DNA from: Candidatus Pacearchaeota archaeon
GTDB lineage: Archaea; Nanobdellota; Nanobdellia; Pacearchaeales; GW2011-AR1
Length of the DNA stretch: 27,108 nt
NCBI GenBank assembly: GCA_026414385.1
Contig: JAOAJC010000007.1
Span: forward strand, 1 to 27,108
Reading direction: 5' to 3'
This document shows, piece after piece, positions 1 to 27,108 of the stretch (positions are counted from its first letter, which is position 1; the number at the start of each line of letters is the position of its first letter). The notes under the pieces were generated by a model. That model searched no databases, was not told where the DNA came from, and worked only from the letters and a program-made list of their open reading frames with translations. The position numbers and the translations under genes are program-made.

Positions 1-958
1 CGGCGGGCCTAACTATGAGGCTCTTAAGGTAGCGTAATGCCTTGTCATCTGAATGGTGACGTGCATGAATGGTTTAATGTGATGGTCACTGTCCCTAACC
101 AGAACCTTCTGAATCCACTTACCGGTGAAAATGCCGGTGTTGCCTAGTGGGAAGCGAAGACCTTATGAACCTTTACTGCAACTTGTTGCTGCGATTTTAA
201 GGAGGATGCATAGAATAGGTAGGAGCGTAGATGTCTAACTTCGGTGAAGACGGAGCGCCAGTGTAATACTACTCATTTTTCTTAAAATTGCTTACCCGAG
301 AGGGGACAACAGCAGGCGGGCAGTTTGGCTGGGGCGGCACCCTGGAGAAAAGATATCTCTAGGGCCTATAAGGTAAGCTCATCCAGGTTGGAAATCTGGA
401 GTTGAGTGCGAGGGCAAAAGCTTACCTGACTGTATTTCGAACAGTAAGAAATGCAGAGATGAAAGTCGGGCCTAGCGACCCCACGTAGCTTTTTAATAGG
501 GCTCGTGTGTGACAGAAAAGGTACTCTAAGGACAACAGGCTCGTCGCTCCCAATAGTCCATATTGACGGGGCGGTTTGGTACATCGCCGTCGGCTCTTCC
601 TATCCTGGTTGTGCATAAGCAACCAAGGGTGTCGGAGTTCACGCATTAAAAGGGATCGTTAGCTGGGTTAAGAACGTCGTGAGACAGTTTGTATGATATC
701 TACTAGGCGCGCAATTGTCTGAGTGGAACGAGCATCTAGTACGAGAGGAACGATGCTCGGGCGCCTCTGGTGTAGCAGTTCTCATGGGGAGGCTGCGCAG
801 CTACGCGCTAGCGAATAAGCACTGAAAGCATCTAAGTGCGAAGTCGCTCGCAAGACGAGACAATATAGGCCGTCAAAGAAGATGACGTTGATAGAGTTGG
901 TGTGTAAGATCCAAGAACCCGAGGATTTTAGCACGCAACTACTAACAGCTAAACTTAT
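1..958 (+). rRNA. rrl: 23S (LSU) rRNA, 3' ~960 nt; the 5' part lies upstream of the window
   Basis: Matches universally conserved LSU blocks: AAGGTAGCG at ~26-35, CGAAGACC...GAACCTTTACT at 155-177, the PTC ring GGAYAACAGGCT at 530-541, GCTGGGTT.AGAACGTCGTGAGACAGTT at 662-689, the sarcin-ricin loop AGTACGAGAGGAAC at 738-751, and GAAAGCATCTAAG at 824-836. Collinear with E. coli 23S from ~nt 1900 to the 3' end. GC is ~50% against ~30% in the flanks. The 3' end is approximate (+/-20 nt). ORFs 366..584 and 422..646 are spurious. Confidence 0.93.
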
Positions 959-1130
959 TTGATATCCTATAATTCTCTCAAACTTTTCTTCCTGTTTGCT
1001 GAGTTGTTTAATTCTTTATAATTAATTTCTAAAAACAAAAATGTTGAATCTTATATAATTTTAATATTGATTTTTTGCCATATTAATTATCTTAAATCTA
1101 TAAAAATTTCTTAACTTTTGATTTTATAAA

Positions 1131-1464
1131 TGAGTCAGGGTAGGCCGGATTATGTTAATCTTTGCAACTTAATGCAAACAGATTATGCTGAATCTTTCTA
1201 AGCGTGCGGCTTTGGCACTTGCATCAGCGAAGTCGGCCGTTTCAGCATTTCCCTCAAATCTTAGCTTCCCTCACGGTTCATAGCTCATTGAGGGCTGTCT
1301 CGTTTCTGTTCCGGAGCTCTGCCTCGCGACAGGATATTTCCATATCTCGCACTTTATGGCTTAATAAAAGCCATAGATGTCCGGACCTTCCTCAGAAATA
1401 GCGCTCATAATTTTTTAGCGCTTGGCAATTTAATGCCAAATTTCCGAATCAGCGCCCTGACTCA
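1131..1464 (-). ncRNA. rnpB: RNase P RNA (archaeal)
   Basis: On the minus strand, the terminal P1 helix TGAGTCAGGG (1455-1464 rc) pairs with CCCTGACTCA (1131-1140 rc). The CR-I/P4 5' strand GAGGAAGGTCCGGACATCTATGGC matches the consensus GAGGAAAGUCCGGGCUCCAUAGGGC. An internal GGAACAGAAACGAGACAGCCC matches the ACAGAAA block. GCTGAAACGGCC resembles the GUGAAACGG block, though this match is weaker and was not aligned base by base. The CR-V/P4 3' strand ACATAATCCGGCCTACCCTGACTCA matches ACAGAAxCCGGCUUAUCGGUCAGU. It is a GC-rich island in AT-rich DNA. ORF 1204..1401 is spurious. Confidence 0.85.
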
Positions 1465-1518
1465 TAAAAACAAGACGTTAAAACTATTTTAAATTTTACG
1501 GTTTATAAATTTAAAAAA

Positions 1519-1590
1519 TGGGAGTGGAGGGAATCGAACCCCCGACAGCACGAGCTTCAGTCGTGTGCTCTCCCACTGAGCTACACTCCC
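1519..1590 (-). tRNA. tRNA-Phe (anticodon GAA)
   Basis: The reverse complement folds as a canonical cloverleaf. Acceptor stem GGGAGTG/CACTCCC, U8 A9, D arm GCTC-AGTGGGA-GAGC. Anticodon arm CACGA-CTGAAGC-TCGTG (anticodon GAA), variable loop CTGTC, T arm GGGGG-TTCGATT-CCCTC, discriminator A. No encoded CCA. An oligo-T run follows immediately (plus-strand A6 at 1513-1518). A TATA-like ATTTAAAAG lies ~28 nt upstream of the 5' end. Confidence 0.95.
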
Positions 1591-1700
1591 GCAAAAAAGT
1601 TAAACAAAATTAACTTTTAAATCTTTAGGAAATCTTTTGATATTCTTATTTTTATAACCTCTTTCAAAAAGTTTAAATATCTTAAAAAATAATCATAAAA

Positions 1701-1835
1701 ATGTGTGGGGAAAATTCTTGTGCAAAATGTGCTGAGTGCATGCCTGTTGAATGCGAATGTCCAGAATGCAAATGCACTCCGTGTGTTTGCGAAAAAAAAG
1801 AAAAGAAATCAAAGAAAAAACCTAAGAAAAAATAG
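1701..1835 (+). CDS. Cysteine-rich 44-aa protein, metallothionein-like with a lysine-rich tail (hypothetical)
   Basis: Hand-translated ATG..TAG ORF, below the track's length cutoff: MCGENSCAKCAECMPVECECPECKCTPCVCEKKEKKSKKKPKKK. It has 10 Cys in the first 30 residues in CxxC/CxC spacing. It is locally GC-richer than the surrounding spacer. No SD is seen. Confidence 0.5.
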   Translation: MCGENSCAKCAECMPVECECPECKCTPCVCEKKEKKSKKKPKKK

Positions 1836-1843
1836 TTTCTGAA

Positions 1844-2150
1844 TTATTTTTTTGTTACTTTTTCTTCTTTTAGTATAAACTTTGCAATTAAAAATATGAC
1901 AAATGCAATTATAATAAAATTAATTAGTGCTCCCAAAAAAGCACCCCCATCCAATTACAAAAGGACCCAATGTCAATGTTGCTGTCTGCCAACCTCCGCC
2001 AGGAACAAACGGAGTTATCAATGGCATAATTATATTATCCACAATAGATTTCACAAGAGTTGTGGCAGCAATACCTATAATAAAAGCAATTGCCAACCCA
2101 ATGACTTTATATTCTTTCAAAAAATCTTTGAACTCTGAAATTAGCCCCAT
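1844..2150 (-). pseudogene. mscL: Large-conductance mechanosensitive channel MscL, interrupted by a 1-nt frameshift in a homopolymer
   Basis: ORF 1920..2150 gives MGLISEFKDFLKEYKVIGLAIAFIIGIAATTLVKSIVDNIIMPLITP..., the MscL N-terminus and TM1 (compare E. coli MSIIKEFREFA...[27 protein letters not shown]). The reading ends as ...IGWGCFFGSTN*. Shifting the frame by one base yields GAFLGALINFIIIAFVIFLIAKFILKEEKVTKK*, which is MscL TM2 and the C-terminal tail. The span is 307 nt, i.e. 102 codons plus 1 nt. Confidence 0.8.
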
Positions 2151-2239
2151 CTTTTCTCTCGTTCTTAATTTTTAATCTTTAATCTTTTTAAATATTCCTA
2201 ATCAATAACATTTATAAAAGATAAATTTTAATTATTTAT

Positions 2240-2560
2240 ATGTCAAAAGAGGTTGATAACAGTTTCGGTATTGCTTCAGTTATACTCGGGATTGTTGGAT
2301 TAGTCATGAGTGTATTTGTTTTTCCAATAATCATTAGCATTGTTGGATTAATTTTTGGTATAGTCCAATATAAAAAATCAAAAAACAAATGGGCAATATG
2401 GGGTATTGTCATTTCAATTTTAGGAATAATTTTAGCTCTTTTGTTAATCTGGAAAATTTATCTAATCGCTAATCAAACCCAACAATTAATTAATGCTTGC
2501 ATGCAAAATCCTTCGTTAGCTGGATGCGAAACTATAAATCAAATGTTGGGAGTTTCATAA
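2240..2560 (+). CDS. Small integral membrane protein (DUF4190-like), hypothetical
   Basis: 106-aa ORF with two long hydrophobic helices (GIASVILGIVGLVMSVFVFPIIISIVGLIFGIV and WAIWGIVISILGIILALLLIW). The next gene starts 1 nt after its stop. Confidence 0.6.
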   Translation: MSKEVDNSFGIASVILGIVGLVMSVFVFPIIISIVGLIFGIVQYKKSKNKWAIWGIVISILGIILALLLIWKIYLIANQTQQLINACMQNPSLAGCETINQMLGVS

Positions 2561-2561
2561 C

Positions 2562-3116
2562 ATGAACAGAAAAGCAGCTATGGAACTTTCTATGGGTACG
2601 ATTGTTGTAGTAGTTTTGTCAGTTTCTATGTTAATACTCGGAATGATTTTAGTTAGAAGTATAATGTGTGCAGGTATGCAAATTTCAGAAGATATTAGCT
2701 CAGGAGTTAGAAATGAGGTTAAGAATCTGTTTGGCGCAGATAAATTTGGAGTAAAATGCATGGGTGAGGGAGGACAAGATGTTAAATTAGGAACAGGTGG
2801 GAGAAGAAAAGTTGTTTGCATAATTAAATCAGAAGAACAATCCACATATCAGCTCATTGCAACAAAAATTGAGAGTTTGAAAGGGGCTTCAACAGATGTT
2901 GTTCAAAAATGGGTTCTTAATAAAGAATGGAGTGGTTCTGTCTCGCCAGGAACAGACAAAGAAGTAGATGTTGTTTTGCTTGATATTCCTCGCAATGCTC
3001 CGACATCCACTCTAAAAATAACAATACAAGCTAATAAAGGTGCAGGTTCTTCTGACACAATTACTTCCATAATAGATATTGTTCCAACTGGTTTTGTTAA
3101 GGGAGCTATTTGTTAA
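2562..3116 (+). CDS. Putative secreted or pilin-like protein with an archaeal class III-type signal peptide
   Basis: 184-aa ORF. The N-terminus MNRKAAMELSMGTIVVVVLSVSMLILGMILV has a short basic leader, small residues and a ~20-aa hydrophobic helix. A soluble domain follows. No family recognised. Confidence 0.5.
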   Translation: MNRKAAMELSMGTIVVVVLSVSMLILGMILVRSIMCAGMQISEDISSGVRNEVKNLFGADKFGVKCMGEGGQDVKLGTGGRRKVVCIIKSEEQSTYQLIATKIESLKGASTDVVQKWVLNKEWSGSVSPGTDKEVDVVLLDIPRNAPTSTLKITIQANKGAGSSDTITSIIDIVPTGFVKGAIC

Positions 3117-3171
3117 ATTACTTAATTTTTTTATTTGTTATCTTTATATAGTCTAAACTTCTTGATAATTT

Positions 3172-3579
3172 ATGAAATTTCGCGAATTTTATACATCATC
3201 AAATAAGTTAATTTTATGTGGAAAAAATGCTGAACAAAACGAGGAACTAATAAAAAATCATACTCTCCCATATGAAACAGTTCTTCATACAAAAGCACCT
3301 GGCTCACCTTTTTGCGTTATTAAAAATAAAAAACCATCTTTAAAAGATATAAGGGAAACAGCAATTATTTGCGCAGCATTTAGTAAAGATTGGAAGCTAA
3401 ACAAAAAAGATGTAGAAGTTCACATTTTCAAGGGAAACAATATCTCAAAACAAAAAGATATGAAAATAGGAACTTTTGCAGTCAAAAACGCAAAAAATAT
3501 AATTGTAAAAAAAGAATTAATAACCAAATTTTTAGAAAATTATAACGGATTAAATCAAACCATAAATGAAGATGAATAA
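3172..3579 (+). CDS. Stand-alone NFACT-R (DUF814) RNA-binding domain protein
   Basis: 135 aa. The pattern F.SS..LILCGKNAEQNEELI.....YETVLHTKAPGSPFCVIKN matches the DUF814/NFACT-R signature (vGrn..eNe.L...... d.w.H......GshvVi). Confidence 0.65.
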   Translation: MKFREFYTSSNKLILCGKNAEQNEELIKNHTLPYETVLHTKAPGSPFCVIKNKKPSLKDIRETAIICAAFSKDWKLNKKDVEVHIFKGNNISKQKDMKIGTFAVKNAKNIIVKKELITKFLENYNGLNQTINEDE

Positions 3580-3817
3580 TTCGCTAAAATTTCAAATAGG
3601 AAAATCTGGAATTAGCCAAGGAGTTATAAATTCATTGGAATTAGCATTAAAAAATCACAAAACAATTAGAATTTCTGCGTTAAAATCTTCTGGCAGAGAT
3701 AGAAATTCAATAGAACAAATGGCTAATGAGATTAAATCAAAATTAACAACTCATTGCGACACAAAAATAATTGGTTTTACTATTATTCTTTTCAAAAAAT
3801 CTTCTTTTAAAAAATAA
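3566..3817 (+). CDS. YhbY/CRM-domain RNA-binding protein
   Basis: 83 aa. LKFQIGKSGISQGVINSLELALKNHKTIRISAL matches the CRS1/YhbY signature (lqIGKnGit.gvi.ei..al..hELiKvkvl). It overlaps the upstream gene by 14 nt. Confidence 0.7.
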   Translation: MKMNNSLKFQIGKSGISQGVINSLELALKNHKTIRISALKSSGRDRNSIEQMANEIKSKLTTHCDTKIIGFTIILFKKSSFKK

Positions 3818-3947
3818 ATATATAAAAACATTTAGAACTTAAACCCTAAATAAGAAAGATTTAAAATACCTCAAATCTCCTCAATTTTGGGCTTGATGGT
3901 TCTTTAAAACCAATCTAGTGCTGCAAAGCACGGCCTAGTTAAACAAC

Positions 3948-4355
3948 ATGACAAGCATAAGAGCAATAGAACCCGGTAAATACAATAAACTTTTAGCAGA
4001 AGCTTTAAAAAAAATTCCAGAATTCAAAAAACCAGAATGGGTAGATTTTGTTAAGACTGGCGCAAACAAAGCTCGCCCAAATATAGATGAATATTTTTGG
4101 TATAAAAGAGCAGCTTCTATTTTAAGACAAATTTATCTTAAAGGTATTGTTGGTGTCGAAAGATTAAGAACAAGATATGGTAGTAGAAAGAAAAGAGGGA
4201 TGAAGCCAGCAATTTTTCAAAAAGCCGGTGGAAAAATCATAAGACTAATTTTGCAGCAAGCCGATTCTGCTGGATTAACTGAAAAAATAAAAGGAAAAAA
4301 ATCAGGGAGAAAGCTAACTCAAAAAGGCAAGGAGTTGCTCGAAAGCATAAAATGA
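3948..4355 (+). CDS. rps19e: 30S ribosomal protein eS19
   Basis: 135 aa. PEWVDFVKTGANKARPN...WYKRAASILRQIYLKGIVGVERLRTRYGSRKKRG..P..F.KAGGKIIR..LQQ is the typical eS19 core. Confidence 0.9.
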   Translation: MTSIRAIEPGKYNKLLAEALKKIPEFKKPEWVDFVKTGANKARPNIDEYFWYKRAASILRQIYLKGIVGVERLRTRYGSRKKRGMKPAIFQKAGGKIIRLILQQADSAGLTEKIKGKKSGRKLTQKGKELLESIK

Positions 4356-4582
4356 AACAAAAAAACCAATACAAATTAAGAATAAGGGGAGAATATCAGA
4401 AAAAAATAAAGTTGGGCGTTCTTGGAAGGAGAACTAAATGGGCTCCAATCTGGGCTGTTTTAAGAAAGTTCGGTAAAGGAAAGAGAGTTCATCCATCTGA
4501 AATAACTAAACAAAGAAGACATTGGAGACAAACCAGGCTAAAAATTAAACCGAGAAAAACAAGAAAAACACATTTAGGTTAA
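4352..4582 (+). CDS. rpl39e: 50S ribosomal protein eL39
   Basis: KKIKLGVLGRRTKWAPIWAVLRK...RVHP...RRHWRQTRLKI matches the eL39 consensus (KK.RLAKA.KQNR.vP.Wv..KT...v..HPkRRHWRRtKLk). An ATGA start/stop overlap with rps19e suggests translational coupling. The true start could be internal. Confidence 0.85.
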   Translation: MKQKNQYKLRIRGEYQKKIKLGVLGRRTKWAPIWAVLRKFGKGKRVHPSEITKQRRHWRQTRLKIKPRKTRKTHLG

Positions 4583-4583
4583 A

Positions 4584-5126
4584 ATGGCAGAAGAAAAAAA
4601 ACAAGAAAAAATTGAACGAGAATACATTATTCCGTTGAGAAGAGAATGGTTAAAAGTTCAAGCATATAGAAGGGCAGCAAGAGCAGCACAAACAATAAAA
4701 AAATTTATAGCAAAGCACATGAAAATAGCCGATAGAGATTTAAAAAAAGTTAAACTTGATATTTATCTCAACAATGAATTATTTTATCGCGGAATTAAAA
4801 ACCCTCCTTCAAAAATAAAAGTTAAGGCAATAAAAGAAAACGATATAGTTAGAGTCGAATTAGCAGAAATTCCAGAAATATTAAAATTCAAAAAAGCAAG
4901 ACATCAAAAAATTCATAAAAAAGAAGAAAAAAAGAAAGAAACAAAAGAGTCGGAAAAAACAATCAAAGAAGAAAAAACAGAAGAAAAAAAGAAAGAAGAA
5001 ATAGAAAAAGAAAAATCTGTTGAAGAAAAACAAATTAAAGATGTAAAAGCAAAAGAAAAAGCAGAAAAACACACTACAAAAACTAAAGAGCCGCAAATTG
5101 TCCGACGTTCAATGAATAGACACTAA
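4584..5126 (+). CDS. rpl31e: 50S ribosomal protein eL31 with a ~85-aa K/E-rich C-terminal extension
   Basis: REYIIPLRREWLKVQAYRRAARAAQTIKKFIAKHM...VKLDIYLNNELFYRGIKNPPSKIKVKAIKE.DIVRVELAE is the eL31 core. The S19e-L39e-L31e order is the conserved archaeal arrangement. The tail is KKEEKKKETKESEKTIKEEKTEEKKKEEIEKEK... Confidence 0.9.
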   Translation: MAEEKKQEKIEREYIIPLRREWLKVQAYRRAARAAQTIKKFIAKHMKIADRDLKKVKLDIYLNNELFYRGIKNPPSKIKVKAIKENDIVRVELAEIPEILKFKKARHQKIHKKEEKKKETKESEKTIKEEKTEEKKKEEIEKEKSVEEKQIKDVKAKEKAEKHTTKTKEPQIVRRSMNRH

Positions 5127-6052
5127 TTTAAAGAGATAATTTCCCTCGCTATTTTCTCAGGAACATGTCTTAATATTGTTCTCTCCATTGAAGGATATTC
5201 TGAAACATAATTCCCTCTTACTACTCTTTCATCATCCCCCAAATCATCTTCAACAAGTTGCGAATTTTCTCCCAAATATTTTTGAAGCACATCTTGGCTC
5301 GGTTTTCCAACATTAACGATTATATAATCTATTTCAACACCAGAATATTTTTCAATCTCCCTAACAAAATCACTCGCTTTGAAGTTGTATGTTCCTTCCT
5401 TTGTAAATAAATTACACACATAAATTATTGTCGCTTTGCTTTCTTGCAATGCTTCTCTCATCCCCTTTACTATAAAATTTGATAATATACTCCCATATAA
5501 CTCTCCTGGACATATAACAATTTTATCAGCATTTCTTATCGCATCTCCCGCTTCTTTGTAAAGATACGCTTCTGGCACATGGAATATTTCTTTTATTTTT
5601 GTATTTTTATCCCTTGGATAACTTATCTCTGTCTGTCCTTGTAAAAACATTCCATCTCCTGTTTCAGCATGTAATACAACTTCATCAGTGCTTACTGGTA
5701 ATACCTTTCCTTTTATTCTTAGCAATTTTCCAGCCTCTTTTATCGCTTGCGCAGAACTTCCAGAAATAGAGGCAAGTGCAGTTATAATCAAATTTCCTAA
5801 ATTATGTCCGTCTTTCAATCTAAAAGAAAACAAATCTCTCAATAATTTTGCTTCATTATCATCGGCAAGTGCAACCATGCATTGCCTTGCATCTCCTGGT
5901 GGCAATATTCCATACTCATCTTGCAGTCTACCACTTGAACCGCCATCGTCACTCACATTCACAATAGAAGTGATATCACACTCATAATTTTTTAGCCCTC
6001 TTAATATTTGAAAATGTCCAGTGCCACCACCGATAGTTACAATTTTTTGCAT
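5123..6052 (-). CDS. YvcK/CofD-family protein (UPF0052; gluconeogenesis factor / 2-phospho-L-lactate transferase-like)
   Basis: 309 aa. KIVTIGGGTGHFQILRGLK...ITSIVNVSDDGGSSGRL.....ILPPGDARQCMVALADD is the hallmark N-terminal signature of the family. Its stop codon overlaps the rpl31e stop (convergent genes). Confidence 0.85.
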   Translation of the reverse strand: MQKIVTIGGGTGHFQILRGLKNYECDITSIVNVSDDGGSSGRLQDEYGILPPGDARQCMVALADDNEAKLLRDLFSFRLKDGHNLGNLIITALASISGSSAQAIKEAGKLLRIKGKVLPVSTDEVVLHAETGDGMFLQGQTEISYPRDKNTKIKEIFHVPEAYLYKEAGDAIRNADKIVICPGELYGSILSNFIVKGMREALQESKATIIYVCNLFTKEGTYNFKASDFVREIEKYSGVEIDYIIVNVGKPSQDVLQKYLGENSQLVEDDLGDDERVVRGNYVSEYPSMERTILRHVPEKIAREIISLN

Positions 6053-6138
6053 GCTTTTTCTTATTCAAAAAAGCTTTTAATTATTATTGTGTTAAATTAG
6101 TTGTAAAATCTTTTAAATAATCAATCCAATTAACTATT

Positions 6139-7008
6139 ATGGAGATTAATCTTGAACAGATAAAAGAAAATAAATCAATAAACGAATTATTAGAATTTTC
6201 ACTAATTAATATCGACAAACCCTCTGGCCCGACATCTTTTTCAGTTTCCCAATTCGTTAAAAATTCTTTAAAGTTAAGAAAAACCTCTCATTTTGGAACA
6301 TTAGACCCACAAGTTTCAGGAGTTCTTCCTGTTGCACTCAATCGAGCCAGTCGGTTAAACGATTATTTTATAGATAAAGATAAAACTTATGTTGGGATAA
6401 TGCGCCTTCATAAAACTATTCCTGAAAAAAAATTAAAAGAAGTAATCAAAAAATTTATAGGAAAAATAAAACAAATTCCGCCATTAAGGAGCAGAGTTAA
6501 AAGAGAGATTAGGGAGAGAGAAGTAAAGAGTTTTGACATTCTTGAAATTGATAACAAAGATGTTTTATTTTTAACGCAAGTTCAAGCAGGCACATACATA
6601 AGAAAATTATGCGATGACATAGGAAAAGAAATCGGAGGAGCACATATGCTTGAATTAAGAAGAATAAAAGCAGGAATTTTTGACGAAAACAAAAGCGTAA
6701 ATCTTTATGATTTTGAAAGAGCAGTTGAAGAATATAACAACGGAAACGAAACTTTTTTAAGAAAAATATTAATCCCTGCAGAAATTATCGGCACAATTCT
6801 AAAAACTATCCAAGTTAGAAAATCTTCTTTACCAAGTTTGCTTAGAGGAAAACCTATTTTTAAAGAAGATTTTGAAAATGAGAGAGAAATAACCTCCCTG
6901 AACTATGGCGAAAAAATTGCAATTTTTTATCAAAATCGATTTATAGAAGTTGCTCGCATTACCAATGAAAAAAAAATTATTGCTCGCCCAGAATTTGTTT
7001 TTAATTAA
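6139..7008 (+). CDS. cbf5: tRNA/rRNA pseudouridine synthase Cbf5 (TruB family, with C-terminal PUA domain)
   Basis: 289 aa. INIDKPSGPTSFSVSQFVK......KTSHFGTLDPQVSGVLPVALNRASRL contains the TruB catalytic motif (GTLDP). GTYIRKLCDDIG and a PUA-like C-terminus are also present. Confidence 0.9.
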   Translation: MEINLEQIKENKSINELLEFSLINIDKPSGPTSFSVSQFVKNSLKLRKTSHFGTLDPQVSGVLPVALNRASRLNDYFIDKDKTYVGIMRLHKTIPEKKLKEVIKKFIGKIKQIPPLRSRVKREIREREVKSFDILEIDNKDVLFLTQVQAGTYIRKLCDDIGKEIGGAHMLELRRIKAGIFDENKSVNLYDFERAVEEYNNGNETFLRKILIPAEIIGTILKTIQVRKSSLPSLLRGKPIFKEDFENEREITSLNYGEKIAIFYQNRFIEVARITNEKKIIARPEFVFN

Positions 7009-7046
7009 ATCCCAATCCTTAAAAACTATCAATTTATATTATATCA

Positions 7047-7649
7047 ATGCGAGAATTTGTTTATTATTCAAGAACAGCGCCAACATCAGGGAGTTATATC
7101 AAAGAAGATTTGCAAGAATCGGGGCGAATAGATATTGCAATCCACACAGTTATAGCAACATTTTTTCTTAGTCACAAGATACGAACAGATGCAAAGTTAC
7201 ATCTAATTTTTGCAGGTCCGCCAACCCCGCCAAGGCATTTAGAAATGAAACCAGTAACAGAAGGTAAGACAGGTATAGATAAAATCTATCTCGCAAAGAA
7301 AGATGTCTCTTCAATTATCAAAAAAATGCTCTATAAATATAAAGAAGGAGAAAAAAAAGAAGTTTTCCCTGGTTTTTGGATAGAAAAAAAAGGACTTTTG
7401 GAGCTCGCAGAGGAATTATACAAAAATAAAAAAAATCTGTATATTCTTGATCCAGATGGAGAAGATATTAGGAAAGCTGAAATAAAAGAGAATCCTGTTT
7501 TTATTTTGGGTGATCATAAGGGATTGCCTCAAAAAGAATTCAAAAGATTAAAAGAGATATCTCATCCAATATCAATCGGAAAAAAAGTTTATTTTGCTTC
7601 CCACACAGTTGCAATTGTGAATAATGAATTGGACAGAAGAGAGATTTAA
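7047..7649 (+). CDS. trmY: tRNA (pseudouridine54-N1)-methyltransferase TrmY (SPOUT, DUF358)
   Basis: 200 aa. MREFVYYSRTAPTSG......DLQESGRIDIAIHTVIATFFLSHKIRTDAKLHLIFAGPPTPPRHLE matches the TrmY pattern (MR.Fi......a.t...f...dl.g.GR.D...R.i..al..S..iR.d). The C-terminal LGDHKG...E motif is present. Confidence 0.75.
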   Translation: MREFVYYSRTAPTSGSYIKEDLQESGRIDIAIHTVIATFFLSHKIRTDAKLHLIFAGPPTPPRHLEMKPVTEGKTGIDKIYLAKKDVSSIIKKMLYKYKEGEKKEVFPGFWIEKKGLLELAEELYKNKKNLYILDPDGEDIRKAEIKENPVFILGDHKGLPQKEFKRLKEISHPISIGKKVYFASHTVAIVNNELDRREI

Positions 7650-7714
7650 TGTCAATTAGTTTAATTATTATCTATCATAATAATAATTAAAAACTCAAAT
7701 TTTTCTAAATTAAA

Positions 7715-8500
7715 ATGGCAAAAGGCATTTCAATTAAATTTCAATCATATCAAACGACAATACCAAAACTTCTTGATTTAATCGGTTTGGGAAAAGAATT
7801 AAAAAAACACTCAAAAATAATCTTAAAGCCATATATTCAGCCAATTTTAGAACAAAATACCGAAAAAAACAAATTAAATTTGGAATTTGTTGAATCACTT
7901 TTACAATATTGCATAAAAAATAAAAATCCTGTCGCAGAAGTTTTCATAGCAGAAGGCGCTGATGGTTCTGATAGCATGGAACTTTTTAATCAACAAGGTT
8001 ATTCAAAGCTTGCAGAACAATATTCTATAGGTTTGATAGATTTAAACTCCACAGAGGTTGAGGAAGTTTTTAACAATAAATTCTTAAAGTTTCCACAAAT
8101 AATCTATCCAAAAGTTTTAAGGGAATCTTTCGTCATTTCACTTGCGAATTTATCTTCAAGCGAAGAACTTGGGATAAAAGGTTCTTTACCAAACATGTTG
8201 GGCGCATTTCCGCTACCTTATTATAAAGGTTTTTTCTCAAAAACAAAAAAAAGAATAAGGCAATTTCCTCTCAAATACGCAATTCATGACATCCTTCTTT
8301 GCAAAATGCCTGATTTCGCTTTAATTGATGCATCTGAAAAAGGAGTTATGCTCGCAGGCATACCTCTTGAAATTGATAAACAAGCTTCAAAATTACTTGG
8401 CATAGAATGGAAAAATGTTCCTTATCTAAGATTAATTGAAGAAAATATAGAACGGTTTGAGCCAAAAAAAGAAAAAGATGATAATCTAACTCAGTTTTAA
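7715..8500 (+). CDS. DUF362-like protein (hypothetical)
   Basis: 261 aa. An N-terminal layout resembling ISIK..SY......LLDLIG.......HSKIILKPYI, followed by an AEGADGS block, resembles the DUF362 pattern (vlIKPNl ... iaEg). Weak assignment made by eye. Confidence 0.45.
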   Translation: MAKGISIKFQSYQTTIPKLLDLIGLGKELKKHSKIILKPYIQPILEQNTEKNKLNLEFVESLLQYCIKNKNPVAEVFIAEGADGSDSMELFNQQGYSKLAEQYSIGLIDLNSTEVEEVFNNKFLKFPQIIYPKVLRESFVISLANLSSSEELGIKGSLPNMLGAFPLPYYKGFFSKTKKRIRQFPLKYAIHDILLCKMPDFALIDASEKGVMLAGIPLEIDKQASKLLGIEWKNVPYLRLIEENIERFEPKKEKDDNLTQF

Positions 8501-8587
8501 AAGTTAAAAAATTCAAAGATTATCAAACAACAAATTTATGTAAATCAAAACGACAAAATATATTAATCAAAATATTATTTTAAAAAC

Positions 8588-8875
8588 ATGAGGAAAGCAT
8601 TAAAAATTCAAATTACTGGCCCAATCCAACCTTTATTCTTCAAGAGATTTATTAAAGATAAAGCTGATAAGTTAAACATTAGGGGCTTTGTTAGAGAATT
8701 GCCAACAATCGGAATTGATAAAAAAATAGAAATTTTCATAGAGGGGGATGAACCAGATGTTAATACAATGGCAGAGATATGCAAAATCGGGCCAAGTCAA
8801 TCAACTATGCGAAAAATAGAAGAAAAAATAGAACAATTTCAAAACTTTCTTGATTTCAAAATCCTTGCAAACTAA
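8588..8875 (+). CDS. Acylphosphatase-like fold protein with a degenerate active-site loop
   Basis: 95 aa. The spacing LKIQITGPIQPLFFKRFIKDKADKLNIRGFVREL...KIEIFIEGDEPDVNTMAEICKIGP parallels acylphosphatase (V.G.VQGVgFR.....A..lgl.GwV.N..dG.Ve....G....v..f......gP). The VQGV.FR loop and the catalytic Asn are not conserved. Confidence 0.4.
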   Translation: MRKALKIQITGPIQPLFFKRFIKDKADKLNIRGFVRELPTIGIDKKIEIFIEGDEPDVNTMAEICKIGPSQSTMRKIEEKIEQFQNFLDFKILAN

Positions 8876-8926
8876 GGTTTTAAGCCATATCTAAAGGTTT
8901 TTAAACATCTTTAATTTTTAACAATT

Positions 8927-10432
8927 ATGTCAAGACAAGAAGAAATTAAAAAAGAGAGGTTAAAAAAAATCTCGGAACTTAAAAAACTAAACATAAATCC
9001 ATATCCTTATTCTTTTGATGTAAAAAATATCGCAATTGAATTGCATAATAAATACTCAAAATTAAAAAATAACGAAAAATCAAAAGATTCTGCAAAAATT
9101 GCAGGGAGGATATTAACAATAAGAGATATAGGAAAGATAATTTTTGCAGTTCTTCAAGACAGTTCTGGAAAAATCCAACTGGTTTTTCAAGATAATGAAA
9201 CCCCGGAAAAAACAAAAGAATTTTTTAAAAACTATATTGATTCGGGAGATTTTATTGGTGCAGAAGGAATTATTTTAAGAACAAAAACCGGCGAACTCTC
9301 AATTCTCGTTAAAAAAATAGAACTATTGTCAAAATCTCTATTGCCTTTGCCAGATAAATGGCACGGTTTAGAAGATAAGGAAGAAAGATATAGAAAAAGA
9401 TATCTTGATTTAATTATGAATCCTTCTGTTAAGGATGTTTTTGTTAAAAGGGAAAAAATTATTGATTCAATAAGAGAGTTATTAAAATCAAAAGGTTTTA
9501 TTGAAGTGGAAACCCCATATTTACAAACTATCTATGGTGGAGCAGAGGCCCGTCCATTCAAAACTCACTTGAATGCTCTTGATATTGATTTATTTTTAGC
9601 AATCTCTCCCGAATTGTATTTAAAGAGATTGGTTGTCGGAGGCATCGATAAAGTATTTACAATAGCAAGGAATTTTAGGAATGAGGGAATAGATAAATGG
9701 CATAATCCGGAATTTACTATGATGGAAATTTATCAGGCTTATGCTGATTACAATGACATGATGTCCTTGTTTGAAGAGATTTATGAAAACGCATGCAAGA
9801 AAGTTTTTGGAACAACAAAAATCAAACACGGAGAGATAATTTTAGATTTTAAAACTCCTTGGAGAAGAATGACAATGGCAGAGGCAATTAAGAAATATGC
9901 AAAAATAGATGTTTTAAAAATGTCGTCGGAACAATTGCTTGAGTTTGTAGAAAAAAATGGTGTTGAATACAAAGATGCAAGTTGGGGTTTGCTAGTTCAA
10001 TCAATCTTTGAACATTTCTGTGAGAAGGAAATAATACAACCGACATTCATAACAGATCATCCAAAAGAAACAACTCCTTTATGCAAAGTGCATAGAAAAG
10101 ATTCTCGGTTAATAGAGAGATTTGAACCATTCTGTTTGGGTGTAGAAATGGGTAATGCATATTCTGAACTAAATGACCCTGTCTTGCAAAAAACCTTGCT
10201 TCAAGAACAACAAGAAAAATTATCAAGAGGAAAAGAAGAAGCTCACCCATATGATGAGGACTTTGTAACCTCACTTGAATATGGGATGCCGCCAACCGGT
10301 GGTTTAGGTTTAGGTATTGATAGAATGGTTATTTTATTAACCTCTCAACCATCAATAAGGGATGTTATATTATTCCCATTTATGAAACCAGAATCTATTT
10401 CAAATTCAAATAAAACCAAAAAGGAGGTGTAA
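8927..10432 (+). CDS. lysS: Lysine--tRNA ligase, class II
   Basis: 501 aa. It has an N-terminal OB anticodon-binding domain (GRILTIRDIGKIIFAVLQDSSGKIQLV) and class II motifs: motif 1 FIEVETP, motif 2 FTIARNFRNEG.D..HNPEFTMMEIY, and motif 3 PPTGGLGLGIDRMVILLT. Confidence 0.95.
   Translation: MSRQEEIKKERLKKISELKKLNINPYPYSFDVKNIAIELHNKYSKLKNNEKSKDSAKIAGRILTIRDIGKIIFAVLQDSSGKIQLVFQDNETPEKTKEFFKNYIDSGDFIGAEGIILRTKTGELSILVKKIELLSKSLLPLPDKWHGLEDKEERYRKRYLDLIMNPSVKDVFVKREKIIDSIRELLKSKGFIEVETPYLQTIYGGAEARPFKTHLNALDIDLFLAISPELYLKRLVVGGIDKVFTIARNFRNEGIDKWHNPEFTMMEIYQAYADYNDMMSLFEEIYENACKKVFGTTKIKHGEIILDFKTPWRRMTMAEAIKKYAKIDVLKMSSEQLLEFVEKNGVEYKDASWGLLVQSIFEHFCEKEIIQPTFITDHPKETTPLCKVHRKDSRLIERFEPFCLGVEMGNAYSELNDPVLQKTLLQEQQEKLSRGKEEAHPYDEDFVTSLEYGMPPTGGLGLGIDRMVILLTSQPSIRDVILFPFMKPESISNSNKTKKEV
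10423..10429 (+). promoter_or_regulatory. Shine-Dalgarno site (GGAGGTG) for the downstream small ORF
   Basis: GGAGGTG lies 5 nt upstream of the ATG at 10435 and is complementary to the canonical 16S 3' end CCUCC. Confidence 0.5.
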
Positions 10433-10434
10433 AA

Positions 10435-10605
10435 ATGGGAGATGATTTAGTAGTCAAAAGCAAGATAAAGGAAGCTGTCAAGGACTTAAATGTGGCGAGC
10501 GATGTCCCAGAAGCGCTAAACAAAAAGCTTCTTCAAATCTTGAAGGAAGGAGTAGAAAGAGCAAAAGCAAACGGCAGAAGAACATTACAAGCAAGAGACA
10601 TTTAA
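10435..10605 (+). CDS. Small histone-fold-like protein (DUF1931-like)
   Basis: Hand-translated 56-aa ORF, below the track cutoff: MGDDLVVKSKIKEAVKDLNVASDVPEALNKKLLQILKEGVERAKANGRRTLQARDI. The LVVKSK.KE...N.a.D....L......l....eRA.aNGRkT...RD pattern matches single histone-fold DUF1931 proteins as I recall them. A strong SD precedes it. Confidence 0.55.
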   Translation: MGDDLVVKSKIKEAVKDLNVASDVPEALNKKLLQILKEGVERAKANGRRTLQARDI

Positions 10606-10639
10606 AAAAATATAAAAGCTTCGTTTATTTTTTATTTTT

Positions 10640-11482
10640 ATGAAAACCCATTATTTTATATTTGTTATACTTGCGTCTTTTTCATTAATTTTTTTAATTA
10701 GTTCTGTATCTGCTTCTTATTATTCAATAGAATTTAACCAAATAGAAAATAAAGTTTTGGTAACACATAATATTGATTTTGACGAAGAACAATCAATTAT
10801 TTTTCAGTTACCTTCTGATTTCTCATCTCTTTCTATCTCCAAACCATACTCTCTAACTAACAACGAATTATCTTTTAGAGAAAAAGATATTAAAATAAGT
10901 TATATAACCAAAAGCTTAATAGAACCCTCTTCAAAAGGACATTATTTTATTACAAAAATTCCTTTTTTATTTAATTTTGATAAATTAACAATTAAACTTA
11001 TTCTTAGCGAAGGACATTTTGTCTCCGAAAATAAAATTTTTCCAAAACCTTCTTCTATTGAAACAGATGGAAAACAAATTATTATCATCTGGAATGTCAC
11101 CAATGTAAGCAAAGATTTTGATTTTCCTATTTTTGTTTCAATTGAATCTAAAAATTCAATTATTATTTGGATAGTATATGTTTTGTTTTTTGTGATTATC
11201 TGTCTTGTTATTTATTTTGTTTATGACAAATATCTTAAAAAAACAAAGAAAGAAAAAAAATCGATACAAAAGGAAGACATAGAAAAATACCTTATGGATA
11301 GCGAAAAAGTAATTTTAAATGCATTAAAACAAGCAGATAGAGGCGAACTCTGGCAAAAACAACTACAATTACAAACAGGATTTTCAAAAGCAAAATTGAG
11401 CCGGATAATAAGAAATCTTGAAGCGAGAAACCTCATAGACAAAATTCCTTTCGGCAACACTAACAAAATAAGACTCAAATAA
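10640..11482 (+). CDS. Membrane-tethered winged-helix (MarR/ArsR-like) protein with an extracytoplasmic N-terminal domain
   Basis: 280 aa. Signal peptide MKTHYFIFVILASFSLIFLISSVSA, then a ~150-aa external domain. TM helix IIIWIVYVLFFVIICLVIYFVY is followed by a basic stretch. The C-terminal wHTH reads EKVILNALKQADRGELWQKQLQLQTGFSKAKLSRIIRNLEARNLIDKIPFGNTNKIRL. Confidence 0.65.
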   Translation: MKTHYFIFVILASFSLIFLISSVSASYYSIEFNQIENKVLVTHNIDFDEEQSIIFQLPSDFSSLSISKPYSLTNNELSFREKDIKISYITKSLIEPSSKGHYFITKIPFLFNFDKLTIKLILSEGHFVSENKIFPKPSSIETDGKQIIIIWNVTNVSKDFDFPIFVSIESKNSIIIWIVYVLFFVIICLVIYFVYDKYLKKTKKEKKSIQKEDIEKYLMDSEKVILNALKQADRGELWQKQLQLQTGFSKAKLSRIIRNLEARNLIDKIPFGNTNKIRLK

Positions 11483-11603
11483 TATTCTAATTTAATTTTA
11501 TTAAATAAATTTTTAATTAAAGTGTTTGTTTCATCTTGTTTCAAGGATATTTTAAATATTGATTTTCATTAGAAAAATTATGAAAAAAACAATAAAACTG
11601 AAA

Positions 11604-11609
11604 GGAGGT
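11604..11609 (+). promoter_or_regulatory. Shine-Dalgarno site (GGAGGT)
   Basis: GGAGGT lies 8 nt upstream of the ATG at 11618. Confidence 0.5.
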
Positions 11610-11617
11610 AATGCAAA

Positions 11618-12754
11618 ATGAAAAACTACGCAATAATAGCATTTGCTCTTGTTTCACTATTAGCGTTTTCAGCATTTGCTCTTGCAGAAGAAGCAGTTGT
11701 TTCTACAGAAGCGACTCAAGAAGAAGCAGAAATTTCAGCAGAGCCAGGAATAACTCCTGATTCAGCTTTTTATGGCTTGAAGCTTGGTTGGGAAAAACTT
11801 GGAGTGGCTTTCACCTTCAATCAGGAAAAGAAAGCCCAAAAAGAGCTCGCTCTTGCTAAAAAAAGATTAATGGAAATGAGAAAAATGGCTGAAAAAGGTA
11901 ATGTAAAAGCAATGGAAAGAGCTCAACAAAAACATGATGCCCTTATAGAAAATGCTCAAGCAAGATTAGCACTTATTCAAGAAGACACAACAGAGACAAA
12001 AGCAAAACTTGCTGCAGAAAAAGTCATTGGCATAGAAAGAGCATTAAAAGCACATCAAAATAGGATAGAGGTTTTGCAAGATATTCTTGCTGAAAAAAAT
12101 CTTTCTGATGAAGCAAGAACCGCTATAGAATCAGCCATAGAAAGAATGGAAAACCGAACAAAGGTTATGGAACAAAAACTTGAGGAGAGAAAAGAGCGTG
12201 TTAAAACAAGATTAAGGGCAATAACCGAAAAATCAGAACAAGAAATAAATGCAGAATTTGAAAAGATTGAAAACTCTTCCGGCTATACAGAAGCTCTAAA
12301 GAAAATAGCTGAAAAAAGAATTCAAAAAACAGAACAAGCCATTGAAAGAGTTAAATCAAGAATCTCTGAGGAAGAAGCTAATGGAATTAATCTCTCTGCT
12401 GCAAAAACCCATGTTGAGATAGCCGAACAAAATTTAGAGAAAGCAAAATCTCTCTATCAAGAAGGCAAATATAAAGAAGCAATAGCAACAATAAAACCAG
12501 TTTCCAACTATGGAAGAAATCTTAATATTGTTGTTAAGGCAATGCACAGAGCAAGGATGGAAGGCAAAAATCCGTCAGAAATCTCTGAAATAGAAAAAAC
12601 ACAGATAAGGGAAAGAGTGCAGGAGAGAATAAAAGAAATGCAAAATCTTTCTCCAGCTGCTAAACAGGAAATTAAATCAGCGATAAGGGAAAAAGTTCAA
12701 GAGCAAATCCAAGAGAGAGCCAAACAAAGCATTAAATCTCTTAAGTCCAAATAA
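11618..12754 (+). CDS. Secreted coiled-coil protein (DUF5667-like N-terminal region)
   Basis: 378 aa. Signal peptide MKNYAIIAFALVSLLAFSAFALA. PGITPDSAFYGLKLGWEKL resembles the DUF5667 signature (PGs.lY.lK...E.v). The rest is heptad-like and E/K/A/R-rich. Confidence 0.6.
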   Translation: MKNYAIIAFALVSLLAFSAFALAEEAVVSTEATQEEAEISAEPGITPDSAFYGLKLGWEKLGVAFTFNQEKKAQKELALAKKRLMEMRKMAEKGNVKAMERAQQKHDALIENAQARLALIQEDTTETKAKLAAEKVIGIERALKAHQNRIEVLQDILAEKNLSDEARTAIESAIERMENRTKVMEQKLEERKERVKTRLRAITEKSEQEINAEFEKIENSSGYTEALKKIAEKRIQKTEQAIERVKSRISEEEANGINLSAAKTHVEIAEQNLEKAKSLYQEGKYKEAIATIKPVSNYGRNLNIVVKAMHRARMEGKNPSEISEIEKTQIRERVQERIKEMQNLSPAAKQEIKSAIREKVQEQIQERAKQSIKSLKSK

Positions 12755-12758
12755 ACTC

Positions 12759-12779
12759 TTTTTTTCTTTTTTTATTTTT
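12759..12779 (+). terminator. Oligo-T tract (candidate archaeal intrinsic terminator)
   Basis: CTTTTTTTCTTTTTTTATTTTT begins 5 nt after the stop codon at 12752-12754. Archaeal RNAP terminates at oligo-T runs. Confidence 0.35.
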
Positions 12780-12889
12780 ATAAATTAAAATCCTCTTAAT
12801 AACGCTAAACACTGAATTTCTTTATTAAAACTTGCCAGACACAATGATTTTAAATATTGTTTAATACTAATTGCCATAAAAAGAGAAAA

Positions 12890-13282
12890 ATGTCAAACAA
12901 AGCAAAAGGCTCAAAAGTAGAGAGGGAATTATTAGATTTACTTACAGAAAACGGATGGAGGGCTGTAAGAACTGCTGGTTCTGGAGTTAATGATAACTCT
13001 CCTTGCGATATAATAACTGCAAAATTGGGAAAGAAAGGTTTTGCAATAGAAGTAAAATCGTCAAAGAAAAATGCAATTTACATAACAAAAGAACAAATAG
13101 AAGATTTTGTTTTGTTTGCGAATATTATTGGATTAAAACCTGCGATAGCATTAAGATTTAACTATGAAGGTTGGATTTTTATCTCACCAGAACAACTAAA
13201 AGACACCGGAAAATATTTAGCAATAAGCAAAGATATTGCAAAATTGGAAGGCAAAAGATTCAGCCAATTCTTTGAGGAATAA
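12890..13282 (+). CDS. hjc: Holliday junction resolvase Hjc
   Basis: KGSKVERELLDLLTENGWRAVRTAGSG......DIITAK.GKKGFAIEVKSSKK..IYITKEQIEDF matches the Hjc nuclease core (kGs.fEReL...L...Gf.vvRsAGS...DlvA.......aIEvKs). I prefer the ATG at 12890 (MSNKAKGSK, 130 aa) to the TTG at 12857 used in the ORF track. Confidence 0.85.
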   Translation: MSNKAKGSKVERELLDLLTENGWRAVRTAGSGVNDNSPCDIITAKLGKKGFAIEVKSSKKNAIYITKEQIEDFVLFANIIGLKPAIALRFNYEGWIFISPEQLKDTGKYLAISKDIAKLEGKRFSQFFEE

Positions 13283-13336
13283 GTGCCTCATTTATATTCA
13301 TCGAAAAGTATATAAGCTTTGATAATATATACGTAT

Positions 13337-13447
13337 ATGGAAGAATTCCAAAAATTTATAGAGAGGATTCCGGAGAAAACACTTCATAGAGTTAAGGAAC
13401 TCTTCGAAAAGAAAGAAAATAGTATGCCAAATCTTCCATATGATTAA
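13337..13447 (+). CDS. 36-aa ORF directly upstream of the radical SAM gene (candidate precursor peptide; hypothetical)
   Basis: Hand-translated: MEEFQKFIERIPEKTLHRVKELFEKKENSMPNLPYD. Its TAA ends 2 nt before the ATG of the rSAM gene. A TATA-like GTATATAA lies ~30 nt upstream. No homology recognised, so calling it coding is tentative. Confidence 0.35.
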   Translation: MEEFQKFIERIPEKTLHRVKELFEKKENSMPNLPYD

Positions 13448-13449
13448 TT

Positions 13450-15135
13450 ATGGTTGATCATTCCCTTTTTGAACCTATTTCTGTAATTTGGCATATTAAT
13501 AATGTTTGTAATTCTACATGCAAATATTGTTTTACAAATGCTCAATATAGCAATACGTTTATAAGTAATAATTGCTGGCAAGAAATTGTTAAAAGAATTA
13601 ATGAGGAAAAAAGTATAAAAAGAGTTTCTATCATAGGTGGAGAGCCGTTATTAAGTTTAGATTTGCCTAGAATTCTAAATCATTTAAGAAAAGATATAAT
13701 AATAAATATAGATTCAAATTTAACAAAAATTAAAGAAATATGGAATTCTTCATTTAAAAAAGCTTACTTTTGCACAACTATAGATAGTATTATAGAAGAT
13801 ATTCATCTTAAAACTAGAGGACACTCTTCTAAAAAAACAATCGAAGGAATAAAATTCTTAATCAATAAAGGTATAAAAGTGATGGTAGTAATTGTAGTTA
13901 ATAAGTATAATATTGACTCATTAGAAAATACTATTAGATATTTAATTTCAATTGGCGTTGACAAAATAGGCATAAGCAGAACAAGAATGAGTGGAAGAGC
14001 ACTTAAAGTCGGCTATGATTATTTTTACCCTCAAAGTATTAAAGATTTTAAAAATAATACGTTCTCTATATTACAAAAATTAATAAATGAATATGGTAAA
14101 GATAAATTCATAATTTATAATCTTTGGCATGATTCTAAATTCTTTGATTTAGGGTATACTTATGAACCCAGTTGTAAATGTGCTCTCTTTCGTTTATGTA
14201 TAGATTGGGATGGTTTTGCTTATCCATGTGAACTTATGCCTTTTTATTGGGATCTTTTCAAAGAAGCATACGCTTTAGAAAGGCCGAATGTCAAAGAATC
14301 TTCAATAAAAAATATTTTTGATGACTCCAAGCTTTTTAAATTTTTTAGAAATAAAATGTTGTTTTATCCAGTTGGTTGCGAAAATTGCAAATATAAAGAA
14401 AAATGCAATCATGGGTGTCGTTTTTATTCTTTTTTAATTTCAGGTAATCTTTTGGCAAAAGATGTGGTATGTAGGGCAGATTGTCTCTATGATGTCATAG
14501 GTTATAAATATTATTCGCCTCTTTTCAAAGAAGGAAAGGAAAGAATTAACAATAAAATAGCAAAATATCTAAACAAAAATAATAATTTTTTAGGGGAAAA
14601 AATATATGATTTAGGATGTGGAGGCGGAGTATGGACATTTTATTTAGAAGGATTAGGAAAAAAAGTAATAGGTATCGATATAAACAAAACTATGATTCTA
14701 ATGGCTCAAGAATTTAAAGACATATATGATAAAAAATCCAGTTTTATATGGGGTGATGTTTTAAAATATAATTTTGATAAGGCAGACTCTGCGCTTCTTC
14801 TTGATAATATCATTTCCAATTTCAGCAAGAAAGAACTAGAACAATTAATAAATAAACTAAAAGACAAAATTAAGGCATTAATTATCGAATTTTCTGAAAG
14901 CAAATATAAAAATGAAACATATAATTATAAATTCAATGGATTTGATATCTTTGAAAAAATAGAAAAATATAAGGGTAAATTAAAAAGATTATTTAAAAAT
15001 AAACAGACTGGGGCAGAATTTGAGATTTATACTTATCCCTGGTCAAAGGAAGAACTTATTAATTTATTAAAAAAATATGGGAATATATCTGAAGAAAATA
15101 TAGGGAATTCAATTGTAATTAAATTAAGCTTTTAA
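13450..15135 (+). CDS. Radical SAM / SPASM-domain enzyme fused to a C-terminal class I SAM-dependent methyltransferase
   Basis: 561 aa. CX3CX2C (CNSTCKYC, aa 20-27) and GGEPLL (aa 63-68). SPASM cysteines: CKCALFRLC, GFAYPC (GX4C), CENCKYKEKCNHGC (CX2CX5CX3C), CRADC (aa 242-345). Methyltransferase motif I is KIYDLGCGGGVW and an acidic post-I motif is VIGIDIN (aa 384-411). Confidence 0.9.
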   Translation: MVDHSLFEPISVIWHINNVCNSTCKYCFTNAQYSNTFISNNCWQEIVKRINEEKSIKRVSIIGGEPLLSLDLPRILNHLRKDIIINIDSNLTKIKEIWNSSFKKAYFCTTIDSIIEDIHLKTRGHSSKKTIEGIKFLINKGIKVMVVIVVNKYNIDSLENTIRYLISIGVDKIGISRTRMSGRALKVGYDYFYPQSIKDFKNNTFSILQKLINEYGKDKFIIYNLWHDSKFFDLGYTYEPSCKCALFRLCIDWDGFAYPCELMPFYWDLFKEAYALERPNVKESSIKNIFDDSKLFKFFRNKMLFYPVGCENCKYKEKCNHGCRFYSFLISGNLLAKDVVCRADCLYDVIGYKYYSPLFKEGKERINNKIAKYLNKNNNFLGEKIYDLGCGGGVWTFYLEGLGKKVIGIDINKTMILMAQEFKDIYDKKSSFIWGDVLKYNFDKADSALLLDNIISNFSKKELEQLINKLKDKIKALIIEFSESKYKNETYNYKFNGFDIFEKIEKYKGKLKRLFKNKQTGAEFEIYTYPWSKEELINLLKKYGNISEENIGNSIVIKLSF

Positions 15136-15216
15136 ATAATAAAGATTGGATATTTATGTTAACTTTAAAGTAGTCAAAATAAAAATATTTAAAAATTCAA
15201 GAATGTCTTCAAAAAG

Positions 15217-15662
15217 ATGGTAAATAATTTAGAGTTTATGGTAGATTCTAATGAAAAACCAAGAAGATTAATAACTGCTGCTTTACCTTATATTAATAAT
15301 GTTCCTCATCTAGGGCATATAGTCGGATCCCATTTGCCCGCAGACATTTTTGCTAGATATTGTCGGGCTAAAGGATACGAAACATTATTTATTGGCGGAA
15401 CAGATGAAAATGGCTCCACTTCAGAAATTGCAGCATTTCAATTAAGTGTCCCTATCGAAGAATTTTCTGACAGATTACATGAACAACATAAAAGAATTTA
15501 TGAATGGTTTGGGATACAGCATGCAAGAATTTTGGTGAGAAGCATGAGATTGGAAAACCCGAGATATTATTAAAAAAATTAACTGATATTGAGATAGAAA
15601 GGTACAAAAAATTTACTTCGCAAGGAACTGACTTGAGAGATTTTTTTAAAGATATTCTTTAA
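15217..15662 (+). pseudogene. metG: Methionyl-tRNA synthetase remnant: N-terminal ~95 aa joined out of frame to the C-terminal ~45 aa (large internal deletion)
   Basis: The N-terminal part reads ITAALPYINNVPHLGHIVGSHLPADIFARYCRAKGYETLFIGGTDENGSTSEIAA......EEF.DR.HE.HKRIYEWFGI, i.e. the class I HIGH-motif region of MetRS. It then diverges and stops at 15573. The +2 frame (15504..15662) reads ...NFGEKHEIGKPEILLKKLTDIEIERYKKF..., which matches the extreme C-terminal G.k..igKPe.LF.Ki.deeIe segment of MetRS. About 400 codons of the catalytic and anticodon-binding domains are missing. Confidence 0.8.
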
Positions 15663-15720
15663 TCAGCTTTTTCATTTATCTTCCTAACCTTTCCACTTGC
15701 CTTCTTCGAAGAATAAACTA

Positions 15721-17217
15721 TCATATCTCTTTCCACCTACCTTCTTTTATATCATAACCTTTTCCCATTCCTTTCACACCAATCCAGTTTACCTTTGCTC
15801 CGCAATCTCCCAAACTTTGACATAATGTTAGTTGTCTTTTAATCCAAGAATTTCTATCAGCACACTCTCCACTCTCTGTTGTTCCTTTGATTAACGATTT
15901 TTCTTTTGTTATTACGCATTTGTCATTCGCTTGATTGCAAACCGCGCTTGCTTCAGCCCCTTCCCAAAAAATTAATCCAGGAGCAATTTTAGGAACGCAC
16001 TTCTTTCCAACCATTTTGCAATCTCTTTTGTCACTATTTTCGCAATCCTCTGTCTTGTTCTGGAAAATGCAATCTTGCCACCTATTAACTCTGCATGCTG
16101 CTTGAGAAAAATCTCCTATTTTGTCTTCTATACAAACATGCTGACGAAAATCAGCACACTGTTCCAAAACCTCTTCACCATTTATACAGATGTGCTTGTA
16201 ATACCTACTTCCAACACTATCTTCCTTATCAGTATAAACGCACCAACTCTCTCCATGTTTGTAATTCTTTCCATTTTGAGTATTATAACAATTCAAGTCA
16301 GCACACATGTATTCTCCATACATTGGCATTTTTTTTCTTTCTGCCTGTCTGCAATAACTTCCTAACAAATAATTACAATTCCCGCATGTTTTTGAGTTCA
16401 TATTTGCATTTCCTTTTCCACAAACTTCTGTCTTGTCTTTTATATTTGTCCAATATTCTTTGTCATTTATTTTAGACGCATCATAAATATTGGCAGGATT
16501 TCCACAAGAGTCAACAAAATAAACCTCATCTTTTCCGGGCAAACATGTTGTTCTTGTTGTTGGTCCGCATTTTGTTCCCAATTCCTCAGCAGAACATAAT
16601 TTTCCTGGGAAGAAAGTTGCATCTTTCATCGTAGTATTTTTTCCTTTTCCACATTGCTCTCGTGTTGTTAATTTGCATAATTTTTCAAACTCATAATCAT
16701 AAACACAAGCGCCTTTTTCTTGATTCATAACACTCATAACACAATTAACCTCATTTTTTATCTCTTGTTTGTAATTTGTCTTCAATCCTAAATATGCAGA
16801 TAGTTTCTTGCATCTCACTAATGTAACAAAAGCAGCCTGATCTCCTAAAACACAACATCCCAATTCACATTGAGCAGGTGCTTTCTCTGCCCATATTCCT
16901 TTATTGTTATTACACACTACTTGTGGCGTCCTATCAGCACAAATCCCCTCATTTGAATCATAACAAACCCCCAACTTACAATAAGAGGTTGCCTCGCAAG
17001 ATGTTGGCGCTTTTCTATAATTTTCGTCACACTGTTCAGCAGGAACATTCTGACACCACAATCCTGATTTAGTTTTTTCGCAACAAACGCTTGGAACAGT
17101 TTGCGCACTTACAAACCCAATTAATGCAAAACTCGTTATTACTAAAATTATTAACATTAATCTATTTTTTCTATTGCTTGTTTTTTCTTTCATTTTTATT
17201 ATCTGTTTATTTTCCAT
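15721..17217 (-). CDS. Secreted cysteine-rich protein (cassette A, 'C' module), unknown family
   Basis: 498 aa. Sec-type signal LMLIILVITSFALIGFVSA|Q. About 41 Cys (8%). Collinear homology to aa ~80-560 of the 1226-aa protein: GVCYDSNEGIC vs GTCFDNFEGNC, CGNCNYLLGSYC vs CGNCDYMLGSIC, HGESWC vs HGETWC, CQSLGDCGAKVNW vs CISLGDCGGKANY. It starts 9 nt after the upstream gene. Confidence 0.8.
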   Translation of the reverse strand: MENKQIIKMKEKTSNRKNRLMLIILVITSFALIGFVSAQTVPSVCCEKTKSGLWCQNVPAEQCDENYRKAPTSCEATSYCKLGVCYDSNEGICADRTPQVVCNNNKGIWAEKAPAQCELGCCVLGDQAAFVTLVRCKKLSAYLGLKTNYKQEIKNEVNCVMSVMNQEKGACVYDYEFEKLCKLTTREQCGKGKNTTMKDATFFPGKLCSAEELGTKCGPTTRTTCLPGKDEVYFVDSCGNPANIYDASKINDKEYWTNIKDKTEVCGKGNANMNSKTCGNCNYLLGSYCRQAERKKMPMYGEYMCADLNCYNTQNGKNYKHGESWCVYTDKEDSVGSRYYKHICINGEEVLEQCADFRQHVCIEDKIGDFSQAACRVNRWQDCIFQNKTEDCENSDKRDCKMVGKKCVPKIAPGLIFWEGAEASAVCNQANDKCVITKEKSLIKGTTESGECADRNSWIKRQLTLCQSLGDCGAKVNWIGVKGMGKGYDIKEGRWKEI

Positions 17218-17226
17218 CTTTTTGTT

Positions 17227-18099
17227 TTATGCAAATGTCTGAATTCCATATCCAGCAGGCCACACTAAACTTCTTGAAGCAAACACAAAATAATCTCCTG
17301 TTGTCACATCACTCACATTGTAAATTTTACTCCCGTCATTAAACACCACTAAATCCCCGCTATATAATATTTTTTCTATTTTTAAATTTGGATAATATTG
17401 CATATACAAAGTTGTCTCCGAATCTCCATAAGCTGCTTCAAAATCAATTATGCTTGTTGTTATCATAAGTAAATCATACATCTTGCTCGGAATATCAACA
17501 GAAAACTTCTCAAAAGATTGTGTTGTCTCTTCTTTTGTTATTTTCATAGGAACAATAAAATTAACTCTTATTTTGTCTAAAACTATCTCAACATCTGAAT
17601 ATATCGCTCCCATTTTTACGGAAAATCCTTTTCTCTCATATTCTGTTTTTAATGCATATGCACAAGAATTTATTTTTTGTTTTAACATTCTCTCCATCTC
17701 GCTCTCAAAAGTATTTTTTATCATTGGTTCTTGAACAATGCATGTTTTGTAATAACCATTAATATAACAAAGATATTTTATTTTCATTCCTTTATACATT
17801 AAATACCCTTCAGGATTTTCATATCCTCCTCGAGAAGCCAATATATTCACACTATTTCTAACATCATCTTTTATACAATCTCTTAAAAAATTTTCTGGAT
17901 TAAAAACTGGTGGCGCAATGCTTTCTTTTATTCTTGGATAAAGCAAAACGAGCAATATGGCTCCAACAATAACAAGAGCAACAATTACAAATATTGCTAC
18001 CTGTCCCTTCTTACTCCTCATTTCTTTTATTATCGTTTTCTCAGATTTGTTATTAATCAATTCCCCTTCACCTTCCATTGTCTTTGTTTTATCTATCAT
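17227..18099 (-). CDS. Prepilin-like (class III signal peptide) protein (cassette A, 'P' module), unknown family
   Basis: 290 aa. MRSKKGQVAIFVIVALVIVGAILLVLLY has a basic leader, G|Q and a 22-aa hydrophobic helix. The likely true start is M27 at 18021. Paralogous to 25208..25984: CIKDDVRNSVNILASRGGYENPEGY..YKGMKIKYLC vs CVRDSVNEATDIMLPQGGFIEPKNY..FNKTKITYLC. Confidence 0.8.
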   Translation of the reverse strand: MIDKTKTMEGEGELINNKSEKTIIKEMRSKKGQVAIFVIVALVIVGAILLVLLYPRIKESIAPPVFNPENFLRDCIKDDVRNSVNILASRGGYENPEGYLMYKGMKIKYLCYINGYYKTCIVQEPMIKNTFESEMERMLKQKINSCAYALKTEYERKGFSVKMGAIYSDVEIVLDKIRVNFIVPMKITKEETTQSFEKFSVDIPSKMYDLLMITTSIIDFEAAYGDSETTLYMQYYPNLKIEKILYSGDLVVFNDGSKIYNVSDVTTGDYFVFASRSLVWPAGYGIQTFA

Positions 18100-18108
18100 C
18101 TTGTTAGA

Positions 18109-20520
18109 TTATAATATCTTTTTCTTTCCAATCTCACTTGCTTTTATTTCTATAGTGCACTCATTTGGATTAGGTTCGTTTCCATACTCGTCTATGCACT
18201 TAATATAATAAATAACGTTCGGTTTCCACTCAACATATTGTATCCACTTAATGTTCGGGTTTGAATAAACAAGAGGTATTCCTTCTACAATATTAAAATT
18301 GCAATCACTTAACGAATATCTACACTCTGCATTTTCGTTTGTTGTTATTTTTATCCCTGTTCCTTCTTCCTTATAAACTCTTGTGACTTTTGGAGCATCT
18401 TTATCAACAAAAATCTCAAACATTGTTGAGTTCTTTGCGCTATTTCCACCTGCATCAACGCAAGTTACATAATATCTATAAACCCCGCTTGCTAAACTCA
18501 ATCTTTGTTTATGCTTATAACTATTTGTCTCAAACATCTGCACAAAATCTCTCTCATTTTCAGTTGGCGAGAAATAACAAATCGCTTTTCCTTCTTCTGC
18601 ACCATCTCCTGTTATAACTTCTAAATCAACATCAACAATGCTTGTCGCTCCTGTTATTATCCCATTTGGCCCAATACTTTCTATTGTTAAAGGTATTGTC
18701 CCTTTTAAATTAAGTTCATAGCTCTGCACCATTACATTTCTCTCATTTTCCGGCTTCTCTGGTTGATCCTTGCATCTAAAATAAAATTTGTTGTTTTCTT
18801 TGTCTTTTATTCCACTTAAATTTCCAGCACAAGTATAACTCATAATTGCATTAATCTCTCTTGCTGTTCTTGCACAATTCATTGAATTTTCCATATTTTC
18901 ATATGGCTTGCTTTCTTTGCTCCATCTGCACTCTGCTGGCTCATTCACATAAATTTCTATAGGAACATTGTCAACTTTATAAGAAACATAATTGTTTGTC
19001 CCTATTGAACTATCTTGTATAATTGGTGGAGTTGTGTCAGGCCCTTTATCAACACAAAACTCTATGACAAATTCATCAACATTATAATTTCCATTTGCGT
19101 CTCTACACCTCACATAAAATGTCATTGTCCCGTCATTCTTTATTATTGGCGCAGTTTCTCCCTTTGTCTCATCAAATACATCAGGCCCAGGCAATTTCAA
19201 TTCTTGCGTATGATTATAATCATAAAGATTTGTCTCTCCAAAATAAAATGACATATTCTCATATGAATTGGGGTGTTCATAATCAATTTTACATTGTGTT
19301 GGTTCGTTTGTTCTTATGCCAAATTTCAAGGGAGTGAATGGTGCCAAACACTTAGTTGATGTTTTATCATTCACAATTTTAACACCTCTTGCCCCTGGTC
19401 TTATAGCGCCTAATGGCGCATACCTTAATCCAATTGGGTATAGTGTTTCTTCAGCAGCAGTTATTATCGGAGATGTAACATCTTTCGGATTAACCCATGC
19501 GCATTTTTCGTCAGCAGTCCCTTTATTTAATAACTGGCATGCCTGTCCCAAACTCCTACACCTATACTCTGAACAAGGTTTAAATTTGTCTGCATTGCAT
19601 TTTTCACAATCTTTACCTCCAACAGGAGGCTCATAAGGCAAACATGTAAATGATATTTTTTTCTTGTATTCCTCTTTATACATCAGCGCAAAAACAATAG
19701 CTGCAACAGCAACTCCTATTCCTATTCCAACTACTTGAGCTTTTGTCAAACCCCAAAGTGCTGTTTGTCCTATTTTCTTAGCCTCTGCAATTCCCAAAGT
19801 TATTTTATATGCAAGTACTCCTGCAGCAAGCGCACTGCTAATTGCTAATGATTCGCCTTTTTTTGCCCCAACAGCATTTGCTATCATAAATGAGGTGCCA
19901 AATACAGTAGCTCCCCATAATAACCCCTCCCCCAAATGCTTCCAGAATACCCTCCCTTCTATTGCACCACTTGTTAATCCTGCTTCTTGCGCAGCTTTGA
20001 ATTCTTCTGAAGTTAAAGTTACATCATTACCTCCCTCTTTATAATCCTCCCACTTTCCACTTTCTTTATTTTTAACTTGCACCTTATAAATTCCTTTTTC
20101 ATATTTAACTTGTGCATTCTCAGGTATACTTATTTTCTTTTGACCAATCGTCAATTGCCTAGCAGCATTATCCCTAAATGAGAAAGTTTCTCCTTCTCTT
20201 GGGATTTTTGTTACATGTATACCCTGCCCATTGCTCGTCCCAATTGGATTATTAAGTTTAGTTTTATCTTCTGCCCCTTGGTTTTTTTGTTCATTGGATG
20301 AGTCTGCTCTCCTTGTTGCACTATCTTGGTTAACGGATGATGGCTCATTTTTTGTTGCACTATCTTGCTTAACGGATGATGGCTTATGATTTCCATTTTG
20401 TCCACTAACAAATTTTATCTCACCAATCATAAAGCAAAAGGCAAAAGTTGCTATAATTAAAATAAAAATCTCACTTATGGCAAACCCTTTAAGATACAAT
20501 TTATACCCTCTTTTAATCAT
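18109..20520 (-). CDS. Large membrane/surface protein with a prepilin-like N-terminus, a central hydrophobic block and four tandem beta-sandwich-like repeats (cassette A, 'X' module)
   Basis: 803 aa. N-terminus MIKRGYKLYLKG|FAISEIFILIIATFAF. S/Q/D-rich linker with a 13-aa duplication. Hydrophobic helices span aa ~195-280. A Cys-knot-like segment reads CLPYEPPVGGKDCEKCNADKFKPCSEYRCRSLGQAC. Four repeats follow, each with (T/V)NEP..C(K/R)(I/W/Y) ... Y(V/F/I)(R/T/K)C.D..GN. Confidence 0.85.
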   Translation of the reverse strand: MIKRGYKLYLKGFAISEIFILIIATFAFCFMIGEIKFVSGQNGNHKPSSVKQDSATKNEPSSVNQDSATRRADSSNEQKNQGAEDKTKLNNPIGTSNGQGIHVTKIPREGETFSFRDNAARQLTIGQKKISIPENAQVKYEKGIYKVQVKNKESGKWEDYKEGGNDVTLTSEEFKAAQEAGLTSGAIEGRVFWKHLGEGLLWGATVFGTSFMIANAVGAKKGESLAISSALAAGVLAYKITLGIAEAKKIGQTALWGLTKAQVVGIGIGVAVAAIVFALMYKEEYKKKISFTCLPYEPPVGGKDCEKCNADKFKPCSEYRCRSLGQACQLLNKGTADEKCAWVNPKDVTSPIITAAEETLYPIGLRYAPLGAIRPGARGVKIVNDKTSTKCLAPFTPLKFGIRTNEPTQCKIDYEHPNSYENMSFYFGETNLYDYNHTQELKLPGPDVFDETKGETAPIIKNDGTMTFYVRCRDANGNYNVDEFVIEFCVDKGPDTTPPIIQDSSIGTNNYVSYKVDNVPIEIYVNEPAECRWSKESKPYENMENSMNCARTAREINAIMSYTCAGNLSGIKDKENNKFYFRCKDQPEKPENERNVMVQSYELNLKGTIPLTIESIGPNGIITGATSIVDVDLEVITGDGAEEGKAICYFSPTENERDFVQMFETNSYKHKQRLSLASGVYRYYVTCVDAGGNSAKNSTMFEIFVDKDAPKVTRVYKEEGTGIKITTNENAECRYSLSDCNFNIVEGIPLVYSNPNIKWIQYVEWKPNVIYYIKCIDEYGNEPNPNECTIEIKASEIGKKKIL
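20313..20390. repeat. Two tandem copies of a 39-bp unit inside the X-module linker
   Basis: TTGTTGCACTATCTTGGTTAACGGATGATGGCTCATTTT is followed by a near-identical second copy starting at 20352. It encodes PSSVKQDSATKN/EPSSVNQDSATRR on the minus strand. Confidence 0.8.
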
Positions 20521-20585
20521 TTATTAATATAAGAAACCTTATTTATAAATTCTTTCTATCCTTTTTAAATAATTTGAAATACTTT

Positions 20586-21236
20586 TTAGTCACCAACTAC
20601 CTCAAATTTAACTACACCAATTGTTGTACCATCTTCACAAGTTAATTTTGCTATATAAGTTCCTATAGGTAAGCATCGTAGCGTCTCCCCCAAATTAAAA
20701 CGATAATTATAATTTATTTCCGAAAACTTAAAAATGCCTTCATATATTATTTTACCATCAATTCTTTTTAAACTAAATTCTTTAGTTCCTGGTATTGTGC
20801 AATCATAAACACAAAAAGATATGGGCTCTTTATTTGTAAAAACATTTCTACCCCTCCCTATATATTCATCTAATTCACCACAACCATTTTTATTTGTATC
20901 TTCAAAAGTATTAAAAACAAAAAAATAATTTGTTGGGAGTATCTCCTCGGGCTGACGCTGTCGCTCAACAATAATTACCTTAGGTTCTCTTGCCCCAACA
21001 GCTTCTTTCATTGCTTCGCGATTTGCTAAGCTACCTTGAAAGCTAGACAAAGCACCCCATGCAGCAGCCTCCTTTACACTCCCAGCAGTTATAGCATTAT
21101 ATGAGCTAGCAGCACTACCAGCAGCATACAAAGGAAAACATCCAGAATTAAGGAGACCTCCAGCAATAGCTGTTAATCCCAATACAGAATTTCTTGCTTT
21201 TTTCCCTATTTTCTCCAATAAACTCATATTTTTCAC
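20586..21236 (-). CDS. Hypothetical membrane/lipoprotein-like protein between the two cassettes
   Basis: 216 aa. N-terminus SVLGLTAIAGGLLNSGC is lipobox-like. An Ala/Gly/Ser-rich stretch follows, then a C-terminal domain ending ...TYIAKLTCEDGTTIGVVKFEVVGD (beta-sandwich-like). No family recognised. Confidence 0.65.
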   Translation of the reverse strand: MKNMSLLEKIGKKARNSVLGLTAIAGGLLNSGCFPLYAAGSAASSYNAITAGSVKEAAAWGALSSFQGSLANREAMKEAVGAREPKVIIVERQRQPEEILPTNYFFVFNTFEDTNKNGCGELDEYIGRGRNVFTNKEPISFCVYDCTIPGTKEFSLKRIDGKIIYEGIFKFSEINYNYRFNLGETLRCLPIGTYIAKLTCEDGTTIGVVKFEVVGD

Positions 21237-21537
21237 AATATTCTAAAATATATAAATCTTTCTATTTGTTGTTACTATAAAGAAGGTATACTTTTTTATT
21301 TTTTTTCTATATTATCAGTTCAAAATCTTTTAACATTTTCTTATTGTTTTGAATGCTTTTTGTAATCTACCCTAATAATTTTCTTGTCAATTACTTTTTT
21401 AGATTAGCAAATACGCTTTTTTCTATCTAACCAAGTTTGTAGAAATACTTTTTAAATTATTTTGTTCTTTTAATATTCTTTGTTCTTGATAATTCTTCTT
21501 TTAAGCAAAACCTTTTGAGATGTTTTTTTAACAACTT

Positions 21538-24500
21538 TCAAAAATTAACCCCTCTTACACTAATAGCACATTGCCCTGGCTTATTTTCAAATTCATCTTT
21601 ACACATAATATATCTTGTCTGTTTCTTGGCAAAATTCTCGCTATGCACAAACGCATTTCCTTGCATTAAGGTTCCATTTGCATAATTAAAATCACACTTT
21701 TCAAAACTATAAACACACTCCGCCTTTTCGTTAGTTATAACATAAAGCACATTGTTTTTGTTATAAACCCTTGTTATTTTTGGCTCTTCATTGTCAATTC
21801 TTACACTAAACAATGAAACATCTTCAGCAACATTTCCAATTTCATCTTCACATTTAATAACAATTCTCTTTTCTTCGCTTCCAAATATGTCATTTCTCGT
21901 TATCGCATTGAATATTTGTTTATGAACATTCTTTCCTGTCTCCATAAATCTAATAAATGATTCCCCGACCTTATAACTGCATTTAGCGTTGCCATTCAAT
22001 CCTCCTGTTGTTTTCAAACTTAATTTAACACTCATCGGCTCCACACCAGAAACAAGAACACTTCCATTTCCAGGTTCAATGTTCGTAATCTTTAATGGAT
22101 TTGTTTTTTTCAATGTAAATGAATAACTATTTGTCATTGTATTTCTCTTTCCTTCATCAACTCCTTTTAACCATGGCTGATCTATGCACCTTACGTAGAT
22201 ATTTTCTTCATTTTTAATTAAATTAATTGTTGCATTGCACTCGTAAGCAAGGTATGATTTAAATCTAATAGCATCCTCATCAGCACAATCAAAAACATTT
22301 TTCATACTCTCATAATCTTTATTTTCATAATCCCACTTGCATTCAGCTGGTTCATTGACAAAAATACTTATTTCTTGTAAATTAGTATCTGCTTTAACAA
22401 AATTTATTTCAGGGATTTTACCCAATACAATCGGTCCACTATTATCCTCTCCAGGTTTAATACACATACTAACAACATAATTAACAGGATTTTCATAACC
22501 ATTTCCATTTCTGCATTTTATAAAAATCTTAAAATCTATTTTTTCATTAGGTTTGGAAAGCGTTGCTCCAAAACTCTCTGGAGAAGGAACGAAAAATTCA
22601 ATTTTATGATTATCTTTGAATAATCCCCCACTTAAAGCATGCATATCATCAAACGCAACAATTTCCTCTGTCTCTTCACCAGAAACAATATAGCTGCACT
22701 GTCCTAATTTATCAAGAGCAATGCCAAAATTAAACTTATAATATGATTTTATGCAACCATCTTCCTCATTAGTTTTTATGGTAAATCCTCTATCTGTAAT
22801 ATCAACATAACTATATCCTTCTGGTAACACTCCATCAAGTTGCTTTATTTTTGGTGGCACCACATCATTTTTATTAACCCATCTGCAACTTGCAATCCCT
22901 GTCTCACTTTCATCAAAATATTTACATTCTCTCCCTAAACTCTCACATGCGTATTTCCCACAAGGCAATCCATCACTCCCGCACTTCCAGCAATTTTCTC
23001 CTCCATATTTTGCTTGCCACGGCAAACACTCATATGTTATTGACACCCTATTTGTGTCGCCTATACCTATTCCATATACCATTATTATAACTGCAATAAT
23101 TGCATATGGGGCTGTCCAAGGTGCATAAACAAGAGCAGTTAAGGCATTTACTTCTTCTTCACTTAATCCTCTAGAAAATCTATCTAATATATTAGCATTT
23201 CCGGTGCCCAAAAGTATGAGCCCTATTGGCCCGCCGACTATTGCTCCTGCTATTTTTAAACTTGCTGGCCCTTGTTTCGCTTCAACCTGTCGTTTTAAAA
23301 TTGCAGTTGTTGAACCGCTTGTTCCTTTTATCTTTGAAATTATTTTTAAGAACTTTTCCGTTAAACTCTCATTTTTTAACAATATCTCGGCATACAATTG
23401 CGCATATGGATTTATGTCAATAAAATTATCTTTCGTCTCATTTGCATAAATTATTGTTATCTCTTTTCCAGCATCATAATTTAATAATTTTTTCAAATTT
23501 TTTGTTTTTGAATTCCCCTGCTTGCTAACTTTAAAATTCTTAACATAATCTCCCAAATAATTCGCTTTTCCACCGCAATCTCCCAAACTAATACACATAT
23601 CGTTCATTTTTTCTATAAACTCTTCTTTTAAACAATCACAATTCACCTTACAATCCCAACCACTCGTTGTTTTTACTTCTGCCACTTTGCATTTTTTTGT
23701 TGCAAATCCGCATTTTTCTTCAACGCTCTCAATATCTTCTCTATCTCTATTAAAACCTACAGGATATTTCGGAGCGCACTCTGCAACAGCAAATTTCTTA
23801 CTTATGCTAACGTTTTTTATATAACAATCTGGATTTTTAATGCACTCTTCGAATATTTTTGTTTTGTCAGCTTTTTTCTCTTTTAATTTTTCATTTATCT
23901 CCACGCACTCACTCCCCCTATTAGCAGAACATCCTGCTTGCGAAAATAGCTTCCCCATTCCGATATCAATTCTTGCTTCTCTACATACCTCTGCCCTATA
24001 ATCTTGACATGGCTGTATTCTAACCACTCCATCAACACAACTCATAACAAAATGCCTGCTTCCAGGCAAATCCATCGCATTCATTGTTTTATTATCTATT
24101 CCAGTTAAACTTTGATAATGGCACCATGTTTCTCCATGTTCTCTTTTATTTCCCCACTCGTCAATGCACGATAAATCTCTACAAACAAAATTTTGCATAC
24201 TATCATCAAGCTTTTGTTCGTTCGTCTTATTCCCGCAAATGCTTCCTAACATATAATCACAATTCCCGCATGTTCCTCTATTCATAAAAGGATTATTTGC
24301 TGTCCCTAATGAACAGCTCTTTTCCTTACTCAAAACCATTCCATTATTCCAACTTCTTGCTTTGTTTGCATCATAAATATTCTCTCTATTCCCACAAGAA
24401 TCAAACCAATAAACTTCGTCTTTCCCTTTAACACACCCAGAACTTTTCTGTCTCTCGCATTTTGTCTTTAACTCAGGATTAGAACAAAGATAGTTTGGAT

Positions 24501-25218
24501 AAAACTCTCCTCTTTTTTGTTCGCATTCTTGTCTTGTCCCAAATTTGCAAACATTATAATCATCTTCTTTTCCTATAATACACGCCCCTTCTTCTTGCGT
24601 CTTTGTTGCAAGCCAGCAATCAATCTCATTTGTTATCTCTCTCTTAAAATTCATTTCAATTCCTTTTCTTTTTGACAAAATCTCGCATCTTTTCTCTGTT
24701 ACAAATTCAGTTTTTTCTCCTATAATGCAGCACCTTTTCTCACAAACATTAACATTTCCATTTGGTTCATTATACCATATGCCTCCTTTTTGTTCGCATC
24801 TTTTCTTCGGTGAAATTATACAATTTCCTTCAAAATTATCAAAACAAGTTCCTATTTTACACTCTTCTGTTTCATCCATCTCTAAAGGAATGCAATTATC
24901 CTTGCAAATACTATTACAAATACTTGAATTGTACTCTTGGCAATATTTTCCATCTTTTGTCTCTATGCATGTTGCAATAACCTCTTCTTGCGCAGATACC
25001 AACCCTTTCTCACTAAAAATGCTTTTTACTAATTTTTCATAAAATAACATAAAAATCTCAATCTTGCTCTTTGAGTTTTTCTTTTGCTCAATCACATTTT
25101 TCTCTCTTATCTCAAAACTTTCGCGAATAAAATAAGAAAATGCAAAAATCATTCCAATTAATAAAATAATCTGCACGATTGCTTTGAAACTCTCGTTCTT
25201 TTTCATCTTAAAAACCAA
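21538..25218 (-). CDS. Giant fusion protein: Cys-rich 'C' module (aa ~80-560), hydrophobic block (aa ~650-720) and 'X'-type repeat module (aa ~725-1226)
   Basis: 1226 aa. The N-terminal anchor is KAIVQIILLIGMIFAFSYFI. An alternative start, MKKNESF at 25206, lies 1 nt after the upstream stop. The N-terminal half aligns to the 498-aa protein and has ~43 Cys. The C-terminal half aligns to aa ~290-803 of the 803-aa protein: ECLPWQAKYGGENCWKCGSDGLPCGKYACESLGREC, VNEPAECKWD, YVRCIDQPW, TNEKAECVYS. Confidence 0.85.
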   Translation of the reverse strand: MVFKMKKNESFKAIVQIILLIGMIFAFSYFIRESFEIREKNVIEQKKNSKSKIEIFMLFYEKLVKSIFSEKGLVSAQEEVIATCIETKDGKYCQEYNSSICNSICKDNCIPLEMDETEECKIGTCFDNFEGNCIISPKKRCEQKGGIWYNEPNGNVNVCEKRCCIIGEKTEFVTEKRCEILSKRKGIEMNFKREITNEIDCWLATKTQEEGACIIGKEDDYNVCKFGTRQECEQKRGEFYPNYLCSNPELKTKCERQKSSGCVKGKDEVYWFDSCGNRENIYDANKARSWNNGMVLSKEKSCSLGTANNPFMNRGTCGNCDYMLGSICGNKTNEQKLDDSMQNFVCRDLSCIDEWGNKREHGETWCHYQSLTGIDNKTMNAMDLPGSRHFVMSCVDGVVRIQPCQDYRAEVCREARIDIGMGKLFSQAGCSANRGSECVEINEKLKEKKADKTKIFEECIKNPDCYIKNVSISKKFAVAECAPKYPVGFNRDREDIESVEEKCGFATKKCKVAEVKTTSGWDCKVNCDCLKEEFIEKMNDMCISLGDCGGKANYLGDYVKNFKVSKQGNSKTKNLKKLLNYDAGKEITIIYANETKDNFIDINPYAQLYAEILLKNESLTEKFLKIISKIKGTSGSTTAILKRQVEAKQGPASLKIAGAIVGGPIGLILLGTGNANILDRFSRGLSEEEVNALTALVYAPWTAPYAIIAVIIMVYGIGIGDTNRVSITYECLPWQAKYGGENCWKCGSDGLPCGKYACESLGRECKYFDESETGIASCRWVNKNDVVPPKIKQLDGVLPEGYSYVDITDRGFTIKTNEEDGCIKSYYKFNFGIALDKLGQCSYIVSGEETEEIVAFDDMHALSGGLFKDNHKIEFFVPSPESFGATLSKPNEKIDFKIFIKCRNGNGYENPVNYVVSMCIKPGEDNSGPIVLGKIPEINFVKADTNLQEISIFVNEPAECKWDYENKDYESMKNVFDCADEDAIRFKSYLAYECNATINLIKNEENIYVRCIDQPWLKGVDEGKRNTMTNSYSFTLKKTNPLKITNIEPGNGSVLVSGVEPMSVKLSLKTTGGLNGNAKCSYKVGESFIRFMETGKNVHKQIFNAITRNDIFGSEEKRIVIKCEDEIGNVAEDVSLFSVRIDNEEPKITRVYNKNNVLYVITNEKAECVYSFEKCDFNYANGTLMQGNAFVHSENFAKKQTRYIMCKDEFENKPGQCAISVRGVNF

Positions 25219-25984
25219 CAGGTATTACACACCCCCTTACAGCAAAATTCATTTTCTTGCCAGAACTTATGTCTTTCAAGCTATATAGTTTAACAGAATC
25301 AGAAGTTACGTATAACCTTATGTCAATCTCAGGATACATCATCATATACCCTGTATATTCAAAAGAACAATATTTTGCTTCATTATTAACAATTTCGATA
25401 GCAACATTAATTAAGTCATATGCTGGATTTGTAATTTCAATTAAAAATTTATCAAAACTAATTTTTGTCTCTCCCTTGCTTGCAATTATTTTTTTCTCAA
25501 CATCAACAATTATCTTTCCTTTAGTCATTGAAATGCTAATGTTTGTTTTTTCACTTTTGATTTCATAATTTTTTCTTTTCAATGCAAAAATTAAATTATT
25601 GATACAATTCTCAATTTTTGGTTCAGCATAAATCAAAATTTCATTATTTATCTCGTTAATAAGCATTGGATGTTGATTTATACAAGGCTTATAATTGCCT
25701 GCATTCTCGCACAAATAAGTTATCTTTGTCTTATTAAACAATTTATAATTTTTCGGCTCAATAAACCCTCCTTGTGGAAGCATAATGTCAGTTGCTTCAT
25801 TAACACTATCTCTAACGCACTTCTCTATTCCTGATTTCAAATCAACTTCCACGCTTGGAACAGGGACAAATCTCTCCCGCATAAACAAAAATACTAAAAA
25901 ACCCACAACAATAATAACTGCAATAATAACATATATAGCAATCTGCCCTCTTTTTCCCATTTTATTATTCTTGCCTTTTTCCAT
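25208..25984 (-). CDS. Prepilin-like (class III signal peptide) protein (cassette B, 'P' module)
   Basis: 258 aa. MGKRGQIAIYVIIAVIIVVGFLVFLF (likely start M9 at 25960). Paralog of 17227..18099 along its whole length. Confidence 0.8.
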   Translation of the reverse strand: MEKGKNNKMGKRGQIAIYVIIAVIIVVGFLVFLFMRERFVPVPSVEVDLKSGIEKCVRDSVNEATDIMLPQGGFIEPKNYKLFNKTKITYLCENAGNYKPCINQHPMLINEINNEILIYAEPKIENCINNLIFALKRKNYEIKSEKTNISISMTKGKIIVDVEKKIIASKGETKISFDKFLIEITNPAYDLINVAIEIVNNEAKYCSFEYTGYMMMYPEIDIRLYVTSDSVKLYSLKDISSGKKMNFAVRGCVIPVGF

Positions 25985-25998
25985 ATATAAACTTATTT

Positions 25999-27108
25999 TT
26001 ATCCTTTAGTAACCACTAAACAATCCTCCTGAACATTTCCAAAATAATCCGTGCATCTTAGATATATTGGTTTTTTAACTGTAAAATCTGCTTTATGCAC
26101 AAACTCTTTACCTTCCATTAAAATCCATTTTCCATAATCTCCTTCGCACCCATCGCGATTATAAACACACTCCGCCTTTTCGTTAGTTATAACATAAAGC
26201 ATATCTTCCTTGTCATAAACCCTTGTTATTTTTGGCTCTTCGTTATCTATTTTGACTTTGAATCTTGCTATTCCTTCTGCAACATTCCCGATAGAATCCT
26301 CACATTTTATCTCTATTGTCTTTTCCTCATCTCCAAAAATATCATTTTTCCATAATGAATTAAATATCTGTGAATGTTTGCTTCCAAAAGTTGTTGAGAA
26401 TTCAACATATTTCTCTCCTACTTTATAACTACATTTTGCGCTATTATCTATCCCTCCTTTTGTTTCTAAACTTAATTCAATCGTTGCAGGTTCAAATCCT
26501 AAAACTATCTCTTCATTATGTGGCTTAATATTATCAATTTTTAACATCAGAGTTTTCTTTAAGTTAAATGAATAGCTTCTTGTCATTGCATTTCTAAAAC
26601 TTTCGTTAATTCCTTTCAACCATGGTTGGTCCTTACACCTCACATATAAAGTAGTATTTTCTTCGATAGGCAACACCCCATAACATCCATATGCAATCAC
26701 TCCAGCATACATTCTCTCATCTTCATATAAACAATCAAAGGTGTTGTTCATTTCATCATAATTTTTGTCAATCCTATCCCATTTGCACTCTGACGGCTCA
26801 TTAAGGTATATTGTAACATTTGAATTTATAGTATTAGCAAGGACAAATCCATTAATTGGCTCATATCCTAAAATTATCGGTTCAGCAACATCTTCTCCAG
26901 CTTTTAAGCACATACTAATCACAAAATCTGCTTTGTTTTCATATCCGTTTACATTCACGCATTTCACAATCAAGTCAAGCATTATTTGTTCATCAAAACC
27001 AACTATCCCCAAACTACTTAAACTCGGAGCCATAAAAGGCATCGTATGATTATATGCAAAAGCACTTCTCTCCCCAAAATAATATGGCATTTGTTTATAA
27101 TCTATGCT
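25999..27108 (-). CDS. 'X'-type repeat protein, C-terminal part only (the 5' end lies beyond the window edge)
   Basis: The frame is open to the window end (…SIDYKQMPYYFGE aligns with KIDYEHPNSYENMSFYFGE of the 803-aa protein). About 60-70% identity by eye to aa ~860-1226 of the 1226-aa protein: IDNEEPKITRVYDKEDMLYVITNEKAECVY vs IDNEEPKITRVYNKNNVLYVITNEKAECVY. Confidence 0.85.
   Translation of the reverse strand, partial: SIDYKQMPYYFGERSAFAYNHTMPFMAPSLSSLGIVGFDEQIMLDLIVKCVNVNGYENKADFVISMCLKAGEDVAEPIILGYEPINGFVLANTINSNVTIYLNEPSECKWDRIDKNYDEMNNTFDCLYEDERMYAGVIAYGCYGVLPIEENTTLYVRCKDQPWLKGINESFRNAMTRSYSFNLKKTLMLKIDNIKPHNEEIVLGFEPATIELSLETKGGIDNSAKCSYKVGEKYVEFSTTFGSKHSQIFNSLWKNDIFGDEEKTIEIKCEDSIGNVAEGIARFKVKIDNEEPKITRVYDKEDMLYVITNEKAECVYNRDGCEGDYGKWILMEGKEFVHKADFTVKKPIYLRCTDYFGNVQEDCLVVTKG

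Follow-up and report, generated by a model that had tools for sequence, protein, structure and literature searches.

Results

Organization of the locus

In the window under study, which is the whole 27,108-nucleotide stretch of contig JAOAJC010000007.1 of Candidatus Pacearchaeota archaeon, we identified a module of ~ 1.8 kb consisting of an ORF for a 36-aa peptide and the gene of a 561-aa enzyme. The features of the module and its surroundings are as follows:

13302-13315, + strand: putative archaeal BRE/TATA element (cgaaaag-TATATAA), from sequence inspection
13337-13447, + strand: small ORF, candidate precursor peptide, 36 aa, MEEFQKFIERIPEKTLHRVKELFEKKENSMPNLPYD
13337-13420, + strand: predicted leader, residues 1-28, motif E-R-I-P-E-x2-L-x3-K-x2-F
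13421-13447, + strand: predicted core S-M-P-N-L-P-Y-D with the stop codon, from alignment and codon comparison
13450-15135, + strand: enzyme ORF, 561 aa
13450-14154, + strand: radical SAM core, residues 1-235 (PF04055, CX3CX2C)
14167-14484, + strand: SPASM domain, residues 240-345 (PF13186, full 7-Cys motif)
14485-15135, + strand: methyltransferase module with the stop codon, residues 346-561 (PF13649, motif I)
15217-15662, + strand: decayed metG (PF09334, 94.6 bits, residues 18-102 only)

The small ORF terminates with TAA at 13445-13447, which is followed by a TT spacer and by the enzyme ATG at 13450; the distance of 2 nt between the stop and start codons agrees with a preliminary description of this DNA. 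The same description had placed the pair between hjc and a decayed metG with no protease or exporter adjacent. Indeed, the Hjc gene (85 bits in a profile search) lies upstream and the metG remnant downstream, and neither a protease nor an exporter was found in the window or as a conserved neighbor across the examined loci.

The center of the putative BRE/TATA element lies ~ 25 nt 5' of the small-ORF ATG and would give rise to a leaderless or near-leaderless transcript, and comparable AAAnTTTAWATA elements occur 25-33 nt 5' of the peptide ATG in four other loci (L004, L006, L013 and L022). Since the genome is AT-rich, the promoter at 13302-13315 is one that we only infer. A search of the entire window against Rfam gave no match to an RNA element within the module or close to it; therefore, a riboswitch explanation lacks support and was rejected. 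A virus-borne origin is likewise without support, as a scan of viral contigs gave no relative. The GC content of the module (0.23-0.29) is lower than that of its flanks (0.29-0.35), which is a weak sign of a genomic island. The earlier suggestion of an accessory insertion thus draws a little support from composition and better support from the differing neighborhoods of the homologs.

The metG remnant encodes ~ 100 N-terminal residues with HLGH and, beyond a frame break, a C-terminal tail that is read in a different frame. We regard it as a neighbor and not as a demonstrated part of the module, although the adjacency to metG recurs at other loci. In blastx comparisons, the remnant was 33-37% identical to the MetRS genes of four of these loci (L008, L010, L023 and L024), and MetRS genes near modules were 26-28% identical between groups, whereas the enzymes were 52-60% identical. 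Because the MetRS identities are so low next to those of the enzymes, co-transfer of the module with the metG remnant was rejected.

Domain structure of the enzyme

The preliminary description attributed to the enzyme a complete CX3CX2C site, a 7-Cys SPASM motif and a fused methyltransferase with DLGCGGG, and both motif inspection and Pfam searches bear this out. The CX3CX2C motif is CNSTCKYC at residues 20-27 (C20/C24/C27, nt 13507-13530), and the score against PF04055 (Radical_SAM; 59.7 bits, cut-off 29.5) assigns the protein to the radical SAM superfamily. A SPASM motif for two auxiliary 4Fe-4S clusters has the form CX9-15GX4C ... CX2CX5CX3C ... C. The corresponding residues here are C242/C244...G255-x4-C260, C310-x2-C313-x5-C319-x3-C323 and, as the last Cys, C341, and PF13186 (24.0 bits, cut-off 21.5) identifies a SPASM domain of the PF13186/TIGR04085 type. 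Thus, the 561-aa enzyme is predicted to carry two auxiliary [4Fe-4S] clusters. The radical SAM and SPASM Cys residues are invariant or nearly so among the homologs (n = 19).

The methyltransferase module combines a conserved N-terminal segment, YDVIGYxYYSPL, with a class I Rossmann fold. Its motif I, DLGCGGG (residues 387-393, nt 14608-14628), follows the class I pattern DxGxGxG, and the score against PF13649 (Methyltransf_25; 38.1 bits, cut-off 27) places it among the class I methyltransferases. Fold matches were PH0226, GSMT, CypM and TylM1 (Foldseek E 1e-13 to 1e-11), and the PDB entries matched include 1ve3, 1wzn, 5hii and 7wzg. The fold is thus that of peptide or small-molecule N-methyltransferases, but all profile scores were far below the cut-offs. 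What sets the present family apart is the fusion to a radical SAM/SPASM protein, together with the YDVIGYxYYSPL stretch at the N-terminus of the methyltransferase module.

The AF2 model of the enzyme reached a pLDDT of 90.8, and the best Foldseek matches of the radical SAM-SPASM half were SuiB, anSME, SkfB and PqqE. The PDB sequence search returned weak generic matches only. Against NCBIfam, no cut-off was reached either by the enzyme or by ten of its nearest representative relatives, and the best matches of the enzyme, all below the cut-off, were WgkB, StsB, PqqE, DynA and MftC. RRE domains are common in RiPP systems but not obligatory. The enzyme has none at its N-terminus, since CX3CX2C begins at residue 20 and the protein starts at the radical SAM core; there was no PF05402 match, and no RRE partner gene is conserved in the neighborhoods of the examined loci.

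Conservation of the gene pair

Does a short ORF always precede the enzyme, as the preliminary description proposed to check? A same-strand small ORF was present just upstream in 16/16 distinct loci with an enzyme homolog, including those whose enzymes are 33-35% identical or more distant and that of a cyanobacterial relative with only the radical SAM part. The co-located short ORF, variable leader and conserved core that characterize RiPP systems were found at all of these distinct loci, and the idea of a candidate RiPP-like module is thereby supported. The strict C-terminal motif had 27 matches in 388,430 six-frame codons (the window and all fetched loci), each of which was the ORF immediately upstream of an enzyme homolog. 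The small ORF is therefore far above chance expectation.

In 14 loci, the spacing between the peptide ORF and the start of the enzyme gene is -8 to +38 nt; in L027, it is 176 nt. In many loci, the enzyme ATG lies inside the TAT-GAY-TAA of Y-D-stop or 2 nt after it. In the archaeal locus L028, the functions are distributed among three separate genes in the order peptide-methyltransferase-radical SAM; the methyltransferase module is also represented by a standalone protein (P0023), and it is wholly absent from a clade of 347-aa enzymes. Thus, the pair and its motifs co-occur strictly, with fusion, fission and reordering of the parts across lineages.

The family is rare and patchy: of 1.84 billion representatives, 67 fall below E 1e-30. 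It extends beyond reduced-genome archaea to some bacteria, among them Microcoleus sp. B9-D4, a relative from a cultured lineage, so the reduced-genome archaeal setting in which the preliminary description had viewed the module is too narrow. Several loci have genes for transport or proteolysis in the vicinity: an ABC transporter adjoins the module in L022, a C39 peptidase gene is found at a distance of 5 kb in L005, and both L010 and L023 have M16 and AI-2E genes nearby.

Sequence of the candidate precursor peptides

The homologous small proteins are 25-67 aa long and combine a hypervariable body with a conserved tail of 6 residues. In the 36-aa peptide, P31, P34 and Y35 are invariant, and M30 occupies a conserved hydrophobic position. 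At the C-terminus, all upstream ORFs conform to [M/L/I/V]-P-x-[A/P/L]-P-Y-(D/E/G/AE/none). The preliminary description had singled out a C-terminal P-Y-D; what is conserved is Phi-P-x-x-P-Y with its invariant P-x-x-P-Y, whereas the Asp after Tyr is variable. Tyr is the last residue in 5/15 peptides and is followed by 1-2 residues in the others. In the alignment of 15 peptides, the leaders of the close clade share an [EK][KR]I[PS]x3Lx3K..[FY] block, whereas those of distant clades are of another type. Such a clade-specific leader with a constant core is the classical anatomy of a RiPP precursor. Across loci, the invariant Pro residues are encoded by CCT, CCC, CCA or CCG and the Tyr by TAT or TAC; this use of synonymous codons indicates that selection on PxxPY acts at the protein level. 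None of the Pfam and NCBIfam models matched the peptides, even at E 10.

The core lacks the conserved Cys, Lys, Trp and Glu that define known cross-link chemistries (Cys is limited to the variable x1 position of 3/15 peptides), and the type of reaction is consequently a guess.

Loss or decay of the methyltransferase is confined to lineages with the core PPY and was not seen with APY or LPY. This covariation with the x2 position reflects few independent events, two of which are frameshifts in homopolymers and may be assembly artifacts. Both frameshifts, in L007 and L010, fall within homopolymer runs, and a similar A8/A9 difference separates L005 and L006, which are assemblies of one sequence; for these reasons, gene decay was downgraded as an explanation of the two cases. 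If genuine, the association between methyltransferase lesions and PPY would link the sequence of the peptide to the make-up of the enzyme.

These data raise another question: is the small ORF the source of a substrate or a regulatory uORF, the ribosome-arrest or coupling peptide of which tunes translation of the enzyme while the substrate is encoded elsewhere? The conserved stretch consists of the last 6-7 codons before the stop, the P-x-x-P-Y-D-stop end is rich in Pro, and peptide bonds are known to form slowly at PP and PxP; moreover, stop and start codons overlap or are separated by 2 nt in many loci. However, the motif is retained in L028, in which the methyltransferase gene comes next, and in L027, in which the enzyme start is 176 nt downstream. 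Arrest peptides depend on their last codons, yet D, E, G, AE or nothing stands between Tyr and the stop, and the leader motif shifts with the enzyme clade although the ribosome tunnel is constant. The covariation of x2 with the state of the methyltransferase, based as it is on few independent events, also speaks against arrest. Finally, the substrate of such a SPASM enzyme has to be a peptide or protein, and the neighborhoods of the examined loci share no other gene that could encode one. We therefore consider a purely regulatory small ORF very unlikely.

Discussion

Comparison with known radical SAM systems

The best structural match of the radical SAM-SPASM half is SuiB/StrB of the streptide pathway (5v1q, Foldseek E 6e-15). 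Both enzymes have two auxiliary clusters (predicted in our case), and the short precursor (SuiA) is likewise encoded beside the enzyme. However, identity is only 16-17%, SuiB possesses an N-terminal RRE that is missing here, and it catalyzes a Lys-Trp cross-link without a fused methyltransferase, whereas the PxxPY core contains neither Lys nor Trp. SuiB holds its leader by the catalytic and bridging region, not by the RRE.

The best NCBIfam match, WgkB, scored 84 bits against a cut-off of 650. Together with RrrB, TqqB, NxxcB and GggB, it belongs to the streptococcal RaS-RiPP maturases, which introduce a single cross-link into a short conserved motif (PMC11851443, PMC9389541). These systems share the logic of a small precursor and one radical SAM/SPASM enzyme (PMC11851443, PMC9389541), but their motif residues (W/K, R/Y, T/Q, C) are not conserved in the PxxPY peptides. 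The daptide RiPP methyltransferase is matched weakly by the standalone methyltransferase P0023 (46.7 bits, cut-off 175).

Other assignments were rejected. A sactipeptide or ranthipeptide maturase is contradicted by the lack of a conserved donor Cys and by the scores for StsB (64.9 vs 625) and PapB (43.5 vs 340). Triceptide maturases act on an aromatic-X-X motif, in which the ring is linked to the +2 residue, while the Tyr here is terminal or 1-2 residues from the end; AmcB scored 43.3 against a cut-off of 425. An anaerobic sulfatase-maturating enzyme is a fold neighbor only, as TIGR03942 scored 42.9 against 349 and the peptide has no C/S-x-P-x-R.

Could the enzyme act on a non-peptide substrate, for example a sugar, a lipid, a tRNA or a tetrapyrrole, with the small ORF encoding an accessory subunit or an unrelated conserved micro-protein? 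SPASM/twitch domains also occur in AhbD/NirJ, BtrN and Tes, which were seen among the weak matches, and the module repeatedly adjoins aminoacyl-tRNA synthetase genes, metG foremost. Nevertheless, no score came near the cut-offs of these families, and structurally the enzyme is closest to peptide or protein maturases. Nor is a protein of 25-67 aa, hypervariable apart from 6 conserved residues at its end, built like a structural subunit. We rate such a substrate as extremely unlikely. The preliminary description had named clustering with non-peptide radical SAM families (sulfatase, cofactor or tRNA) as evidence against a peptide-modifying module, and no clustering of this kind was found: the NCBIfam scores stayed below the cut-offs and the fold neighbors are maturases.

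PqqE and MftC act on short peptides whose Tyr is C-terminal or close to the C-terminus, which raises the possibility of a PQQ- or mycofactocin-like cofactor, in which the Tyr would become a small redox-active or catalytic molecule that, after methylation and release by a housekeeping peptidase, serves within the cell. Both of these radical SAM/SPASM enzymes are among the sub-threshold matches, and PqqE is also a fold match (6c8v). Like our enzyme, PqqE has no fused RRE, and PqqA resembles the 36-aa peptide in being short, with a reactive Tyr near the C-terminus and its partner residue a few positions upstream, as E-x3-Y in PqqA compares with P-x2-P-Y or Phi-x4-Y in the PxxPY peptides. MftC similarly acts on the C-terminal Tyr of the short peptide MftA, Tyr is terminal in one third of our peptides (5/15), and the mycofactocin pathway includes a SAM-dependent methyltransferase, MftM. 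The lack of a conserved exporter or dedicated protease, the persistence of the module in genomes with few accessory genes, and the M16 peptidases encoded close to the module in L010 and L023, which belong to the same family as PqqF, would also agree with a cofactor.

The resemblance to PqqE and MftC noted in the preliminary description holds for the Tyr near the C-terminus but does not extend to family membership: TIGR02109 scored 60.5 bits (cut-off 381) and TIGR03962 54.3 bits (cut-off 265). PqqE has no fused methyltransferase, and we found neither a conserved core Glu nor pqqB, pqqC or pqqD nearby. MftA ends in Val-Tyr, whereas the PxxPY peptides have Pro-Tyr, mostly with 1-2 further residues, and genes for MftB, MftD, MftE and MftF were not present. 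Since D, E, G or AE follows Tyr in most peptides, decarboxylation of a C-terminal Tyr as by MftC does not fit. No dependent oxidoreductase and no PqqD/MftB-like chaperone co-occurs with the module, the M16 genes score far under the PqqF cut-off (and higher, though also below cut-offs, to YfmF/YfmH), and the rarity and patchiness of the family are unlike an essential cofactor. On balance, a cofactor pathway seems rather unlikely.

Proposed mechanism

The pair very probably represents an undescribed family of enzyme-modified ribosomal peptides of ultra-small archaea and some bacteria; in the literature, no description of the family was found. We consider it probable that the locus is a minimal two-gene RiPP-like module, with a precursor peptide and a bifunctional maturase that carries out leader-guided radical modification and methylation. 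The gene pair and its rearrangements are observed, whereas the function of the peptide as a substrate, the radical chemistry, the methylation site, leader removal and the role of the product are inferred. The 36-aa product of 13337-13447 would serve as the substrate. As there is no RRE domain, recognition of its variable helical leader (ERIPExxLxxxKxxF) would be direct, by docking on the enzyme, and the core S-M-P-N-L-P-Y-D would enter the radical SAM active site. There, the [4Fe-4S] cluster on C20/C24/C27 would reductively cleave SAM, and the 5'-deoxyadenosyl radical would abstract hydrogen at one of the sp3 carbons in the core, while the two SPASM auxiliary clusters may handle the electron freed in the oxidative step. 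The likeliest outcome would be an intramolecular cross-link that involves the invariant Tyr and, as its partner, a Pro or the hydrophobic residue at position -5 relative to the Tyr, with the two invariant Pro pre-organizing a turn. The fused class I methyltransferase would subsequently methylate the same peptide, a step that seems to be needed only when Ala or Leu, and not Pro, precedes the second Pro.

A bolder form of this proposal, which we think unlikely, is that the PxxPY peptides constitute an unrecognized RiPP class in which the methyltransferase step can be replaced by Pro at x2 and the product is tied to MetRS or to methionine/SAM handling. Such a tie would explain why the module stands next to three unrelated metG genes. 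The class would span DPANN archaea, CPR-like bacteria and cyanobacteria. As an example of the methylation step, backbone N-methylation of Ala would yield a Pro-like tertiary amide; we know of no case of this reaction for this methyltransferase fold.

Significance

With one peptide and one bifunctional enzyme, the candidate two-gene module is about minimal for a RiPP system, and its size of ~ 1.8 kb allows a direct test by co-expression in a heterologous host. Natural controls are available in the variants with split genes, fused genes or no methyltransferase and in the APY/PPY covariation, and the Microcoleus sp. B9-D4 relative offers a route to a native product. To our knowledge, the residues that the characterized radical SAM cross-link families use are missing from the core Phi-P-x-x-P-Y. 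This makes the enzyme a good candidate for radical chemistry of a new kind, which may target the Tyr, a Pro or the aliphatic residue.

Few RiPP pathways are known to us from archaea, and we found none from DPANN archaea in the literature. As these organisms have few accessory genes, the conservation of the module suggests a function relevant to a symbiotic or competitive lifestyle.

The enzyme and the small ORF

The preliminary description had claimed a radical SAM (rSAM)/SPASM enzyme fused to a methyltransferase (MTase) and adjoined by a small ORF, and this was borne out as written by the ORFs, the Pfam scores and the sequence motifs. The enzyme exceeded the Pfam cut-offs for Radical_SAM (59.7; cut-off 29.5), SPASM (24.0; cut-off 21.5) and Methyltransf_25 (38.1; cut-off 27); one public source names it 'radical SAM protein [Candidatus Pacearchaeota archaeon]'.

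Features of the module
13337-13447, (+), putative precursor peptide ORF MEEFQKFIERIPEKTLHRVKELFEKKENSMPNLPYD; TAA stop, then TT, then the enzyme ATG
13450-15135, (+), rSAM/SPASM-MTase enzyme, ORF of 561 aa
Enzyme C20/C24/C27, CX3CX2C motif
Enzyme C244...G255-x4-C260, SPASM motif, part 1
Enzyme C310-x2-C313-x5-C319-x3-C323, SPASM motif, part 2
Enzyme C341, final SPASM Cys
Enzyme residues 387-393, MTase motif I DLGCGGG

Recurrence of the peptide

Is the small ORF a constant companion of the enzyme? Very few sequences belong to the enzyme family: among 5.8 billion proteins, a word-indexed search returned 19, and a profile search run exhaustively over 1.84 billion representatives gave 67 matches below E 1e-30, clear membership being limited to about ten representative clusters. 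In the DNA of every reachable family member, all six reading frames were scanned for ORFs with an end like that of the window peptide, and a same-strand small ORF was present just upstream in every compared locus with an enzyme homologue. The pattern [MLIV]-P-x-x-P-Y, followed by zero to two residues and a stop, occurred 27 times in 388,430 codons, upstream of an enzyme homologue in 27 of 27 cases and nowhere else. Across the loci, the invariant Pro pair is encoded by CCT, CCC, CCA and CCG and the Tyr by TAT and TAC, and this use of synonymous codons points to selection on the amino acids rather than on the DNA.

Peptide ends and MTase state at the compared loci (x2, residue before P-Y)
Window: ...MPNLPYD; MTase present, motif I intact
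L001: ...ASMPSAPYD; present, intact
L004: ...ADLPCAPYAE; present, intact
L006: ...NFIPGAPY; present, intact
L012 and L013 (enzymes 34% identical): ...SLLPHAPY and ...SLLPTAPY; present, intact
L022: ...ATLPTAPYE; present, intact
L026: ...ESIPSAPY; present, intact
L028: ...SRLPTAPY; present, intact
L008: ...SMMPCPPYD; absent
L023: ...NMMPNPPYD; absent
L027 (338-aa rSAM/SPASM-only relative): ...NKVPCPPYD; absent, as far as the short contig shows
L017: ...NAMPAPPYD; motif I altered, IIGSKGG
L024: ...SSMPNPPYD; motif I altered, DLSCGGG
L010: ...ASMPNPPYD; frameshifted

The peptides are 25-67 aa long, and the distance from peptide stop to enzyme start ranges from -8 to +38 nt in 14 loci, the enzyme ATG often being embedded in the TAT-GAY-TAA of the peptide end. 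In the alignment, the N-terminal parts vary by enzyme clade, with a [EK][KR]-I-[PS]-x3-L-x3-K-x2-[FY] block common to close-clade peptides, and the six residues at the C-terminus stay constant. Judged from sequence, this is the predicted anatomy of a RiPP precursor, with leader and core. The peptide at L027 has a near-identical counterpart among the hypothetical proteins of the cyanobacterium Microcoleus sp. B9-D4. L005 (3811-3849) and L006 (3744-3848) are the same locus in two assemblies, with identical enzymes and a one-A difference (A8/A9 run) inside the peptide ORF, which is truncated in the NCBI assembly. A homopolymer indel in one of these metagenome assemblies should be taken as gene decay only after a check of the reads.

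Fusion, fission and the MTase

In the window enzyme, the segment YDVIGYxYYSPL joins SPASM to MTase. The archaeal contig L028, with NMD3 and TFIIS as neighbours, carries three genes in the order peptide (67 aa), MTase (216 aa) and rSAM/SPASM (345 aa), and its separate MTase starts with MKQIYDFLGYRLY, the counterpart of this segment; the standalone MTase P0023 has the same N-terminal segment. A clade of 347-aa enzymes ends directly after the last SPASM Cys, without any MTase. Because peptide, rSAM/SPASM and MTase are kept together through fusion, fission and reordering, they are functionally linked, with the rSAM/SPASM-peptide pair as the system's invariant core.

The state of the MTase follows core position x2 (Leu33 in the window peptide, nt 13433-13435) in a few cases from related lineages: the MTase is present with motif I intact where x2 is Ala or Leu, and where x2 is Pro it is absent (the 347-aa clade, and L027 as far as its contig reaches), altered in motif I or frameshifted (L010 and L007, both in homopolymers, where same-sequence assemblies such as L005 and L006 also disagree). 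P0008, a relative of the L024 enzyme, has an altered motif I as well (DLNCGGG). On a rough NJ tree, the state with an Ala-Pro-Tyr core and MTase is basal, and the MTase lesions lie on several separate Pro-Pro-Tyr branches. If real, the pattern would mean that peptides with Pro at x2 do not need the methylation.

Another question is whether the small ORF could be a purely regulatory arrest uORF. A Pro-rich peptide end and a stop/start overlap with the enzyme would suit stalling, but this explanation fits neither L027 nor L028, and the variable last residue, the clade-specific leaders and the link between x2 and MTase also argue against it.

Relation to known enzymes and possible chemistry

The AF2 model of the window enzyme is confident (pLDDT 90.8, pTM 0.86). 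The best structural match of its N-terminal two thirds is SuiB (E 6e-15), followed by anSME, SkfB and PqqE; each of these is an rSAM enzyme that modifies a peptide or protein and carries auxiliary Fe-S clusters (of the twitch type in SkfB, otherwise SPASM). For the C-terminal third, the structural matches are PH0226, 1wzn, glycine/sarcosine N-MTase, CypM (the cypemycin N-terminal MTase), TylM1 and XrdM. Neither the family scores nor these fold neighbours support a non-peptide substrate, and the RiPP-like module originally suggested gains support from the recurring peptide, its leader/core anatomy and the maturase fold neighbours. The window enzyme stays below the cut-off of every NCBIfam model, as do ten of its nearest representatives; the best score is that of WgkB (84 bits; cut-off 650), and the scores for PqqE (60.5; cut-off 381), MftC (54.3; cut-off 265) and anSME (42.9; cut-off 349) fall short as well. 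CX3CX2C begins at residue 20, which leaves no space for an RRE at the N-terminus, and no PqqD-like gene was found near the module.

The data show a peptide that is inherited together with its enzyme and has an invariant P-x-x-P-Y core, the enzyme itself with, by motif, one SAM-cleaving and two auxiliary clusters, and a SAM-dependent MTase that is usually, not always, attached. In the proposed mechanism, the leader would dock on the enzyme, the 5'-dA radical would take a hydrogen from the core, the prolines of which would shape a turn, the auxiliary clusters would accept the electron of the oxidative step, and the MTase would methylate the same peptide. The only invariant core side chains are the Tyr and two Pro, together with a hydrophobic M/L/I/V five positions before the Tyr; for this reason we tentatively favour, as a possibility well short of even, a cross-link (C-C or C-O) that centres on the Tyr and joins it to an sp3 carbon in either the hydrophobic residue or a Pro. 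Epimerisation or another Tyr modification is also conceivable. Thioether formation was rejected as Cys is not conserved, Lys-Trp type links and a Glu-Tyr linkage as in PQQ as they do not fit the peptide alignment, three-residue cyclophanes as the Tyr lies at the peptide end, and MftC-type decarboxylation as most of the peptides continue beyond the Tyr. A cofactor made from the peptide, in the style of PQQ or mycofactocin, would be a variant of the RiPP-like reading with a different end use; it would suit the absence of an exporter, but the family is rare and partner enzymes are absent.

Genomic context and distribution

The window is archaeal and holds hjc, which flanks the module upstream, together with the following features, the three RNA genes jointly establishing its archaeal origin and the last being the downstream flank.

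1-965, (+), 3' part of archaeal 23S rRNA
1138-1457, (-), archaeal RNase P RNA
1519-1590, (-), tRNA-Phe(GAA)
15217-15662, (+), metG remnant: ~100 N-terminal MetRS residues including HLGH, a frame break and a short C-terminal tail (...IGKPEILLKKLTD...)

The remnant lacks about 400 codons, and either a second metG exists elsewhere in the genome or the assembly is at fault here. A MetRS gene lies directly beside the module in three different contexts: the window, the rsmI-[module]-metG-tatD order of the bacterial-type loci L008 (MetRS 3782-5326), L010 (5438-6979) and L023 (5052-6551), and, convergently, L024 (2870-4474, (-)). Between contexts, the MetRS genes are only 26-37% identical and the rSAM enzymes 52-60%, and co-transfer of a single metG with the module does not account for this arrangement. 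Further aaRS genes are found no more than 5 kb away in L001 (ArgRS), L004 (ProRS), L005 (class II D/K/N), L025 (SerRS) and the window (8927-10432).

In the window, a DUF362 (putative Fe-S) protein is encoded ~5 kb upstream of the module (7715-8500, (+)), and in L028 one is encoded next but one to it (1845-2702, (-)); this may be coincidence. Downstream, a run of large ORFs (15721-17217, 17227-18099, 18109-20520 and 21538-25218, all (-)) gave no Pfam family except a sub-threshold Big_13 match; one of the products, Cys-rich and 498 aa long with a hydrophobic segment at its N-terminus, is encoded convergently to the metG remnant, and the run probably encodes surface or secreted proteins.

No gene besides peptide and enzyme was found to be conserved across the compared loci, where neighbours include transposases, helicases, a transglutaminase and, in L022, an ABC transporter. 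The island signal from window composition is weak, and a scan of viral contigs found no relative. In the MTase-less loci, the module is inserted in the bacterial housekeeping cluster rsmI-metG-tatD (L008 1768-2436 and L023 3164-3826, with metG and tatD downstream); the RsmI next to the module in bacterial-type loci scores 236 bits (cut-off 168). Because of this position, the MTase-less part of the family is bacterial, probably CPR-like. The distant member L013 (CAZOKS010000034.1), from a bin labelled 'uncultured Methanosarcinales archaeon', is flanked by a thioredoxin-reductase-like gene, glutamate dehydrogenase, a MarR/TrmB regulator and a TehB-like methyltransferase; this means that the family extends beyond DPANN or that the contig is mis-binned.

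Curated family models cover neither peptide nor enzyme, and full-text searches of an incompletely covered literature found no description of the family, so an earlier one is possible. Since the system keeps to the known paradigm of rSAM/SPASM RiPPs, it does not form a new category; what is new is the precursor family and its core motif, and the fused architecture is unusual. The range of the system is unusual as well, comprising DPANN archaea, bacterial-type loci (probably CPR-like) and one cyanobacterium. The module has crossed the boundary between archaea and bacteria and, judging by the differing neighbourhoods, moves as a self-contained unit between very different genomes.

What the first reader, a model, noticed from the sequence alone, without database searches (positions are those of the whole stretch)
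15721..27108. 11.4 kb minus-strand array of paralogous X-P-C surface-protein cassettes with no recognisable family
Seen directly: seven consecutive minus-strand genes fill the last 42% of the window. Within each cassette the gaps are only 9-14 nt or overlaps (20520>18109, 18099>17227, 17217>15721; and >27108>25999, 25984>25208, 25218>21538). The same three protein types recur in the same order. X is a membrane protein with a Cys-knot-like segment and tandem ~110-aa repeats. P is a ~260-290 aa protein with a KGQ prepilin-type leader. C is a secreted protein with ~8% cysteine. All three have secretion or anchoring signals, and I recognise no enzymatic motif in any of them. Inference: this is a duplicated, co-transcribed module that builds an extracellular, possibly pilus-associated structure. 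In a DPANN-type archaeon that depends on contact with a host cell, an adhesion or host-interaction apparatus is a plausible role. I could not match X, P or C to a named family by eye, so the module may be undescribed.
Basis: partly seen in the sequence, partly recalled or inferred. Interest (0 to 1): 0.8.

Follow-up and report, generated by a model that had tools for sequence, protein, structure and literature searches.

The report
Conserved DPANN surface-protein gene cluster, uncharacterised
The last 11 kb of this Pacearchaeota contig holds a rearranged copy of a gene cluster conserved across Pacearchaeota and Woesearchaeota; it encodes pilin-like, cysteine-rich and Ig-repeat membrane proteins with no known relatives, and probably builds a core cell-surface complex.

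Summary
The seven minus-strand genes and their paralogy are real (BLASTP E 1e-35 to 1e-114), but the cassettes were mis-parsed. The 1226-aa "C" is a fusion: a C domain (aa 37-556) followed by a full X module (aa 637-1223). The window therefore holds 3 X, 2 P and 2 C modules plus a lipoprotein-like gene.

In 80 species-level Pacearchaeota/Woesearchaeota genomes, out of 182 with a C relative, the conserved order is P1, CX fusion, P2, C, lipoprotein, X. The cluster sits in the same housekeeping neighbourhood as in the window. The window is a local rearrangement, with Lp-X moved ahead of P2-C and an extra X/CX upstream.

- **P** has an invariant [KR]-G-Q leader plus a hydrophobic stretch, which is a class III (prepilin-type) signal.
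- **X** has a membrane hairpin, a six-Cys knot and four Ig-like repeats.
- **C** has 43 conserved cysteines.

Confident AF2 models of C and P match nothing in PDB, and the C model nothing in BFVD. Pfam, NCBIfam, PHROGs and PADLOC give no family.

C, X3 and P2 are about as conserved as aminoacyl-tRNA synthetase. That fits a core envelope complex better than a fast-evolving adhesin. No pilus ATPase is linked. The function is unknown and I found no description of the cluster.

The parts
25999..27108 (-). X1: the C-terminal 369 aa of a third X-type module. The gene runs off the contig end, and it is probably the end of a second CX-type fusion.
   Evidence: It is 50% identical to aa 867-1223 of the CX protein (E 1e-114) and 30% to X3. 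Locus L035 shows a comparable extra P1-CX unit upstream of the canonical cluster.
25208..25984 (-). P1: a 258-aa pilin-like protein with a K-R-G-Q leader and a hydrophobic helix. It is the partner of the CX fusion.
   Evidence: Its orthologues, 30-50% identical, sit directly upstream of CX in about 70 loci.
21538..25218 (-). CX: a 1226-aa fusion protein, or 1222 aa if it starts at ATG 25206. Its parts in order are an N-terminal signal/anchor, a Cys-rich C domain (aa ~77-560, window 23539-24990), a membrane hairpin (aa ~640-715), a six-Cys knot and four Ig-like repeats (aa ~720-1226, window 21541-23061).
   Evidence: Aa 37-556 align to C2 (E 2e-71) and aa 637-1223 align to X3 (E 1e-69). The C domain holds 43 Cys and the X part 21. 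Fusions of ~1200-1400 aa occur in nearly all related loci and make up about a third of the top 150 representatives of the C family.
20586..21236 (-). Lp (g216): a 216-aa lipoprotein-like protein with an 'LLNSGC' lipobox-like motif. It may start at ATG 21227. It belongs to the fast-evolving family encoded immediately upstream of X.
   Evidence: lipobox-like [LS][SGA]GC in most ORFs directly upstream of X. In one search, jackhmmer gave 55 hits in the loci, and 30 of them are the ORF directly upstream of X.
18109..20520 (-). X3: an 803-aa membrane protein. Its parts in order are an N-terminal signal/anchor (aa 15-38), a variable region (aa 40-180), hydrophobic segments at about 200-219 and 262-280, a six-Cys knot (aa 293-340) and four Ig-like repeats (aa 346-796).
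17227..18099 (-). P2: a 290-aa pilin-like protein with a K-K-G-Q leader, probably starting at an internal Met near aa 27. It has four conserved Cys and an alpha/beta globular domain.
   Evidence: The AF2 model has pLDDT 85.8 and pTM 0.74. No PDB fold match was found.
15721..17217 (-). C2: a 498-aa secreted protein with a Sec-type signal ending in VSA|Q. The mature part holds 41 Cys.
   Evidence: The AF2 model has pLDDT 88.3 and pTM 0.72. No significant match was found in PDB or BFVD.
21249..21256 (-). TTTATATA, a TATA-box-like element about 25 nt upstream of ATG 21227 of Lp. It lies inside the 301-nt AT-rich spacer after CX.
   Evidence: Read directly from the sequence. Its function as a promoter is an inference.
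20542..20549 (-). TTTATAAA, a TATA-box-like element about 25 nt upstream of ATG 20520 of X3.
   Evidence: Read directly from the sequence. Its function as a promoter is an inference.

Best explanation
The region is a locally rearranged copy of a chromosomal gene cluster specific to Pacearchaeota and Woesearchaeota. I propose that it encodes a heteromeric cell-envelope complex built from two ancient paralogous sets of three modules plus a lipoprotein.

**Shown**
- Each set has three modules. P has a class III (prepilin-type) signal. C is a Sec-secreted protein dominated by cysteines. X is a membrane protein with a hydrophobic hairpin followed by a six-Cys knot and four Ig-like domains.
- In set 1, C and X are one polypeptide (CX). 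In set 2 they are separate genes.

**Inferred mechanism**
- C docks on X outside the membrane. The fusion is the main evidence. A disulfide may contribute, because free C and free X each carry an odd number of conserved cysteines (43 and 21) and the fusion carries 64.
- A prepilin peptidase encoded elsewhere trims P after the invariant Gly. P then keeps its N-terminal hydrophobic helix as a membrane or inter-subunit anchor.
- The two sets, with the lipoprotein encoded upstream of X, form a stable surface structure. It could be a spike, a stalk or an S-layer-associated anchor, and it appears to belong to the basic cell envelope of these archaea.
- Contact with a host cell is one possible use of this structure. 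The housekeeping-level conservation points to a structural core role rather than a variable adhesin.
For: - **Paralogy and fusion:**
- **Conserved order:** P1-CX-P2-C-(Lp)-X recurs in about 70 of 80 species-level loci, and 182 genomes encode a C relative.
- **Chromosomal context:** the compact canonical form in L087 is flanked by Hjc, DUF5667, DUF7343, AspRS, DUF362, an RNA methyltransferase, TruB, L31e and S19e. The window has the same genes.
- **Two P genes per locus:** a P profile finds exactly two in 66 loci.
- **Class III signal:** the [KR]-G-Q motif is conserved in P.
- **Shared leader:** X and CX share an N-terminal motif, so CX is an X whose variable ectodomain is replaced by the C domain.
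- **Cysteine counts:** 43, 21 and 4 conserved Cys columns in C, X and P.
- **Ig-like repeats in X:**
- **Conservation:** C 56%, X3 49% and P2 47% median identity, against AspRS 51%, DUF362 55% and TruB 60%.
- **Tight gene coupling:** 9-14 nt gaps or an overlap.
- **Envelope neighbours in a subclade:** four small pilin-like genes and an S_layer_C protein follow X.
- **Not viral or mobile:** no IMG/VR relative of C and no PHROGs or PADLOC hit.
Against: - No experiment or expression data exist for any member.
- The C-X and P interactions are inferred from gene fusion, gene order and cysteine arithmetic only. I could not inspect model coordinates or run a multimer prediction.
- P does not match curated archaeal pilin N-terminal Pfam models or any solved pilin fold.
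- I could not test whether a prepilin peptidase is present in this genome.
- The topology of X (two or three membrane segments; signal cleaved or retained) comes from hydropathy alone.
- The odd cysteine counts could equally reflect a free thiol, a metal ligand or a lipid-modified Cys.
Confidence: 0.5

Rival explanations
1. The cluster is a true type IV filament module. P1 and P2, together with the small pilin-like proteins found next to X in some genomes, would be minor or major pilins. A PilB/FlaI-type ATPase and platform encoded elsewhere would polymerise them. C and X would form the tip adhesin or the base of the pilus.
For: - P has a canonical class III leader.
- In one subclade, four further small proteins follow X, several with [KR]-G-type leaders plus a hydrophobic stretch.
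- A T2SSE-family ATPase occurs in this lineage, and in one locus it lies 0.8 kb from C.
- Published surveys report type IV filament systems in DPANN genomes.
Against: - The cluster is not systematically linked to an ATPase, platform or peptidase. In the 87 fetched loci (±10 kb flanks where the contig allowed) a Walker-A motif screen found one ATPase.
- P is large (~250 aa mature). It has no hit to pilin Pfam families and no Foldseek similarity to any solved pilin.
- Each locus has exactly two P genes, each paired with a C/CX gene. That looks like 1:1 complex stoichiometry rather than a polymerising major subunit.
Confidence: 0.2
2. The cluster is a host-contact or uptake apparatus. The complex would recognise and hold the host cell, or form part of a conduit for taking up lipids and metabolites. 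The variable N-terminal region of X and the fast-evolving lipoprotein would act as specificity elements.
For: - The lineage is genome-reduced and thought to depend on hosts (Castelle et al. 2021).
- X aa 40-180 and Lp are highly variable while the rest is conserved.
- Ig-like repeats and cysteine-rich ectodomains are common in adhesins. The best, non-significant, Foldseek hits for C are fibronectin FnI modules, Pvs25 and the Entamoeba lectin.
Against: - C, X3 and P2 evolve as slowly as housekeeping enzymes. That is unusual for host-specificity determinants spread over 180+ species from very different habitats.
- No channel-forming, lytic or transport domain was detected.
- No host is known for any member.
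Confidence: 0.2
3. The arrangement is fortuitous, or the genes are cargo of a virus or mobile element rather than a functional unit.
For: This contig shows a local rearrangement, a truncated MetRS next to the cluster and an extra X/CX copy.
Against: - The same gene set in the same order sits in the same housekeeping neighbourhood in dozens of species.
- No relative of C occurs in IMG/VR.
- No PHROGs or PADLOC hit was found.
- Orthologues are closer to each other than paralogues are.
Confidence: 0.02

Closest known systems
Archaeal type IV filament (class III signal peptide) surface systems: pili, archaella and the Sulfolobus bindosome (Makarova et al. 2016, PMC4858521; bioRxiv 10.64898/2026.04.22.720090)
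   Same: P1 and P2 have the defining N-terminus: a short basic leader, [KR]-G at the cleavage site and then about 20 hydrophobic residues. Like bindosome sugar-binding proteins (my own knowledge), P is a large globular protein using a pilin-type leader rather than a small pilin.
   Different: - No assembly ATPase, platform or peptidase is in or near the cluster.
- P matches no pilin Pfam family and no solved pilin fold.
- The partner families C and X are not components of any described archaeal type IV filament locus.
Bacterial type IVa pilus tip complex (minor pilins plus the PilY1 adhesin) and T2SS pseudopilus tip
   Same: Several pilin-like proteins are encoded together with a large non-pilin surface protein. 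In one subclade, four small pilin-like genes lie next to X.
   Different: No sequence or fold similarity to PilY1 or to minor pilins was detected. X is an integral membrane protein, which PilY1 is not. The resemblance is only organisational and rests on my recall of those systems.
Module 98 of Castelle et al. 2021 (PMC8204110): 51 protein families specific to Pacearchaeota and Woesearchaeota, mostly of unknown function, many membrane-bound or extracellular
   Same: The taxonomic restriction matches, as do the lack of annotation and the predicted extracellular or membrane location. X, P and C very probably belong to this catalogue.
   Different: That paper lists families only. I could not verify membership because the supplementary table was not held in full. 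I found no description there of the gene cluster, the C-X fusion, the prepilin-type leader or the paralogous sets.
Cysteine-rich surface proteins of eukaryotic parasites and FnI/EGF-type disulfide modules (fibronectin FnI, Plasmodium Pvs25, Entamoeba Gal/GalNAc lectin)
   Same: The composition is similar: small beta-hairpin modules stapled by many cysteines. These are the top Foldseek hits for the C model.
   Different: The hits are not significant (best E 0.037 over 73 columns; TM normalised to the query at most 0.12). There is no sequence similarity, so this is an analogy and not homology.

Membership tests
Type IV pilin-like proteins (class III signal peptide substrates) | N-terminus with a short basic leader, G/A at -1 and about 20 hydrophobic residues immediately after | tested here: met
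   P1 has K-R-G-Q-IAIYVIIAVIIVV and P2 has K-K-G-Q-VAIFVIVALVIVG. G and Q are invariant in 30 sequences and present in at least 90% of 121. X and CX have a different conserved leader with no consistent G/A at -1, so they do not meet this feature.
Type IV pilin-like proteins (class III signal peptide substrates) | Match to curated archaeal pilin or class III signal models (for example Pfam Pilin_N, Class_IIIsignal) | tested here: not met
   A Pfam scan of 30 P-family members at E <= 0.1 gave no pilin family and no family shared by more than 3 members. The window proteins gave none either.
Type IV pilin-like proteins (class III signal peptide substrates) | Pilin fold: a long N-terminal helix packed on a beta-sheet, similar to solved pilins | tested here: not met
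   The AF2 model of P2 (pLDDT 85.8) has helix 32-60 and then a separate alpha/beta domain. Foldseek against PDB gave no match at E <= 1e-3 and no pilin among the top 50.
Type IV filament systems | Genetic linkage with an assembly ATPase (T2SSE), a platform protein and a prepilin peptidase | tested here: not met
   - None of these genes is in the window.
- Pfam-annotated flanks of 7 loci show none.
- The recurrent neighbours are housekeeping genes.
- A Walker-A motif screen of all 87 loci found one T2SSE ATPase, in L026.
- Genome-wide presence of these genes could not be tested.
Type IV filament systems | Cleavage of the leader by a PibD/FlaK-type peptidase and assembly into a filament | not testable with these tools
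   This needs biochemistry or imaging.
Bacterial Ig-like domain proteins (Pfam Big_13 and related) | Significant match to the domain model | tested here: inconclusive
   The window X3 scores 20.2 bits against a cut-off of 27 (E 9e-4). However, 47 of 58 family members hit Big_13 (best E 7e-8), 23 hit DUF4625 and 13 hit Y_Y_Y. The four repeats are mutually homologous. An Ig-like beta-sandwich is likely, but I made no structure model of X.
Archaeal S-layer proteins (Pfam S_layer_C / S_layer_N) | Match to S-layer domain models | tested here: not met
   X, P, C and Lp give no hit. A separate S_layer_C protein lies 3 kb downstream of X in L003, L085 and L086.
Lipoproteins (lipobox) | Signal peptide ending in a [LVI][ASTG][GA]C-type lipobox | tested here: inconclusive
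   Window Lp has LLNSGC. Most ORFs directly upstream of X in other genomes have [LS][SGA]GC about 20-35 residues from the start. I ran no lipoprotein predictor, and archaeal lipoprotein processing is poorly defined.
Multihaem cytochromes / Fe-S proteins (alternative reading of the high Cys content) | CxxCH haem motifs or clustered CxxC ferredoxin motifs | tested here: not met
   C2, CX and X3 have no CxxCH motif and only one or two CxxC motifs each.

The most novel reading that the evidence does not exclude
P, C, X and Lp form a previously unrecognised type of archaeal envelope machine, unrelated to pili, archaella or S-layers. In this reading it borrows only a prepilin-type leader, is held together by an intermolecular C-X disulfide, and is essential to the cell architecture or host-dependent lifestyle of the whole Pacearchaeota/Woesearchaeota radiation.
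Probability: 0.3. Interest if true: 0.8.

Novelty: new variant of a known kind. Interest (0 to 1): 0.6.

Why it matters
Pacearchaeota and Woesearchaeota are among the most abundant and least understood archaea. None is in pure culture, and most of their lineage-specific proteins have no annotation.

This analysis turns six "hypothetical proteins" into a defined cluster present in at least 182 species genomes. The cluster has a clear architecture:
- two paralogous P/C/X sets;
- a natural C-X fusion that predicts a physical interaction;
- a prepilin-type leader that predicts a processing enzyme;
- cysteine counts that predict a disulfide link.

Its housekeeping-level conservation marks it as a likely core feature of the cell envelope of this radiation. 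That makes it a good target for cryo-ET, metaproteomics and heterologous expression. It is also a candidate marker or antigen for labelling and enriching these cells.

The confident AF2 models of C and P have no counterpart in the PDB, which is of interest for fold discovery.

Tried and rejected
**Searches of all seven proteins or family profiles that gave nothing usable**
- Pfam, NCBIfam, PHROGs and PADLOC scans gave only sub-threshold Ig-like hits in X.
- phmmer and profile hmmsearch against PDB sequences for X, P and C gave nothing.
- Foldseek of the C2 model against PDB and BFVD, and of the P2 model against PDB, gave no match at E <= 1e-3.

**Readings rejected**
- Viral or mobile origin: no C relative in IMG/VR.
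- Cytochrome or Fe-S protein for C: no CxxCH motif.
- X and CX as class III signal substrates: their conserved leader has [EQ] where a +5 Glu would sit, but no consistent G/A at -1.
- The small pilin-like proteins downstream of X as P paralogues: the P profile does not find them.

**Literature**
- Five full-text searches and six papers found no description of the cluster.
- Castelle 2021 lists lineage-specific families, but the relevant supplementary table was not available in full.

- A structure model of X.
- Any multimer model.
- A genome-wide search for prepilin peptidase, ATPase or platform genes in the same genomes.


Full report
**1. What is in the window**

The window is a whole 27,108-bp contig of a low-GC archaeon. 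It carries the 3' part of an archaeal LSU rRNA, an archaeal RNase P RNA and tRNA-Phe. NCBI assigns its proteins to a "Candidatus Pacearchaeota archaeon" MAG, locus tags N3D20_02145-02155. Positions 2240-15573 hold mainly ordinary housekeeping genes: S19e, L31e, CofD, TruB, an RNA methyltransferase, DUF362, AspRS, DUF7343, DUF5667, Hjc, a radical-SAM/SPASM-methyltransferase fusion and a truncated MetRS.

| Gene | Coordinates | Length |
|---|---|---|
| C2 | 15721-17217 | 498 aa |
| P2 | 17227-18099 | 290 aa |
| X3 | 18109-20520 | 803 aa |
| 216-aa gene (Lp) | 20586-21236 | 216 aa |
| 1226-aa gene (CX) | 21538-25218 | 1226 aa |
| P1 | 25208-25984 | 258 aa |
| X1 | 25999 to contig end | 369 aa, partial |

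The gaps X3/P2, P2/C2 and X1/P1 are 9-14 nt. P1 and the 1226-aa gene overlap or abut, depending on which start codon is used.

**2.

All-against-all BLASTP confirms paralogy far beyond chance. It also shows that the 1226-aa protein is not simply a "C".
- Residues 37-556 align with C2 (33% identity, E 2e-71).
- Residues 637-1223 align with X3 (31%, E 1e-69) and with X1 (50%, E 1e-114).

It is a C-X fusion, which I call CX. The region therefore contains three X modules, two P and two C.

In transcription order the genes are X1(partial) - P1 - CX - Lp - X3 - P2 - C2. The apparent "X-P-C, X-P-C" periodicity arises because the fusion's X half was overlooked and because this contig is rearranged (section 3).

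**3. Related genomes show the real unit**

Each family is large, and every member carries only the name "hypothetical protein".
- X has at least 374 homologues.
- P has 394 and C has 1,654.
- All come from Pacearchaeota, Woesearchaeota or "Nanoarchaeota" MAGs, and none has a precomputed Pfam domain other than faint Ig-like hits in X.

A profile of C against 1.84 billion representative proteins finds 1,644 clusters at 50% identity, 935 of them at E <= 1e-30. Among the top 150, nearly all fall into two length classes: free C of about 500-600 aa and CX of about 1,200-1,350 aa.

A scan of one genome per GTDB species found 182 genomes with a C relative. I analysed the best 80 loci by BLASTing their ORFs against the window proteins. 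About 70 loci show the same co-directional order: P1 -> CX (1,230-1,400 aa) -> P2 -> C (~500 aa), followed 0.1-8 kb downstream by X (700-850 aa).

Locus L087 has the compact form P1-CX-P2-C-Lp-X. It is followed by Hjc, DUF5667, DUF7343, AspRS, DUF362, an RNA methyltransferase, TruB, L31e and S19e. The window has the same housekeeping genes in the same relative order. The window locus is therefore orthologous and chromosomal. It differs in three ways:
- the Lp-X3 block lies in front of P2-C2;
- an extra X/CX copy lies upstream of P1, and L035 has a comparable P1-CX-P1-CX-P2-C-X arrangement;
- a radical-SAM gene and a MetRS remnant are inserted at the boundary.

Orthologues in different genomes are more similar than paralogues within a genome. 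P2 orthologues are 36-56% identical and C orthologues 42-62%, whereas paralogues are 31-33% identical. The duplication into two sets is therefore ancient, and both sets are retained. A P-family profile finds exactly two P genes in 66 loci.

**4. The seventh gene belongs to the cluster**

In nearly every locus the ORF directly upstream of X encodes a 130-290-aa protein with a signal peptide ending in a lipobox-like [LS][SGA]GC. The window's 216-aa protein has LLNSGC. A jackhmmer search started from it recovers 55 ORFs in the loci, and 30 of them are the gene immediately upstream of X. The family evolves fast; plain BLAST found only one hit.

**5. Anatomy of the three main families**

*P*
- An alignment of 121 sequences has a nearly invariant [KR]-G-Q followed by about 20 hydrophobic residues. 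Many orthologues start only 3-10 residues before it. This is the class III (prepilin-type) signal.
- Four Cys are conserved.
- The AF2 model is confident (pLDDT 85.8, pTM 0.74). It shows helix 32-60 and then an alpha/beta domain.
- It matches no PDB structure (best E 5e-3, TM ~0.1). No pilin Pfam family hits any of 30 members.

*C*
- It has a Sec-type signal (VSA|Q) and 43 conserved Cys columns.
- The AF2 model is confident (pLDDT 88.3, pTM 0.72) and consists mainly of short beta-hairpins.
- Foldseek finds nothing significant in PDB or BFVD. The best hits are a fibronectin FnI pair (E 0.037, 73 columns), Pvs25 and the Entamoeba lectin, which are compositional analogues.
- It has no CxxCH motif, so it is not a cytochrome.

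*X*
- It starts with a basic N-terminus and a hydrophobic segment carrying a conserved [EQ]-I-F-L-L-[IV]...FAF...E motif, usually followed by a VSA-type site.
- A variable, poorly aligned region follows at aa 40-180.
- Conserved hydrophobic segments lie near aa 200-219 and 262-280.
- From aa 281 to 796 there is a highly conserved block. It holds a six-Cys knot (C-x11-CxxC-x7-CxxxxC-x6-C-x11-C) and four mutually homologous Ig-like repeats (hhalign probability 61-96%; Big_13 in 47 of 58 members).
- CX proteins carry the same N-terminal motif as X. CX is thus an X whose variable ectodomain is replaced by the C domain.

**6. Clues to how it works**

(a) The natural fusion of C and X in one paralogous set, with separate genes in the other, is classic "Rosetta stone" evidence that C and X act together physically. 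This is an inference.

(b) Cysteine arithmetic points the same way. Free C has 43 conserved Cys and free X has 21, both odd numbers. The window's CX has 43 + 21 = 64, and P has 4. This fits one intermolecular C-X disulfide.

(c) P is paired 1:1 with C or CX and is translationally coupled to it, which suggests a stoichiometric subunit rather than a polymerising pilin.

(d) Conservation against the window across 21 loci, as median identity:

| Cluster protein | Identity | Housekeeping protein | Identity |
|---|---|---|---|
| C | 56% | Hjc | 68% |
| X3 | 49% | TruB | 60% |
| P2 | 47% | DUF362 | 55% |
| P1 | 41% | AspRS | 51% |
| CX | 37% | | |

Set 2 is as constrained as housekeeping enzymes. The variable parts are the X N-terminal region and Lp.

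(e) In one subclade (L003, L085, L086 and about 17-20 loci in total), X is followed by four small proteins with hydrophobic N-termini, several with [KR]-G-type leaders. A gene for an S_layer_C protein comes next. The neighbourhood is therefore an envelope locus.

(f) No pilus ATPase, platform or peptidase is linked to the cluster. A Walker-A motif screen of the 87 loci found one T2SSE ATPase, near C in L026.

(g) TATA-like boxes lie about 25 nt upstream of the ATGs of Lp and X3. This suggests at least three transcription units: X1-P1-CX, Lp, and X3-P2-C2. This too is an inference.

**7. Interpretation**

The best-supported reading is a conserved, lineage-specific envelope complex made of two paralogous P/C/X sets plus a lipoprotein.
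- C is bound to X on the outer face of the membrane.
- P is trimmed by a prepilin peptidase and anchored by its N-terminal helix.

I give this reading a confidence of 0.5. The slow evolution argues that it is a structural part of the cell surface.

A true pilus module (0.2) and a host-contact or uptake apparatus (0.2) remain possible, and they overlap with the main reading. A fortuitous arrangement or a mobile origin is excluded by the synteny, the housekeeping context and the absence from IMG/VR.

**8. Comparison with known systems and novelty**

The only firm tie to a known kind is P's class III signal. Every other test of membership in the pilin or type IV filament families failed: Pfam models, pilin fold and linkage to assembly machinery. 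C and P have confident models with no PDB counterpart.

I found no description of the cluster in the literature I could search. Castelle et al. 2021 list 51 unannotated families specific to Pacearchaeota and Woesearchaeota (Module 98), many of them membrane-bound or extracellular. That list probably includes these families, but I could not verify it.

I classify the finding as a new variant of a known kind, namely archaeal surface assemblies that use prepilin-type leaders. I put the chance that it is a categorically new envelope machine at about 0.3.

The interest lies in its ubiquity and conservation in a major uncultured radiation, and in the concrete predictions it yields: C-X binding, a possible C-X disulfide, and prepilin peptidase processing of P.

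Noticed in passing
window 15217-15720: A truncated methionyl-tRNA synthetase gene. Only the N-terminal 118 aa are in frame (Pfam tRNA-synt_1g positions 2-85 of 391). A short C-terminal-looking stretch follows in another frame up to about 15690. It looks like a deletion remnant or pseudogene, or an assembly artefact, and it sits exactly at the boundary of the surface-protein cluster.
   Followed up: partly
window 13450-15135: A 561-aa fusion of a radical-SAM/SPASM domain with a class I SAM methyltransferase. It lies between Hjc and the cluster. It is absent from this position in the related locus L087, where X abuts Hjc.
   Followed up: partly
window 18109-20520 (aa 12-38) and 21538-25218 (aa 10-33); X and CX homologues generally: The N-terminal hydrophobic segment of X and CX carries a conserved [EQ]-I-F-L-L-[IV]...FAF...E motif, found in 105 of 120 X and 42 of 55 CX sequences. 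That is far more conserved than an ordinary signal peptide. It is not a canonical class III signal, and its meaning is unknown.
   Followed up: partly
window C2 15721-17217, X3 18109-20520, CX 21538-25218: The numbers of conserved cysteines are odd in free C (43 columns) and in free X (21 columns), and even in the fusion (64). This hints at an intermolecular C-X disulfide.
   Followed up: partly
L003 12097-17678; L085 12308-18103; L086 12442-18333: In one subclade, X is followed by four small proteins (about 155-320 aa) with hydrophobic N-termini, several with [KR]-G-type leaders. Next come an antisense HVO_A0114-family gene and an ~810-870-aa S_layer_C protein. The window contig has no equivalent, and it ends inside the cluster.
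   Followed up: partly
L026 2338-3444: A 368-aa T2SSE-family (type II/IV secretion) ATPase lies between Hjc and AspRS, 0.8 kb from the C gene, in one Woesearchaeota genome. It was the only such ATPase that a Walker-A motif screen found in the 87 fetched loci.
   Followed up: yes
window 1-1590: The 3' 965 nt of an archaeal 23S rRNA lie at the contig start. An archaeal RNase P RNA (1138-1457, minus strand) and tRNA-Phe (1519-1590, minus strand) follow.
   Followed up: yes
window 5123-6052: A CofD-family (2-phospho-L-lactate transferase-like) gene lies on the minus strand among ribosomal-protein and tRNA-modification genes. In L087 a DNA_alkylation-family gene occupies that position instead.
   Followed up: no
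L001 5414-22151: In one 'Nanoarchaeota' genome the X orthologue is separated from the P/C genes. It sits among other large surface proteins: NosD/beta-helix, a Peptidase_S8-NosD fusion, a dockerin-like protein and a 3,745-aa laminin-G protein.
   Followed up: no
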